Below are positions 1 to 44,176 of a stretch of 44,176 nt of DNA, one piece after another (positions within the stretch are counted from its first letter, which is position 1; every line of letters begins with the position of its first letter). The DNA comes from Clostridia bacterium (GTDB lineage Bacteria > Bacillota > Sulfobacillia > DUSP01): positions 1 to 44,176 of the forward strand of contig DUSP01000057.1 of NCBI GenBank assembly GCA_012842575.1. The letters run 5' to 3'. The notes beneath the pieces are model-generated. The model saw nothing but the letters and a program-made list of their open reading frames with translations. It did not search any database and was not told where the DNA came from. The translations under genes were made by a program, and so were the position numbers.

Positions 1-435
1 AGAGATGATCCCCGCCACAAACGACGTAAGCGTACCGAAGACCAAAACGGGCCCCGCCACGGTAAACATCCTGGCTGCAATTCCGAGTACATACCCTTCC
101 CGCTTGAACTCCATGGCCGGTGCCACTATAGAGTTGGCAAAGCCTGTTATGGGCAAGGCCGCTCCCATCCCGGCGATGGGTCCCAGTTTATCGTACACGC
201 CGAGCCCGGTAAGGAAGGCTCCAAGGAATACCATGACGATACTCGTGGCAGAAGAAGCGTCCGCCTTAGGCATTCCTTTCATGAGGAAATAACTTAAGAC
301 GACTTGGCCGAGGGCGCAGATGGCCCCGCCGACGAGAAACGCCGCAACGCAATTGCGCAAAATGGGTCGCGGCGGAGCCACCTGTGCCAGAATTTCCTTA
401 TATTGCTTCTCTTGCGATTTGGTCGCCCTTGACAC
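1..435 (-). CDS. spoVAC: Stage V sporulation protein AC (SpoVAC), 3' end cut by the window edge
   Basis: Absent from the ORF track because it runs off the window. My minus-strand translation from GTG at 435 is VSRATKSQEKQYKEILAQVAPPRPILRNCVAAFLVGGAICALGQVVLSYFLMKGMPKADASSATSIVMVFLGAFLTGLGVYDKLGPIAGMGAALPITGFANSIVAPAMEFKREGYVLGIAARMFTVAGPVLVFGTLTSFVAGIIS, open to position 1. It shows SpoVAC hallmarks: NC..AF.VGG.IC..GQ, ITGFANS, EG.VLG and multiple TM segments. A GGAGAG SD lies 6 nt upstream, inside the end of the preceding ORF. Confidence 0.85.
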   Translation of the reverse strand, partial: MSRATKSQEKQYKEILAQVAPPRPILRNCVAAFLVGGAICALGQVVLSYFLMKGMPKADASSATSIVMVFLGAFLTGLGVYDKLGPIAGMGAALPITGFANSIVAPAMEFKREGYVLGIAARMFTVAGPVLVFGTLTSFVAGIIS

Positions 436-437
436 GA

Positions 438-647
438 TTATCTCTCCAGGTAGGCCACCTTGACGTTGGCTTTATATTCCACGATTTTCCCGCCGGAGAC
501 GTTGGCCGTCCAGTTCATCACTTCGACGCCGCTTATGTTGGGAACCACCTTGGATGCCTCGTTCACGGCGTTGGCCACTGCCTCCTGCCAAGTGTTGGGC
601 GATTCGCCTACGAGCTCCATGACTTTGACAACGGCCACATTCATCAC
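438..647 (-). CDS. Dodecin-family small protein (flavin/ligand-binding dodecamer fold)
   Basis: Track ORF of 69 aa. The segment VVKVMELVGESPNTWQEAVANAVNEASKVVPNISGVEVMNWTANVSGGKIVEYKANVKVAY fits the dodecin pattern (KViEivG.S..sWe.A...Av..A.kt...i....V......v..GkI.eY...vKV.F). The AAGGGG SD spacing favours GTG at 638 as the real start. The stop is 2 nt before the spoVAC GTG. Confidence 0.78.
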   Translation of the reverse strand: MMNVAVVKVMELVGESPNTWQEAVANAVNEASKVVPNISGVEVMNWTANVSGGKIVEYKANVKVAYLER

Positions 648-766
648 CCCTTAGTCTTTTGTCGTCAGGTCTTCGTGAACAGAAGGCCTTTCGGTTTCGC
701 TCATCGCTTCCTCGAGATATTCTGAGCTGAACGCGGAGTACTTACTCAGTCTCCTGAAATGAAACC

Positions 767-788
767 GAAGAAGGCTTGAAGAAGGCTT
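767..788. repeat. Perfect 11-bp tandem duplication (gaagaaggctt x2)
   Basis: Read directly: 767-777 equals 778-788. It lies in the sigF-dodecin spacer. Confidence 0.95.
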
Positions 789-831
789 ATAACGGCGATA
801 GGCTGGTGCGAAACTGCGCAAAAGTTTTGGG

Positions 832-873
832 TCTTTGGGAGCAATGGTCCTATCTTTGGGGGCAATGATCCTA
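832..873. repeat. 21-bp tandem duplication (tctttggg[a/g]gcaatg[g/a]tccta x2)
   Basis: Read directly: 832-852 versus 853-873, with 2 mismatches. Confidence 0.95.
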
Positions 874-958
874 ATTATTAACCCCGAGTCCGAACGGTTC
901 ACGGGGTACGACTTCGGGGGGAGCAATGCTTTTCTTATGTAGATCTTTTATTACTAAG

Positions 959-998
959 ATTAATGTGTAGGCTCACTGATTAATTTGCAGGCTCACTG
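959..998. repeat. 20-bp tandem duplication (attaat[gtgt/ttgc]aggctcactg x2) overlapping the sigF stop codon
   Basis: Read directly: 959-978 versus 979-998. The second copy contains the sigF TGA (993-995 on the plus strand as tca). Confidence 0.95.
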
Positions 999-1766
999 GA
1001 CTTTCGCCCTGATCTTGGAAAGAGCTGCCTTTTCAATTCTTGAGATCTGCGCTTGAGAAATCCCTAGCCTCTCGGCGATATCAGCCTGTTTTCTATCCCT
1101 TAGGAAGCGTTCTATTATGACGAATCGCTCCCTCGGTTCGAGCTCTTCCAAAGCCTCACTAAGGGATGCTTTTTCGGCCCAACGCGACTCAGGATCGCTT
1201 TCATCCGTCAACGACCACTCCAACGGGCGACCGCTTCCTTTGCCACCCGCAAACTCCGGTTCATCCGCATCTCCGACATGAATGGACAAGGGCGGCCGGT
1301 AGGCTTCCAGAAGATATACAAGCTCGGAGACGTCTATCCCGAGCTTCCCGGCTACCTCTTCATTGGTGGGTTCCTGACCCAAACCGGCGGACATTTCAGA
1401 CCTCAACTTCAAGGCACGCTTAAGGAGGTCCGAAGATGCCCGTGACATACTTACGGGGGTTTGATCGCGGAGGTACCTCCTTATTTCGCCAATTATGAGA
1501 GGAACCGCATATGTCGAAAAACACGTGCCGAACCCAGGATCGTATCTCCGGGCAGCCTTGATCAAACCGATGGACCCCACCTGAATAAGGTCTTGGACGT
1601 CATGCCCATAACCGGCGAATCGCCGCGCAATGTTATATACCAATCCCATATTCTCTTCGATACGGCGGTCGTATGCTGAAGGCGCGGGCTTTTTCGAAAG
1701 CCCCTTATCGCGTCGACGTATCGAGGAGAAAGGCTCCTTCCCCTTCTTTCCCTCATGCCGGGGCAT
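993..1766 (-). CDS. sigF: Sporulation sigma factor SigF (sigma-70 family, forespore-specific)
   Basis: 257 aa. Region 2 reads GLVYNIARRFAGYGHDVQDLIQVGSIGLIKAARRYDPGFGTCFSTYAVPLIIGEIRRYLRD and the region 4 HTH reads QADIAERLGISQAQISRIEKAAL. It is the third gene of a spoIIAA-spoIIAB-sigF operon, with its ATG 3 nt after the spoIIAB stop. Confidence 0.93.
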   Translation of the reverse strand: MPRHEGKKGKEPFSSIRRRDKGLSKKPAPSAYDRRIEENMGLVYNIARRFAGYGHDVQDLIQVGSIGLIKAARRYDPGFGTCFSTYAVPLIIGEIRRYLRDQTPVSMSRASSDLLKRALKLRSEMSAGLGQEPTNEEVAGKLGIDVSELVYLLEAYRPPLSIHVGDADEPEFAGGKGSGRPLEWSLTDESDPESRWAEKASLSEALEELEPRERFVIIERFLRDRKQADIAERLGISQAQISRIEKAALSKIRAKVQ

Positions 1767-1769
1767 AGG

Positions 1770-2243
1770 TCAATCATCCTCGCGTGTACCGCGGTCATCG
1801 CCGGGGCGACATTGGCCGCGAGCGGCTTCGGGCTTTTTTCGCATGATGATCTTGGTGCCTTTGTCCTTTTGCGACCTGACCTCCAACTCGTCGACAAAGG
1901 CCTCCATAAAAGAAAACCCTAGGCCCATGCGCTCCGGATCGGTGGTAAAAGACGGTTGACGCGCTAAGGCCACGTCTTCTATGCCCTTTCCAAAATCTTC
2001 GACGCTTATGATTAAACCGCCGTTTTCTATGTGCCCCTCGAGTACCACAACGCCTTCGGCACGCCCAGCGTACGCGTGTATCACCGAATTCGAGACCGCT
2101 TCGGAAACCGCCACTTTCACTTCCTCGATTTCGGAAAGGGTAAAATCGATCTGCGCGGCAAAGGAGGCCGCGGTCAATCTCGCTATACCCACATTTTCAG
2201 GTCTTGCCAAGATCTCAAGCCTGAACCTGTTTCCCTCCGACAA
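1770..2243 (-). CDS. spoIIAB: Anti-sigma F factor / serine protein kinase SpoIIAB
   Basis: 157 aa. The sequence LEILARPENVGIARLTAASFAAQIDFTLSEIEEVKVAVSEAVSNSVIHAY...ISVEDFGKGI...GLGFSFM shows the HATPase_c N, G1 and G2 boxes typical of SpoIIAB. Its position lies between spoIIAA and sigF. Confidence 0.93.
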   Translation of the reverse strand: MSEGNRFRLEILARPENVGIARLTAASFAAQIDFTLSEIEEVKVAVSEAVSNSVIHAYAGRAEGVVVLEGHIENGGLIISVEDFGKGIEDVALARQPSFTTDPERMGLGFSFMEAFVDELEVRSQKDKGTKIIMRKKPEAARGQCRPGDDRGTREDD

Positions 2244-2604
2244 ACCCGTTACCCCCCTCCAGCGCCCCTAAGGCGGCCGCCTCCGAGTCGTATACCGGAA
2301 GAAGCCTGATGATCCCGGAGATTTCAAGCACAGGCAGTATTTGGGGCGTTATACCGACGAGAATCATGACCCCTGCATTTTTCCGCAGGCGTTTGTACCT
2401 CCCCAATATCGCTCCTATCCCTGAACTGTCCAAAAACGAAACGCCCCTCAAATTGAGTATCACGTGTCGGACCTTTTCGTTCTCGAGGGCCTCGTCGGCA
2501 ACCCTTCTGAACTGTTCGGCCGTACGAAGGTCGAATTCCCCTTCAAGCCGCAAGAGGAGGACATTTCCGCGGACTCGCCACCCGATTTCCACTAATGGAC
2601 ACAC
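2215..2604 (-). CDS. spoIIAA: Anti-sigma F factor antagonist SpoIIAA (STAS domain)
   Basis: 129 aa. STAS pattern LLLRLEGEFDLRTAEQFR...VILNLRGVSFLDSSGIGAILGRYK, with the phosphorylatable Ser in the DSSG context. It is the first gene of the spoIIA operon. Confidence 0.9.
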   Translation of the reverse strand: MCPLVEIGWRVRGNVLLLRLEGEFDLRTAEQFRRVADEALENEKVRHVILNLRGVSFLDSSGIGAILGRYKRLRKNAGVMILVGITPQILPVLEISGIIRLLPVYDSEAAALGALEGGNGFVGGKQVQA

Positions 2605-2672
2605 CCCTCACTCTTTGAATTCGTGCGACGTCTTAAGATCTAACACCGTTAGATTCGGACACCGTTTCTTGA

Positions 2673-2701
2673 CTATTCATCGTTATCCAAGAATTTCCTG
2701 C
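2673..2701 (-). promoter_or_regulatory. Sigma-H type promoter for the spoIIA operon
   Basis: The minus strand reads gcAGGAAAT-tcttggataac-GATGAATag. The -35 AGGAAAT is at 2693-2699, the spacer is 11 nt and the -10 GATGAAT is at 2675-2681. This is a full match to the B. subtilis sigma-H consensus RnAGGAwWW-N11-12-RnnGAATww. B. subtilis spoIIA is sigma-H/Spo0A dependent. The site lies about 70 nt upstream of the spoIIAA start. Confidence 0.6.
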
Positions 2702-2744
2702 AAAAACGGAAAGACCACCGCCGCATTACGCGACGCGATGGTCT
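2701..2744 (-). terminator. Probable intrinsic terminator after dacF
   Basis: The minus strand reads AGACCAtcgcgtcgcgtaatgcggcgGTGGTCT followed by TTCCGTTTTTG. The outer 6-bp stem is 2712-2717/2739-2744 with additional inner GC pairs, and a U-tract follows. Confidence 0.45.
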
Positions 2745-2808
2745 CACACGGACACGGATGAGGGGTGTTTATAGTGCACCCATGTTAAGGCAAGAGAACC
2801 GTGTAAGC

Positions 2809-4005
2809 CTATCTCACGGCAAGAAAACCGTGTAAGAACCTGGCGAATAACGCAAAGAAGCTCGCCGTCGGTACGTCTTCTGAAGCTATCAGGGGGATTC
2901 GCCCCAATTCCTTTTGGCCTTTAAATACCGAAAGGACACCAAGACCCTGACCTTTCTTGACGGGTGCCTTAACTTCTCCTTCGAGCACCATCCTCTTTTC
3001 TAACCCTTCGGACTCCCCTTTTGGGAGGGTTACATAGAAGTCATCAGAGGCGAGGGCATGTACCTGTCTTTTTGCGCCTTTCATGACTTCAACTGTTCCG
3101 ACCACATCTCGTTTCCTTGCGACTTCGACGCTCCTAAAATTGGAAAACCCCCAGTTCAGGAGTCTTTGGGCGTCGGCCATCCTGGTTCCAGGATCGGGAG
3201 CCCCGAGAATCACCGCCACCAGTCTCATCCCGTCCCTCAAAGCCGTAGCTGAAAGGCAATACTTCGCCTCCTCCGTAAAACCCGTTTTCAGACCGTCGGC
3301 GCCCTCGTAGAAGTTAACGAGTCTATTACGGTTTACGAGCCAGGTTTTTCCACCTCTCAAGTACTCTTGGTAAATGGACGTCATCTTAAGGAGGTCAGGA
3401 AATCTGGTAGCATAGCTCGATATTAAAGCCATGTCCCTTGCAGTAGTATAGTGACCCTCCTCGCTTATGCCATGTGGGTTTTTGAACGAGGTGTTCACCG
3501 CGCCCAATTCTCTGGCCTTATCGTTCATCATCCGGACAAATGCTTCTTGGCTACCGGCCAAATGCTCTGCCAACGCCACCGAAGCGTCATTTCCCGAAGC
3601 CACGGCGACGCCCAACAGTATATCTTTAAGACTCATGGTCTCGCCAACCTCGAGAAAGATGGTCGTGCCGCCCGGCTTCCTCACCTCTTCGCTGGCGGTC
3701 ACCAAGTCCTCGAACCTCGCCTTCCCCTCCTGGATGGCCTCGAAGGCCAGGATCAGGGTCATGATCTTTGTAAGGCTGGCCGGTGCCCATTTTTTATCGG
3801 CGTTCTTTTCATACAGGATTTGCCCGCTTCGTGGGTCCATCAATACCGCGCATTCGGATTTAATCTCTACGTCCTGGGCAAAGACGGGCTCCTTCCTGAA
3901 CTGTAAGGACGCCGATGTTATAAGTAGCGCAAGCAGGACCGAGGTCAGTACCGTGGTGCGAAACGCCGAACCACGAACGTCACTCACCTTCGACAAAAAT
4001 ACCAC
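2809..4005 (-). CDS. dacF: D-alanyl-D-alanine carboxypeptidase (class C low-MW PBP), sporulation-associated by position
   Basis: 398 aa with an N-terminal signal/TM segment. The three PBP boxes are present: SLTK (ASLTKIMT), SGN (VASGNDAS) and KTG (GLKTGFT). It lies immediately upstream of spoIIAA, as dacF does in B. subtilis. Confidence 0.88.
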   Translation of the reverse strand: MVFLSKVSDVRGSAFRTTVLTSVLLALLITSASLQFRKEPVFAQDVEIKSECAVLMDPRSGQILYEKNADKKWAPASLTKIMTLILAFEAIQEGKARFEDLVTASEEVRKPGGTTIFLEVGETMSLKDILLGVAVASGNDASVALAEHLAGSQEAFVRMMNDKARELGAVNTSFKNPHGISEEGHYTTARDMALISSYATRFPDLLKMTSIYQEYLRGGKTWLVNRNRLVNFYEGADGLKTGFTEEAKYCLSATALRDGMRLVAVILGAPDPGTRMADAQRLLNWGFSNFRSVEVARKRDVVGTVEVMKGAKRQVHALASDDFYVTLPKGESEGLEKRMVLEGEVKAPVKKGQGLGVLSVFKGQKELGRIPLIASEDVPTASFFALFARFLHGFLAVR

Positions 4006-4064
4006 CCCCTCGACATATGATGTATCGAGGCGGGAGGTTTTAATCCTCGCCTTCCAATCACGAC

Positions 4065-5354
4065 CTATGTTGGGTTTTTTGAAGCTTCTTTTAGGAACGG
4101 TTTTCCAAAGGCTGTGGGCCCCAACCCGAAGAATTCGGCTATGGTAGCCCCGACGTCGGCCATCTTCCTCAATCCGAGCATGGTAGGAGCTTTTTGGGGT
4201 TTATAGTCTCCTTCTTCACACTTCCCCTCTCTCTTAGGAGGTCCCGGAGGGGGTTTCGGGCTCCCGTACACCAGGAGAGGAACGTCTTCACGCGTATGAT
4301 CGGTCCCCGGAAAGGTCGGATCACAACCATGATCCGCGGTAATGAGGAGCAGGTCGTCGTTACCGAGGAGGGATATGATCTTAGAAATGGCGTCATCGAA
4401 TTCGACGAGGGCACGATAAAACCCCTGTACATCATTTCTATGACCGTAGAGGGTGTCGAAATCCACTAGATTGCACGCTGCAAGCCCTTCTTTACCTTCC
4501 TTCAAAAACCGCTTGCATAATTCGATACCTTCATGGTTGCCGGCAGTGTGAAACGATTCCGTGAGGCCTTCACCGGCGAAAAGATCTTCGATCTTCCCGA
4601 TACCCCATACGTTAAGCCCGGACTCTTTCGCCAGATCGAGAACGGTTCTTCCCGGAGGCTTCACCGAAAAATCCCGCCTCTCGGGCGTGCGCCGAAAAGC
4701 ACCTGGAGCACCGACGAATGGCCTCGCTATCACTCGCCCCACGAGATATGGCCCAACGAGGATTTCCCTGGCGATCTCCGAGATTCGGTAAAGCTCGTCC
4801 AAAGCGATTACGTCTTTATGCGCGGCGATTTGGAACACACTATCCTGTGAGGTGTAGACGATGGGGGACCCTGTCGAGATGTGCTCCCGGCCGAGGCGTT
4901 CGATGATCTCGGTACCCGAGGCCGGAACGTTCCCTAGAACCTTACGGCCTATTCTTCTTTCGAATTCGCCTATGACCTCTTGCGGAAAACCTTGGGGAAA
5001 GGTCTTGAATTCGAAATCCACTTCAAGGCCGGCCAGTTCCCAATGTCCGGTCATACTATCCTTGCCGGGCGAGGACTTACGCAGGCGGGCCGTTGCCCAA
5101 AACCGGGGACAAAGAGAAGCAAACAGCCTGTAGGACGTACTCTCAGTTACAGCGCGGGAAGTTGTCTGCCCAAGACCAAAAGAGGAGTCCAAGAGATCGC
5201 CCAAACCGAGCGCCTCAAAATTCGGTAAGTTAAGGACGCCGATCTCAGAAGCTATATGACCCAGAGTGTTTGAGCCTTCATCTCCATACCTTCCGGCATC
5301 CGGAGCCCATCCGATTCCGACACCGTCCATTACGATCAATAAAACGCGTTTCAA
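4065..5354 (-). CDS. deoB: Phosphopentomutase
   Basis: 429 aa. Motifs seen: MKRVLLIVMDGVGIG, GKDSMTGHWELAG, YGHRND and ADHGCDPTFPGTDHTRE (metal and phosphoserine motifs of DeoB/Drm). It carries a short Pro/Lys-rich insertion near the C-terminus relative to the roughly 390-aa norm. The track start is TTG. Confidence 0.9.
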   Translation of the reverse strand: MKRVLLIVMDGVGIGWAPDAGRYGDEGSNTLGHIASEIGVLNLPNFEALGLGDLLDSSFGLGQTTSRAVTESTSYRLFASLCPRFWATARLRKSSPGKDSMTGHWELAGLEVDFEFKTFPQGFPQEVIGEFERRIGRKVLGNVPASGTEIIERLGREHISTGSPIVYTSQDSVFQIAAHKDVIALDELYRISEIAREILVGPYLVGRVIARPFVGAPGAFRRTPERRDFSVKPPGRTVLDLAKESGLNVWGIGKIEDLFAGEGLTESFHTAGNHEGIELCKRFLKEGKEGLAACNLVDFDTLYGHRNDVQGFYRALVEFDDAISKIISLLGNDDLLLITADHGCDPTFPGTDHTREDVPLLVYGSPKPPPGPPKREGKCEEGDYKPQKAPTMLGLRKMADVGATIAEFFGLGPTAFGKPFLKEASKNPT

Positions 5355-5444
5355 TACCGCTTCGCTCCTAGGCTAGGGCGCCTTTGCCGTTTCCTGCCTC
5401 CGGTTTCGGCATCGAGGCCGCCTTTCTACACCCATGGCGCGGGT

Positions 5445-6335
5445 TTATGCACGTGGGTGCGTCCTCGCGTAAATCTCCTTGAGTCTGCCCTTCGTCACCT
5501 GGGTATATATTTGGGTGGTAGATATGTCGGCGTGCCCGAGCATCTCCTGAACCGACCTGAGGTCCGCCCCGTTTTCGAGAAGGTGGGTGGCGAAGGAGTG
5601 TCTCAAGGTATGTGGTGTTATGTGTTTTCTAATCTTCGCTTCCTGCGCGTACTTCCTCACAATCTTCCAAAACCCTTGGCGCGTGAGCCTCCGGCCGTGA
5701 TGATTCAGGAACAGACTGGGTTCTTGAGTATTACTTCCGAGGATGCGCGGCCGCCCCTCTTGTAGATACTGACGGACGCTCTTTAACGCCATTGAACCCA
5801 CGGGGACTATGCGCTCCCTCGCCCCTTTGCCCCGGCACTTCAGAAATCCCATCTCGAGATTGAGGTCGGATACGTTGAGGGAGATGAGCTCCGACACCCT
5901 TATGCCGGTAGCGTAGAGGAGTTCCAGCATGGCCCTGTCGCGTAGCCCGGTAGGCGTAGTCGGCTTGGGCTGTTTGAGGAGCATATCTACTTCCCTTACG
6001 GTCAAAACCTTCGGTAAACGCTTCTCGAGCTTGGGCGACTCGAGATTCGATGTGGGGTCGTTCTGGAGGAAATTTTCCCGCACCAGGTACTGATAAAATG
6101 CTTTGAGTGCAGCCAAGCGGCGCGCTATGGTGGCCGGGGCTCTACCCTGTTTTTGCAGGTGGAGGAGATACGCCACGATAGTCGCCGGTCCCGCGTCCTC
6201 AATAGACGTCTTGCCCCCGTTTTCCAGAAACGTCTTGTACTGCTTCAGATCCCTGCCGTATGAGTCCAGGGTGTTCTCGGCAAGACCCTTTTGCTTACCG
6301 AGATAGTCGATGAAATTACTGATCAAGTCGGCCAT
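5445..6335 (-). CDS. xerD: Site-specific tyrosine recombinase XerD (RipX-like)
   Basis: 296 aa with an N-terminal SAM-like domain. Catalytic residues occur in ATGIRVSEL, HTLRHSFATHLL and LGHADISTTQIYTQV (R-H-R-Y set). Synteny with deoB/dacF/spoIIA matches B. subtilis ripX. Confidence 0.88.
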   Translation of the reverse strand: MADLISNFIDYLGKQKGLAENTLDSYGRDLKQYKTFLENGGKTSIEDAGPATIVAYLLHLQKQGRAPATIARRLAALKAFYQYLVRENFLQNDPTSNLESPKLEKRLPKVLTVREVDMLLKQPKPTTPTGLRDRAMLELLYATGIRVSELISLNVSDLNLEMGFLKCRGKGARERIVPVGSMALKSVRQYLQEGRPRILGSNTQEPSLFLNHHGRRLTRQGFWKIVRKYAQEAKIRKHITPHTLRHSFATHLLENGADLRSVQEMLGHADISTTQIYTQVTKGRLKEIYARTHPRA

Positions 6336-6684
6336 CAGAGAACACCTTCTCCTCCGTGATTCCGCTTCTACCCGTCACCCCCGAGCTACACCGACTATGA
6401 TTGCTTTGGGCAGTTGGCACTATTCCACATAATTCCGGGAAAATCCTTCCCTATCTGTTAGATTGACCCAAGCTCGGTTATCGAGCCTCCATGGGTTGCG
6501 AGAAGATTCAGCAACACTAGACGGAAAAACCAGGGCGCGTAAGGGTGAACTCCGGGTGGCGCTTTTGGCTACGTCGCATTCACGGGGACTTCGCCGGATG
6601 CATTCCGTCAATGCTACGTCCCAATGTTCAGTATCAATGATATGTGAATACCGAAGGGCATAGAACGCTAAAGCCTCTACCCCG

Positions 6685-6729
6685 AATTCAAATAGAAACC
6701 GCCTTCCGACACGGTGGAAGGAAGGCGGT
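6685..6729 (-). terminator. Intrinsic terminator after ald
   Basis: The minus strand reads ACCGCCTTCC-ttccaccgtgtc-GGAAGGCGGT. This is a 10-bp perfect stem (6698-6707/6720-6729) followed by TTCTATTTGAATT. Confidence 0.6.
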
Positions 6730-6786
6730 AATAACGTTATCCACAAGATCCACAAGGCATCATCGGGGAGGAACGGCTCGCCTGGA

Positions 6787-7905
6787 TCAGCCTATCACTT
6801 CCTCCAGAGGCGTGTACTCTAGCCCATGCGCCTCGGCCACGGCCCGATACGTCACGGCACCGCGGTACACGTTGACGCCTCTGGCCAGCGCCGCATCGCA
6901 CTTAATCGCGGCTTTCACCCCCATGTCTGCGATTTTTAAGGCATAGGGCAGCGTCACGTTGGTGAGGGCGAAGGTCGAGGTCCTGGGGACCGCACCGGGT
7001 ATGTTGGCCACGGCGTAGTGGACCACCCCGTATTTTACGTAAACGGGGTCGGAGTGGGTGGTTATGCGGTCTATGGTCTCTATGGATCCTCCCTGGTCTA
7101 TGGCCACGTCCACGATGACAGAACCCGGCTTCATGTCCTTCACCATTTCCTCGGTTACGAGCTTCGGGGCCTTGGCGCCGGGTATGAGGACTGCGCCTAT
7201 GAGGAGGTCGGCCCTCTTTACGGCCTGTGCGATGTTATAAGGCGAGGACATGAGGGTCACGACCCTACCCTCGAACACCTCGTCTATGTAGCGGAGACGG
7301 GAGGGGTTCACGTCGAGCACCGCCACAGAGGCTCCCATGCCTAGGGCTATCCTGGCGGCGTTTACGCCCACCGTACCCCCGCCGATTATGACCACGTTTC
7401 CAGGGGGAACCCCCGGGACCCCTCCTAGGAGGATACCCCTTCCGCCGTAGCGCTTCTCGAGGAAGTGAGCGCCTATTTGGATCGACATTCTGCCGGCCAC
7501 TTCGCTCATGGGGTGAAGGAGGGGCAAGGAACCGTCTTCGAGCTGCACGGTCTCGTATGCTATGCCTATCACCTTCGAGTCGATCATGGCGCGAGTGAGG
7601 TCGGGCTCGGGGGCGAGGTGAAGGTATGTGAATATGACGAGGTCTTCCCTGAAGTACGGGTACTCTTCACGCAGGGGTTCCTTCACCTTTATTATCATGT
7701 CAGAGCGGGAGTATACCTCCCTTGCGGAGGTGAGGATTTCCGCGCCCGCTTTCACGTACTCCTCGTCGGATATCCCGCTTCCTAACCCGGCGTCTTTCTC
7801 GATGAAAACCCTATGTCCCCGCTTCGCAAAGGCGTCCACCCCGGCAGGGGTTATCGCGACGCGGTTTTCGTCTTTTTTGATTTCCTTGGGAACGCCGACG
7901 TTCAT
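6787..7905 (-). CDS. ald: Alanine dehydrogenase
   Basis: 372 aa. The N-terminus is [23 protein letters not shown] and the NAD Rossmann motif is [22 protein letters not shown]. The sequence is typical full-length Ald. Confidence 0.93.
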
Positions 7906-7926
7906 GATTTATCACCCATTCTCCTT

Positions 7927-7950
7927 TCGCCTTCTCGCCTTCTCGCCTTC
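7927..7950. repeat. 8-bp unit repeated three times (tcgccttc x3) just upstream of the ald RBS
   Basis: Read directly: 7927-7934, 7935-7942 and 7943-7950 are identical. Confidence 0.95.
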
Positions 7951-8119
7951 TGACACTGAGCGACATACATGGACCGGGATATCTGTTCCGTCTTTTCCCT
8001 GCCATTGTGTCTGCCCTGCACATCACGCCTTTGGCCCGACTTTCGTGGGCGTTTTAGGTTAGTTTGGTGTCATCCGTGATTAGATGTACTACAAGATTTA
8101 GGAAAGTCCTTTATTTTGA

Positions 8120-8148
8120 CTAAAACAAGTGCTTGATTTCACAAGCAC
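8120..8148 (-). terminator. Intrinsic terminator after spoIIM
   Basis: The minus strand reads GTGCTTG-tgaaat-CAAGCAC (8129-8135/8142-8148) followed by TTGTTTTAG. Confidence 0.6.
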
Positions 8149-8194
8149 AAGCACAGCACGAGCAGGGCGTTCAGGGGCACGCGAACAGTCTTAG

Positions 8195-8851
8195 TCACTT
8201 GAGCAACGAAGATGCGTAACGCATCAGGATGGGCGAAATGTATGTCTCAATGGCGGAAGAAAGCACTAACAGTAACCCTAGCAAGAGAAAGAGGACGGTA
8301 TATCCCGCCACCAACCTGCCCATGGCCGTGGTACGCCAAACCCTCCCGCGAGCAAGGAATAGGGAGAATGACGCCGCTATACCGCCCAAAGAAAGGTATG
8401 CGGGAACGAATACGATACTGTGCGGCAGAATCGATGCCAACGCAAAAAGGGCTCCTCGTGCGCCGGCCTCCTCTGCGAAAAAACCTATGACGAAACCGAT
8501 GACGAAACCCCTGGCAAATACGAAACCGTATATAACCGGAAAACCTACAATGGTTAAACCCAAAAACCAGAAGATAAACACCGCTTTTAGGTTCGAAAAG
8601 AGAGATGAATACAAAAGCACACCCAGATCGAGCATTCCCGCAGGGTCCATGGACTCGAAGAAAGCCTTTACGTAGGATAAAAGGGCGGTCTTCTCACTCG
8701 GCGCAAGCGCCGACGCTGCCATCCCGCCGCAAACCAGACCGGCCACAAAGGCAATTATTACAAACGAGTAGACGAGGAAATTGTCTTTCACGCGAAGACT
8801 CCATCCGGTGGGTGACCAGCGCCTTAAAAAGAGCGGCTTTCTGAATGCCAA
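8195..8851 (-). CDS. spoIIM: Stage II sporulation protein M (SpoIIM), polytopic membrane protein
   Basis: 218 aa with about 5-6 TM segments. The N-terminal LRVKDNFLVYSFVIIAFVAGLVCGG and the overall architecture resemble SpoIIM. Its position relative to xerD matches B. subtilis (spoIIM-fur-ripX). The start is TTG with a GGGGTGA SD 7 nt upstream. Confidence 0.78.
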   Translation of the reverse strand: MAFRKPLFLRRWSPTGWSLRVKDNFLVYSFVIIAFVAGLVCGGMAASALAPSEKTALLSYVKAFFESMDPAGMLDLGVLLYSSLFSNLKAVFIFWFLGLTIVGFPVIYGFVFARGFVIGFVIGFFAEEAGARGALFALASILPHSIVFVPAYLSLGGIAASFSLFLARGRVWRTTAMGRLVAGYTVLFLLLGLLLVLSSAIETYISPILMRYASSLLK

Positions 8852-8934
8852 GTCATCTCACCCCGACTTCGGGCTAGAGAGGCCACCGTGCGGATACTGC
8901 CTGCCTATTGGCCTTTATGCGGCCGGTCTTTTAC

Positions 8935-10260
8935 CTAGATATGTTTTGAATGCGGTAAATATGTCCACACCTCCCCGTACCGGCCACCACCCCCCTCTTT
9001 TACGCCATACCTCCCTGCGCGTAAGGCCATGATCGTATCCGCTACACGAACACCTGCGACTCGAGAAATGTCGTCGTGGCTCGAGCCGTGCAATACGCCG
9101 ATTTCACCCCCCAAGGCGTGCGACAAACGACTTGCGGTAACCGGACCTATGCCCGGAATCATGGAAAGCGGGACCTGGTAAATGTAAGGGGGGCGTCCCG
9201 GGGGGTGGTTCCCTTCCTCGAGGTCGGCGATTTCATCGATGCGTTCCTTGACGCCCTTTACGAAATGCGGCCTTTTAGCGCCGCAAGCAGGGCACGTTCC
9301 GTTTGCATAGGCTTGGGAGTCTAAGAATGAACCGCACTTACCGCAAACGCTCCTATGGTACTTTCCGAGCCTCGGGTCTATTCCCACATTGGCCACTTGG
9401 AACCTCATGCTCCCTCCAAACAGGCTCGATTTGACCCCCTCAAACGAAGGGAGCTCCATATAAAGTACGGTGAATTCCCGCGCGATCCTCTGTGGAGAAT
9501 GGGCGTCAGAACTTGACAAAAACGGAAATCCGTGTAATTCGCTAATCCTATCGGCCATAGTGGTATCGGCGCTCAACCCGAGCTCTAAAGCGATATGGCC
9601 CGTCGTACCCTTTCCGAAAGGGCTGTACGATCCTGGTTCTAGCATCGGCAAGAACCCATAAGCACGTTCCAGCCAAGGGGAAAGCCTCGTGCCCGCGGAC
9701 CCAAAGTATCCTTTGTACGGAGTGAAAGCATGAGCTATGGCTGAAAAACCTCCTAGGCTTTCCACCTTTCGCAAAAGCGAGCCAGGGTCGATATTCACAC
9801 GAGGAGTGCTCATATTGACGTTGGCACAATGAGGCATGAGGAACGCCGTGAATTCGCGGCACTGTACAATACCGGGGAAGAACGCGACCAAGTGAAAGGG
9901 GCGTCCGTCTTTATCGATTTCGACCTCCGCGCCGGGGATTACCAACAACTTCTTCCGCCAAAGGAGGCCTCCGCCTTCGACTTCCTTCAAGTCGCCTGCT
10001 TGTATCAGCTCGTCCAAGTCGGCGACGACCCATCGAGAGTTACAATCCACTATTCCTAGAGCATCCAAGCCCTTATCATACAGGGCCGCCTCGAGAATGC
10101 GGGGAACGGTCATGTCGCACGAAGAAGGTATCTTTACGGGCTTTCCGCACGCTTTTCCCACGTGAATGTGGAGGTCGATCCTATACTCACCCGATATGCA
10201 TTTACCCGGCCCCTCCGCGTCGGAACCATTCCCATAAGACTGCCACCAGTGTCTTCGCAT
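8935..10260 (-). CDS. Endonuclease Q family protein (PHP-like domain + Zn-ribbon + helix-hairpin-helix)
   Basis: 441 aa. The N-terminal IDLHIHVG is the metal site of a PHP-type fold. The Zn ribbon is CGKCGSF...CPACGAK. A C-terminal HhH is present (IPGIGPVTASRLSHALGGE). Its position adjacent to nudF matches the B. subtilis EndoQ homologue. Confidence 0.7.
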   Translation of the reverse strand: MRRHWWQSYGNGSDAEGPGKCISGEYRIDLHIHVGKACGKPVKIPSSCDMTVPRILEAALYDKGLDALGIVDCNSRWVVADLDELIQAGDLKEVEGGGLLWRKKLLVIPGAEVEIDKDGRPFHLVAFFPGIVQCREFTAFLMPHCANVNMSTPRVNIDPGSLLRKVESLGGFSAIAHAFTPYKGYFGSAGTRLSPWLERAYGFLPMLEPGSYSPFGKGTTGHIALELGLSADTTMADRISELHGFPFLSSSDAHSPQRIAREFTVLYMELPSFEGVKSSLFGGSMRFQVANVGIDPRLGKYHRSVCGKCGSFLDSQAYANGTCPACGAKRPHFVKGVKERIDEIADLEEGNHPPGRPPYIYQVPLSMIPGIGPVTASRLSHALGGEIGVLHGSSHDDISRVAGVRVADTIMALRAGRYGVKEGGGGRYGEVWTYLPHSKHI

Positions 10261-10873
10261 CTTTTATCCCGCCCAGACGTATCGCCTCGAGGCATTCCTT
10301 CAAAGGCACCCACCTCACGAGAATGCGCTCGTCCTCATCTTTAGCCACTTCTCCCTGCATCTTCGAAAGATCAGCCGCTCTATATACCACGAGCCTTTCA
10401 GTCATGATGCCCGGACTGGAATAAAACTCCGTAATCCTCTCCCAGGACCTGGCAGCTACACCAACTTCCTCCAAGAGTTCCCTCCTCGCCGCCACCCATG
10501 GATCTTCACCTTTGTCGATTTTTCCCGCCGGTATCTCCCAGAGGATCTCACCGGTCGGATACCTGAATTGCTTTACGAGTGCAATCCTTCCGGCGTCATC
10601 GACCGCCAAAACGGCGACAGCCCCGGGGTGGACGACGACTTCACGCACCACTTGTCGGTCGTCGGATGTAGCTGCCCTATCGACCCGTACGGAAACGATT
10701 TTCCCGGAGAAAACCGTCTTCATTTCTAGCGGGCGCTCGACGAGGTCCTCATCCAAAACCGCTTTTTCCGAAGGTTTTCCCCCATCGCCATATGGGAAAG
10801 AGCAAAAGCTGCCGTAACTACTGCGCTGCTTTTGCTCCCGTTTTTCCTCATCGCCAACTTGGAAAGAGCTCAT
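10202..10873 (-). CDS. nudF: ADP-ribose pyrophosphatase (Nudix hydrolase)
   Basis: The Nudix box is GKIDKGEDPWVAARRELLEEVGV. The N-terminal FSGKIVSVRVD...HPGAVAVLAV is typical of NudF. The track ORF runs up to 11047, but that stretch overlaps the DUF3866 gene in another frame. ATG at 10873 (MSSFQ...) has an AAGGCGGG SD and is my preferred start. Confidence 0.85.
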   Translation of the reverse strand: MSSFQVGDEEKREQKQRSSYGSFCSFPYGDGGKPSEKAVLDEDLVERPLEMKTVFSGKIVSVRVDRAATSDDRQVVREVVVHPGAVAVLAVDDAGRIALVKQFRYPTGEILWEIPAGKIDKGEDPWVAARRELLEEVGVAARSWERITEFYSSPGIMTERLVVYRAADLSKMQGEVAKDEDERILVRWVPLKECLEAIRLGGIKDAKTLVAVLWEWFRRGGAG

Positions 10874-12173
10874 TCGTGATCCCGCCTTCGTTATCCCGCC
10901 TTCTCCTTCTGGCCGCCAAGGCGAGGACGCCGGCCACGTCCCCGCACGCCGCCGCGGCCTCGAATAAAAGCGGCTCTTGTTCGTATGACCGACCCATCGA
11001 TTGTAGCTCAAACCCCATGTCTTGCAGTAACCTTGTGCCCAGGACACCGTTTCCCATAATAAACAGGTGTTTTCTGTAAAGACCCTCGCGGCGAATCGTC
11101 TCGAACACCGTATCGAGCGATGGGCGGGAGATTCGGGGCAAGCCTACGATACACGGGGGGTATACCACTTCTTTTAATACCGTAACGGTATGATGACTTA
11201 GCCCATAATGCCTCGTCCTCGTATCCGCGAAACCGATTCGCGGGACCGCTATGGGCTTCCCTCCAAGGGCAAAGGCGGCGTTGATGGCTTCACCTTGCGA
11301 TATGGCCGTCGTACCAAAGGCGGTTCCGGTACCCACAATGCCCGGTCCTATACACACCACCGCTACATCGGCCTTGCTGACATGCTTGGCGGCGATTAAG
11401 GCACTGTACACGTTTATGGCTTCCAAGTCCCCTCCGAAGGCATGCCCACATGTTATGGTAGTCCCGACCAGACCCCTTTCTTTGAGGAAGGCCACGGTTT
11501 TCGATATGGCAAGGGGTAGCGCACCGCCATCCGTCATTATGTAGGTTACCCGGGGCGTGATCCGGCGCCCCCGAAGCCGACACCATATACCGGCAACAGC
11601 GGGCGCCACTTGGCTATGGAGCTCCCCCACTATTACGGGCATGCCCTCGAGATCGGGCCTTTGCAGGGCATCACGCCGACCGGAGGCTTCTTCTTCCACT
11701 GCCAGACATCGGAACTGCAAAGGAGTATACCTGAGCTTCATGATATGCCCCTGTTCTCGTCCGGCAAACCCCGCTGTCATAACGCCGTTCGGTATCGGCA
11801 TCGTAATCCCATTTGGACATGTTGCCTGACTTGCTGCCGACGATTCCCTGGGTTGGCCTTTCCCTCGAGGAACATCGGTTTTTCGCTGCCCGGCGACATT
11901 CCCATCCAGTCCAAGGGGCCCGAGGGACTTAATTACTTGGGCGACGAAGTCGTATCCGCCACTTCCCAAACCCAAAGCCCGTGCAGTGGCATTAACCACG
12001 ACTTCATCGCCCTCACTTACTTCACCGGTCAATTTGACGAAGTTAAATGCGAGCGATTTCTCTTCTCCATAACGTACCTCAATCTCTTGTAAGTCTTGGG
12101 TTCTGCTCACTATTTCTTCAACGTACCCGCGCAACCACACTATGTCGCGCCCGCCGTATGACTCAGTCTTCAT
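10848..12173 (-). CDS. DUF3866-family protein (function unknown)
   Basis: 441 aa. The N-terminal small barrel reads EVRYGEEKSLAFNFVKLTGEVSEGDEVVVNATARALGLGSGGYDFV. It is followed by a Gly-rich alpha/beta domain (ICIGPGIVGTGTAFGTTAISQGEAINAAFALGGKPIAVPRIGFAD). This is as I remember DUF3866, with an extra low-complexity insertion. Its ATG overlaps the stop of the upstream ORF by 11 nt. Confidence 0.65.
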   Translation of the reverse strand: MKTESYGGRDIVWLRGYVEEIVSRTQDLQEIEVRYGEEKSLAFNFVKLTGEVSEGDEVVVNATARALGLGSGGYDFVAQVIKSLGPLGLDGNVAGQRKTDVPRGKGQPRESSAASQATCPNGITMPIPNGVMTAGFAGREQGHIMKLRYTPLQFRCLAVEEEASGRRDALQRPDLEGMPVIVGELHSQVAPAVAGIWCRLRGRRITPRVTYIMTDGGALPLAISKTVAFLKERGLVGTTITCGHAFGGDLEAINVYSALIAAKHVSKADVAVVCIGPGIVGTGTAFGTTAISQGEAINAAFALGGKPIAVPRIGFADTRTRHYGLSHHTVTVLKEVVYPPCIVGLPRISRPSLDTVFETIRREGLYRKHLFIMGNGVLGTRLLQDMGFELQSMGRSYEQEPLLFEAAAACGDVAGVLALAARRRRRDNEGGITNELFPSWR

Positions 12174-12960
12174 GATCTCTCGTCGCCGCTACCTCGCGTT
12201 TGTCATGCGTCATACCCAAGGACCCTTGTCGCGGATCGTCCAGTTCCTGGTGGGCAGCCTTCGGAATGGAAGTCCTCCCGGAGGCGGCTATGAGTTTCGG
12301 AAGCCTTCTGTTGACGGCGTCAAGCGTCGCCCTGACCGCTGCGTCCGCCGGATCCCTTCGTACGCAAACCGCGCCCACTAAGATTTCTTCGTTACCACGT
12401 GGCGTTATGGCAACTAATACGGCAATGGCAATATCGCGCTGCCCCACCCTTACGATACCGATATCCTCGAGGGCCAAGAGGTTTTGCGGATCGCACGCTT
12501 GACTCAAAGCGGCTACTGCAGCTCTTGAGAATATCTTAAGGGATGTGGCGGCCGATGAAGCGCCCTCGGCAGTACCTTCGTACGTCGTACTGTCGTCGTC
12601 GGATCTGCCCAAGACTACTTTCGCCTTGAGGCTTCCGCGGACGGTATCGGTGGAAACTTCAAGGCTCAGGAGCTTTAGACGAACATAAGGTAGGGGCCCC
12701 CTTATCCCGGTGAGTTGAGCAACGCTTATTTTCTTATGGTCCACGTTTAAATTCCACTTCGCGGCGAGGGAACTCTCTACGTCCCTCACTATTTGCTTGG
12801 GGCTTCTCTCGGGACCGGCAAGAATGTGTATTTCCTCAATGGCTCCCCAATCATTCACGACCACCCTGGCGGATATAACACCCGCCAAGAGCCCCAACAG
12901 GTGCTCTATTTCCTCTACAGTTACTACGCTACGGGGCTTCCCCCCTGCCTCAGCTCCCAA
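12163..12960 (-). CDS. Hypothetical protein, no family recognised (two-domain, soluble)
   Basis: 265 aa with a TTG start preceded by AGGGGGG. The composition is protein-like. The N-terminal module is VEEIEHLLGLLAGVISARVVVNDWGAIEEIHILAGPERSPKQIVRDVESSLAAKW. A second alpha/beta module ends in AAVRATLDAVNRRL. It is co-directional and translationally coupled to the DUF3866 gene. Confidence 0.55.
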   Translation of the reverse strand: MGAEAGGKPRSVVTVEEIEHLLGLLAGVISARVVVNDWGAIEEIHILAGPERSPKQIVRDVESSLAAKWNLNVDHKKISVAQLTGIRGPLPYVRLKLLSLEVSTDTVRGSLKAKVVLGRSDDDSTTYEGTAEGASSAATSLKIFSRAAVAALSQACDPQNLLALEDIGIVRVGQRDIAIAVLVAITPRGNEEILVGAVCVRRDPADAAVRATLDAVNRRLPKLIAASGRTSIPKAAHQELDDPRQGSLGMTHDKREVAATRDHED

Positions 12961-13175
12961 GCTCTGCCCCCCTAACCTATGATTTATGCCCTACAGTAAA
13001 AGCACTTACGGCAAAAACGGAACAACCCAAAATAATATCGAGATACGGCTTTTTGCGGTTAAGCGATAATATGTGGTGTCTTGAGCCGGACTCGACCTTC
13101 ATTTGGGTCCCATAAATAAGGGAAGGGGAACTCAATGAACTTTCAACGTGCAGGAATTGTCGTCCCTTTGTTTTC

Positions 13176-14060
13176 CTATTCTCGTTCCCCGTACAAATTC
13201 CTTTTGCTGGCGTTTTGTCGCCTCCGGTTTTGCCCTGCCCCTTGAATCCCTCCGAGAGCATCTACCCACCGTAACATCCGAGAACGCTCGACCAGATGTG
13301 AGACTGAGGAGACCTCGATGAGGATCTGGAACAAAAAAAGCGTCGCCAGTATGAGCGTTCTTAAACCGGGTGAAGGAGCGAGGATCAAAAGCAGACCCAG
13401 GGAGGCGCCGATGGTATTGGCGCCGGCGTCCCCCATCATCAGCCTCTCCTTTAAGTCGTATAGACCATAGGCCGCGGTGGAGGCCAAGACCGGTAGGGTG
13501 AGCATGACTCCTTCGTCCGTAACATTCCATTCCGTGAGTAGTCCGAGGCAGGTCAAGGCAAAAAGGGATGAAGCCCAATATGCCTTCAGGGCTCTTCCGG
13601 GTCTGACATCCAAGGCATTGAAGGCGTTCGTCGTCAAAGATACGATGGCAGCATTTCTCCAAAGATCAATCAGCCCTTCACTTTCCCCAAAAGCCGCTAT
13701 AAAGCTAATGAGGACTATAAAAAGGGCTTTCAAGGCCCCGGTTGAAATGTACCCCTCCAACGCCTTCGAAAAATGCCCTTTTATCCCCTTTATCCCCTTT
13801 GCTTGGCCTGTCCCGACCATATCGTCCAAAAGACCTACGAGACACACTCCGAAGAGCGTCATGCCATAAATACCGGCACGTCTGGGCTCAACCAACCCGA
13901 AGGCGAGCATAAAGGGTAAAGCGAAAGCCCATGCGAACACGAATGCCAACCCTGCTCCATAAGGCAAGACCACACCCCTATAATTGCTGCGGACCAGTCC
14001 CCCTTCCGGGAACAACCTCGCGAATACGGGCACCAAGATCCGAGTGACCAAGACGGCCAC
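13176..14060 (-). CDS. Glycosyltransferase family 4 (MraY/WecA/TagO-like polyprenyl-phosphate sugar-1-phosphate transferase)
   Basis: 294 aa with about 8-9 TM segments. Motifs seen: LLDDMVG (DD motif), NAFNALD (NxxNxxD motif) and MMGDAGANTIGASLG. Confidence 0.7.
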   Translation of the reverse strand: MAVLVTRILVPVFARLFPEGGLVRSNYRGVVLPYGAGLAFVFAWAFALPFMLAFGLVEPRRAGIYGMTLFGVCLVGLLDDMVGTGQAKGIKGIKGHFSKALEGYISTGALKALFIVLISFIAAFGESEGLIDLWRNAAIVSLTTNAFNALDVRPGRALKAYWASSLFALTCLGLLTEWNVTDEGVMLTLPVLASTAAYGLYDLKERLMMGDAGANTIGASLGLLLILAPSPGLRTLILATLFLFQILIEVSSVSHLVERSRMLRWVDALGGIQGAGQNRRRQNASKRNLYGERE

Positions 14061-14077
14061 CGCTACAGGTATGCTTA

Positions 14078-14815
14078 TTAAAATTCGGATTCCCTCCGTT
14101 TAGCGCGACCAAACAGCCTCGGAAGCGCTGCGTAACATATGTGTAAGAGCTGTATACCCCTGTGAATCAGACCACGAAGGCTCTTACCGTCTCCCGAATG
14201 CATCATATCCGTTTGTATTTCCCGTACCTTAAACCCCGCGCGGATAGCGTCTATCGTCAAGGCTATCTCAAAACCAAACCCCAAAGCGACGGTATCGAGT
14301 CGCGACCATACGGACGATTTGAACGCCCGTTGCCCCGATAACGGCCACGTTACGTCCGTGCCGGTAAGGAATTTCGTGATGCGCCGCGCTATAGCGGCGA
14401 CGAGTCCGAAACCCCCGGTACCCTCTTGGACCTTCACCCCACCTATAACCATGTCCCCTTCGTCCGCCAGCAGGCTGTTGAGAAGCCTCTCCGCTTTCTG
14501 TGCTTCGGCGCCCAGGTCGGCGTCGACCAACAAGAAGGCATCATAACCTTCCAATGAGAGACACTTCAGCGCAAGCCTCAGAGCGCCCCCTTTTCCTCGA
14601 CGGCGGGCAAGGCGCAAAACCCTGACGCCACGGGCCTGGGCTATGGCCTGGGTTTCGTCCGATGAGCCGTCATCCACAACAACGATCTCCAGGTTGCCAG
14701 GTATTCGCCTTAACGCATCTATGGTAGCTCCGATGCTCTGGGATTCGTTATGGGCCGGCACCACTGCCGCTACGGTGAAGGGAGAGTCACCAATCCGTGC
14801 CATCGCTTGGTTCAT
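14078..14815 (-). CDS. GT-A fold glycosyltransferase (family 2 / GpgS-like)
   Basis: 245 aa. Motifs seen: AAVVPAHNES, VVVDDGSSDET, LVDADL (DxD), PLSGQRAF and GFGFEIALTIDA...H. The pattern resembles glucosyl-3-phosphoglycerate-synthase-type and dolichyl-phosphate-type GT-A enzymes. Confidence 0.78.
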   Translation of the reverse strand: MNQAMARIGDSPFTVAAVVPAHNESQSIGATIDALRRIPGNLEIVVVDDGSSDETQAIAQARGVRVLRLARRRGKGGALRLALKCLSLEGYDAFLLVDADLGAEAQKAERLLNSLLADEGDMVIGGVKVQEGTGGFGLVAAIARRITKFLTGTDVTWPLSGQRAFKSSVWSRLDTVALGFGFEIALTIDAIRAGFKVREIQTDMMHSGDGKSLRGLIHRGIQLLHICYAALPRLFGRAKRRESEF

Positions 14816-15647
14816 CGCTTTGAGTATCCTGCCCTGGGTTTACCCAATACCTTCCCAATGAAAAATTCCCGGAATCTCCGTCGGCTATGAGTGCCAATGC
14901 GAGCCTGCCCGCAGGAAGATCGACACAGTCTACGCTCGATATGCCGATTTCACCTAGCCTCTTACCATCAAGCGGAAGGGCCGACACTGAGGTGGACACC
15001 ACCGCCAGCCTTATTCCTATCTCGCTTGCCAATTGCCTCACCCGAAGAAGCGTATCCATAGTGACCCCACATCGTGAAACCAGTCCGGAACCGAAGAGCA
15101 ACAAAACGGGTCGTCCTTGGCCAAGACTTTCGCGAATGCCAAGAGCCATGCGATTCAGGTCCACTTTCTCCGGAAGCGGTGTAAAGACCTGGGGTGTTTG
15201 GGTACCCCCTTCCTCGCGAAACTGTGTAAGGACCTTTACCACAGCAATCAGTCGCTTGTCGTCAAGTCCTGAGTCATCGGGAAAAAGAGCCATAAACTCG
15301 TGGGAGAGCCCTAGCTTGGATAACACTTCATCTTCGAATTCACCGTCCAAGGCCAAAAGAAACAAGCGCTGCTCTCCGGAGTACTTCTTCACAGCCCGGG
15401 AGATCACCGTTTCGTCCAGTCCTATGAGGGTCTTCAGGTTTTCCCGCATCAACTTCGTTTGCCTTGAGGCAGCCTTGATTTCCATCATCAAGTTGTCGAC
15501 ATCTTGTTCGAGCCTTGCCACCATCTTCTCCTGGGCTTCTTGAAGCGTATCCCCGCCCACGACGATTGATCCGACGAAAATTCCAACCCCCAAAGCCAAA
15601 AAAACCGCAATCAACGATATGATGTGCGTCTTTATGTCGATGATCAA
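14787..15647 (-). CDS. steB: SteB / MctB-family membrane-anchored protein ('copper transporter' family)
   Basis: The N-terminus LIIDIKTHIISLIAVFLALGVGIFVG closely parallels the mycobacterial MctB N-terminus (MISLRQHAVSLAAVFLALAMGVVLG), and a coiled-coil follows. The track start is 15701. I prefer TTG at 15647, which forms a TTGA overlap with the steA stop and has a GGAGGG SD 8 nt upstream. Confidence 0.75.
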   Translation of the reverse strand: MIIDIKTHIISLIAVFLALGVGIFVGSIVVGGDTLQEAQEKMVARLEQDVDNLMMEIKAASRQTKLMRENLKTLIGLDETVISRAVKKYSGEQRLFLLALDGEFEDEVLSKLGLSHEFMALFPDDSGLDDKRLIAVVKVLTQFREEGGTQTPQVFTPLPEKVDLNRMALGIRESLGQGRPVLLLFGSGLVSRCGVTMDTLLRVRQLASEIGIRLAVVSTSVSALPLDGKRLGEIGISSVDCVDLPAGRLALALIADGDSGNFSLGRYWVNPGQDTQSDEPSDGTDW

Positions 15648-16771
15648 TGGAGGAACCCTCCGAGTCCGACCTTCATCCTGAGACATAAAAGGCGTAAACA
15701 TGTCTGAGTCAAAGGGGAAGCCGTCGCCGCCACTAGTAGAGCCAGGAGCGCACCCGCCACGATCTCGAGAACATGGGCGGGGCGAACTCTCGCAGCATAA
15801 ATTCGGCTGACTCCCTTCGCATCCACCAAGATCGGCCCCACCTTTATCCTCGTCAAGAGCGTACTGGCCATTCCCGCTCTTCCTTTTTCGAGGAAGTCGG
15901 TCATGCTGTTATGCGTCCCGACGGCGACGATCAGGCACGCTCCGGCCTCGAATGCGAGCATCAAGGCTAAGTCTTCGCTGGTGCCGGCGGCCGGAATGAC
16001 ATGAACCTCGACACCGAGGTTCTTCACGCGTTCCAGGCCGGGGGCGCGTCCGTCAGGGTAAGCGTGGACCACCACCTCTGCTCCACACTTTAGGGCTTTA
16101 TCGCTCACGCTATCCATGTCCCCGACGATCATATCCGGCTTCAACCCGAGTTCCAAGATTGCATCGGCGCCACCGTCCACCCCTATAAGTATTGGCCGGG
16201 CTTCTTTAATGTACGGCCTAATGGTGTCGAGATCTTCCTTATACGTCCTCCCTCTGATCACCACCAGGACGTGCTTGCCCTTTATGGGCGTACGGATGGG
16301 TAAAGGTCCAAGGCCTGATACGAGGCGGTGCTTTTCCAAATTGGCAAAGGTGAGGGTATTATCGATGAATTCAAGCAGTGCGTCTTTTACATTTCTTTCC
16401 GCTATGCGAGCGGCTTTCTCGACATCGTCTGGGCCTATGAGTTTCCCCGAAGCGACTACCATACCGTCGACGATGACTTTCCCCGACCTTATCTCAGCCG
16501 TGGTACCGTCCGCAATATCGAGAACTTCTTCTCCGGCCTCGTCAATGAGGGGGACGTCTGCGTTTACGAGTATTCTTGGGCCGTCGTTAACGTACCTGGG
16601 CGAGAACGAAGAGGATACGTTTATGACGGCTTTGACGCCTTTACTCAAGAGCGCACGCGCCGATACCTCGTCAAGCGCAGGGTGATCGATGACGGCGATA
16701 TCCCCCGGCTTAAGCGTCCGAACAAGGTCTTTCGTGCGACGCCCTATTCTGATGCGACCGCGAACTCTCAT
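15644..16771 (-). CDS. steA: SteA-family protein (thiamine-pyrophosphokinase-like domain + C-terminal TM)
   Basis: 375 aa. The N-terminus RIGRRTKDLVRTLKPGDIAVIDHPALDEVSARALL resembles actinobacterial SteA (RTKNL...L.PGDIAVIDH.DLD). The central domain is TPK-like (GVDGGAD...IVGDMDS) and the C-terminus is hydrophobic. A GAGGAG SD lies 7 nt upstream of the ATG. Confidence 0.75.
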   Translation of the reverse strand: MRVRGRIRIGRRTKDLVRTLKPGDIAVIDHPALDEVSARALLSKGVKAVINVSSSFSPRYVNDGPRILVNADVPLIDEAGEEVLDIADGTTAEIRSGKVIVDGMVVASGKLIGPDDVEKAARIAERNVKDALLEFIDNTLTFANLEKHRLVSGLGPLPIRTPIKGKHVLVVIRGRTYKEDLDTIRPYIKEARPILIGVDGGADAILELGLKPDMIVGDMDSVSDKALKCGAEVVVHAYPDGRAPGLERVKNLGVEVHVIPAAGTSEDLALMLAFEAGACLIVAVGTHNSMTDFLEKGRAGMASTLLTRIKVGPILVDAKGVSRIYAARVRPAHVLEIVAGALLALLVAATASPLTQTCLRLLCLRMKVGLGGFLH

Positions 16772-16812
16772 CGTCTATCTCCTCAAGGATTAGATTTCAC
16801 TCAAACCCATTT

Positions 16813-16844
16813 AAAAATACAAAGGTTGGATACTTCATCCAACC
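16813..16844 (-). terminator. Strong intrinsic terminator after spo0A
   Basis: The minus strand reads GGTTGGAT-gaagt-ATCCAACC, a perfect 8-bp stem (16824-16831/16837-16844), followed by TTTGTATTTTT. Confidence 0.8.
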
Positions 16845-16929
16845 TTCACGCAAAGGCGAAAACCACATAAGCGATTCCGAACGAAAAAGTCATTGTGCCT
16901 TACAACTTGGCCTTACCATAAAACCCACT

Positions 16930-17703
16930 TTATCTCGCCATTACCGACCAAGAACCAAGTCTCAGCCGGTCTGCAACCATCGCTATGAACTCCGAGTTGG
17001 TCGGTTTGCCCTTCTCCTGATTTACCGTGTGCCCAAAGATTTCATTGATGATATCAAGGTTCCCCCTGTTCCACGCGACTTCGATGGCATGCCGTATGGC
17101 CCGTTCCACCCTGCTCGGGGTGGTCTTGTATTTCATCGCTATTAACGGATACAATTCCTTGGTAATGGCACCCAAGAGCTCCACTCTTTCGACGACCATC
17201 ATTATAGCATCGCGCAGATATAGGTAACCTTTTATGTGCGCCGGGATGCCGATTTCGTGAATTGCCCGTGTGACTTCCTGGCTCAGATCTCGATGGCCCT
17301 TCGAGGCGGCTTTTGGGCTGGGATTGATGTTGTCGCTCCCTACCAGTTCGCGAACCCTTTTTCCCAGAATTTCTAAGTCGAAGGGCTTTAAGATATAGTA
17401 ATCCGCTCCTAAACGCGCCGCTTGCTGTGCGACTGTTTCTTGACCGAAGGCACTCAAAACCATGATCTTTGGCCGATGGCTGATACCCGATATTTTTTCC
17501 AAAACTCCGATTCCATCGATTTGAGGCATGATTATATCGAGTATGAGGACGTCCGGATTCAACCGGTTTACCAAGTCGATGGTTTCCGGCCCATTGGACG
17601 CAAACCCCACGGGCTCCATATCGTCCTGAGATGCCAAATATTCTTTTAATATGTCACGAAATTCGCGATTGTCATCGGCAACCAATACTCTAATTTTATC
17701 CAC
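16930..17703 (-). CDS. spo0A: Sporulation master response regulator Spo0A
   Basis: The receiver domain has [12 protein letters not shown]...[14 protein letters not shown]. The C-terminal Spo0A-specific DNA-binding domain has [12 protein letters not shown]...[32 protein letters not shown]. The track start is TTG at 17739. GTG at 17703 is preceded by AAAAAGGAGGAAAGGCCT, a consensus SD at 6-7 nt, and is preferred (257 aa). Confidence 0.95.
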
Positions 17704-17739
17704 AGGCCTTTCCTCCTTTTTGTCATTGGCAGAAAACAA

Positions 17740-17764
17740 ATTCGACGTAAGCCAAATATTCCCT
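17740..17764 (-). promoter_or_regulatory. Candidate sigma-H promoter for spo0A, overlapping a 0A-box-like site
   Basis: The minus strand reads gaAGGGAAT-atttggcttac-GTCGAATtt. The -35 at 17758-17764 has one mismatch to AGGAwww, the spacer is 11 nt, and the -10 GTCGAAT at 17740-17746 fits RnnGAAT. The -10 also contains cGTCGAA, one mismatch from the Spo0A box TGTCGAA. B. subtilis spo0A has a sigma-H promoter flanked by 0A boxes. Confidence 0.35.
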
Positions 17765-17918
17765 TCAAGGAGCTGACAAATTTTTCCTTAGTAAGGAAAT
17801 GACGAGCTATGCATTTTACCCGTCTACGGTGGCCAAATAGGGGATATGGCACCCTGAAAGGGTAAGACGCCTTCTTATTCTGGCTCTTTCCTCATCATTT
17901 AAAGCATCGCTCGGGTTT

Positions 17919-17949
17919 AGAATATAAGACGCCCTTCTACTGGGCGTCT
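17919..17949 (-). terminator. Probable intrinsic terminator after spoIVB
   Basis: The minus strand reads AGACGCCC-agtagaa-GGGCGTCT, a perfect 8-bp stem (17927-17934/17942-17949), followed by the weak U-tract TATATTCT. Confidence 0.5.
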
Positions 17950-17962
17950 GAAACGTGAACCT

Positions 17963-19303
17963 TTAGGCAATTCTTCTTGCATGAAGTCTTTTTCCTTGGC
18001 CGACGATGTCAACTTGGCTATCCCCGTAAGCTTCCCTCAACATCCACTCAGCGAAGACTCCGTATCCCTTTGACGGGTCGTTGACGAATACGTGGGTAAT
18101 AGCGCCCACTAGCGTACCATCCTGAACCACGGGGCTTCCGCTCATGCCCTGTACTATCCCACCCGTTTTGGCTAACAATTCGGGATCCGTTATCTTGATT
18201 ACAATCCCCTTGGAGCCGGGGTCCGATTGCTTCTTAACCTTCAGGATCTCGCATCTGAATCGGCCAATTTTTTGCCCCTCTACCACGGTAAACACTTCGG
18301 CAGGCCCTATTCTCACCTGTTCCGGCAGGGCCACGGAAATGGGCTTTTCGAAGAACGGATTTACGGGCTCTACGTTCAAAGTGCCTATGATACCGAACCT
18401 TGTGTTCCGATCTATACTCCCGATGACGTCGCGCTCGTCCACGAACACCCCGATTTTCTCCCCCGGACGCCCCCGTCGCCCTTGATCGATAGCTGAAACC
18501 GATGCCTTGACTATTCTTCCTTCCCGGATGTCTACGGGCCTTGACGACTCGAGATCCATGACGGTGTGGCCCAGGGCCGCATAACAACCCGTATCCGGAT
18601 CATAAAAGGTCAGAGTTCCCACTCCCGCCATGCCATCTCTAACCCATGCCCCTATCAAATAACGGCCCGTTTTCTTGCATTTCACCGGTTTTACCTTAAG
18701 GTCAAAAGTGGACCCGTCGGGGTGTTTCCCTTCGAGACGGACGTAATTTCCGGACCTTCCTGCCTCCTCAATCAAATACGATAGATGCTCGTCGCTGTTT
18801 ATGCTGACACCGTTACATCGCAAAATCACATCCCCCAGCCGGAGGCCGGCATCACCCGCGGGATCGAACCTCTTTCCACTTTCGCCCTCCACCGGTACGA
18901 CCTTTGATACGGTTACGCCCTTGGATTTCAAGACCAACCCTATTGAATGTCCCCCGGGTATCACTTTGGTTTCCGGGACCACCGCCAGCCGTACCTGTCG
19001 TAATGGAATGAGTCCGAGAAACCTCACATCAAGAGAGGCGACACCTGTATCCTGACCGGTCACCTGGATGCCCTTGTTGCGCCCGAGCGGCTTTACCACT
19101 ATTTCTGGGGAGCGTCTCTCCCCTGGACCCGATCGATCCGGCCCGACGCTCACCCCGAACGGTGGCTTGAAATCCAGCGTATATTTGGCCCCTTCTTTGA
19201 TTCTCAACTCTTCAGGAAGGCTCCAGAGGCTCCTTTGGTAAGGGGAGAGCACGCCAAGAAGGATGAGGCAGAGCAGTACCAAAGAGCTGTATCGACGTAT
19301 CAC
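17963..19303 (-). CDS. spoIVB: SpoIVB peptidase (S55 serine protease with PDZ domain)
   Basis: 446 aa with an N-terminal TM segment. The PDZ region is GDVILRCNGVSINSDEHL. The S55 catalytic region is GTLTFYDPDTGCYAALGH...GIVQGMSGSPVV. It lies between recN and spo0A, as in Bacillus. Confidence 0.92.
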   Translation of the reverse strand: MIRRYSSLVLLCLILLGVLSPYQRSLWSLPEELRIKEGAKYTLDFKPPFGVSVGPDRSGPGERRSPEIVVKPLGRNKGIQVTGQDTGVASLDVRFLGLIPLRQVRLAVVPETKVIPGGHSIGLVLKSKGVTVSKVVPVEGESGKRFDPAGDAGLRLGDVILRCNGVSINSDEHLSYLIEEAGRSGNYVRLEGKHPDGSTFDLKVKPVKCKKTGRYLIGAWVRDGMAGVGTLTFYDPDTGCYAALGHTVMDLESSRPVDIREGRIVKASVSAIDQGRRGRPGEKIGVFVDERDVIGSIDRNTRFGIIGTLNVEPVNPFFEKPISVALPEQVRIGPAEVFTVVEGQKIGRFRCEILKVKKQSDPGSKGIVIKITDPELLAKTGGIVQGMSGSPVVQDGTLVGAITHVFVNDPSKGYGVFAEWMLREAYGDSQVDIVGQGKRLHARRIA

Positions 19304-19422
19304 GGTATTTCACTCTCCCGCTCACCCTCCCCCGAAAGGATCACCTCCTATCGCGTCTTCGCTTGAACGAACAGGCGTGGATGAAAAAGGACTCTTGCCT
19401 GTTTTTGAAACCTCGATTTTTG

Positions 19423-19448
19423 AATGCTGACTTTAAATGCTGAGTTTA
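19423..19448. repeat. 13-bp tandem duplication (aatgctga[c/g]ttta x2) in the recN-spoIVB spacer
   Basis: Read directly: 19423-19435 versus 19436-19448, with 1 mismatch. Confidence 0.95.
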
Positions 19449-19512
19449 AATTGCCCGCACCCGAATCCGTTTATCCAATGAGGTAAACATAATATTCAAC
19501 CATTAAGTGTCT

Positions 19513-19552
19513 AAAAAAGAAAACGACGAATATAACCCCAGTATATCCGTCG
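19513..19552 (-). terminator. Intrinsic terminator after recN
   Basis: The minus strand reads CGACGGATATA-ctggggt-TATATTCGTCG, an 11-bp stem with one G-U pair on this strand, followed by TTTTCTTTTTT. Confidence 0.75.
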
Positions 19553-19592
19553 CATGCCATTGCTCGCAAAGGTGCGTAGGTTACATAATGCT

Positions 19593-21317
19593 TTACGTCC
19601 CTTGCGCCCTCTGAAGCATCTCCCTGGCGTGCTCTAACACCGCAGGGCTAGGGTCGACCGTCCCGAGCATCCGAGCGATTTCGAGTACACGCTCCTCGCC
19701 GGTCACCTCCTTGACATCGGTAACGGTACGACCATCCTTGACATTTTTTGAAACGCAAAAGTGCGTAGATGCATTGACCGCAATGGGCGCAAGGTGCGTA
19801 ACACATATCACCTGATGGCGACCGGCTATCGCCCGAAGCCTTTCTGAAACGGCCACCGCCGTGGTTCCGCCTATACCCGCATCGACCTCGTCGAATATCA
19901 CGGTGGGAACATCGTCGGAGGATGCGGCGATAGACCGGATGGTGAGCATCACTCTGGACAGTTCGCCCCCAGAAGCGATTTTCGAGAGGGGGCGCTCGGG
20001 TTCGCCCGCATTGGCGGAGAATAAAAACTCGATTCTCTCAAGGCCCCGGGGGCCTAAAGCCACTCGCCTGCCCTCAAGGTCCACTCCGTCCTCATCATCC
20101 TTATACGAGACGGAGACGGTGAATGAAGCATCTGGCATGCCCAATGAAGACAGGCCGGACTTGACTTTCGCCTCAAAGTCGGGTATCAGCCCTCTCCTGA
20201 TGCGAGAAAGGGCAAGGGTTGCGCCTATCAGCTCTTCTTTCAATTCTTTCCGCTTTTTCGCCAGCGCGTCGATGTTTTCGGTGGCCTCCTCGAGCGACCT
20301 GATCTCTTCGGTAATGCTATCGGCGTAAGCGAGCACTTCCTCGAGAGTTCCTCCGTATTTGCGTTTCAGGGCTTTCAGAGTATCGATCCTCTGCCTAACT
20401 TGGTCGGCCCTCTCGGCACTGAAATCAATGGTCTCGAGTCGCTTTCTCATGGCGCTTGCCGCTTCTTGAAGCACCAAGGAGGCTTCGCTTAGGTCCTTGT
20501 AAAGCGGTAAAAAGCCCTCGTCTACGGAAGCGGCCACCTCAAGGTCTCTACGGGCCTCCACGACCAGGTCGTACGCCGACCTACCGACGGAATCACCGTA
20601 GATGAGCGAGTAGCAATGCGCAACGGCAGTCCTAAGCCTCTCCGCGTTGGCCAATATGGCCTCTTCCTTTCGGAGATCTTCTTCTTCTCCAGGGGAGATA
20701 CCGGCCTTTCTGATCTCGTCGAGCTCAAACCTAAGTATGTCAAGCCTTTTTTGCCGCTCTTTGGCGTTACTCGACAGCCCCGACAGATCCCTCTCAACGG
20801 CGGACAGCTCCACCCACAGGCGGGCAACCTTTTGTCGCAGTTCCCATACCATTTGTCCGCCCAAGGAATCGAGGATATCGATGTGCCGCTCGGGTTTCAG
20901 TAGAGATTGGTGGTCGTGCTGACCGTGGATGTCGACGAGCCTCTCGCCGATTTCCCGACAAAGGGACGAAGGGACCAGTTTTCCGTTCAGCCTCGTGGAG
21001 GAGCGGCCCTGCCGAGGGATTTCGCGGCTGAAAACCACGATGGGTTCCTGACCATCCTCAATGATCCCAAGCTCGAGGAGTTGTGCGATTACCTCCGCTT
21101 GGCGCCCGACGTCGAATACCGCGTCGATCCTCGCTTTCTCGGCTCCGGATCTTACTTGGTCTTGGGATGCCTTTCCGCCTAACGCGGCTTCCACCGCTTC
21201 GACCACAATGGATTTGCCGGCTCCCGTCTCACCCGTGAATACCGTAAGCCCTTCTCTGAATTGGAGCCTTAGCGCGTCTATTATGGCGAAATCCTTTATT
21301 TCCAGCTCGACGAGCAC
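19593..21317 (-). CDS. recN: DNA repair protein RecN (SMC-like ATPase)
   Basis: 574 aa. The Walker A is FTGETGAGKSIVVEA. A long coiled-coil is present, with the signature and Walker B near the C-terminus (ASGGELSRVMLT...TVIFDEVDAGIGG). Confidence 0.95.
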   Translation of the reverse strand: MLVELEIKDFAIIDALRLQFREGLTVFTGETGAGKSIVVEAVEAALGGKASQDQVRSGAEKARIDAVFDVGRQAEVIAQLLELGIIEDGQEPIVVFSREIPRQGRSSTRLNGKLVPSSLCREIGERLVDIHGQHDHQSLLKPERHIDILDSLGGQMVWELRQKVARLWVELSAVERDLSGLSSNAKERQKRLDILRFELDEIRKAGISPGEEEDLRKEEAILANAERLRTAVAHCYSLIYGDSVGRSAYDLVVEARRDLEVAASVDEGFLPLYKDLSEASLVLQEAASAMRKRLETIDFSAERADQVRQRIDTLKALKRKYGGTLEEVLAYADSITEEIRSLEEATENIDALAKKRKELKEELIGATLALSRIRRGLIPDFEAKVKSGLSSLGMPDASFTVSVSYKDDEDGVDLEGRRVALGPRGLERIEFLFSANAGEPERPLSKIASGGELSRVMLTIRSIAASSDDVPTVIFDEVDAGIGGTTAVAVSERLRAIAGRHQVICVTHLAPIAVNASTHFCVSKNVKDGRTVTDVKEVTGEERVLEIARMLGTVDPSPAVLEHAREMLQRAQGT

Positions 21318-21358
21318 TATAGATCCCCCGTGTCACCTAAAAGCGGATCGACTGTCGC

Positions 21359-21820
21359 CTAAGACATGAGATCCCTCAGCCTACGCACCACCGCAGGCGC
21401 CGCCTCTTTGGGTTTCACCAGCACAAATAGCGTGTTATCGCCAGCCACACTACCCACTATCTCTTCCCATCCCAGGTTGTCGATGGCTTCGCCTAGGACG
21501 GGAGCCGTCCCGGTATAGCCCTTTATGACGATGATGTTTTCGCTGTATTCGATGCCCGTACAATTCTCACGGAACACGCGTCGTAATCTCATGGAAGCCT
21601 CGGTATTCTCCGGGCGCCCTCCGGGCGCATATACGTAGCTCCCGTTACCTGCGGGAACCTTGGTGAGTCGCAGATCTTTTATGTCTCTGGAAATCGTGGC
21701 CTGAGTGACGGACAGCCCTTCCTCCCTGAGCCTTCTCACCAGTTCTTCTTGTGTCCTTATGTGCTCACTCTTTATGATCTCGAGAATCTTTGCCTGGCGT
21801 CTGCTCTTCATTTTCTCCAT
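21359..21820 (-). CDS. argR: Arginine repressor ArgR/AhrC
   Basis: 153 aa. The winged-helix N-terminus is RQAKILEIIKSEHIRTQEELVRRLREEGLSVTQATISRDIKDL. The C-terminal oligomerisation/arginine-binding domain contains GTIAGDNT-like SVAGDNTLFVL. Confidence 0.92.
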   Translation of the reverse strand: MEKMKSRRQAKILEIIKSEHIRTQEELVRRLREEGLSVTQATISRDIKDLRLTKVPAGNGSYVYAPGGRPENTEASMRLRRVFRENCTGIEYSENIIVIKGYTGTAPVLGEAIDNLGWEEIVGSVAGDNTLFVLVKPKEAAPAVVRRLRDLMS

Positions 21821-21952
21821 CTTACTCCCCCAAGCGGGTCTTCTCTATCGCTCCATAGCTTGACATGAGCGTCCGCGTCACTTGAGTCCGGGACGAGCTC
21901 GACGCCTACCCAGCGGCCGTGATCGTCGGCCACCGTCCAAGCAGGGTTTACG

Positions 21953-22861
21953 TCACTCGCGTCCGAGAACGCCCTCCCTATCCCCTTCTTTAAGCTTCTT
22001 TCTCAGCACTTCGTAGAAATTCCAGGTCTTGGAGCGCATCAAGTAAGCCTTGCACTCCGCCCTCCGTATCTCCACATGCTGGCCGGATACGAGCCTCACC
22101 CCTCTTTGCCCGTCAACTGTCAACATGGTATCCGGGTGCGAGCCCCCTATTAAGACCTCCACAGTTTCGTCGGGAGGAATCACCAAAGAACGCCAATACA
22201 ACGTATGCGGACAGATGGGGGTGAGGATCATGACTTCCAGTGCCGGATCCACTATAGGGCCTCCCGCCGACAGTGAATACGCCGTGGAACCCGTGGGGGT
22301 AGCCACGATCATCCCGTCGGCAGAGTACGTATCGACGGTGACGGACCCCACCTTCACTTCGAGGTTGATCAGCCTGGCAAAAGGTCCCTTCGTTATGACG
22401 ATCTCATTCAGCGCGTAAAGTCCCGGATCCTCTTTTCCAAACGGTCGGCTCGAAGCCACGGGCTTGTCCTCTCCATCCTTGATGGTGGCTTTGAGCATCA
22501 TTCTCTTTTCGACCTTGTATTCTCCCCTTATGAACTCCTCCATGGCTTTCCAGAGGTCGTAGTATTCGACCTCGGTCAAGAAGCCGAGGTGACCGAGGTT
22601 GACGCCCAAAACCGGGATCTCGGCAGGTAAAAGCGACCCCACGGCGTTTAAGAGAGTCCCGTCACCACCCAGTACCACCACGAAATCCACCGACTTCCCC
22701 CACAAGTCCAAAGGAAGGGGACCGATGCCTTCACCCAAGAGCTTTGCGGTCTCCGCGGTGGCGACTACTTCGACGTTTCTATCCTTCATCCACTGCGAGA
22801 TCTTACGTGCGACGGGTACAGAATCTTGCTTGTCCAAGTTAGGAAACAGTGCCACCTTCAA
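21953..22861 (-). CDS. nadK: NAD kinase
   Basis: 302 aa. Motifs seen: GGDGT (VVVLGGDGTLLNA), NLGHLGFL and TPTGSTAYSLSAGGPIV. The track start is TTG at 22861, and GTG at 22855 is an alternative. Confidence 0.9.
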   Translation of the reverse strand: MKVALFPNLDKQDSVPVARKISQWMKDRNVEVVATAETAKLLGEGIGPLPLDLWGKSVDFVVVLGGDGTLLNAVGSLLPAEIPVLGVNLGHLGFLTEVEYYDLWKAMEEFIRGEYKVEKRMMLKATIKDGEDKPVASSRPFGKEDPGLYALNEIVITKGPFARLINLEVKVGSVTVDTYSADGMIVATPTGSTAYSLSAGGPIVDPALEVMILTPICPHTLYWRSLVIPPDETVEVLIGGSHPDTMLTVDGQRGVRLVSGQHVEIRRAECKAYLMRSKTWNFYEVLRKKLKEGDREGVLGRE

Positions 22862-22975
22862 GCCTTTTGTCTTCCCTTTGCCCTATTTTGGCATGCGCTC
22901 GCATCGGGGCCAGCATGACATGGAACAGGTCTTGCTCCCTTTGCGAGCCTCCCATGCACTCATCACGCATTCCAT

Positions 22976-22999
22976 TTACTATTCCTTTTACTATTCCTT
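22976..22999. repeat. 12-bp perfect tandem duplication (ttactattcctt x2) abutting the tlyA stop
   Basis: Read directly: 22976-22987 equals 22988-22999. Partial further copies flank it. Confidence 0.95.
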
Positions 23000-23902
23000 C
23001 TATTCACGAGCGGATTTAACCTCTTCGTCTTCGAAAAACCGGGTCGCAATGGACACCACCTGGGCGGCCCAGTCTTTCTCGCCCGCGCCGTCTCCAGCCA
23101 CACTCGCTGCCGGCCGGACGCCGGGTTTTACCTCCCCCCGCACCTCAGCCAGCCCCCCAACAGTCGCCACCGACTCTAGCGGCTTTACGAAATGGAACCA
23201 GAATTCCATATTCCCCTTAGAGCCCTTAATCGGCGAAAAGGTCACTTGAATGGGGATCAGGCTGCTTTCAGACCCGTACGATGCCACCTTTTTGAGCACT
23301 GACCTTTGGACACAAGGATCCCTGACGATACCGCCTCTGGGTACCTGACCTCGACCCGCTTCAAACTGAGGCTTTACGAGGGCGAGTATATCTCCCCCCG
23401 GACGCGTTACATCGCTAGCAGGCCCGAGAATATGCTTCAGGGATATAAATGACACGTCGATGGTGACGACATCGACATATTCTCCGATGATCTGGAGTGT
23501 CAGGTGCCTCGCGTTGGTCCTTTCCTTTACGATGACCCTCGGGTCCGTCCTGAGTGACCACGCGAGCTGCCCGTAACCCACGTCCACTGCGTATACCTTC
23601 TTTGCTCCCCTTGACAAGAGGCAATCCGTGAAGCCGCCGGTAGACGCTCCTATGTCGAGGGCTACTTTGCCGTCTACTCTCAATTCGAAGGTGTCCAACG
23701 CCCACTCAAGCTTAAGGCCCCCACGACCCACGTAAGGCAACGGGTCTTCCCTGACGAAGATCTCGGAGTCCTCACGCACCCGTTGTCCCGGCTTTACGGC
23801 TTTAGCGCCGTCCACAAATACCGCACCCTCGACTATGGCCGCCTGCGCTCGTTCCCGGCTGGGAAACAGCCCGCGTTTCACCAGGAGGATATCCAATCTC
23901 AT
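23000..23902 (-). CDS. tlyA: TlyA-family rRNA (cytidine-2'-O)-methyltransferase (S4 + FtsJ domains)
   Basis: 300 aa. The S4 N-terminus is MRLDILLVKRGLFPSRERAQAAI and the SAM motif is ALDIGASTGGFTDCLL. Its ATG overlaps the dxs TGA (ATGA). A roughly 35-aa C-terminal extension is present. Confidence 0.9.
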   Translation of the reverse strand: MRLDILLVKRGLFPSRERAQAAIVEGAVFVDGAKAVKPGQRVREDSEIFVREDPLPYVGRGGLKLEWALDTFELRVDGKVALDIGASTGGFTDCLLSRGAKKVYAVDVGYGQLAWSLRTDPRVIVKERTNARHLTLQIIGEYVDVVTIDVSFISLKHILGPASDVTRPGGDILALVKPQFEAGRGQVPRGGIVRDPCVQRSVLKKVASYGSESSLIPIQVTFSPIKGSKGNMEFWFHFVKPLESVATVGGLAEVRGEVKPGVRPAASVAGDGAGEKDWAAQVVSIATRFFEDEEVKSARE

Positions 23903-25833
23903 GGTGTCATCTGGGCCGCCTGCAATCCGAAAGGAGACGGTTCCAAGAGTTTCAGGGCCGCCGCTACGATCCCCCGGGCATCAAGTCCCAAATCCCCGAG
24001 GACCTCTTCCCTTTTGCCGTGTTCTATAAACCTATCGGGGAGGCCAAGGCAACGTACCTTTGGAATATCGGCTCCGGCGGACGCACTATCGTGGAGAAAA
24101 CCGAGTATCCGGCTGGCCGCTCCACCGGAGGTGACGTTTTCCTCCACCACCAAAAACGCATCCGTCTTTGTTCTGAGGTCTCGTAGCAACTCCTCGTCGA
24201 GTGGCTTCACGAATCGCCCATTCACCACCGTAGCGTAGATACCGTACCGCTCAAGTTCATCGGCAGCCAAAAGAGCCTCCTGGACCATGGGGCCGTATGC
24301 CCAAATGACGAGATCGGTTCCATCTCTCAATACCACCGCTTTGCCCCAAGGGATTTCCTTAAACGGCACTCCGTGTTCGAATCCTTCCGGGACGCGGGAC
24401 TTAGGATACCTTATCGCCGTTGGGCTTGACCTATGCAAAACTGCGGTATATAGCATGTCACAAAGTTCATAGCCATCCGCGGGCACGGCGATCGACATGT
24501 TCGGAATATGCCCGAGGTAGCTCAAGTCAAAAGCCCCCTGGTGGGTGGGCCCGTCTTCGCCTACTATTCCCGCACGATCCAAGGCGAATACCACCCCTGC
24601 TCCCGGAAGGGCTACGTCATGCACCAACTGATCGTAAGCGCGCTGCAAAAATGTGGAGTATACCGCGAGAACCGGCCGCATTCCGCGTGAAGCCAGTCCG
24701 GCAGCAAAGGTCACAGCGTGCTGTTCGGCTATCCCCACATCGAAGAACCGCTCCGGGAACCTCCTTGAAAACTCCGTAAGCCCAGTTCCCTCTACCATGG
24801 CGGCGGTGATGGCTACTAATCGCGGCTCCATAGATCCGAGCTTTACCATGGCCTCGCCGAATACCTGGCTATACGTCGGGGCATGCCGGCCCGAATGCGA
24901 CTCACCGGTGGCCAAATCAAAAGGGCCGATGCCGTGAAACCTCGAAGGGTCGTTCTCGGCGGGAGGGTACCCTTTGCCCTTCTGCGTGACCACGTGGACA
25001 AGGGTCGGACCCTTCTCGTGCTTTGCGGCTTCGAAGGTGCGCGTCATCGACGAAATGTCATGACCGTTTATGGGGCCGAAGTAACGAAAACCCAGTTCTT
25101 CGAAGAACATTCCCGGAACGACCAGGTACTTCAGGCTATCTTTTAGTCTCTCCACGGTTCTCGAAACGTTCTCTCCCACGAACGGAAGTCTCAAAATCAT
25201 TTGCTCGAGATCGCTTTTCACCTTGTGATACGCCGGATGGGTCCTTATACGGTTCAAGTAGGAGGCAAGTGCGCCTACCCTTTGAGAGATGAACATCCCG
25301 TTATCATTGAGCACGATTATCAGCCTCGAACCCTTTTGTCCCGCATGGTTCATGGCTTCAAAGCTCATGCCCCCCGTAAGGGATCCATCTCCCACTACCG
25401 CCACCACATGATGGTTCTCTTTCTTGAGATCGCGGGCGCACGCCATTCCCAAGGCCGCCGAGATAGCCGTGCTCGCATGCCCCGCTATGAACTGATCGTG
25501 TGGGCTCTCGGACGGGTCCGGATAACCTGAAAGCCCACCCCGTTGCCGTAGGCTCGAAAACCTTTCGAATCTCCCCGTCAGGAGCTTATGTGCGTATACC
25601 TGGTGCCCCACGTCCCAAAGAATTATGTCTTTGGGTGAAGAGAAGCTCAAATGAAGGGAAATGGTCAGTTCCACCACGCCAAGGTTGGATCCCAGATGCC
25701 CTCCGTTTTTTGAAACCGTCTGGGCTATCACATACCGTATTTCTCGAGCCAGGACCTCAAGCTCGCCTGAATCCAGACGCCTTATGTCTTCCGGCCCCTT
25801 TATTTTCGGAAGAATCGACAGCACTTTTTCCAA
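23899..25833 (-). CDS. dxs: 1-deoxy-D-xylulose-5-phosphate synthase
   Basis: 644 aa. Motifs seen: GHLGSNLGVVELT, GHASTAISAALGMA and the ThDP motif GDGSLTGGMSFEAMNHAG...NDN. The real start is probably GTG at 25824, with a GGGAG SD 9 nt upstream, rather than the track TTG at 25833. Confidence 0.95.
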   Translation of the reverse strand: MEKVLSILPKIKGPEDIRRLDSGELEVLAREIRYVIAQTVSKNGGHLGSNLGVVELTISLHLSFSSPKDIILWDVGHQVYAHKLLTGRFERFSSLRQRGGLSGYPDPSESPHDQFIAGHASTAISAALGMACARDLKKENHHVVAVVGDGSLTGGMSFEAMNHAGQKGSRLIIVLNDNGMFISQRVGALASYLNRIRTHPAYHKVKSDLEQMILRLPFVGENVSRTVERLKDSLKYLVVPGMFFEELGFRYFGPINGHDISSMTRTFEAAKHEKGPTLVHVVTQKGKGYPPAENDPSRFHGIGPFDLATGESHSGRHAPTYSQVFGEAMVKLGSMEPRLVAITAAMVEGTGLTEFSRRFPERFFDVGIAEQHAVTFAAGLASRGMRPVLAVYSTFLQRAYDQLVHDVALPGAGVVFALDRAGIVGEDGPTHQGAFDLSYLGHIPNMSIAVPADGYELCDMLYTAVLHRSSPTAIRYPKSRVPEGFEHGVPFKEIPWGKAVVLRDGTDLVIWAYGPMVQEALLAADELERYGIYATVVNGRFVKPLDEELLRDLRTKTDAFLVVEENVTSGGAASRILGFLHDSASAGADIPKVRCLGLPDRFIEHGKREEVLGDLGLDARGIVAAALKLLEPSPFGLQAAQMTP

Positions 25834-25887
25834 CTCCCATTTATAGTTCTTCTCGATAAGTCCCCTTCGTTTTTATGGGTCTCCTTT

Positions 25888-25923
25888 ATAACTCTTCTGT
25901 AACTATATAACTCTTCTGTAACT
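25888..25923. repeat. 17-bp perfect direct repeat with 19-bp period (ataactcttctgtaact-at-ataactcttctgtaact) upstream of dxs
   Basis: Read directly: 25888-25904 equals 25907-25923. Confidence 0.95.
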
Positions 25924-25970
25924 CGCCTTTGTTTCTCGGAGGATCGCCCCTTGAACAGCTGTTGAAGCGC

Positions 25971-26594
25971 TCAGTTTCTCCGGGTCCTTCGCTGTCTTGG
26001 AGACCCTTTGGGACCAATGATACTAAACCCCGTATACTTTTCAATCCAGTTCAAAAAGATCCCGACGCGCCTCACTATCTCCTCCGCATCGTTGATACCG
26101 ATGCCCTTCGCGGCCGCCTTACCGCCTACTGTCAAACCCGCCACCACACCGACCATCACGACGCTCACCACGGCCTCGTTCAAGTCCGGTCGTAGCCGTT
26201 CGATCTGGAATACGATGGCGGCACCGAGGGCACCGCTTACGGTTCCGCATATATCTCCCACGATGTCATTGCAAAAACTGGTGACCTTCTCTGAGTACCT
26301 GACGAGTCTCAACCCTTCCCTGGCGCCCCTCACCTTCTTCGCCGCCATTGCATGAAGCGGCGCCTCGTCCGCAACGGCTGTAGCGATACCGATTACGTCA
26401 AAAAAAATACCGGCCCCGATGATCAAGGCCAGTAAAAACAGAGAAAGGCTCAAACTGAAAGTCCTCGTAATGTGCTCTGAGGGAAACGCCAGACCGACGG
26501 CCACCACAAAAGTGACGAGGCCGGTCGCAAGACCCCGGCGTAACGAAGCACTCGTCCGGAGCCTTCTCGGTTTCGGAGGCTCCAAGTACTTCAC
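25971..26594 (-). CDS. oapA: OLE-associated protein A (OapA)-like small polytopic membrane protein
   Basis: About 200 aa with a basic N-terminus followed by four hydrophobic segments (LVTFVVAVGLAF, LSLFLLALIIGAGIFFDVIGIA, ICGTVSGALGAAIVF, VVSVVMVGVVAGLTV). It lies immediately downstream of the structured RNA and upstream of dxs, the canonical oapA position. The assignment rests on context and architecture, not on an alignment. TTG at 26585, with a GAGGTG SD 6 nt upstream, is the likelier start. Confidence 0.68.
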   Translation of the reverse strand: MKYLEPPKPRRLRTSASLRRGLATGLVTFVVAVGLAFPSEHITRTFSLSLSLFLLALIIGAGIFFDVIGIATAVADEAPLHAMAAKKVRGAREGLRLVRYSEKVTSFCNDIVGDICGTVSGALGAAIVFQIERLRPDLNEAVVSVVMVGVVAGLTVGGKAAAKGIGINDAEEIVRRVGIFLNWIEKYTGFSIIGPKGSPRQRRTRRN

Positions 26595-26614
26595 CTCTTT
26601 TGTCTTAGTCGTTC

Positions 26615-27377
26615 CACGATAGGCGTGCCATGAGAATATAAGTTTTCGGGTAGGTGGCAGACACCGAGTAAACGTTGCGGCTTGAGGTCTAGCAGGCTTT
26701 CCCGAACGATCACCGATCCGTCGCCGGCTCGGCGGTTTCCCTTTACGACCGTTCTTGCGTCGTCGCCGATGGCAAGGCTAGATTGCCACTTAGGTCGCAC
26801 TGTAATCCCCGGTGCCACTCAGCATCGAGCCGAACAGCCTAGGAGCTTTCCTCAACGGTTTCTCTACTCCCTAGCCTCTTTTGCAGAAATGATTTCAAGC
26901 GGCCTCATGTAAAACCGACAGACCGCTATCCCTCATCCCCACTCAAGGCAGGCTACGCTGCACCCAGTGCATTGACACCGGATGCAGGTGTTCCCTAAAC
27001 CGCAGAAGCCGACCGGCCCCACGGGTTTAGGCCTCAGCGGAACCGGGGTCAACGCCTACATGCCTTTGTAGATCGCCCCGAATTCCTTCACTCCCTGCAT
27101 CAGCCCCCGGATGGGCTCCAGCAGCCAACACAAGAAGCTTCATCGATATGCCATTGACGGATTTTTAGGCCCGTCTTTAGGAGCAGTGACGCCGACTAGG
27201 ATACTGCGCCACCCACCCTTTCAATTTTGGACCGTCGATAACGGCCCCAAACCGTTCATTCCGGTTTTTAAGGGCTCTTTCCCCATACAGGTCTTGATTG
27301 CATTCTTGACCACATTACATAACATTAGATTTTACATTAGATTCTACATGAAGCTTTCCTGCATGGGCCCTCCGCGT
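26615..27377 (-). ncRNA. ole: OLE (ornate, large, extremophilic) RNA; boundaries approximate (+/- 50 nt)
   Basis: This roughly 0.8 kb stretch has no credible ORF and is flanked by ispA (upstream) and oapA-dxs (downstream). Helices are densely packed, for example 27024-27031/26994-27001 and 27252-27256/27240-27244. The bulged helix 26867-26874/26839-26845 is another. Helix 26983-26987/26958-26962 encloses a 6-bp helix (26976-26981/26964-26969) whose only non-canonical pair is G-U on the minus strand but A-C on the plus strand. A near-consensus promoter lies at its 5' side. The context matches the published nusB-folD-xseAB-ispA-ole-oapA-dxs-tlyA-nadK-argR-recN arrangement. No covariance-model search was run. 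Confidence 0.75.
27322..27345. repeat. 12-bp tandem duplication (acattagatt[tt/ct] x2) in the 5' leader of the OLE transcript
   Basis: Read directly: 27322-27333 versus 27334-27345, with 1 mismatch. Partial copies acatta and acatg flank it. Confidence 0.95.
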
Positions 27378-27383
27378 TTACGC

Positions 27384-27412
27384 ATTATAACACCTGCCGC
27401 CCTCTATTTCAA
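27384..27412 (-). promoter_or_regulatory. Near-consensus sigma-A promoter with extended -10, directed into the OLE RNA
   Basis: The minus strand reads TTGAAA-tagagggcggcaggTGt-TATAAT. The -35 is at 27407-27412, the spacer is 17 bp with a TGn extended -10, and the -10 is at 27384-27389. The ispA stop codon TAG (27404-27406) sits immediately after the -35 hexamer. Confidence 0.6.
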
Positions 27413-28426
27413 ATACGCTCCCGCACGGTCAGTGCCGCAAGACACTGAGGGCCACTCGTCTCGTCCCTTTATACGCTGGACTCTTTCCAAGACTCTCGTT
27501 GGCAGGCTGGCGAGAAACCAGGCGCGCTCCCCAAGCGACCTGGCGATGCGCACACAATGCCCGACTTCCGACTTCAAATCCTCCGCGGCGACGGAAAACC
27601 CGAGGCTCCTCACGTAATTGGGCCGCGAGTCCTCTGCCCCAAAGCCGTAATCGGAAATATCATCGGCGATTTGGTACGCCAATCCGAAATGATAACCGTA
27701 CTGCCTCAAGGAATCACATACGTCGTCTTCCGCCCCTGCTGCAAGCCCCCCGAGGACGACTGACGCCTCGAAGAGTTTCGAAGTCTTTAGGGCATAAGTG
27801 CGACGCAGGAAAGCCCTTCGGCGTTCCATGGTCTTAAGGTGAAGGTCCGGGGAGAATGAGCGGCTCGTAACGGCTATGTCCATCCCCTGTCCGCCGAGCA
27901 TTCCTCCAAACCCGGCGCTTCTTGTCACTTCCGCGATGATGGAGTGCATGCGCGAGGCGAAATCGTGCGACAGGGTTGATATGGCTTCGAAGGCTAAAGT
28001 CAGGAGAAGGTCACCCGTCAAGACCGCGACCGCTTCTCCGAAAGCCCTGTGTAACGCAGGCCGGCCTCTGCGAAAATCGTCGTCGTCCATGCACGGGAGG
28101 TCGTCGTGTATGAGGGAATACGAGTGAATGAGTTCGATGGAACACGCAAGAGGTAAGGCCGCCTCGGCAAAACCGCCGGCCACCTCGCAAGCTTCTTGAA
28201 GCAAAACCGGTCTTAACCTCTGACCTCCGGGAAAAACCGCATATCGGACGGCGTCTCCAAGTGCAGGTATTCGATCGTCACCGGCTTCGGATAACCTTTG
28301 ATGCAAAAACACTTCGAGCGCTCGGTCGACGCGTCGCCGGTGCTCGTCATAGCGCGTAAGGAACCTACGCTCTTCATCTGACCTGACGTCTCCGCAATCA
28401 CCCAACGTTCCCGTCCCGTCCTTCAA
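27404..28426 (-). CDS. ispA: Farnesyl/geranylgeranyl diphosphate synthase (trans-isoprenyl diphosphate synthase)
   Basis: 340 aa. The first Asp-rich motif is LIHDDLPCMDDDDFRRGRP and the second is GLAYQIADDISD. The track start is TTG directly after the xseB stop, and the N-terminus may be shorter. Confidence 0.92.
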   Translation of the reverse strand: MKDGTGTLGDCGDVRSDEERRFLTRYDEHRRRVDRALEVFLHQRLSEAGDDRIPALGDAVRYAVFPGGQRLRPVLLQEACEVAGGFAEAALPLACSIELIHSYSLIHDDLPCMDDDDFRRGRPALHRAFGEAVAVLTGDLLLTLAFEAISTLSHDFASRMHSIIAEVTRSAGFGGMLGGQGMDIAVTSRSFSPDLHLKTMERRRAFLRRTYALKTSKLFEASVVLGGLAAGAEDDVCDSLRQYGYHFGLAYQIADDISDYGFGAEDSRPNYVRSLGFSVAAEDLKSEVGHCVRIARSLGERAWFLASLPTRVLERVQRIKGRDEWPSVSCGTDRAGAYLK

Positions 28427-28428
28427 TT

Positions 28429-28728
28429 TTAATTCCCCAGTTTTTCATTATCACCCGGGTCAGAGAAGTCGGCCTCGATTTCCTCGATGGAATGTTGGGC
28501 CTGGTCGAGGCGCTCTTGGCATATCTTGACAAGCGCCATCGCCTGTCTATAAAGCTCAAGCGACTCCTTCAACGTAAGCTCGCTCGTCTCCAGCAAGCGT
28601 ACGACGTTTTCGAGCCTCTTTAAAGCCTCTTCGAAATCGAGCGTCTGCTCGGCTCCCTCAAAACCGAGCGTTTTTTCGCTCGCGGTATCCCGGGGAACGG
28701 TCCGGGAAGTCACCAGGTCATCCTCCAT
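28429..28728 (-). CDS. xseB: Exodeoxyribonuclease VII small subunit
   Basis: 99 aa. The core FEEALKRLENVVRLLETSELTLKESLELYRQAMALVKICQERLDQAQHSIE is typical XseB. It overlaps the end of xseA. Confidence 0.88.
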   Translation of the reverse strand: MEDDLVTSRTVPRDTASEKTLGFEGAEQTLDFEEALKRLENVVRLLETSELTLKESLELYRQAMALVKICQERLDQAQHSIEEIEADFSDPGDNEKLGN

Positions 28729-29936
28729 GAGACTCGGGATACCTCCTTTACCGTCGCATCGACCCGGCCGTCCTTCAGTAATAACAATATGCCGTCTCCT
28801 CTTTGTATCATATCGACCGAACTAATTGGGATTTCATCCGGCTTTTTCAGGCAAAGGGCGTATCCTCGCATCAGCGGACCATATGGGTCCAACGCTTCGG
28901 CCCTTCCCAGGATACGAAGATACATGGCTCGCTTCGTTTCGAGGATTCGTTTCACGGAGCCCGCCGCCCGGGCCTCCATTCCGTCGATTCTCTGTCTTAA
29001 TCCGAAGACGAGTTGAAGCGGACGTGAGAGCGGGGGTCGTGATCGAAGGAGCATCAGAGAGTATCCCGCCCTCTCCATGCGGCGGTGCACGGCTGCACGT
29101 GCTCTCAAGTATAGGTTTCTAACCTGGAACTTCAAGTCCTCAGCCGACGGAAACACCATTTCGGCCGCAGCGGAAGGAGTCGGCGCCCTGACGTCCGCCA
29201 CGAGGTCCGAAAGCGTAACGTCCACCTCATGCCCCACTGCTGAGACCACCGGCACCGAAGACCCGTAAATCGCCCTGACTACGCGTTCGTCGTTGAACGC
29301 CGAAAGATCCTCTTCGCTTCCTCCGCCTCTGGCCACTACGATCACGTCCACTTCGGGCACCCGTTCTAGGGTTCGCACGGCTTTACAGATCATATCTGGG
29401 GCAGCGCTTCCCTGCACTCGAACGGGCAAGAGCACTATCCTGCAACCGGGAAAACGACGCCTCGCCACGCTAGAGATGTCATGAATGGCGGCGCCCGTCT
29501 TTGACGTCACGATGCCGACCTTCCGCGGAAGCAGGGGAAGACGGCGTTTTCGGGCCGGGTCCATAAGGCCTTCGGCTTGCAGTTTCTGTTTCAATTCCTC
29601 CAGAGCCACATGTAAGGCCCCGAGCCCGTCCTGACGCATGGCATCCACGTAGAGCTGGTACGTACCGTCCCGTTCGAAGACGTCCAAATAACCGAAGGCC
29701 ACCACTCGCATGCCATCCTTGGGGGTAAAGCCTAACCCGGACGCCCTCGAACGGAACATGACGCTTCTCAGTGAAGCCCTTTCGTCCCTCAGAGTGAAAT
29801 AGATGTGACCGGACGAGTGCTTTCTGAAATTGGCAATCTGTCCCCTCACTCCAATACCCGAAAGCACGGGATCGGAAGCAATAGCACCCCTCACCCGCTG
29901 GGTCACTTCCCACACTTCGAGTATCGGACCGATCAC
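28710..29936 (-). CDS. xseA: Exodeoxyribonuclease VII large subunit
   Basis: 408 aa. The N-terminal OB fold is VRGQIANFRKHSSGHIYFTLRDERASL. The catalytic core is GIVTSKTGAAIHDI...VARGGGSEEDL. Confidence 0.92.
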   Translation of the reverse strand: MIGPILEVWEVTQRVRGAIASDPVLSGIGVRGQIANFRKHSSGHIYFTLRDERASLRSVMFRSRASGLGFTPKDGMRVVAFGYLDVFERDGTYQLYVDAMRQDGLGALHVALEELKQKLQAEGLMDPARKRRLPLLPRKVGIVTSKTGAAIHDISSVARRRFPGCRIVLLPVRVQGSAAPDMICKAVRTLERVPEVDVIVVARGGGSEEDLSAFNDERVVRAIYGSSVPVVSAVGHEVDVTLSDLVADVRAPTPSAAAEMVFPSAEDLKFQVRNLYLRARAAVHRRMERAGYSLMLLRSRPPLSRPLQLVFGLRQRIDGMEARAAGSVKRILETKRAMYLRILGRAEALDPYGPLMRGYALCLKKPDEIPISSVDMIQRGDGILLLLKDGRVDATVKEVSRVSWRMTW

Positions 29937-29941
29937 TTTAT

Positions 29942-30781
29942 CTAACCCCTCGCCGCTTCGATGGCGTTCTTCAAGAGCATGGTGATGGTCATTGGTCCTA
30001 CGCCGCCGGGTACGGGAGTGATGGCACCCGCCACCTCAACCGCACTGTCGAAGTCGACGTCTCCGACGAGTTTCCCGTCCACCGAATTGATACCGACATC
30101 GATGACCGTGGCGCCAGGTTTTATCATGTCTCCGGTTATGACTTTGGGTTTGCCCATGGCGACTACCAATATATCCGCCCTCTTCGTATGGAACGCGAGA
30201 TCCCGAGTCCGGGAATGGCAGGTGGTGACGGTAGCGTGACGATGCATCAGCAGCATACCCACGGGTTTCCCGACGATGTTAGACCGCCCTACTACCACGG
30301 CCTCGGCTCCCTTTATAGGCGTACCCGTCCTTTCGATGAGCTCGATGATACCGTTGGGCGTACACGGTACGAAACACTTTTCGCCGATCTGAAGGCGACC
30401 CACGTTTACCGGGTGAAATCCGTCGACGTCTTTGCTCGGATCGATGGCCTCGATACAAGCCTTCTGATCGATATGATCCGGGAGGGGAAGCTGAACCAAG
30501 ATGCCGTGAATCTCCGGCTTGCGATTCAGGGTTGCTATCAGGTCGAGCACCTCTTCCTGGGATGTGCTCTCGGGAAGCCTATGTACCTCCGAGTAAAGAC
30601 CCACCCGTTGGCAGGCCTTTTCTTTGTTCCTCACGTATGTCTTGGACGCCGGGTTGTCCCCTACGAGTATCACGGCCAAACCCGGCACAACCCCTTTCGC
30701 CTTTAGATCCGCCACCTCTGCCGCTAATGCCTTTTGAATCTCCTCAGCAATCGCTTTTCCGTCAATGATCTTGGCTGCCAT
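29942..30781 (-). CDS. folD: Bifunctional methylenetetrahydrofolate dehydrogenase/cyclohydrolase
   Basis: 279 aa. Motifs seen: [46 protein letters not shown] and [10 protein letters not shown]. Confidence 0.95.
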
Positions 30782-30874
30782 AGCAACCAGTCGCCGGAGA
30801 ACGGGAAATGAGCCGCATGGCTCTCCTTCGTCCTCCGGCGCTCACCCCCTTTCTGGCCTGCTTTCTCGCTTCTG

Positions 30875-32263
30875 TCACATCGACATCAAGTACTCGTGAA
30901 TGGCGGCCGCCGCTTTCTTCCCGGCCCCCATCGCGAGTATTACCGTGGCCGCTCCGGTCACGGCGTCACCTCCGGCGTACACCCCCCGACGAGAAGTAAG
31001 TCCGGTCGCCTCATCGGCGATGATGCCTCCCCAGGGCTGGGTGCGCAAACCCGGCGTAGTCTTGGACACGATAGGATTGGGACTTGTCCCGAGAGCCATG
31101 ACAACGGTATCCACATCGAGGACGAACTCCGAACCCTTAATCGGCACGGGCCGCCTTCTTCCGGATTCGTCGGGTTCTCCCAGTTCCATTTTGAGACATT
31201 CAAGCCCCTTGACCCAGCCTTTCTCGTCGCCCAACACCCTGACGGGATTGGTCAGGAGATAAAACTTAACCCCTTCTTCTTTGGCGTTTTCGAGCTCTTC
31301 GAGTCTTGCGGGCATCTCGGCCTCTGATCGACGGTATACTATCATCGCCTCCTCGGCCCCCAGGCGCAGTGCGCATCGCACCGCATCCATCGCCACGTTA
31401 CCCCCGCCGACAACCGCCACCCTCTTTCCGCACTTGATGGGCGTATCGTACTCGGGAAAGAGGTATGCCTTCATGAGGTTCGTCCGCGTGAGCCACTCAT
31501 TGGCCGAATAGACCCCGCAAAGGTTCTCCCCCGGGATCGACATGAATTTCGGCAATCCCGCGCCTGTCCCGAGAAACACCGCCTGATATCCCATACCGAA
31601 AAGGTCGTCGACGGTGAGAGTCCGACCGATGATCACGCTAGTCTGTATCTCGACGCCCAGGGATTTCACGTAGTCGACTTCACGAGTCACTATGGCTTTG
31701 GGCAACCTGAACTCCGGTATGCCGTATATGAGCACACCACCGGGGGCGTGCAGCGCTTCGAAGATCGTCACTTGGTGGCCTAGGCGGGCGAGGTCGCCCG
31801 CACACGTCAGGCCGGCCGGGCCGGAACCCACTACCGCCACCTTTTTACCCGTAGGAGGGGCGCACTCGGGTTTATCGATACCCGTGGCCGCCTCGAAATC
31901 CGCTACGAAACGCTCGAGCCTCCCTATAGCCACCGGTTCGCCTTTCTTCCCCAGTACGCACAGTTGCTCGCACTGCGTCTCCTGCGGGCAGACCCTACCG
32001 CAGATGGCGGGAAGGCTGTTGGTTTCCTTCACTTTCTTCGCGGCGCCCCTGTAATCGCCTTCTTTTACGAGCTTGATGAACTCGGGTATTTGTACGTTTA
32101 CCGGGCAACCCTTGATGCAAGACGGCTTCTTGCATTGAATGCACCGCGAGGCCTCCGTACGCGCCATTTCTTCGGTGTAGCCGAGGGCCACTTCGTTGAA
32201 ATTCCGTATTCTCTCCTTGGGATCTTGCCGCGGCATTTCTACTCTTTTCGTTTTTGCGGTCAT
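30875..32263 (-). CDS. nfnB: NADPH-dependent glutamate-synthase-small-chain homologue (NfnB/SudA type; 2x[4Fe-4S] + FAD)
   Basis: The Cys clusters are CIQCKKPSCIKGCPV and CGRVCPQETQCEQLC. The dinucleotide folds are VAVVGSGPAGL and VAVVGGGNVAMD. I place the start at ATG 32263, which forms an ATGA overlap with the upstream stop. The track start at 32290 lies inside the upstream gene. Confidence 0.85.
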   Translation of the reverse strand: MTAKTKRVEMPRQDPKERIRNFNEVALGYTEEMARTEASRCIQCKKPSCIKGCPVNVQIPEFIKLVKEGDYRGAAKKVKETNSLPAICGRVCPQETQCEQLCVLGKKGEPVAIGRLERFVADFEAATGIDKPECAPPTGKKVAVVGSGPAGLTCAGDLARLGHQVTIFEALHAPGGVLIYGIPEFRLPKAIVTREVDYVKSLGVEIQTSVIIGRTLTVDDLFGMGYQAVFLGTGAGLPKFMSIPGENLCGVYSANEWLTRTNLMKAYLFPEYDTPIKCGKRVAVVGGGNVAMDAVRCALRLGAEEAMIVYRRSEAEMPARLEELENAKEEGVKFYLLTNPVRVLGDEKGWVKGLECLKMELGEPDESGRRRPVPIKGSEFVLDVDTVVMALGTSPNPIVSKTTPGLRTQPWGGIIADEATGLTSRRGVYAGGDAVTGAATVILAMGAGKKAAAAIHEYLMSM

Positions 32264-33099
32264 CGACAACCACCCCCGTGCGCGCACCAAGCCTCAAGCG
32301 CGGTTCGTTCTTGATCGAGATACATCCTGCATCGGCGTATAGCTTCGTCGAAATCCACTTGGTGACCGTCGAACATGGGCCCATCCACGCAAGAAAACTT
32401 CGTTTCTTTGCCGACCGTGACGCGACAGGCGCCGCACATTCCGGTTCCGTCCACCATAATGGGGTTCAGGCTCACCCAAGTCTTTACGCCATAAGGGCGC
32501 GTCGTTTCTACGCAGGCCTTCATCATCAGCATGGGTCCCACCGCTATGATCTCGTCGAAGTGCTGGCCCTCGTCCAGGAGCTTCTTTATCAGCCCGTTGG
32601 CGAACCCGTGAAATCCACGGGACCCGTCATCCGTGGCTATGTAAAGCTCCGACGATACGGCCCTCATTTCCTCTTCCAGGATAATGAGTTCTTTGGTCCT
32701 CGCGGCTATGATGGAGATGACCTCAACGCCATTTCGGTGCATCGCCTTTGCCTTCGGATATATGGGCGCCACACCTACACCGCCGCCTACACATAAAACC
32801 CTGCCCGAGGTAGGGAGCTCGGCAGGTACCCCCAATGGCCCCACTATGTCAAGAAGGCGGTCTCCCTCCTCGAGGAGCCCAAGGGCTTTCGTGGTCTTCC
32901 CCACCTCTTGAAACACCATGGTTAAAGTCCCCTGGTCGGCATCGTAATCGGCTATGGTAAGGGGGATTCTCTCACCGTTTTCAGAGATCCTCACGATTAC
33001 GAACTGCCCGGGTTGGGCTTTTGCTGCAACCAGCGGTGCGTTGACTACATACAGCTTCGTCGATGGTGCCAATGTTCGCTTTTTCACAATCTCGTTCAC
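32260..33099 (-). CDS. nfnA: Ferredoxin-NADP+ reductase-like subunit (NfnA/SudB type; FAD/NAD-binding + C-terminal [2Fe-2S])
   Basis: 279 aa. Motifs seen: GQFVIVRISENGERIPLTIADYD, CVGGGVGVAPIYP, and the C-terminal Cys cluster MCGACRV...CVDGP. It is paired and translationally coupled with the gltD-like subunit. Confidence 0.85.
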   Translation of the reverse strand: MNEIVKKRTLAPSTKLYVVNAPLVAAKAQPGQFVIVRISENGERIPLTIADYDADQGTLTMVFQEVGKTTKALGLLEEGDRLLDIVGPLGVPAELPTSGRVLCVGGGVGVAPIYPKAKAMHRNGVEVISIIAARTKELIILEEEMRAVSSELYIATDDGSRGFHGFANGLIKKLLDEGQHFDEIIAVGPMLMMKACVETTRPYGVKTWVSLNPIMVDGTGMCGACRVTVGKETKFSCVDGPMFDGHQVDFDEAIRRCRMYLDQERTALEAWCAHGGGCR

Positions 33100-33121
33100 T
33101 GGTACTCTCCCCTGTCTTCGC

Positions 33122-33161
33122 TATTAATAACCAAACAAACGGGTTGGGCACACCCGTTTGT
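33122..33161 (-). terminator. Intrinsic terminator after nusB
   Basis: The minus strand reads ACAAACGGGT-gtgccca-ACCCGTTTGT, a perfect 10-bp stem (33135-33144/33152-33161), followed by TTGGTTATTAAT. Confidence 0.6.
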
Positions 33162-33208
33162 TCTTCGACAGAAAAGCGCTTATTCCTTCGCTTTACAGCC
33201 CACACCCT

Positions 33209-33679
33209 CTATGGGTTTTCTTCCTGCTTCTCTTGATCTATCTCTTGTTGATTTATTGATCCGAGAATGCCGTTGACGAATCGAGCGGCCTCGTCGCCGG
33301 AATATCTTTTAGCCATCTCCACCGCTTCATCAATACTCACGTTTTTCGGAATATCGGGTCGATAAAGGAGCTCATACAGTGAAAGGCGGAGGATATTCCT
33401 GTCGACCGTAGACATCCTGTCCACTTTCCACTCCAAAGATCTTCCGGAGATCATCCGGTCGATTTCCTCTAAATGTTGGAGCACCCCTTTAAACAACTCT
33501 CTTGCGAAAGACTCCGCGTCGGGGGTCAACTCGTCGAGGGAAACGGCAAACTCAATGGCGCGCCGTGGATCCGACCTCACGAGATCTACCTGGTACAACG
33601 CCCTGAGCGCTGCCTCTCTCGCCCGCCCCCGCATTGTACGGGATTTACCTTCCATTTCCTCTCCCTTTGCCCGCCGCAA
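33209..33679 (-). CDS. nusB: Transcription antitermination factor NusB
   Basis: 156 aa. Motifs seen: REAALRALYQVDL, DRNILRLSLYELLY and VSIDEAVEMAKRYSGDEAARFVNGIL. Confidence 0.92.
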   Translation of the reverse strand: MRRAKGEEMEGKSRTMRGRAREAALRALYQVDLVRSDPRRAIEFAVSLDELTPDAESFARELFKGVLQHLEEIDRMISGRSLEWKVDRMSTVDRNILRLSLYELLYRPDIPKNVSIDEAVEMAKRYSGDEAARFVNGILGSINQQEIDQEKQEENP

Positions 33680-33763
33680 AACTCACCTGAAACTCCTCCG
33701 AAGCTCATCCGAAGCTCATCAAACTTACTTGAAACTCATCCGAAACTTGTCTGAAACTTATCC
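33678..33763. repeat. Array of eight head-to-tail ~11-nt units filling the DUF2273-nusB spacer
   Basis: The plus-strand units are aaaactcacct, gaaactcctcc, gaagctcatcc, gaagctcatca, aacttactt, gaaactcatcc, gaaacttgtct and gaaacttatcc. The consensus on the transcribed strand is GGATGAGTTTC. Confidence 0.9.
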
Positions 33764-33767
33764 GGAG

Positions 33768-33995
33768 TCACTTGTCATGGAGGGGAAAATACCTCTCCAG
33801 GATCTCCGAAAGGCCCTCTTTTTCCTCATCCATCCGCTTACCGACAAAATAACCCACAAGCACACAGACGCCGATGAAGAGGGTCCAAAAGAGCCCGATG
33901 GCCATCACGGACACACCGAAGATGAGCCCTATGAGGGCCCCGATCACCCTGCCTCTTCGGTTTTGTAAGAACGAAAGAAACCGGTCTAAGCCCAT
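33768..33995 (-). CDS. DUF2273-type small integral membrane protein
   Basis: 75 aa. Two TM helices are present (RVIGALIGLIFGVSVMAIGLFWTLFIGVCVLVGYFVG). It sits downstream of asp23/amaP, as in the known alkaline-shock operons. Confidence 0.7.
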   Translation of the reverse strand: MGLDRFLSFLQNRRGRVIGALIGLIFGVSVMAIGLFWTLFIGVCVLVGYFVGKRMDEEKEGLSEILERYFPLHDK

Positions 33996-34001
33996 TTCCT
34001 C

Positions 34002-34547
34002 TCAGACCGCGCTCCCACGTGATTTTTTGCTTTCGGTCGTAATATTTTCGACGACCATTTTAACTTCATTTACCTCGACGCCCACGACATTCTTTACATA
34101 AGTCTGGACGGTCTTTTGCAGGTCGCGCGTGAGGTCGGGAATGCTCACGTCAGGACTTACCGAACACCGGACAAATACCGATACCGAGTCCCCGACATTT
34201 GAAATATGAGCCTTCACCTCGCGCACACCCGGAACTTGACGGCAAACCCTCTTCACCAAGTTCTCTATCGCACCTAAGTATACCCTGACTTCGCCCAAAG
34301 GACCTTGGTGAGCCACCGCTTTGCTTCCGTATTTCCTCCTGAACGTAAGTATGAAGAAACGTACGCTCAGCAAGAGGAAGGCAAAAGCGACCACCGAAAT
34401 GGCAGTGCGCCCCTCTGGTGATTTCTCAATTGAGGCGATTATCTTACCGGGCACCGCCCATCCCACCATTGAAAGAAACGTCATGCCGAAGTGCACCACG
34501 AGCCCGCCGGCGAAAACCGCCAGCAGCACCCGGTCGCCTATCTCCAT
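34002..34547 (-). CDS. amaP: Alkaline shock response membrane anchor protein AmaP-like
   Basis: 181 aa with two N-terminal TM segments. An Asp23-like soluble part follows (GEVRVYLGAIENLVKRV...VKAHI...VFVRCSVSPDVSIPDLTRDLQKTV). It overlaps the asp23 stop by 1 nt. Confidence 0.7.
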   Translation of the reverse strand: MEIGDRVLLAVFAGGLVVHFGMTFLSMVGWAVPGKIIASIEKSPEGRTAISVVAFAFLLLSVRFFILTFRRKYGSKAVAHQGPLGEVRVYLGAIENLVKRVCRQVPGVREVKAHISNVGDSVSVFVRCSVSPDVSIPDLTRDLQKTVQTYVKNVVGVEVNEVKMVVENITTESKKSRGSAV

Positions 34548-34966
34548 CAGTCCCCGCCCTTTCCTTCCTGCGAAAACGTTATGCCCTGAACGTGAATGTT
34601 GACTTCCACCACGTTCAGCCCGGTCATATTCTCTACCGCTTCCTTCACCCTTTCCTGCACCTGTCGGGCGACCTCCGGGATCCTCGCGCCATATTTTACG
34701 ACCATAAAAAGGTCTATCGACACATCCCGCTCTCCGACCTCGACCTTAACGCCTTTTGAGAGGTTCTTCCTTCCGAGAATCTCGGTAATATCGCCGACGA
34801 TCCCCCCTGACATGCCCGCAACCCCTTCGACCTCAGTCGCAGCTACACCCGCGATGACCGCTACAACGTCGTCCGATATCTTAAGGCTACGAGCGTCGCC
34901 GGCATCCTCCTCGCCAACGCGGTCGGTCCCCGGAAACCCTTCTGCCTTGGGGTTCAATACCCACAC
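34547..34966 (-). CDS. Asp23/Gls24-family envelope stress protein (YqhY-like)
   Basis: 139 aa. The sequence LKISDDVVAVIAGVAATEVEGVAGMSGG...GVKVEVGERDVSIDLFMVVKYGARIPEVARQVQERVKEAVENMTGLNVVEVNIHVQGI is the classic Asp23 pattern. Confidence 0.88.
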   Translation of the reverse strand: MWVLNPKAEGFPGTDRVGEEDAGDARSLKISDDVVAVIAGVAATEVEGVAGMSGGIVGDITEILGRKNLSKGVKVEVGERDVSIDLFMVVKYGARIPEVARQVQERVKEAVENMTGLNVVEVNIHVQGITFSQEGKGGD

Positions 34967-34993
34967 CTCCTAAAGGCCTTACCATCACGCCTA

Positions 34994-35022
34994 ATTATAC
35001 CTGCCCTGCCTCCCATTATCAA
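34994..35022 (-). promoter_or_regulatory. Sigma-A promoter for the asp23-amaP-DUF2273-nusB unit
   Basis: The minus strand reads TTGATA-atgggaggcagggcagg-TATAAT. The -35 is at 35017-35022, the spacer is exactly 17 bp and the -10 is at 34994-34999. It lies about 28 nt upstream of the asp23 start region. Confidence 0.6.
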
Positions 35023-35207
35023 TGAAACGCCTGATTCGACTGCGTCAACTTCATCCGGATATAGGGTCTTGCCTTCCGAGTTTCATAAAATCGGGTGAAG
35101 GTCAGAACCGGAAATTCGGTAAGTTGAGCACTTGCCCGGTATATACCTGCGGGCCGGTCTTAAGTATCTCTCTTGCGACTATGCTTAACTTATTCTAACT
35201 TAAGGAG

Positions 35208-35882
35208 TCACCCCTCGGGTTTGGGAACCACCGAAATGCCTTCGGGGCCAAGACCGAGAGTCCGCATCACGACGTCGGCGATCCTGGCAACGTCGCCCTT
35301 CTCGAGCGCACCGGCCTTGACGAAGACCACCGCCCCGTCTTTTGTCGGTGATACGAATGCGTCCTCGTAGCCCAACTGCCTGACAAGGTCTTCGGCCATT
35401 TTCGCTCCGGTCCATTCTCGACCCAGTTTCATCAGTCTGGTAAGCGCTTCGCTTTTTACCGTTTGATCGGCGTCCGGGTCTTCGGCGATGGATTTGAGCA
35501 TCTCGCTCTCTCTGCTATACGTCCTTTCGCGTTCCATTCGCGACTCCTCGAAAAAGCCGTCTTGAGTCTCCTTACCGGTTCCCTCCGCGAACACACCATC
35601 GCCCTCGTCTTCGAGTGCGCCCGACATCTTTACGGACGCGCCGGCACCGGTCCGGGATGTCCCCTGTGCCTCCTCCGATACCCCGTTTTGTGTCTTTGAG
35701 TCTCCTTCTACTATCAGACGCTCACCTGAGGCCGGTACGGAAGCCTCCATATCTTCCCCCATTATGCTCCTTTTCTCGAAGGCTTCTCGCCTTGCACCCA
35801 CATAAAAGGCCAGGGCCGCTACCACTACCACTAGAATCATGAATCTCAACACGGTACTCTTTCTGACAGTGACGCTCAGCAT
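35208..35882 (-). CDS. spoIIIAH: Stage III sporulation protein AH
   Basis: 224 aa with an N-terminal TM segment and an acidic linker. The C-terminal YscJ/FliF-like domain is RMERERTYSRESEMLKSI...LVRQLGYEDAFVSPTKDGAVVFVKA...VARIADVVMRTLGL, comparable with B. subtilis SpoIIIAH (...QGYEDALV...). Confidence 0.85.
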   Translation of the reverse strand: MLSVTVRKSTVLRFMILVVVVAALAFYVGARREAFEKRSIMGEDMEASVPASGERLIVEGDSKTQNGVSEEAQGTSRTGAGASVKMSGALEDEGDGVFAEGTGKETQDGFFEESRMERERTYSRESEMLKSIAEDPDADQTVKSEALTRLMKLGREWTGAKMAEDLVRQLGYEDAFVSPTKDGAVVFVKAGALEKGDVARIADVVMRTLGLGPEGISVVPKPEG

Positions 35883-35885
35883 TTG

Positions 35886-36512
35886 TCAGCCTCCTTTCCT
35901 CGGTAACACGATGACCTTATGCGCCGGTATGTCAAGGAGGGTACGGACCGCTTCTCCCAACATGCTTTTTGTACGCGGATCCGCCGCACCATCCGCCACC
36001 ACCATGACTCCGGCTATCTCAGGCCTTGATTCCTTCACGGCCATAGGTGTATTACCCCCAAAACCCGCCGGTTGGCCCGCCATGACCACTCGTACGTCCT
36101 CGGTGTTTTCCGTAATGCGCCTCGTCCCGCCCCTCTCGTCCCTCTCATCGGTACTCCTCTGGGAGCGCGTCCGGTCCTCGGCCAGCTCCTTTTGCGGCCC
36201 TGCTTTCAACGACACGCGGACCAAGACTCTCCCTGCACCATCAATCTCGGAAAGGATGGCCTCAAGGTCATTCTCCATGAGCCTTTCATAGGTCCTAAGC
36301 GCGTAGGAGTCGGCCCCCGGCGAAGAGAGGACGCCTCCTTCCTTCTCCGACCGGCTCGACAAGGTCCCGCTCCCGGCCGAGTCATATCCGGGGTTTTCCT
36401 CCGTCCTAGAACGGTCCATAAGACCCCCTATCAGGATGAGTGCTATGCCTAATAACGCCAGTGCGATTATCTTGAAATCGAGTTTGAACCCGAATTTACT
36501 CAACCTCCACAC
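35886..36512 (-). CDS. spoIIIAG: Stage III sporulation protein AG
   Basis: The C-terminus EIAGVMVVADGAADPRTKSMLGEAVRTLLDIPAHKVIVLPRK matches the SpoIIIAG ring-forming domain. One N-terminal TM segment is present. The track ORF extends to 36608 through a 9-bp repeat region. I prefer GTG at 36512, with a GGAGG SD 8 nt upstream. Confidence 0.85.
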   Translation of the reverse strand: MWRLSKFGFKLDFKIIALALLGIALILIGGLMDRSRTEENPGYDSAGSGTLSSRSEKEGGVLSSPGADSYALRTYERLMENDLEAILSEIDGAGRVLVRVSLKAGPQKELAEDRTRSQRSTDERDERGGTRRITENTEDVRVVMAGQPAGFGGNTPMAVKESRPEIAGVMVVADGAADPRTKSMLGEAVRTLLDIPAHKVIVLPRKGG

Positions 36513-36623
36513 CGATTTCACCTCCAACACTACGTACACTGCATACACTGCGTACACGACCCATACGACGTGCGCGACGTACGCGCCACACAACCCCGGT
36601 GAACGCACCCGGGTCGTATTCGC

Positions 36624-37373
36624 CTAGCCATTCGCCCCTACATCCCCCATCCGGATCTCGACGTTTTCGGGCGAGACGCCCACTGCCTCCCCTATAACAG
36701 TCAGGATGGTCTGTCGGAGACTTTCGTCCTCCGCCTTACCCTTTTCCCCATCGCGACTGTGTGCATCACCGATACGTTCCCCCCGGGCATCGGGCAGCGC
36801 CGTTTTGCCCTCTACCCCTTCGATCGGCGCGTCCTCATCCTTTGCGACGATGGGCGGTACCCGAACTTCGATCCGGCTTTGGCTACCGTCGGTCTTTGAC
36901 GTGGCATCCGTGTGATCCGTCCTGCCCTCTGGGCCGCCTTCACCCGCGGCCCCTGTGCCGATGGGAACCGTCACGAAAACCCTATCCACTTTCCAACGAC
37001 CGGTCCGGTCGTCCCTGGCCACGCTCACCTTCACAGAGGCTTCGCCGAGACCCTGGATGCTCGAAAGGCGAATCTTCAGTCCCTCCTCTACCACACGGGA
37101 TATCAGTTCCGTACTCTGTTTTTCATATTCGCCCGCCTGCACCCTCCAGCCGTAGTCTTCAAGTGGCCCGCCGAGGGGAGCGGCGGGCAAAGGCAGTAGT
37201 AACCGGCCTCCCGCAAGGCGTACCACAGGGTCGATTATGGCAATTACGACGAATACGCCTAGCACCAACTTGGCGTATTTCTTCATATCACCTTCCGGCA
37301 TGAGCATTTCCGCCACTACGGAGAAGAACAGCACCGCGCTAATGGTTCGTACCCAGTCTTTCGCCCAATCCAT
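36624..37373 (-). CDS. spoIIIAF: Stage III sporulation protein AF
   Basis: From ATG at 37373 the sequence is MDWAKDWVRTISAVLFFSVVAEMLMPEGDMKKYAKLVLGVFVVIAIIDPVVRL. This parallels B. subtilis SpoIIIAF (MSFLTEWLTTIVLFILFAIVIDMLLPSSSMQKYAKMV...). The track start at 37535 overlaps spoIIIAE. A longer, Gly/Glu-rich C-terminal region is present. Confidence 0.8.
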   Translation of the reverse strand: MDWAKDWVRTISAVLFFSVVAEMLMPEGDMKKYAKLVLGVFVVIAIIDPVVRLAGGRLLLPLPAAPLGGPLEDYGWRVQAGEYEKQSTELISRVVEEGLKIRLSSIQGLGEASVKVSVARDDRTGRWKVDRVFVTVPIGTGAAGEGGPEGRTDHTDATSKTDGSQSRIEVRVPPIVAKDEDAPIEGVEGKTALPDARGERIGDAHSRDGEKGKAEDESLRQTILTVIGEAVGVSPENVEIRMGDVGANG

Positions 37374-37420
37374 GAGGTCCACCCTCTGCTCCACTCCCTT
37401 CGGCCTGCAACCAATGGGCC

Positions 37421-38740
37421 CTAGAAAGGACGAGCGAGTCCTACCAAGGCGGTTACGGATAGGAATGCCATGATGGAAACGGTGAGCACCGCCGCCCAGA
37501 GCGTCATGATGGAGCTCGCCAGGGCGTGAAGGCAATCGCTCATCCTGTTCGAACCGATGGGTTGAGTTAGGACTCCTGCCAGCCTATATATGGCAGCCAA
37601 AGACAGTATCTTCAACAATGGCACGACCACTATGGCTACAATGGCTATCATGCCGGCGATCCCCACAGCGTTCTTTAAGAGCAAAGAGGAACTGAACACG
37701 AGTTCTGTGGCATCCGACACCATCTTGCCCACCACGGGAATGAGGGAATTGCTGAGAAACTTGGCCGATCTCAGTGCCATGTTGTCGCTGACCTCGCCCG
37801 CCGCCCTTGAAACCGCCACGACGCCGAGGAACACGGAAAGGCCAATGCCCAGGACGAGCATGGCGGCCTGACGTATGAACCCGGATACATGATTCAGACG
37901 GAACGTGTCGCTCATCGCCCCGACAATGTCGAGGGAAGCCGCCAGCAAGAGGGCTGGCAGCACGTACGTAGAAACCACGTAGGCTACGCCGCTTATGGTC
38001 ATCACCATGGTGGGTTGGAGTATGCCCGCCGAGACCGGCGCCCCCGAACCCGCAAGCAGCGTCGTCATGGTGGGGAGGAGGGCAAGTATCGCTTGGTTTA
38101 AATTCCTTACCGCCTCCGCGGCAACTCCGGAAGCTATCCTGAAACTTCCCATGACCAACACCGCCAGTGCCAGAAAACACGCGCCTTCGGCGACTTTTGT
38201 GACCGCGTCCGAACCGAATGCGCTGCCAATTGGAGTGACCAAGGCCATGACGAGGCAAAAAAGGATCAGCTTACCCAGGAGCACGAGGTTTGACCTCACT
38301 TCCGCCAGGAAGTATCCCATGAGGTACCTAGAAAGGCCCCTGATGTCCAGAACCGGCTCTCCGCGGGAGACCCTCTCGACCGTCTCCTTGACGCTACCTG
38401 GCGCCCAATCTAAAAGGCCTCGGACCTTGGGATCGGACATGACCCTATCTATTTCAGGCAACGAAATGGATTGGAGGCTTTGTTCCATGATGTCTTTCAC
38501 TGTCGTCGCCGAGTACGGCGAGGGTTCCGGAGGGAGAATGGAGGCGTCCTCGCCCTCGGAATGAGGGATGGGTTTACCCTCGGCGCAAGCGATGCCCGTT
38601 CTATAACCCACGATTCCAAAGGCAAGAGTTGCCGAAGCGACCATCATTATGAGTACGGCAAGCACGATCGCCGTTTTCGTCTTCATCCTCGGTGGTTTCA
38701 CCATCGTAAGCACTTCCCGCCCTTTATGGACAACGGCCAC
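37421..38740 (-). CDS. spoIIIAE: Stage III sporulation protein AE (polytopic membrane protein)
   Basis: 439 aa with a signal/TM N-terminus and then about 7-8 TM segments. It occupies the expected position in the spoIIIA operon, and its size and topology are typical of SpoIIIAE. Confidence 0.88.
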   Translation of the reverse strand: MAVVHKGREVLTMVKPPRMKTKTAIVLAVLIMMVASATLAFGIVGYRTGIACAEGKPIPHSEGEDASILPPEPSPYSATTVKDIMEQSLQSISLPEIDRVMSDPKVRGLLDWAPGSVKETVERVSRGEPVLDIRGLSRYLMGYFLAEVRSNLVLLGKLILFCLVMALVTPIGSAFGSDAVTKVAEGACFLALAVLVMGSFRIASGVAAEAVRNLNQAILALLPTMTTLLAGSGAPVSAGILQPTMVMTISGVAYVVSTYVLPALLLAASLDIVGAMSDTFRLNHVSGFIRQAAMLVLGIGLSVFLGVVAVSRAAGEVSDNMALRSAKFLSNSLIPVVGKMVSDATELVFSSSLLLKNAVGIAGMIAIVAIVVVPLLKILSLAAIYRLAGVLTQPIGSNRMSDCLHALASSIMTLWAAVLTVSIMAFLSVTALVGLARPF

Positions 38741-38743
38741 AAT

Positions 38744-39130
38744 CTACCCAAGAAGCCCCGAAAGAGTCTCCAAAACCGCATAAAAGACCGGCACCGCCGC
38801 GACAAGGATTAGGATTTTGCCCGCCAACTCGACCTTTGAAGCCACCGTCTCTTCGCGGGCATCCTTGCATACGTGAGCGCAAAACTCTGTGAGATAGGCT
38901 ATGGCCACGATTCTCAGGATGGTCGATACGTACGCCAAGTCGAGGTTGGAGCGTTGTCCCAGATTCTGAAAGAACCTTACGACGCCCACAACGGGACCGG
39001 CCAAGTTGATGAGAATGAGGCCGCCCACCAGTATGGAGAGCACCGTTGCCACTTCGGGGCGCTCCCGGCGAATGACCACGAGGAGCACTACGGCCATCAA
39101 CGCAAAACCCGTGATTTGAATGAAGCTCAT
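38744..39130 (-). CDS. spoIIIAD: Stage III sporulation protein AD
   Basis: 128 aa with 4 TM segments. The sequence ILRIVAIAYLTEFCAHVCKDAREETVASKVELAGKILIL is characteristic of SpoIIIAD. Confidence 0.9.
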   Translation of the reverse strand: MSFIQITGFALMAVVLLVVIRRERPEVATVLSILVGGLILINLAGPVVGVVRFFQNLGQRSNLDLAYVSTILRIVAIAYLTEFCAHVCKDAREETVASKVELAGKILILVAAVPVFYAVLETLSGLLG

Positions 39131-39156
39131 GGCGAGGACCTCGCTTTGACGCTGAC

Positions 39157-39354
39157 CTAATAAAGTTGAAACATCGCCCGGACGGTGTCGAAGAGATCCC
39201 TTATGACCCCGAGTACCATGCCGAGGACCACCACCACGCCCACGAGGGTGATTATGTAACCGTGCTCTTCCTTCCCCGCCTGCTTCATGACCATGTTTAG
39301 TACGGATATGATGATGCCTATACCGGCGATTTTAAAGACCAAATCGAGATTCAT
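39157..39354 (-). CDS. spoIIIAC: Stage III sporulation protein AC
   Basis: 65 aa with 2 TM segments. The sequence MNLDLVFKIAGIGIIISVLNMVMKQAGKEEHGYIITLVGVVVVL is characteristic of SpoIIIAC. Confidence 0.9.
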   Translation of the reverse strand: MNLDLVFKIAGIGIIISVLNMVMKQAGKEEHGYIITLVGVVVVLGMVLGVIRDLFDTVRAMFQLY

Positions 39355-39365
39355 GGCTCTACCCC

Positions 39366-39887
39366 CTAAATTATGGCCAAAGCCAACGCCAACCCCCCGA
39401 AAAGCCCCAGGATCCTGTACAGGCGAGCGTTTTTCTCCACTTCAAGGGCTACCTTCTCCTCGATAACCTTCAGACGTTCTTCGGCCAGCCTTACATGCCG
39501 AACCTGATCCTTGACATCAGAGACCCCTATGCTGAAGGAAAGAGCTGACAATACCTCAAACTCGGGTTTTCCTATTGGAGACCTTCTTTCCGCCTCTCTC
39601 AGAGCGGCGGTAAAGGCCTCCGGGCCGGTAGTCCGCGTGTCCCCCCTTAGGGCCGAAGCGGCGGTCTCAAAGAAGGTGGCCGCTCCTCCGTCAACAGCCG
39701 CAGAAACCCGTTTTAACGCCATATCGAGCGGGGTGGCACCGAAAGCGATTTCCGTTTCCAAGACCTCCAGCCCCGACCTAAGCCCTCTTACCATCTGGAG
39801 CCTCCGTTCTAAATCGACGGAGGCCAGATGACCCATATAAGCGGTGGATCCGACCAGGATCAGGCCGCCTGTGATCTTCAGCCACAC
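39366..39887 (-). CDS. spoIIIAB: Stage III sporulation protein AB
   Basis: From GTG at 39887 the sequence is VWLKITGGLILVGSTAYMGHLASVDLERRLQMVRGLRSGLEVLETEIAFGATPL...KPEFEVLSALSFSIGVSD...EKNARLYRILGLFGGLALALAII (173 aa). This is collinear with B. subtilis SpoIIIAB. An AGGGGAGGG SD lies upstream. The 77 extra N-terminal codons in the track ORF (to 40118) are Arg/Gly/Pro-rich and overlap spoIIIAA. Confidence 0.85.
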   Translation of the reverse strand: MWLKITGGLILVGSTAYMGHLASVDLERRLQMVRGLRSGLEVLETEIAFGATPLDMALKRVSAAVDGGAATFFETAASALRGDTRTTGPEAFTAALREAERRSPIGKPEFEVLSALSFSIGVSDVKDQVRHVRLAEERLKVIEEKVALEVEKNARLYRILGLFGGLALALAII

Positions 39888-41091
39888 CGTCCCAGCCCTC
39901 CCCTTTACCCCGACCTTCTCTTGACGCCGGCGCCAGAATCGGCAACTCGACGGACGTCGGCCCCACTCGGATCCGGCGGCTATCGGCGAAATCCCCCTCA
40001 GTACAGGGGGTCGGCGGCCGAGCGGACGTAGACCCCAGTTCCACCCGGCGGACGGGCCACGACACCGCCGCGCCTCGTCCCTCTTTCGAATCCCGTTCGT
40101 GGCGTAGCGTGATGTCATATACGCCCTCCACCGTCCCGGGACCGCGCCTGCGGGACAGTACGACCGCTCGTTCGAACCAGCCGTCTTCTATGAGGCCGAA
40201 AAGAACCGGCCTTTTAGACAGGTCGTATAAGTCATGGGCATGGACCGTGGCCAGCACGGTCACGCCCGCGTGGAGAGCGTCCTGAAGCGCTCGGACATCC
40301 GCCGGTTTTCCCACTTCATCTGTGGCTATCACCTCAGGTGACATGGAACGGATTGCCATGATGATGCCAATCGCTTTGGGGCAGCCATCCATCACATCCG
40401 TTCTCATCCCTACGTCCTTTTGAGGAACGCCTTGAAAACATGCTGCGATTTCAGAGCGCTCATCTATTAGGGCAACTCGCTTGCCGGCCAGCCCGATTTG
40501 ACTCAAGCCATCGGAAACCACTCTGACCACGTCCCTCAAGAGCGTGGTCTTGCCACACCCGGGTGGCGACACGATGAGCGTGTTACAGAGCCCTAAGGAA
40601 GGCTCGCCGTCGTTTTGGTACGCCACCGAAACCTTCCGAAGAATCTGCGGTAAAATTTCTTCCCCCGGACCTTTTACTTCCCGCGACAGTCTTACGTTGA
40701 TGCCTGACACCCACTTTATGGTACGCACCCTTCCGCCTTCGAGCACCGCTTTTCCGGTGAATCCGACCCGGTGTCCCCCTCTCAACGTCACGAAGCCTTC
40801 GCTTATTTCTTCTTGCCATGCGTATACCGACGAGCCCAGGAGCAGTTGAAAGGTTTTGGCCATATCTTCCTGTGTGACTACGTATACCCCTCTGGGATCC
40901 CTCATCGGGCGGCCGTCGGGAGCCAAAAAGACGTCGCCGACGGCAAGCCCAAGGGCCAGAGGTCTTCCGACACGAAGCCTTACCTCCTCCACGTTCCTCA
41001 CGTCAACGATGCCCGGGCGCATTGCGCCTTGCAGTGCTTTGCGAATACCATCTGAGAAATACGGTAAGATCTCTTCGATTGCCGAGTACAC
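39778..41091 (-). CDS. spoIIIAA: Stage III sporulation protein AA (AAA-type secretion ATPase); 3' boundary questionable
   Basis: The start is GTG with a GGGGGGA SD. The Walker A is IVSPPGCGKTTLLRD and the Walker B is VIATDEVG. The family-typical end is ...FERAVVLSRRRGPGTVEGVYD, near 40100. The ORF then continues about 100 low-complexity codons to 39778 and would overlap spoIIIAB by about 110 nt. Confidence 0.88.
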   Translation of the reverse strand: MYSAIEEILPYFSDGIRKALQGAMRPGIVDVRNVEEVRLRVGRPLALGLAVGDVFLAPDGRPMRDPRGVYVVTQEDMAKTFQLLLGSSVYAWQEEISEGFVTLRGGHRVGFTGKAVLEGGRVRTIKWVSGINVRLSREVKGPGEEILPQILRKVSVAYQNDGEPSLGLCNTLIVSPPGCGKTTLLRDVVRVVSDGLSQIGLAGKRVALIDERSEIAACFQGVPQKDVGMRTDVMDGCPKAIGIIMAIRSMSPEVIATDEVGKPADVRALQDALHAGVTVLATVHAHDLYDLSKRPVLFGLIEDGWFERAVVLSRRRGPGTVEGVYDITLRHERDSKEGRGAAVSWPVRRVELGSTSARPPTPCTEGDFADSRRIRVGPTSVELPILAPASREGRGKGEGWDGVAEDHRRPDPGRIHRLYGSSGLRRFRTEAPDGKRA

Positions 41092-41197
41092 GTTTGTCCC
41101 CCCATGCTTGTGTCACTCACATAGATATTTCCGGGGCCGGGTTATTATGCCAACGCTTTTACGTAAACGACCCGTTTGAGCTCAAAAGAACGGGAGG

Positions 41198-41301
41198 ACT
41201 TCGCTACGGCCCATTCAGGCGATGAAATATGTTTCAGCACCTCTGAAGCGGCCGACCGCGGCCGACCCGCCCACTTCGCTACGGCCCATTCAGGCGATGA
41301 A
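41198..41301. repeat. Two perfect copies of a 29-bp sequence, 75 bp apart, upstream of spoIIIAA
   Basis: The sequence acttcgctacggcccattcaggcgatgaa occurs at 41198-41226 and again at 41273-41301. The 46-bp spacer contains ggccgaccgcggccgacc, an internal 9-bp tandem. Confidence 0.95.
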
Positions 41302-41338
41302 GTCTGCCGGACCCAAAAAGCATATGGAAGAAGAAAAA

Positions 41339-41380
41339 GGAAATGGAAAAAGAATAGATGGCCTTCGACAAAAGCCATCT
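41339..41380 (-). terminator. Intrinsic terminator after the Zn-ribbon protein gene
   Basis: The minus strand reads AGATGGC-ttttgtcgaag-GCCATCT (41356-41362/41374-41380) followed by ATTCTTTTTCCATTTCC. Confidence 0.7.
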
Positions 41381-41483
41381 ACTCAGCACCATTTCTTATG
41401 CTCGTCTGAGGTTTCCTCTTGCGCCTAAATATCCTTAGGGCCAAAGCCAGGGGTTCATCGCGCTGGCCGGTAATCTTACGCGT

Positions 41484-42092
41484 TCATGATTTCTTCTTTC
41501 CCTTGCCCTCCTTGGTTTCGCCACCCTTGCCCTCATCCTTCTCGGCGCTCTTTCCCGACTTCGAAGCACCGCCTTTGGACGTTGGAGGGCTCACAGCGCG
41601 CAATTTCGGCCTGGAACCTTCCTCTTCCTTTACGCTTTTTATGTCCATATCCGTAACGCCGGATAAAGCCGTGTCTTCTTCGTCGGAAATACCCTCTTCT
41701 TCGTCATAGCAGATGATCTCGCCGCAATTTGGACACACGAGTTCGAGGGTCTCTTCGTCCTCGGCCAGGTCGGAGTCAATGCATATCACTTCGCCACACT
41801 TGGGACATTCCACTTCGGCGTAATCGTCCTCCTCATAATAGTCGCTTTCGAGGTCCGCGAGGTCTTCGTCGATGCTCGAGACGTACTCTTCCAGCTCTTG
41901 GTGTTCGTCGGAGAGCTCGTCCAGCGCGTCGGATATCTCTTTCAGAGCATCGATAATCCCTAATAGAATCTTCCCCTCCTTGGACTCTTTATCCAAATCC
42001 ATGCCGTCTGCGAGGCCTTTCAGGTAAGAAACCTTCTCTCCATAAGTCGTCTTCACAAGATCACTCCTTTCTTTCTCCTGGAGGCCCGTCAC
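41484..42092 (-). CDS. Acidic Zn-ribbon protein (CD1247 N-terminal-domain type), function unknown
   Basis: The N-terminal helical region is VSYLKGLADGMDLDKESKEGKILLGIIDALKEISDALDEL. The four-Cys ribbon is CPKCGEVIC...CPNCGEIIC. The tail is Lys/Gly/Glu-rich. The likely start is GTG at 42056, with an AGGAG SD 7 nt upstream, rather than the track start at 42092. Confidence 0.6.
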   Translation of the reverse strand: MTGLQEKERSDLVKTTYGEKVSYLKGLADGMDLDKESKEGKILLGIIDALKEISDALDELSDEHQELEEYVSSIDEDLADLESDYYEEDDYAEVECPKCGEVICIDSDLAEDEETLELVCPNCGEIICYDEEEGISDEEDTALSGVTDMDIKSVKEEEGSRPKLRAVSPPTSKGGASKSGKSAEKDEGKGGETKEGKGKKKS

Positions 42093-42149
42093 GGGCGTCG
42101 GCGCCTTCCCCTTTCTCCGTGATGGTCATCTTCTCCCGAGCGGTGACCG

Positions 42150-42710
42150 TCAGGTCACGCGTTCGATGTACTCGTCGGTTCTTGTATCCACCCTTATTAC
42201 GTCACCGACTTCCACGAACAGAGGAACCTTTACCACGGCTCCCGTTTCCAGTTTAGCGGGTTTGGAACCACCCGCTGCAGTATCTCCCTTAACTCCGGGT
42301 TCTGTTTCGACTACCTTCAACTCCACGAAATTGGGAAAGTCCACTCCGAATGCCGTGCCTTCGTGAAAGAGTGCCCAGATGGACATGTTCTCTTTCAGGT
42401 ATTTCACCTTTTGCCCTATGTCATCGGCCTTCAGCGTCATCTGCTCAAAGGTCTCGGTATCCATGAACACATATTCGTCCCCTGTATTGTAAAGGTATTG
42501 CATTTCCCTCCTATCGATGTGTGCCCGCGGCAGTTTTTCGCCCGCCGCGAACGTCCTCTCCAAAACGGCACCGGTTTTCAAGTTCTTCAACTTGGTCCTA
42601 ACGAAGGCGGAACCCTTCCCCGGCTTGACGTGCTGGAACTCAACCACGGAGTAAATCTCTCCGTCGACCTCTATCGTCACACCGGTATGAAATTCGTTCG
42701 TGGAAATCAC
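42150..42710 (-). CDS. efp: Translation elongation factor P
   Basis: 186 aa. The sequence [47 protein letters not shown] is a near-invariant EF-P N-terminus that includes the modified Lys loop (KPGKG). Confidence 0.97.
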
Positions 42711-42728
42711 ACTTCTCCCTCCTCCTGA

Positions 42729-43916
42729 CTATAGCACCCAGAGTTCCCTCGGGATATCGCTCAAAGCCCTGGCACCGTCTTGGGTCACCACGAAGGTATC
42801 CTCCAGGCGAACTCCTCCCCAATCGGGAAGATATATACCCGGTTCGATGGTAACTACCATACCGGGCTCGAGGATCATATCCCGATCACCACGGGCCTCT
42901 TCTTCTTTACCTTCTTTATCCGGCCTCCTCAACACAGGAAGCTCGTGAACGGCAAGGCCCACCCCGTGCCCCAACCCATGGACGAAGAACTCGCCGTAAC
43001 CCGCCTCTTCAATCACGCCCCTCGCTGAAGCGTCTACAAGAGATGCCCTGACGCCCGGCCGCAGGCTAGACGCGGCCGCCTCGTACGCCGCTTTCACCAC
43101 CTCGTAGAGGGCACGCTGTTTTTTTGACGGGGGCCCGATGACCGCTGTCCTCGTAAGATCGGCGCAATACCCATCGTAAATGGCACCTATGTCCAAGACC
43201 ACAAAGTCGCCGCTTGAGGGAGTCCTGCTGGACGGCCAAGCATGCGGCATCGCCGATCTAGGTCCCGACGCGACGATGGGTTCAAAGGCGACTCCCTCCC
43301 CGCCGAGTTCCAACGCACGCTTCTTAATCCCTATGAAGGTCTCTTTCTCCGTGGCTTTGCGCCTCAGCAAGGTAAACGCCTCGAGCATAACACCGTCGGT
43401 TATCCTTGCCGCTTTGGTTATGAGGTCGATCTCGCCGGGCTCTTTCACCGCCCGCAAAACCTTGACGGGAGAATCCTCCAGAAACAAAACCTCCACCACC
43501 GCGCCCAATCGGCGCGAGAAGGCCTTCCACATAGAAGCCGAAAACCCCGACCCCTCTACCCACAGGCAACTTATTCCCTTGGCGGTCAGGAGGTTTCCGA
43601 TGACTTCCACCTCGGACGGCCCCTTCCCTCCGGGTTTGATCGGTACCACCTCAAGTCCGCGCGTCGCCTCCTTTGCCGCGCCCAGGTTCAGTGGGTCGAC
43701 TAAAATGACGTCTATAGCTCCGAAATCAGGTCCGAGGAGAATCCGGGCGTCCCCTCTGAAGCCCGTGAGGTAGTTTATGTCCTCGGGTGAGGTGATCAGC
43801 GCGGCGCCGACGGCCGCCTCCTTCAGTCTCGCTTTGAGGCGGTGTCGTCTCCCTTCGTACGGTTCTAATTCTTCGATCTCGCCGTTGCCTTTGATCTCAC
43901 TTCTCTTTTCTGCCAT
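42729..43916 (-). CDS. pepP: Xaa-Pro aminopeptidase/dipeptidase (M24B family, YqhT-like)
   Basis: 395 aa. The metal ligands sit in the contexts VVLDIGAIYDGYCADLTRT, HGLGHGVGLAVHE, EPGMVVTIEPGIY and VRLEDT. It lies immediately upstream of efp, as in Bacillus. Confidence 0.9.
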   Translation of the reverse strand: MAEKRSEIKGNGEIEELEPYEGRRHRLKARLKEAAVGAALITSPEDINYLTGFRGDARILLGPDFGAIDVILVDPLNLGAAKEATRGLEVVPIKPGGKGPSEVEVIGNLLTAKGISCLWVEGSGFSASMWKAFSRRLGAVVEVLFLEDSPVKVLRAVKEPGEIDLITKAARITDGVMLEAFTLLRRKATEKETFIGIKKRALELGGEGVAFEPIVASGPRSAMPHAWPSSRTPSSGDFVVLDIGAIYDGYCADLTRTAVIGPPSKKQRALYEVVKAAYEAAASSLRPGVRASLVDASARGVIEEAGYGEFFVHGLGHGVGLAVHELPVLRRPDKEGKEEEARGDRDMILEPGMVVTIEPGIYLPDWGGVRLEDTFVVTQDGARALSDIPRELWVL

Positions 43917-44176
43917 TTCGCCTCGTTACGGCCTCCGCTCGCAACTTAGAATTCCCCAAAGGTTGTGGGCATTAAAAGTAACCGCGCCGTTGAAGAACGT
44001 ATCAAGCGACGTAGCGGACAATCGAAGAGACCACCTTCCCTTCAATACTCTCTTTTTCGGGGAATTCCTGCCAGCCACAAAGATGGCCCAAAAGACGGGA
44101 CCGCTGAAGCGGAAACCGCAGCTTCTCCTATTTCGGCCGGTCATAAAGATGGCCTGAAAGTCCTCCAACCCCCCCC

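What the first reader, a model, noticed from the sequence alone, without database searches (positions are those of the whole stretch)
10848..16771. steA-steB cell-division pair directly downstream of spo0A, extended by a GT-A / GT4 / unknown / DUF3866 module
Seen: after the strong spo0A terminator there is a tightly coupled run of steA (15644..16771), steB/mctB-like (TTGA overlap), a GT-A glycosyltransferase (overlapping steB), and an MraY/WecA-type polyprenyl-phosphate transferase (17-nt gap). A 265-aa unrecognised protein, DUF3866 (11-nt overlap) and then nudF follow.
Established knowledge: SteA/SteB were described in Corynebacterineae as cell-separation factors. In Mycobacterium the order is tlyA-ppnK(nadK)-recN-steA homologue-mctB-pyrG-nudix-xerD.
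Inference: the same backbone, tlyA-nadK-(argR)-recN-(spoIVB-spo0A)-steA-steB-...-nudix-...-xerD, is visible here in a spore-former. This suggests a very deep synteny across Actinomycetota and Bacillota. At the position where mycobacteria carry pyrG, this genome carries a membrane-glycoconjugate-type gene set plus two proteins of unknown function. That is a plausible uncharacterised envelope or septum-associated module, and it sits next to the sporulation master regulator.
Basis: partly seen in the sequence, partly recalled or inferred. Interest (0 to 1): 0.6.

Follow-up and report, generated by a model that had tools for sequence, protein, structure and literature searches.

The report
SteAB cell-division operon with lipid-sugar enzymes
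The genes after spo0A are this bacterium's copy of an ancient co-inherited set: the SteA-SteB cell-separation complex, two enzymes that probably build a lipid-linked sugar, and DUF3866; the set is essential but unexplained in Clostridioides difficile, and the tuberculosis-type bacteria in which SteAB was studied have lost most of it.

Summary
On the minus strand, a strong spo0A terminator is followed by steA, steB, a GT2 glycosyltransferase, a short MraY/WecA-superfamily (PNPT-like) membrane protein, a 215-nt gap, an unrecognised 265-aa gene, DUF3866 and a Nudix gene.

- steA-steB-GT2-PNPT is an almost invariant cassette in 60 other families of the window's phylum.
- In that phylum DUF3866 was found in 56 of 56 SteA-positive genomes and 0 of 55 SteA-negative genomes.
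- In 201 Actinomycetota genomes, SteA, DUF3866 and the PNPT-like gene were all present in 93 and all absent in 97. SteA alone was found in 7, all of the Mycobacteriales type.
- The gene order tlyA-nadK-recN-steA-steB-GT2-PNPT-(pyrG)-DUF3866-nudix-xerD also occurs in Rubrobacter. The mycobacterial SteAB locus is therefore a reduced form, and its SteA has a degenerate kinase-like motif.
- The 265-aa gene is a lineage-specific backbone gene and not part of the module.
- The position next to spo0A looks incidental.

By annotation, the C. difficile counterpart is the essential cluster cdr20291_1053-1057, whose function is unknown. This scan had already flagged the same module in at least 10 other genomes. 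The biochemistry remains inferred.

The parts
16819..16849 (-). Intrinsic terminator of spo0A, about 48 nt upstream of the steA start
   Evidence: 14-pair stem, 3-nt loop and a T-rich tail. It separates spo0A transcription from the module.
15644..16771 (-). steA: a cytoplasmic protein with a thiamine-pyrophosphokinase-like domain and a C-terminal membrane helix
   Evidence: NF040608 474.7 bits (cut-off 150); PF12555 and PF04263 also match. E 1.9e-63 to SteA structures 9hmy and 9hmz. Hydrophobic segment at residues 334-352. Motif VDGGAD...PD...GDMDS is intact.
14787..15647 (-). steB (MctB family): N-terminal membrane helix, coiled coil and extracytoplasmic domain. The TTG start overlaps the steA stop (TTGA).
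   Evidence: PF11382 59.6 bits on the N-terminus. The orthologue profile A1 hits MctB/SteB structures 9m9z, 9hle and 8au6 at E 5e-16 to 4e-14 over positions 48-282. One membrane helix at residues 30-48 of the long ORF.
14078..14815 (-). Soluble GT-A (GT2) glycosyltransferase of the Dpm1/AglJ/PpgS/GpgS-like kind. It overlaps the 3' end of steB.
   Evidence: PF00535 83.6 bits. Best NCBIfam hits, all below cut-off, are AglJ, GpgS and PpgS. The nearest solved structures are GpgS and DPMS. DDGSSD and DAD motifs are visible in the sequence. No membrane segment.
13176..14060 (-). Short, divergent polyprenyl-phosphate sugar-phosphate transferase-like membrane protein (MraY/WecA superfamily, Pfam Glycos_transf_4)
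   Evidence: PF00953 27.3 bits against a cut-off of 27. Profile A4 hits MraY structures at E 9e-8. Invariant in 59 orthologues: D79-D80, N145, N148, D151, P154, R156, G210-D211, G213, N215. It forms a distinct subfamily: 192-313 bits against 48 bits or less for other paralogues.
12961..13175 (-). 215-nt untranslated spacer between the PNPT-like gene and the 265-aa gene
   Evidence: No ORF, no Rfam match and no consensus promoter or terminator. It marks the boundary between the four-gene cassette and the downstream genes.
12163..12960 (-). 265-aa conserved hypothetical protein: a lineage-specific backbone gene that is not part of the module
   Evidence: No Pfam, NCBIfam or PDB sequence match. 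707 homologues, mostly in Bacillota MAGs and in Sulfobacillus. Found in only 3 of 61 steA loci. In Sulfobacillus it lies between spo0A and hfq-nudix with no steAB or DUF3866. The AF2 model (pLDDT 86.9) shows an N-terminal alpha/beta domain plus tandem beta-beta-beta-alpha units like the LeuA regulatory domain.
10848..12173 (-). DUF3866: a cytoplasmic, enzyme-like protein and the fifth co-inherited member of the module
   Evidence: PF12982 373.9 bits. 36 invariant residues in 30 orthologues, including GHIMKLRYTPxQ, LHS, YxMTDGGALP, GHAFGG, GPGxVGTG, RxRHxGxSHHT and TMGR. The AF2 model (pLDDT 81.6) shows an OB-like N-domain plus a Rossmann-like domain, with only weak resemblance to SIMIBI NTPases (TM about 0.3) and no P-loop.
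11757..11927 (-). In-frame insert of about 50 codons, of low complexity, inside DUF3866; unique to this genome
   Evidence: Absent from all 29 aligned orthologues. pLDDT is about 30-36 over model residues 77-133.
10202..11047 (-). Nudix hydrolase (ADP-ribose/NudF-like): a backbone gene that follows DUF3866 in both phyla
   Evidence: PF00293 76.8 bits. The domain starts at residue 141 of the longest ORF, so the true start is probably near 10723. The gene is retained in Mycobacterium and in Sulfobacillus, which lack the full module.

Best explanation
The region holds one copy of an ancient module of five co-inherited genes for the cell envelope and cell division: steA, steB, a soluble GT-A (GT2) glycosyltransferase, a short MraY/WecA-superfamily (PNPT-like) membrane transferase, and DUF3866.

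Shown here:
- The five genes are adjacent or near each other in about 60 families of the window's phylum and in many Actinomycetota.
- They are gained and lost together.
- SteA and SteB are true homologues of the structurally solved SteAB trans-membrane complex.
- The PNPT-like protein keeps the catalytic Asp motifs of its superfamily.
- SteA keeps an intact thiamine-pyrophosphokinase-like motif.

From the literature:
- SteAB forms a septal trans-membrane complex that controls daughter-cell separation.
- C. glutamicum SteA is stabilised by UDP or GDP, and its pocket is predicted to bind carbohydrate.
- Knock-down of the C. difficile cluster directly after spo0A gives chains of short, swollen cells, and all five genes are essential by Tn-seq.

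Inferred mechanism:
- The PNPT-like enzyme and GT2 build a polyprenyl-(pyro)phosphate-linked saccharide at the inner face of the membrane.
- SteA, anchored beside them, binds or modifies the nucleotide-sugar or lipid-linked intermediate through its kinase-like pocket.
- SteB couples this to events outside the membrane, namely septal wall remodelling and cell separation.
- DUF3866 is a cytoplasmic, phosphate-ligand-binding enzyme of the same pathway.

Other points:
- The 265-aa gene and the Nudix gene are neighbours on a conserved backbone, not members of the module.
- Adjacency to spo0A is historical.
- Mycobacteriales kept only SteAB, with a degenerate SteA motif, and use it to position RipA.
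For: Families.

Adjacency in the window's phylum (61 loci: the window plus 60 others, one per family):
- steB follows steA in 53 of 61 loci.
- GT2 is present in 60 of 61 and the PNPT-like gene in 60 of 61.
- DUF3866 lies within 14 kb in 31 of 61.

Phyletic pattern in the window's phylum:
- DUF3866 was found in the other 25 of 25 SteA-positive genomes tested and in 0 of 55 SteA-negative genomes. Some of those SteA-negative genomes belong to families that also have positive members (f17, f35, f42, f75).
- The PNPT-like subfamily scores above 190 bits in 10 of 10 SteA-positive and 1 of 55 SteA-negative genomes.

Actinomycetota:
- Of 201 genomes, 93 have SteA, DUF3866 and the PNPT-like gene, 97 have none, and 7 have SteA only.
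- The gene order is the same, and one of these loci is Rubrobacter xylanophilus.

No sign of recent transfer: in the SteA tree the window's phylum forms one side of a branch with SH-aLRT 99.

Mycobacteriales:
- They lack GT2, the PNPT-like gene and DUF3866.
- They sit on a long SteA branch.
- Their motif is degenerate: VGxGAD..PQ..GDPdQ against VDGGAD..PD..GDMDS, which is at least 90% conserved in the other 99 rows.

Independent hint of lipid-linked glycan chemistry: in two actinobacterial loci a MurJ-family flippase and a GT-B glycosyltransferase lie between steB and DUF3866.

Literature:
- PMC12977500.
- PMC12157513.
- CDR20291_1052 is spo0A (PMC5311115).
Against: - No biochemical activity is shown for any of the five proteins, here or in the literature found.
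- The PNPT-like protein is short (294 aa). It carries DLRPGR where MraY and WecA have DGxDGL, and it barely passes the Pfam threshold.
- GT2 could act on a soluble acceptor, since its nearest solved relative is GpgS.
- One complete genome (G058) keeps GT2 and the PNPT-like gene after spo0A but lacks steAB and DUF3866. The two halves can therefore be separated.
- DUF3866 is often tens to hundreds of kb away from steA.
- The C. difficile knock-down phenotypes may reflect polarity within an operon.
- The match to cdr20291_1053-1057 rests on published annotation, gene sizes and position, not on a sequence alignment made here.
- Genomes in the phyletic counts are related, so the counts overstate the number of independent events.
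Confidence: 0.6

Rival explanations
1. Two independent systems share a neighbourhood. SteAB works here just as in Mycobacteriales, as a trans-membrane activator of a cell-separation hydrolase. GT2, the PNPT-like enzyme and DUF3866 belong to a separate wall-polymer or glycolipid pathway that merely shares an operon.
For: - G058 keeps GT2 and the PNPT-like gene without steAB or DUF3866.
- Mycobacteriales keep SteAB without the other three.
- steB can move elsewhere in the genome while steA-GT2-PNPT-DUF3866 stay together.
Against: - In 201 Actinomycetota genomes the three markers are all present or all absent in 190.
- In the window's phylum DUF3866 follows SteA in 56 of 56 positive and 0 of 55 negative genomes.
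- The genes overlap or are closely spaced.
- No NlpC/P60 (RipA-type) hydrolase was found in this 92.8%-complete genome or in the 97%-complete relative G132.
- SteA lost its conserved motif exactly where the partner genes were lost.
Confidence: 0.2
2. The module is a sporulation function controlled by or serving Spo0A, for example asymmetric septation, engulfment or the spore envelope. The literature suggests this from its position directly after spo0A.
For: - spo0A lies directly upstream in about 50 of 61 loci.
- PMC12977500 raises this possibility.
- spoIVB and spoIIM lie in the same neighbourhood.
Against: - A strong terminator separates spo0A from steA.
- The same module in the same backbone position occurs in Actinomycetota, which have no spo0A and where recN is directly followed by steA.
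- 11 of 61 loci have no spo0A within 4.8 kb upstream.
- The C. difficile cluster is essential for vegetative growth (PMC12157513).
- B. subtilis sporulates without SteA or DUF3866 (control genomes).
Confidence: 0.07
3. The arrangement is only frozen gene order on an old housekeeping backbone (tlyA-nadK-recN ... nudix-xerD), with no functional link among the five genes.
For: Flanking housekeeping genes with unrelated functions (tlyA, nadK, recN, pyrG, nudix, xerD, deoB) keep the same order across two phyla.
Against: - Backbone genes such as nudix, xerD and recN persist in genomes that lack the module.
- The five module genes disappear together.
- DUF3866 still co-occurs with SteA when it lies far away on the chromosome.
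Confidence: 0.05

Closest known systems
SteA-SteB (Rv1697-Rv1698/MctB in M. tuberculosis; Cg1603-Cg1604 in C. glutamicum), the regulator of RipA/RipC-dependent cell separation (PMC6705760, PMC12977500)
   Same: - SteA and SteB are homologous over their full lengths.
- The genes are adjacent and translationally coupled.
- SteA has a C-terminal membrane helix, and SteB has an N-terminal helix, a coiled coil and an ectodomain.
- The backbone position after recN and before nudix-xerD is the same.
   Different: - Here SteAB comes with GT2, a PNPT-like enzyme and DUF3866, which Mycobacteriales lack genome-wide.
- SteA here keeps the VDGGAD..GDMDS motif that is degenerate in Mycobacteriales.
- No NlpC/P60 partner was found in this genome.
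- spoIVB-spo0A lie between recN and steA.
[quoted passage not shown]
   Same: - It lies directly downstream of spo0A, which is CDR20291_1052 (PMC5311115).
- The order, annotations and sizes match: pyrophosphokinase 373 aa, exported protein 291 aa, family 2 glycosyltransferase 230 aa, glycosyl transferase family protein 274 aa, DUF3866 355 aa. Typical orthologue lengths here are about 373, 290-300, 228, 262-274 and 360 aa.
- Knock-down gives chaining and short, swollen cells.
   Different: - The window has a 215-nt gap and an extra 265-aa gene between the PNPT-like gene and DUF3866.
- Its DUF3866 carries an insert of about 50 aa.
- The paper does not identify the first two genes as SteA and SteB.
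- Orthology was not checked here at the sequence level.
MraY, WecA and TagO (polyprenyl-phosphate N-acetylhexosamine-1-phosphate transferase superfamily, Pfam PF00953)
   Same: - Polytopic membrane protein.
- Conserved DD, NxxNxxD and GDxGS(N) motifs.
- The profile matches MraY structures over about 210 positions.
   Different: - It is about 260-290 aa long, against 320-370 aa.
- DLRPGR replaces DGxDGL.
- It is a separate subfamily that coexists with the ordinary MraY/TagO paralogues (48 bits or less to the subfamily profile) and occurs almost only in SteA-positive genomes.
Dpm1, AglJ, PpgS and GtrB-type polyprenyl-phosphate glycosyltransferases, and GpgS (GT-A fold)
   Same: - GT-A catalytic domain with DDGS.D and DxD motifs.
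- Best family and structure hits are to AglJ, GpgS, PpgS and DPMS.
- It has no membrane segment, like human DPM1 (this comparison is from my own knowledge).
   Different: - All hits are far below the family cut-offs.
- Donor and acceptor are unknown.
- It is much shorter than GpgS or GtrB.

Membership tests
SteA (NCBIfam NF040608, putative cytokinetic ring protein) | Full-length match above the curated cut-off | tested here: met
   474.7 bits against a cut-off of 150, covering residues 3-367 of 375.
SteA (NCBIfam NF040608, putative cytokinetic ring protein) | Homology to the solved SteA cytoplasmic core | tested here: met
   E 1.9e-63 to 9hmy and 6.9e-50 to 9hmz over residues 5-328.
SteA (NCBIfam NF040608, putative cytokinetic ring protein) | C-terminal membrane anchor (SteA-like_C) and an adjacent steB gene | tested here: met
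   PF12555 38.9 bits. Hydrophobic segment at residues 334-352. The steB start overlaps the steA stop.
SteA (NCBIfam NF040608, putative cytokinetic ring protein) | Septal localisation and a role in cell separation | not testable with these tools
   This needs microscopy and genetics. Only the published C. difficile knock-down phenotype bears on it (PMC12157513).
SteB / MctB (Pfam PF11382) | Pfam match above threshold, and homology of the ectodomain to the solved SteB structure | tested here: met
   The single sequence scores 59.6 bits, but only on profile positions 1-93. The profile of 53 orthologues matches 9m9z, 9hle and 8au6 over positions 48-282 at E 5e-16 to 4e-14. The clostridial profile also finds mycobacterial SteB at 4.4e-26.
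SteB / MctB (Pfam PF11382) | A RipA-type (coiled-coil plus NlpC/P60) hydrolase partner encoded in the genome | tested here: not met
   No PF00877 match in G000 (92.8% complete) or in G132 (97% complete). Matches were found in relatives G007, G054 and G247. Because the genome is incomplete, this is a weak negative.
PNPT superfamily (MraY/WecA, Pfam PF00953) | Family match and catalytic Asp motifs (DD, NxxNxxD, GDxGS) | tested here: met
   27.3 bits against a cut-off of 27, which is borderline. The orthologue profile hits MraY structures at E 9e-8. D79-D80, N145, N148, D151 and D211 are invariant in 59 sequences.
PNPT superfamily (MraY/WecA, Pfam PF00953) | Canonical DGxDGL motif and a full set of 10-11 membrane helices | tested here: not met
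   The motif reads DLRPGR (window: DVRPGR) and is invariant in the subfamily. The protein has 294 aa, and a crude hydropathy scan finds only 4 strong segments. It is best treated as a divergent subfamily, not as an MraY or WecA orthologue.
PNPT superfamily (MraY/WecA, Pfam PF00953) | Transfer of a sugar-1-phosphate to polyprenyl phosphate | not testable with these tools
   This needs a membrane enzyme assay.
GT2 (Pfam PF00535) | GT-A domain match and DxD motif | tested here: met
   83.6 bits against a cut-off of 23.3. VVDDGSSD and LVDADL are visible in the translation.
DUF3866 (Pfam PF12982) | Family match above threshold | tested here: met
   373.9 bits, in two stretches because of an insert of about 50 aa.
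C. difficile essential cluster cdr20291_1053-1057 | Same five families, in the same order, directly after spo0A | tested here: inconclusive
   The match rests on published annotation, sizes and locus-tag order. No C. difficile sequence was aligned here.

The most novel reading that the evidence does not exclude
- In lineages that carry the full module, SteA is an active enzyme of the thiamine-pyrophosphokinase / MptE / CstII kind. It phosphorylates, pyrophosphorylates or glycosylates a polyprenyl-linked saccharide made by the PNPT-like enzyme and GT2, with DUF3866 as a further enzyme of the pathway.
- The product is a still undescribed, essential lipid-linked envelope precursor or signal. Through SteB it licenses septal wall cleavage.
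- The SteAB of Mycobacteriales, the only ones studied so far, are then a derived remnant with a pseudo-enzyme SteA that was rewired to RipA.
Probability: 0.25. Interest if true: 0.85.

Novelty: new variant of a known kind. Interest (0 to 1): 0.62.

Why it matters
- SteAB has been studied only in Mycobacteriales, and its SteA ligand is unknown.
- C. difficile has an essential five-gene cluster with a division phenotype and no assigned pathway.
- The evidence here ties the two together. The usual, probably ancestral form of the SteAB system includes a lipid-carrier transferase, a glycosyltransferase and DUF3866, across Clostridia and Actinomycetota. The model organisms represent a stripped-down form.
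- This gives concrete hypotheses: SteA binds or acts on a UDP- or GDP-sugar or on a lipid-linked sugar, and DUF3866 is an enzyme of the same pathway.
- It also points to tractable non-pathogenic organisms for testing them.
- Because the C. difficile cluster is essential, the module is also a candidate target for narrow-spectrum antibacterials.

Tried and rejected
- Frameshift in the PNPT-like gene: I first suspected that ORF 12977..13261 carried a displaced C-terminus. It has no family match, orthologues are also only 255-290 aa long, and the 215-nt stretch is simply non-coding.
- The 265-aa protein as a module member: rejected. It occurs in only 3 of 61 loci and is present in Sulfobacillus without the module. 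Fold search gave only LeuA-regulatory-domain and ribosomal-S5-like resemblance at low TM scores.
- DUF3866 function from structure: there are no sequence hits in the PDB. Foldseek gave only weak SIMIBI-NTPase-like matches (TM about 0.3), and the protein has no Walker A motif. No function could be assigned.
- Structured RNA in the spacers: no Rfam match at E 0.1 or better.
- Consensus promoter scan: no more sites than in shuffled sequence.
- Recent horizontal transfer between the two phyla: rejected, because the phyla separate cleanly in the SteA tree.
- Relocated steB: its neighbourhood (coaE, an SLT-like gene) might hint at a lytic-transglycosylase partner. It reflects a single relocation event in one clade, so it carries little weight.

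Full report
**Observation**

The window's genes run on the minus strand. ORF listing and profile searches give this order:
- dxs (23899..25833), tlyA, nadK, argR, recN (19593..21317), spoIVB and spo0A (16930..17739)
- steA (15644..16771)
- steB (14787..15647 with the TTG start, or 15701 with the upstream ATG)
- a GT2 glycosyltransferase (14078..14815)
- a Glycos_transf_4 (MraY/WecA-superfamily, here called PNPT-like) membrane protein (13176..14060)
- a 215-nt gap
- a 265-aa ORF (12163..12960)
- DUF3866 (10848..12173)
- a Nudix hydrolase, a PHP-domain TIGR00375 protein, spoIIM, ald, xerD and deoB

A terminator with a 14-bp stem lies between spo0A and steA.

**Family membership**

- SteA scores 474.7 bits against NF040608 (cut-off 150). 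It aligns to the two solved SteA cores, 9hmy and 9hmz, at E 1.9e-63 and 6.9e-50.
- SteB matches Pfam MctB only over its N-terminal part. A profile of 53 orthologues matches the solved MctB/SteB ectodomains (9m9z, 9hle, 8au6) over positions 48-282 at E 5e-16. The same clostridial profile finds mycobacterial SteB.
- The GT2 protein is a soluble GT-A enzyme with DDGSSD and DAD motifs. Its nearest families are AglJ, GpgS and PpgS, and its nearest structures are GpgS and DPMS, all below the family cut-offs.
- The PNPT-like protein barely passes Pfam (27.3 bits against 27). A profile of 59 orthologues matches MraY structures at E 9e-8. The superfamily's DD, NxxNxxD and GDxGS(N) motifs are invariant, while DGxDGL is replaced by DLRPGR.
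- DUF3866 scores 373.9 bits.

**Is the downstream set linked to steAB?**

SteA is above cut-off in 153 of 251 genomes of the window's phylum. I fetched 20-kb stretches around steA from 60 genomes, one per family. I scanned them, together with the window (61 loci in all), using iteratively built profiles.
- GT2 and the PNPT-like gene follow steA in 60 of 61 loci.
- steB follows steA in 53 of 61 loci.
- In one clade steB is missing from that position, but it is present elsewhere in 4 of 5 genomes checked.
- spo0A lies upstream in about 50 of 61 loci.
- DUF3866 lies within 14 kb downstream in 31 of 61 loci. In 13 it directly abuts the PNPT-like gene. In several others a single M20-peptidase gene lies between them.

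The phyletic pattern is sharper than the adjacency.
- DUF3866 was found somewhere in all 25 further SteA-positive genomes tested and in none of 55 SteA-negative genomes.
- Some of those SteA-negative genomes belong to families that also contain positive members, namely f17, f35, f42 and f75.
- The PNPT-like subfamily scores 192-313 bits in SteA-positive genomes and 48 bits or less (ordinary MraY/TagO paralogues) in SteA-negative ones.
- There is one exception, G058. Its locus reads recN-spo0A-GT2-PNPT-nudix, without steAB or DUF3866.

**The cross-phylum claim**

Using the SteA sequence printed from the PDB alignment, I fetched 80 Mycobacterium loci. None has GT2, the PNPT-like gene or DUF3866.

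Centring on one of those genomes, I sampled 201 Actinomycetota genomes:

| Pattern | Genomes |
|---|---|
| SteA present | 102 |
| DUF3866 present | 96 |
| PNPT-like subfamily present | 96 |
| All three present | 93 |
| None present | 97 |
| SteA only (includes the Mycobacterium genome) | 7 |
| Two of the three | 4 |

Two of the SteA-only genomes cluster with Mycobacterium in the SteA tree.

Forty actinobacterial loci, chosen mostly where SteA and DUF3866 shared a contig, typically read dxs-tlyA-nadK-recN-steA-steB-GT2-PNPT-[pyrG, with or without an M20 peptidase]-DUF3866-nudix-xerD-deoB. One of them is Rubrobacter xylanophilus DSM 9941, and the others are Actinomycetota MAGs.

Mycobacteriales are the reduced state, so the glycosyltransferase set does not stand in for pyrG.

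In a tree of 106 SteA sequences, the window's phylum forms one side of a branch (SH-aLRT 99), which argues against recent exchange between the phyla. The Mycobacteriales sit on a long branch of 1.65 changes per site.

The thiamine-pyrophosphokinase-like motif VDGGAD..PD..GDMDS is at least 90% conserved in the 61 rows of the window's phylum and in 38 other actinobacterial rows. In 82 Mycobacteriales-type rows it reads VGxGAD..PQ..GDPdQ.

**The two unknown proteins**

DUF3866:
- It has 36 invariant residues in 30 orthologues.
- The AlphaFold model is confident (pLDDT 81.6). It shows an OB-like N-terminal domain and a Rossmann-like domain.
- The Rossmann-like domain only weakly resembles SIMIBI NTPases (TM about 0.3), and the protein has no P-loop. 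It looks like an enzyme that binds a phosphorylated ligand, but no function can be assigned.
- The window's copy carries a unique disordered insert of about 50 residues.

The 265-aa protein:
- It belongs to a family of at least 707 proteins, mostly from Bacillota MAGs.
- It occurs in only 3 of the 61 loci.
- In Sulfobacillus thermotolerans it lies between spo0A and hfq-nudix-spoIIM with no steAB or DUF3866.
- Its model (pLDDT 86.9) resembles the LeuA regulatory domain.
- It is a lineage-specific backbone gene and not part of the module.

**Literature**

- Carloni et al. (mBio 2026, PMC12977500) solved the SteA and SteB structures and showed a trans-membrane complex that positions RipA.
  - They noted that steAB also occurs in Clostridia directly downstream of spo0A.
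  - They found that the SteA pocket resembles the nucleotide sites of TPK and CstII, is predicted to bind carbohydrate, and that C. glutamicum SteA is stabilised by UDP or GDP.
  - The paper does not mention glycosyltransferases.
  - Knock-down gives chaining and short, swollen, phase-bright cells.
  - The paper does not mention SteA.
- CDR20291_1052 is spo0A (PMC5311115).
- By position, order, annotation and size, that cluster is the C. difficile copy of this module. I did not align the sequences.
- No paper in the library links SteA/SteB with these glycosyltransferases.

**Mechanism**

Co-inheritance, homology and motif conservation are shown.

The following steps are inferred:
- The PNPT-like enzyme and GT2 make a polyprenyl-linked saccharide.
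- SteA binds or modifies a nucleotide-sugar or that intermediate through its intact kinase-like pocket.
- SteB transmits to the outside, for septal wall remodelling.
- DUF3866 is a further cytoplasmic enzyme of the pathway.

Supporting hints:
- C. glutamicum SteA responds to UDP and GDP.
- Two actinobacterial loci carry a MurJ-family flippase and a GT-B glycosyltransferase between steB and DUF3866.
- No NlpC/P60 (RipA-type) protein was found in this genome (92.8% complete) or in the relative G132.

Cautions:
- There is no biochemistry for any of the five proteins.
- G058 shows that the glycosyltransferase pair can persist alone.
- CRISPRi polarity may affect the published phenotypes.
- Related genomes inflate the counts.

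**The spo0A link**

A sporulation-specific role is unlikely, for four reasons:
- A terminator follows spo0A.
- In Actinomycetota the module is in the same place and recN directly precedes steA.
- The C. difficile cluster is essential in vegetative cells.
- B. subtilis sporulates without SteA or DUF3866 (control genomes).

The simplest reading is that spoIVB-spo0A lie between recN and steA on an older shared backbone.

**Relation to earlier scan notes**

After my own analysis I found that this scan had already flagged the same five-gene module in at least 10 other genomes, with similar conclusions.

- the three-way all-or-none pattern in Actinomycetota;
- the Rubrobacter locus;
- the degenerate SteA motif and long branch in Mycobacteriales;
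- the exclusion of the 265-aa gene from the module.

**Verdict**

- The window's copy is an ordinary member of the module, with two small peculiarities: the extra 265-aa gene and the DUF3866 insert.
- The module itself is under-described, essential in at least one pathogen, and changes how SteAB should be viewed.

Noticed in passing
window 11757-11927 (minus strand, inside DUF3866): An in-frame, low-complexity insert of about 50 codons, between the OB-like domain and the Rossmann-like domain, is absent from all 29 aligned orthologues. It is predicted to be disordered (pLDDT about 30).
   Followed up: partly
window 12163-12960; L062 8001-8723 (Sulfobacillus thermotolerans): The 265-aa protein belongs to a conserved family with no Pfam model (at least 707 homologues). 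It has a very conserved N-terminal motif (VVVNDWGAIEEIHIL...PKQIVRDVES) and a C-terminal part resembling the LeuA regulatory domain. In Sulfobacillus it lies between spo0A/gdh and hfq-nudix-spoIIM.
   Followed up: partly
L005, L012, L046, L057 (window's phylum); L146, L151 (Actinomycetota): An M20/M42-type metallopeptidase gene (about 370 aa) recurs between the PNPT-like gene and DUF3866 in both phyla. It could be a sixth, facultative member of the neighbourhood.
   Followed up: partly
L159 and L168 (Actinomycetota, G259 and G347): In L159, a MurJ-family flippase (211 bits) and a GT-B group-1 glycosyltransferase lie between steB and DUF3866, in place of GT2 and the PNPT-like gene. L168 has the same gap but its ORFs were not scanned. 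In both genomes the PNPT-like gene sits about 6 kb beyond DUF3866.
   Followed up: partly
L064 (G058, complete genome, same family f17 as SteA-positive genomes): The locus reads dxs-tlyA-nadK-argR-recN-spo0A-GT2-PNPT-[1.2 kb]-nudix. steA, steB and spoIVB are missing from it, DUF3866 was not found anywhere in the genome, and only a weak SteA-profile hit (E 3.8e-7) exists genome-wide. This is the only case found in which the glycosyltransferase pair survives without SteAB.
   Followed up: partly
L185-L188 (G116, G151, G143, G047): In the clade whose steA is followed directly by GT2, steB has moved to another locus. By N-terminal sequence motifs alone (no profile search), the genes just upstream look like coaE and a small membrane-anchored lytic-transglycosylase (SLT-like) gene. 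This reflects one relocation event, so it is only a weak hint of a partner.
   Followed up: partly
whole genome G000, and G132: No NlpC/P60 (PF00877) domain was found in the window's genome (92.8% complete) or in a 97%-complete relative of the same class, although both carry steAB.
   Followed up: partly
window 10202-11047: The longest Nudix ORF starts about 100 codons upstream of the Nudix domain and overlaps DUF3866 by 200 nt. The real start is probably near 10723, which leaves a gap of about 125 nt after DUF3866.
   Followed up: no
L026 (G092:C31:301918-302907): The SteA match stops at profile position 330 with a TAA, so the protein would lack the C-terminal membrane helix. No steB was found in that 99%-complete genome. 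The SteAB half may be decaying there.
   Followed up: no
window 8935-10260: A PHP-domain protein (TIGR00375 family, 207 bits, below cut-off) follows the Nudix gene here and in 8 of the other 60 clostridial loci. Its function is unknown.
   Followed up: no

Follow-up and report, generated by a model that had tools for sequence, protein, structure and literature searches.

The ole-oapA Locus and Its Genomic Setting

The window (i.e., the whole 44,176-nt stretch of DNA analysed) is an entire contig from an uncultured MAG bearing the NCBI name "Clostridia bacterium". Within it, an ispA-like coding sequence ends at 27404 and the next credible coding sequence starts at 26585, leaving 818 nt that are gene-free. 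An earlier note on this DNA had described a gap of about 0.8 kb as unusually long, and this impression is borne out by our own gene map, on which the largest other intergenic gap is roughly 392 nt. That note had also placed the start of the downstream gene at about 26585-26594; the TTG at 26585 stands, whereas the GTG at 26594 lies inside the gene's own Shine-Dalgarno sequence. The elements of the interval and the gene that follows it are as follows:

27384..27412, minus strand: predicted sigma-A-type promoter-like site (TTGAAA, 17-nt spacer, TG-n-TATAAT; 11 of 12 matches, extended -10)
27219..27383, minus strand: leader running from the promoter-like site to stem P1, not conserved
26638..27228, minus strand: OLE RNA gene, as delimited by the covariance-model match to Rfam RF01071
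27218..26648, minus strand: OLE structured core, closed by the 11-bp stem P1 (27218-27208 with 26658-26648)
26586..26637, minus strand: OLE-oapA spacer, with the Shine-Dalgarno sequence GAGGTG (26597-26592) 6 nt before the TTG start
25971..26585, minus strand: oapA, TTG start, encoding a membrane protein of 204 aa

The order ispA-ole-oapA-dxs is confirmed in the window, with ispA and dxs on either side of ole-oapA as had been claimed; beyond them lie folD-xseA-xseB-ispA on one side and dxs-tlyA-nadK-argR-recN on the other. Agreement with the canonical operon order, previously called exact, is nearly so, the departure being two extra genes (30875..33099) between nusB and folD. These encode an NfnAB-like pair, of a kind typical of anaerobes. 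The contig also carries Spo0A, SpoIVB, the SpoIIIA operon, and sigF, and together with the Clostridia MAG assignment and the NfnAB-like pair these sporulation genes make the suggested extremophile or anaerobe host a reasonable one. The window's Spo0A shares only about 60-65% identity with that of any named organism; the host lineage is a poorly sampled, deep-branching group of spore-forming Clostridia, to which the OLE class is here extended. No L7Ae-type or KOW-type small protein was found among the annotated ORFs of the window, which is the whole contig.

Identity and Conservation of the OLE RNA

OLE RNAs are among the largest bacterial non-coding RNAs, and to our knowledge no biochemical function has been established for them in any species. 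More than 2,800 representatives of the class are known (PMC11332333). The covariance-model comparison proposed in the earlier note returned a full-length minus-strand match to Rfam OLE (RF01071) that spans positions 1-616 of the 616-position model and scores 475 bits where the cutoff is 50 (E 1.9e-136). OLE is the sole Rfam family at gathering level in the window, and a permissive Rfam scan of 25800-27500 (E <= 1), taking in both leader and spacer, found OLE alone. Thus, the proposal of an OLE/oapA locus at 25971-27412 was right as to the presence of OLE, although the RNA element itself is limited to 26638..27228. Its score is mid-range relative to those of 39 other OLEs (387-558 bits), its G+C content is 56%, and canonical pairing is found at 140 of the 147 Rfam consensus pairs. 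When conserved columns are defined as those at least 90% conserved in the 39 OLEs outside the lineage of the window (with the relative L082 left out of the conservation statistics), the window is identical at 208 of 215, and one of the seven differing columns is half of a compensated pair. The element belongs to a known class and is nothing new as a class, as had been anticipated, being one more canonical full-length OLE. The locus is almost certainly a standard ole-oapA of an uncultured spore-forming Bacillota (Clostridia) bacterium; for annotation, the "empty" 0.8-kb region becomes ole and the "hypothetical protein" GX507_03105 becomes oapA.

Stems, Loops, and Long-Range Pairings

The stems and joining regions of the window OLE are located as follows:

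27207-27204 and 27200-27196 with 26834-26842, minus strand: P2, long-range, by covariation
27194-27192 with 26856-26858, minus strand: P3, long-range, by covariation
27185-27179 with 26865-26871, minus strand: P3.1, long-range, by covariation
27156..27175, minus strand: P4 hairpin, GACGGG-CCUAAAAA-UCCGUC, with a conserved A-rich loop, by covariance-model alignment
27091..27153, minus strand: J4a/5 (UGGCAUAUCGAUGAAG, where an AUCGAU palindrome and a k-turn strand lie) and P5/P5.1 with loop GCCCA
27032..27086, minus strand: P6/P6.1 (loop AAAGGCAU) and J6/7 (CCGCUGAGG), by conservation alignment
27031-26994, minus strand: P7, hairpin of 38 nt
26987-26958, minus strand: P8, hairpin of 30 nt
26874..26949, minus strand: P9, distal arm truncated, by anchor-to-anchor length comparison
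26659..26833, minus strand: 3' domain (P10-P15 region), by covariance-model alignment
26775-26755, minus strand: P13, with a GCGA tetraloop and a one-nucleotide bulge, the features of the OapB site
26733-26712, minus strand: second GCGA hairpin of the 3' domain

The long-range stems P1, P2, P3, and P3.1 are all present and covary in the family (41 OLEs); a single P3.1 pair (columns 46/479) shows 20 double changes, and P2 has C-G at 27200/26838, where U-A is usual, as a compensatory variant. P3 and P3.1 have been proposed to form the membrane-spanning helix of OLE (PMC12265935). The helices listed in the earlier note were all correctly located in the sequence, and two of them belong to the family structure: GGTTTAGG/CCTAAACC (27024-27031/26994-27001) is the base of consensus stem P7, and CTGCA/TGCAG, with its inner 6-bp helix containing a G-U pair, is P8. 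In contrast, CTCCCTAG/CTAGGAG (26867-74/26839-45) is complementary yet corresponds to no family pairing, because both of its elements pair with the OLE 5' end in P2 and P3.1. The real partners in 41 OLEs are 27179-27185 for 26865-26871 and 27196-27207 for 26834-26842, with many double compensatory changes in both. Likewise, GGCAA/TTGCC is not a consensus pair, TTGCC being the 5' strand of P13, and AACGG/CCGTT (27252-56/27240-44) falls outside and upstream of OLE. The palindromes AUCGAU (27147-27142) and CCUAGG/CUAG (P2) are also present in the window OLE.

Several of these elements coincide with sites that have been characterized structurally or biochemically in other species. The P4 A-rich loop forms an A-A dimer bridge in cryo-EM structures (PMC12286853, PMC12265935), and the dimer-contact loops L4 (A-rich), L5.1 (GCCCA), and L6.1 (GGCA) are conserved in the window. 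The loop-closing pair of P5.1 is A-U (27117/27111) rather than the near-universal C-G, a double compensatory change common to L082. The k-turn beside P5 is the OapC site (PMC9723947, PMC12286853), and in the cryo-EM model the other strand of that k-turn comes from J6/7 (PMC12286853). With respect to the two strands, that of J4a/5 (CGAUGAAG) is conserved and J6/7 keeps its invariant GAG, the invariant G that precedes it having been replaced by U at 27036; G is invariant at this position in the 39 OLEs outside the lineage, and U is also found in L081 and L082. The OapB site has been defined by a GNRA tetraloop together with a bulge of one nucleotide in P13 (PMC7936274), and both features are kept in the window OLE, where P13 is a predicted OapB site.

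A Truncated P9 Shared Within a Lineage

The main structural departure lies in P9, where the spacing between anchors is 57 nt in the window vs. 72-93 nt in 36 of 42 OLEs. In the cmscan alignment, the P9 tip amounts to 8 nt as compared with 30 in the model, and the GGCC-type palindromic terminal loop of P9 is absent from the window OLE. In arm-bearing OLEs, a palindrome occupies this terminal loop in 29 of 36 predicted folds, and the loop varies in sequence yet stays palindromic (GGCC, GGGCCC, GAGCUC, UAGCUA). The P9 terminal loop is the dimer kissing loop of the "P9 arch" (PMC12265935, PMC12286853), a structure held apart from the compact core and without an assigned function (PMC12265935). Given the absence of the distal arm, one of the four dimer contacts of the Clostridium OLE cannot form here. 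A short P9 occurs in six of the 42 OLEs, namely the window and its relatives L081 and L082 and, independently, L006, L029, and L042; since these five other sampled OLEs lack the kissing loop too, as does the published variant 1, an RNA can belong to OLE without it.

Comparison within the lineage indicates how the remainder of the RNA has evolved. The OLE cores of the window and L082 are 85% identical, whereas the leaders share 46% identity in a forced alignment. Between these two cores, 36 pairs have changed; canonical pairing survives in 30, which include 11 double compensatory changes. L081, which is partial, shows about 94% core identity to the window (393 of 418 positions). Helices have therefore been maintained by compensatory changes, and selection is still acting on OLE in this lineage.

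Promoter, Leader, and Spacer

The sigma-A-type promoter-like site overlaps the ispA stop codon and is one of two sites detected in a promoter scan, as compared with 0.7 expected from shuffles. L082 possesses identical hexamers and spacing between its ispA stop and OLE, in surrounding sequence that is not conserved. Transcription is predicted to start near 27377, about 159 nt upstream of P1. In B. halodurans, OLE is served by a proximal promoter of its own, and its transcription starts close to P1 (PMC3413148); given the greater distance in the window, processing or another start would be needed here to bring the 5' end to P1. The intervening leader contains an AT-rich direct repeat, AATCTAATGT, at 27343-27334 and 27331-27322, as well as the AACGG/CCGTT hairpin (27256-27240), and is about 100 nt longer than the leader of L082.

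On the 3' side, the OLE-oapA spacer bears a motif, AAAGAGGTGAAGTnnTTGGAGCC, conserved between the window and its relatives L081 and L082. No intrinsic terminator was found between OLE and oapA, and co-transcription of the two is therefore predicted as most likely. A terminator-like hairpin at 26434..26408 was considered and treated as a chance match, since it falls within oapA, where its T-run codes for the conserved GIFFD. Like the promoter and co-transcription, the RNA ends given here are predictions.

The OapA Protein

The earlier note had described the next gene product as a protein of about 200 aa with four hydrophobic segments, which agrees with the 204 aa and the four segments located at about residues 18-36, 45-67, 105-126, and 135-153 (19-mers). 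The DxxxD motif of the protein is FCNDIVGDICGT, in which D107 and D111 do not vary across an alignment of 15 homologues; this motif is specific to OapA, and CNNM domains are without it (PMC11332333). All invariant family residues are kept. Lysine and arginine are clustered at the N-terminus (6 of 22 residues), in the loop at 75-100 (7 of 26), and at the C-terminus (10 of 45). A total of 1,377 OapA homologues were found, and 39 of 40 homologue genomes possess a full-length OLE upstream on the same strand, immediately adjacent in 38. Identity to the OapA proteins of the sampled genomes, which did not include the window's own, is only 35-47%, with 47% for the best match.

Pfam CNNM (PF01595) matches the protein at 22.8 bits, below the cutoff of 28.4, so that OapA is not a CNNM member as Pfam defines the family; Pfam likewise detected no CBS or CorC_HlyC domains in it. 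The AF2 model is helical (pLDDT 72.5), and its best PDB folds are CorB (7m1t/7m1u) and CorC (7cfg/7cff), at probabilities of 0.87-0.99 with weak E-values of 0.3-1.4. The same top fold match has been reported for H. halodurans OapA (PMC11332333). Given this similar fold and the sub-threshold CNNM score, the protein is best termed CNNM-like. A PDB sequence search with OapA returned chance-level matches to small membrane proteins, and NCBIfam has no OapA model. The comparison with OapA that had been proposed for the downstream ORF accordingly came out in favor of that identity through the DxxxD motif, the four hydrophobic segments, the CNNM-like fold, and the OLE-linked homologues, and every sequence-level criterion supports the assignment. 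OLE binding and membrane localization by OapA have been shown only for H. halodurans (cited in PMC12265935).

Comparison with Known Systems

Relative to the full-length OLEs of Halalkalibacterium halodurans, Clostridium acetobutylicum, and C. botulinum, the window shares the full model match, the major stems P1-P15, the joining regions, loops L4, L5.1, and L6.1, and the P13 GNRA loop and bulge, together with the position between ispA and oapA-dxs, a Bacillota host, and a proximal promoter-like site. It differs in being without the distal P9 arm and palindromic kissing loop, in the U of J6/7, in the A-U closing pair of L5.1, and in the location of its promoter-like site, which is not adjacent to P1. 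Two OLE variants have been described by Fernando and Breaker (2024), variant 1 being TANB77-type and variant 2 RF39-type (PMC11332333). A shortened P9 is common to the window and variant 1; however, P7 and P8 are of ordinary length in the window, whereas variant 1 shortens them and variant 2 is without them. The window also differs from the variants in keeping the OapB-site features of P13, and it comes from a spore-forming host, in an ordinary operon context, rather than from a reduced-genome gut symbiont.

The protein resembles known OapA in its length of roughly 200 aa, four predicted transmembrane helices, DxxxD motif, basic cytoplasmic clusters, CNNM-like fold, and gene position directly 3' of ole; it differs in its low identity to sampled OapA proteins, and its RNA binding is here a prediction. 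MpfA, CorB, and CorC, which are CNNM-family Mg2+ transporters, have a similar transmembrane fold, in keeping with the weak PF01595 match. Unlike them, OapA is without the CBS pair and CorC_HlyC, and has a fourth transmembrane helix and DxxxD (PMC11332333).

Alternative Explanations

If the 0.8-kb segment were protein-coding, through 26591..26818(-), 26682..26912(+), or 27111..27617(+), its RNA-like helices would be incidental. These ORFs do exist mechanically, at 75, 76, and 168 codons, respectively. None of the three has a Pfam match even at E <= 1, in line with the earlier view that the gap holds no real ORF, and the coding hypothesis is therefore rejected; furthermore, an RNA covariance model of 616 positions fits the region at E 1e-136, its helix differences from relatives are compensatory, its indels are not multiples of three (e.g., 4, 7, and 10 nt), and the earlier reader saw no Shine-Dalgarno sequences on the ORFs. 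A coding origin is thus exceedingly improbable. Only slightly less remote is the idea that the OLE is a decaying, non-functional relic kept solely as the 5' leader of oapA-dxs. Loss of the distal P9 arm would be in keeping with decay, as would the seven of 215 conserved columns that differ, including the G at 27036, a count toward the high end of those seen in the sampled OLEs. Against this very unlikely reading stand the 140 intact consensus pairs, an adjacent oapA that retains the invariant family residues, and the fact that both the P9 truncation and the G to U change are common to two relatives (cores 85% and about 94% identical) in which the helices are maintained. A short P9 also occurs in several independent lineages and is on record as a natural variant (PMC11332333).

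The remaining alternative accepts a true OLE of a distinct sub-type, one that would be monomeric or would dimerize through the P4 and P5.1/P6.1 contacts only, perhaps with a modified OapC k-turn. The palindromic L9.3 kissing loop is absent from the window, L081, and L082, the arm being present in 36 of 42 OLEs, and the substitution of an invariant G by U at 27036 affects the J6/7 k-turn strand of the cryo-EM model (PMC12286853). The other three dimer contacts (L4, L5.1, and L6.1) are nevertheless conserved, and the published variant 1 OLEs with shortened P7-P9 place a short P9 within known variation (PMC11332333); moreover, the P9 arch is set apart from the compact core (PMC12265935). A distinct sub-type seems unlikely, though appreciably less so than either a coding segment or a relic, and a standard ole-oapA locus is the preferred reading. 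In view of the missing P9 arm and the J6/7 change, not every published contact can be assumed for it.

Proposed Expression, Folding, and Function

As a standard ole-oapA locus, the interval would give rise to an OLE RNA of roughly 570 nt made from the minus strand, probably from its own sigma-A-type promoter at the ispA end, with read-through from the nusB...ispA operon as a possible second source. The RNA adopts the conserved two-domain architecture: domain 1, compact and dimer-forming, consists of P3-P9, and domain 2 of P1, P2, and P10-P15. On the model of Halalkalibacterium halodurans and the Clostridium cryo-EM work, an OLE dimer would be anchored at or within the membrane by OapA, a four-helix, CNNM-like protein, while OapB would be recruited at the P13 GNRA hairpin and OapC at the k-turn next to P5. 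The ribonucleoprotein so formed would help the host to withstand alcohol, cold, surplus Mg2+, and poor carbon sources, the most plausible route being control of divalent-cation flux through OapA. The expected transcription start, processing, dimerization, protein binding, membrane localization, and physiology would all follow what has been described in other species.

Significance

A single further canonical OLE copy adds little. The short P9 of this lineage is one more indication that natural OLEs can do without the P9 arch and its kissing loop, a point of use in designing minimal structural or genetic constructs. It is conceivable, albeit doubtful, that the window, L081, and L082 together represent a naturally trimmed OLE, the rest of which is under selection, with a possibly altered oligomeric state or OapC dependence. 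If true, the lineage would constitute a natural minimal construct, showing which dimer contacts and protein sites the OLE ribonucleoprotein can spare.

OLE RNA identity and fold

The minus strand of the window carries an OLE RNA, a large structured bacterial RNA (Rfam RF01071), directly upstream of oapA, the gene for its membrane partner protein. When the whole window was scanned against Rfam 15 at gathering thresholds, OLE was the sole match, lying at 26638..27228(-) with 475 bits, where the cutoff is 50 (E 1.9e-136), and covering the model in full (1-616 of 616); a permissive Rfam scan of 25800-27500 returned no family besides OLE. When the window sequence was fitted to the Rfam consensus structure, 140 of its 147 pairs were Watson-Crick or G-U. 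As a comparison set, 40 loci in other genomes encoding homologues of the downstream protein were each scanned for OLE, and a full-length copy was found in 39 of them; since these span 387-558 bits, the window's score is ordinary. In the OLE alignment, the window also matches at 208 of the 215 columns conserved at 90% or more among the 39 others. The OLE finding is real, and the interpretation in the earlier note, which had placed OLE and oapA between ispA and dxs, is correct: the locus adds one more OLE to a known class, and its genomic surroundings are the canonical ones.

Long-range stems missing from the older Rfam structure were recovered by RNAalifold on the OLE alignment, each with many double compensatory changes, and all of the following form in the window:

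27218-27208 with 26658-26648 (-), stem P1
27207-27204 and 27200-27196 with 26842-26834 (-), stem P2
27194-27192 with 26858-26856 (-), stem P3
27185-27179 with 26871-26865 (-), stem P3.1

Because these stems form, the structured RNA is predicted to extend from about 27218 to 26648 (571 nt), near the 577 nt of the OLE from C. acetobutylicum studied by cryo-EM (PMC12286853). The helices listed in the earlier note all lie at the positions reported, but not all of them are consensus stems. Specifically, 27024-31/26994-27001 is the base of consensus stem P7, and the helices at 26958-26987 are P8, including a G-U pair possible on the minus strand only. In the proposed local helix 26867-74/26839-45, the two conserved CUAGG-containing elements have their partners at the 5' end instead, forming P3.1 and P2; the hairpin at 27240-27256 falls outside OLE, in the non-conserved leader upstream of P1; and GGCAA/TTGCC forms no consensus pair, TTGCC being the 5' strand of P13. 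Apart from the P9 loop, the dimer-contact loops are kept (A-rich L4, L5.1 GCCCA and L6.1 GGCA), as are both GCGA tetraloop hairpins, with a one-nucleotide bulge in P13.

Selection on a structured RNA

The gene map of the window shows 818 gene-free nt between the ispA-like polyprenyl synthase gene, 27404..28426(-), and the next credible gene, the longest such stretch in the window (the runner-up is about 392 nt). Three mechanical ORFs overlapping this gap matched nothing in Pfam with the limit relaxed to E <= 1, in agreement with the earlier description of a gap of about 0.8 kb with no real ORF. Two metagenomic relatives, L082 (70% identical OapA) and L081 (86%), were found via their OapA proteins, and the OLE of L081 is partial, being interrupted by the contig end. 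Between the window and L082, identity is 85% in the OLE core and 46% in the upstream leader, and 36 base pairs differ, 30 of which are still canonical, 11 by two-sided change. On this comparison of sequences, such a pattern marks a functional structured RNA rather than a relic or a coding region.

The OapA protein

NCBI's annotation of the ORF 25971..26594(-) is a hypothetical protein of 204 aa, GX507_03105, of a 'Clostridia bacterium' MAG, in which the window makes up one complete contig of 44,176 bp. Its start codon, TTG 26585, is placed by the motif AAAGAGGTGAAGTnnTTG, conserved in the window, L081 and L082, with a Shine-Dalgarno sequence, GAGGTG, upstream at 26597-26592. The protein has four hydrophobic segments and basic N-terminal, loop and C-terminal regions. 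Within the OapA alignment, the block FCNDxxGDxxGTxSG is invariant and includes the DxxxD motif, named as distinctive for OapA and missing from CNNM domains (Fernando and Breaker, PMC11332333). Pfam CNNM (PF01595) scores 22.8 bits, slightly below its 28.4 cutoff, and the Pfam search found no CBS or CorC domains, exactly the behavior published for OapA (PMC11332333). An AlphaFold2 model (pLDDT 72.5) has as its best PDB folds archaeal CorB (7m1t, 7m1u) and the CorC transmembrane domain (7cfg, 7cff), with probabilities of 0.87-0.99, TM-scores up to 0.62 and weak E-values (0.3-1.4); 7M1U is also the top reported match for H. halodurans OapA (PMC11332333). Given the DxxxD block, the hydrophobic segments, the CNNM-like fold and OLE linkage in 39 of 40 genomes, the gene 25971..26585(-) is established as oapA, as the earlier note had supposed.

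A terminator-like hairpin with a T8 run lies inside oapA at 26408-26434(-); it is probably not a terminator, since the T-run encodes a conserved GIFFD.

Features particular to this OLE

Stem P9 is shortened in the window, with 57 nt between conserved anchors where 36 of 42 OLEs have 72-93 nt. Both the distal arm and its terminal loop are absent (8 nt versus the model's 30 in the cmscan alignment), a truncation common to the window, L081 and L082, and the arm was lost independently in three other loci (L006, L029 and L042). OLEs of the published 'variant 1' type have a shortened P7-P9 (PMC11332333), whereas P7, P8 and the site for the OLE-binding protein OapB are intact here. Where the arm is long, a palindrome sits in the P9 terminal loop of 29 of the 36 predicted folds, mostly GGCC but in some GGGCCC, GAGCUC or UAGCUA, the sequence varying while the palindrome stays. 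The OLE dimer is reported to have a 'P9 arch' closed by a self-kissing loop (PMC12265935, PMC12286853), and the loop variation fits such a contact, lending it independent comparative support.

At two positions the window departs from a G that all 39 OLEs sampled from outside the lineage have. One change, at 27111, is offset by 27117, making the L5.1 closing pair A-U rather than C-G. The other is a G to U at 27036, common to the window, L081 and L082, in the joining strand J6/7, which with J4a/5 forms a k-turn in the cryo-EM model (PMC12286853). The only twist in this copy is that its lineage has lost the P9 kissing-loop arm and carries an unusual substitution beside the k-turn.

Other OLE and oapA loci

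The single locus of the 40 with no OLE within 3 kb either side of oapA (Rfam E <= 0.01) is L013, a 6.5-kb locus of Firmicutes bacterium UBA5435 (DIRN01000097.1), whose OapA homologue is 41% identical; this oapA may be an orphan or a second copy. In L024 (Anaerosolibacter MAG, 2210-2310), the first ~100 nt of the OLE match are unalignable with any other OLE and P1-P4 are missing or replaced, yet Rfam gives model 1-616 at 404 bits. L049 (653-3543), in a bin labelled Bacteroidaceae, has the most divergent OLE of the set (387 bits) and a 419-aa ORF (1463-2722) between OLE and oapA. The pair also occurs in bins labelled Desulfovibrionaceae (L029) and Actinomycetota (L044, L052). These bins fit the published remark that non-Bacillota matches probably reflect mis-binning or gene transfer.

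Gene context and host

The minus-strand order is efp, a zinc-ribbon gene, spoIIIAA-AH, two asp23-family genes, nusB, NfnA-like, NfnB/GltD-like, folD, xseA, xseB, ispA, ole, oapA, dxs, tlyA, nadK, argR, recN, spoIVB and spo0A, and beyond these spoIIM, ald, xerD, dacF and spoIIAA-spoIIAB-sigF. The canonical order recognized earlier therefore stands throughout, except for an insert between nusB and folD.

30875-33099 (-), nusB-folD insert of two genes
993-2604, 8195-8851, 16930-19303 and 35208-41091 (-), sporulation genes (spoIIAA-spoIIAB-sigF, spoIIM, spo0A, spoIVB and the spoIIIAA-AH operon)

Of the insert's two products, one (279 aa) has a DHODB-type Fe-S domain and the other (471 aa) is a Fer4_20 and pyridine-nucleotide-disulphide oxidoreductase (GltD/NfnB-like); the pair looks like an NfnAB-type transhydrogenase beside folD. 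Nfn is a pointer to anaerobic life, and the pair suggests an anaerobic host. No named organism (Heliobacterium, Zhaonella, Syntrophomonadaceae and others) has a Spo0A more than 60-65% identical to the one here, and only three metagenomic sequences come closer; the host is therefore an uncultured, deep-branching Bacillota bacterium that forms spores. OLE has been reported to correlate with sporulation genes, and their density on this contig agrees with that.

Expression signals

27412..27384 (-), sigma-A-type promoter-like site (TTGAAA, 17 nt, TG-n-TATAAT; 11/12 matches)
27343-27334 and 27331-27322 (-), AT-rich direct repeat AATCTAATGT, then TATGTAATGTG; whole 27311-27343
26017-26044 (-), second promoter-like site (TTGAAA, 16 nt, TATCAT; 10/12 matches)

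The first site overlaps the ispA stop codon, and in L082 hexamers of identical sequence and spacing lie after the ispA stop and ahead of OLE, though the surroundings cannot be aligned. The B. halodurans OLE has a proximal promoter of its own that accounts for most of its transcription (>100-fold effect), and the 5' ends of that RNA lie close to P1 (PMC3413148). Since the predicted start lies ~159 nt from P1 in the window (~43 nt in L082), processing or an unrecognized nearer start must be assumed. The AT-rich repeat sits in the leader, between promoter-like site and OLE, and could be a regulator site or mere filler; L082 lacks it, and its leader is ~100 nt shorter. The second promoter-like site is inside the oapA 3' end, upstream of dxs. 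No intrinsic terminator was found in the window between OLE and oapA or between oapA and dxs.

Proposed mechanism

By homology to studied systems (PMC12265935, PMC11332333, PMC10898510, PMC7936274, PMC9723947), the RNA, whose identity, structure, linkage and selection are observed at this locus, would fold, form a dimer and bind dimeric OapA at the membrane, with OapB bound at P13 and OapC, another OLE-binding protein, at the k-turn. The complex would contribute to tolerance of alcohol, cold, Mg2+ and carbon-source stress, plausibly through control of cation flux through the CNNM-like OapA.
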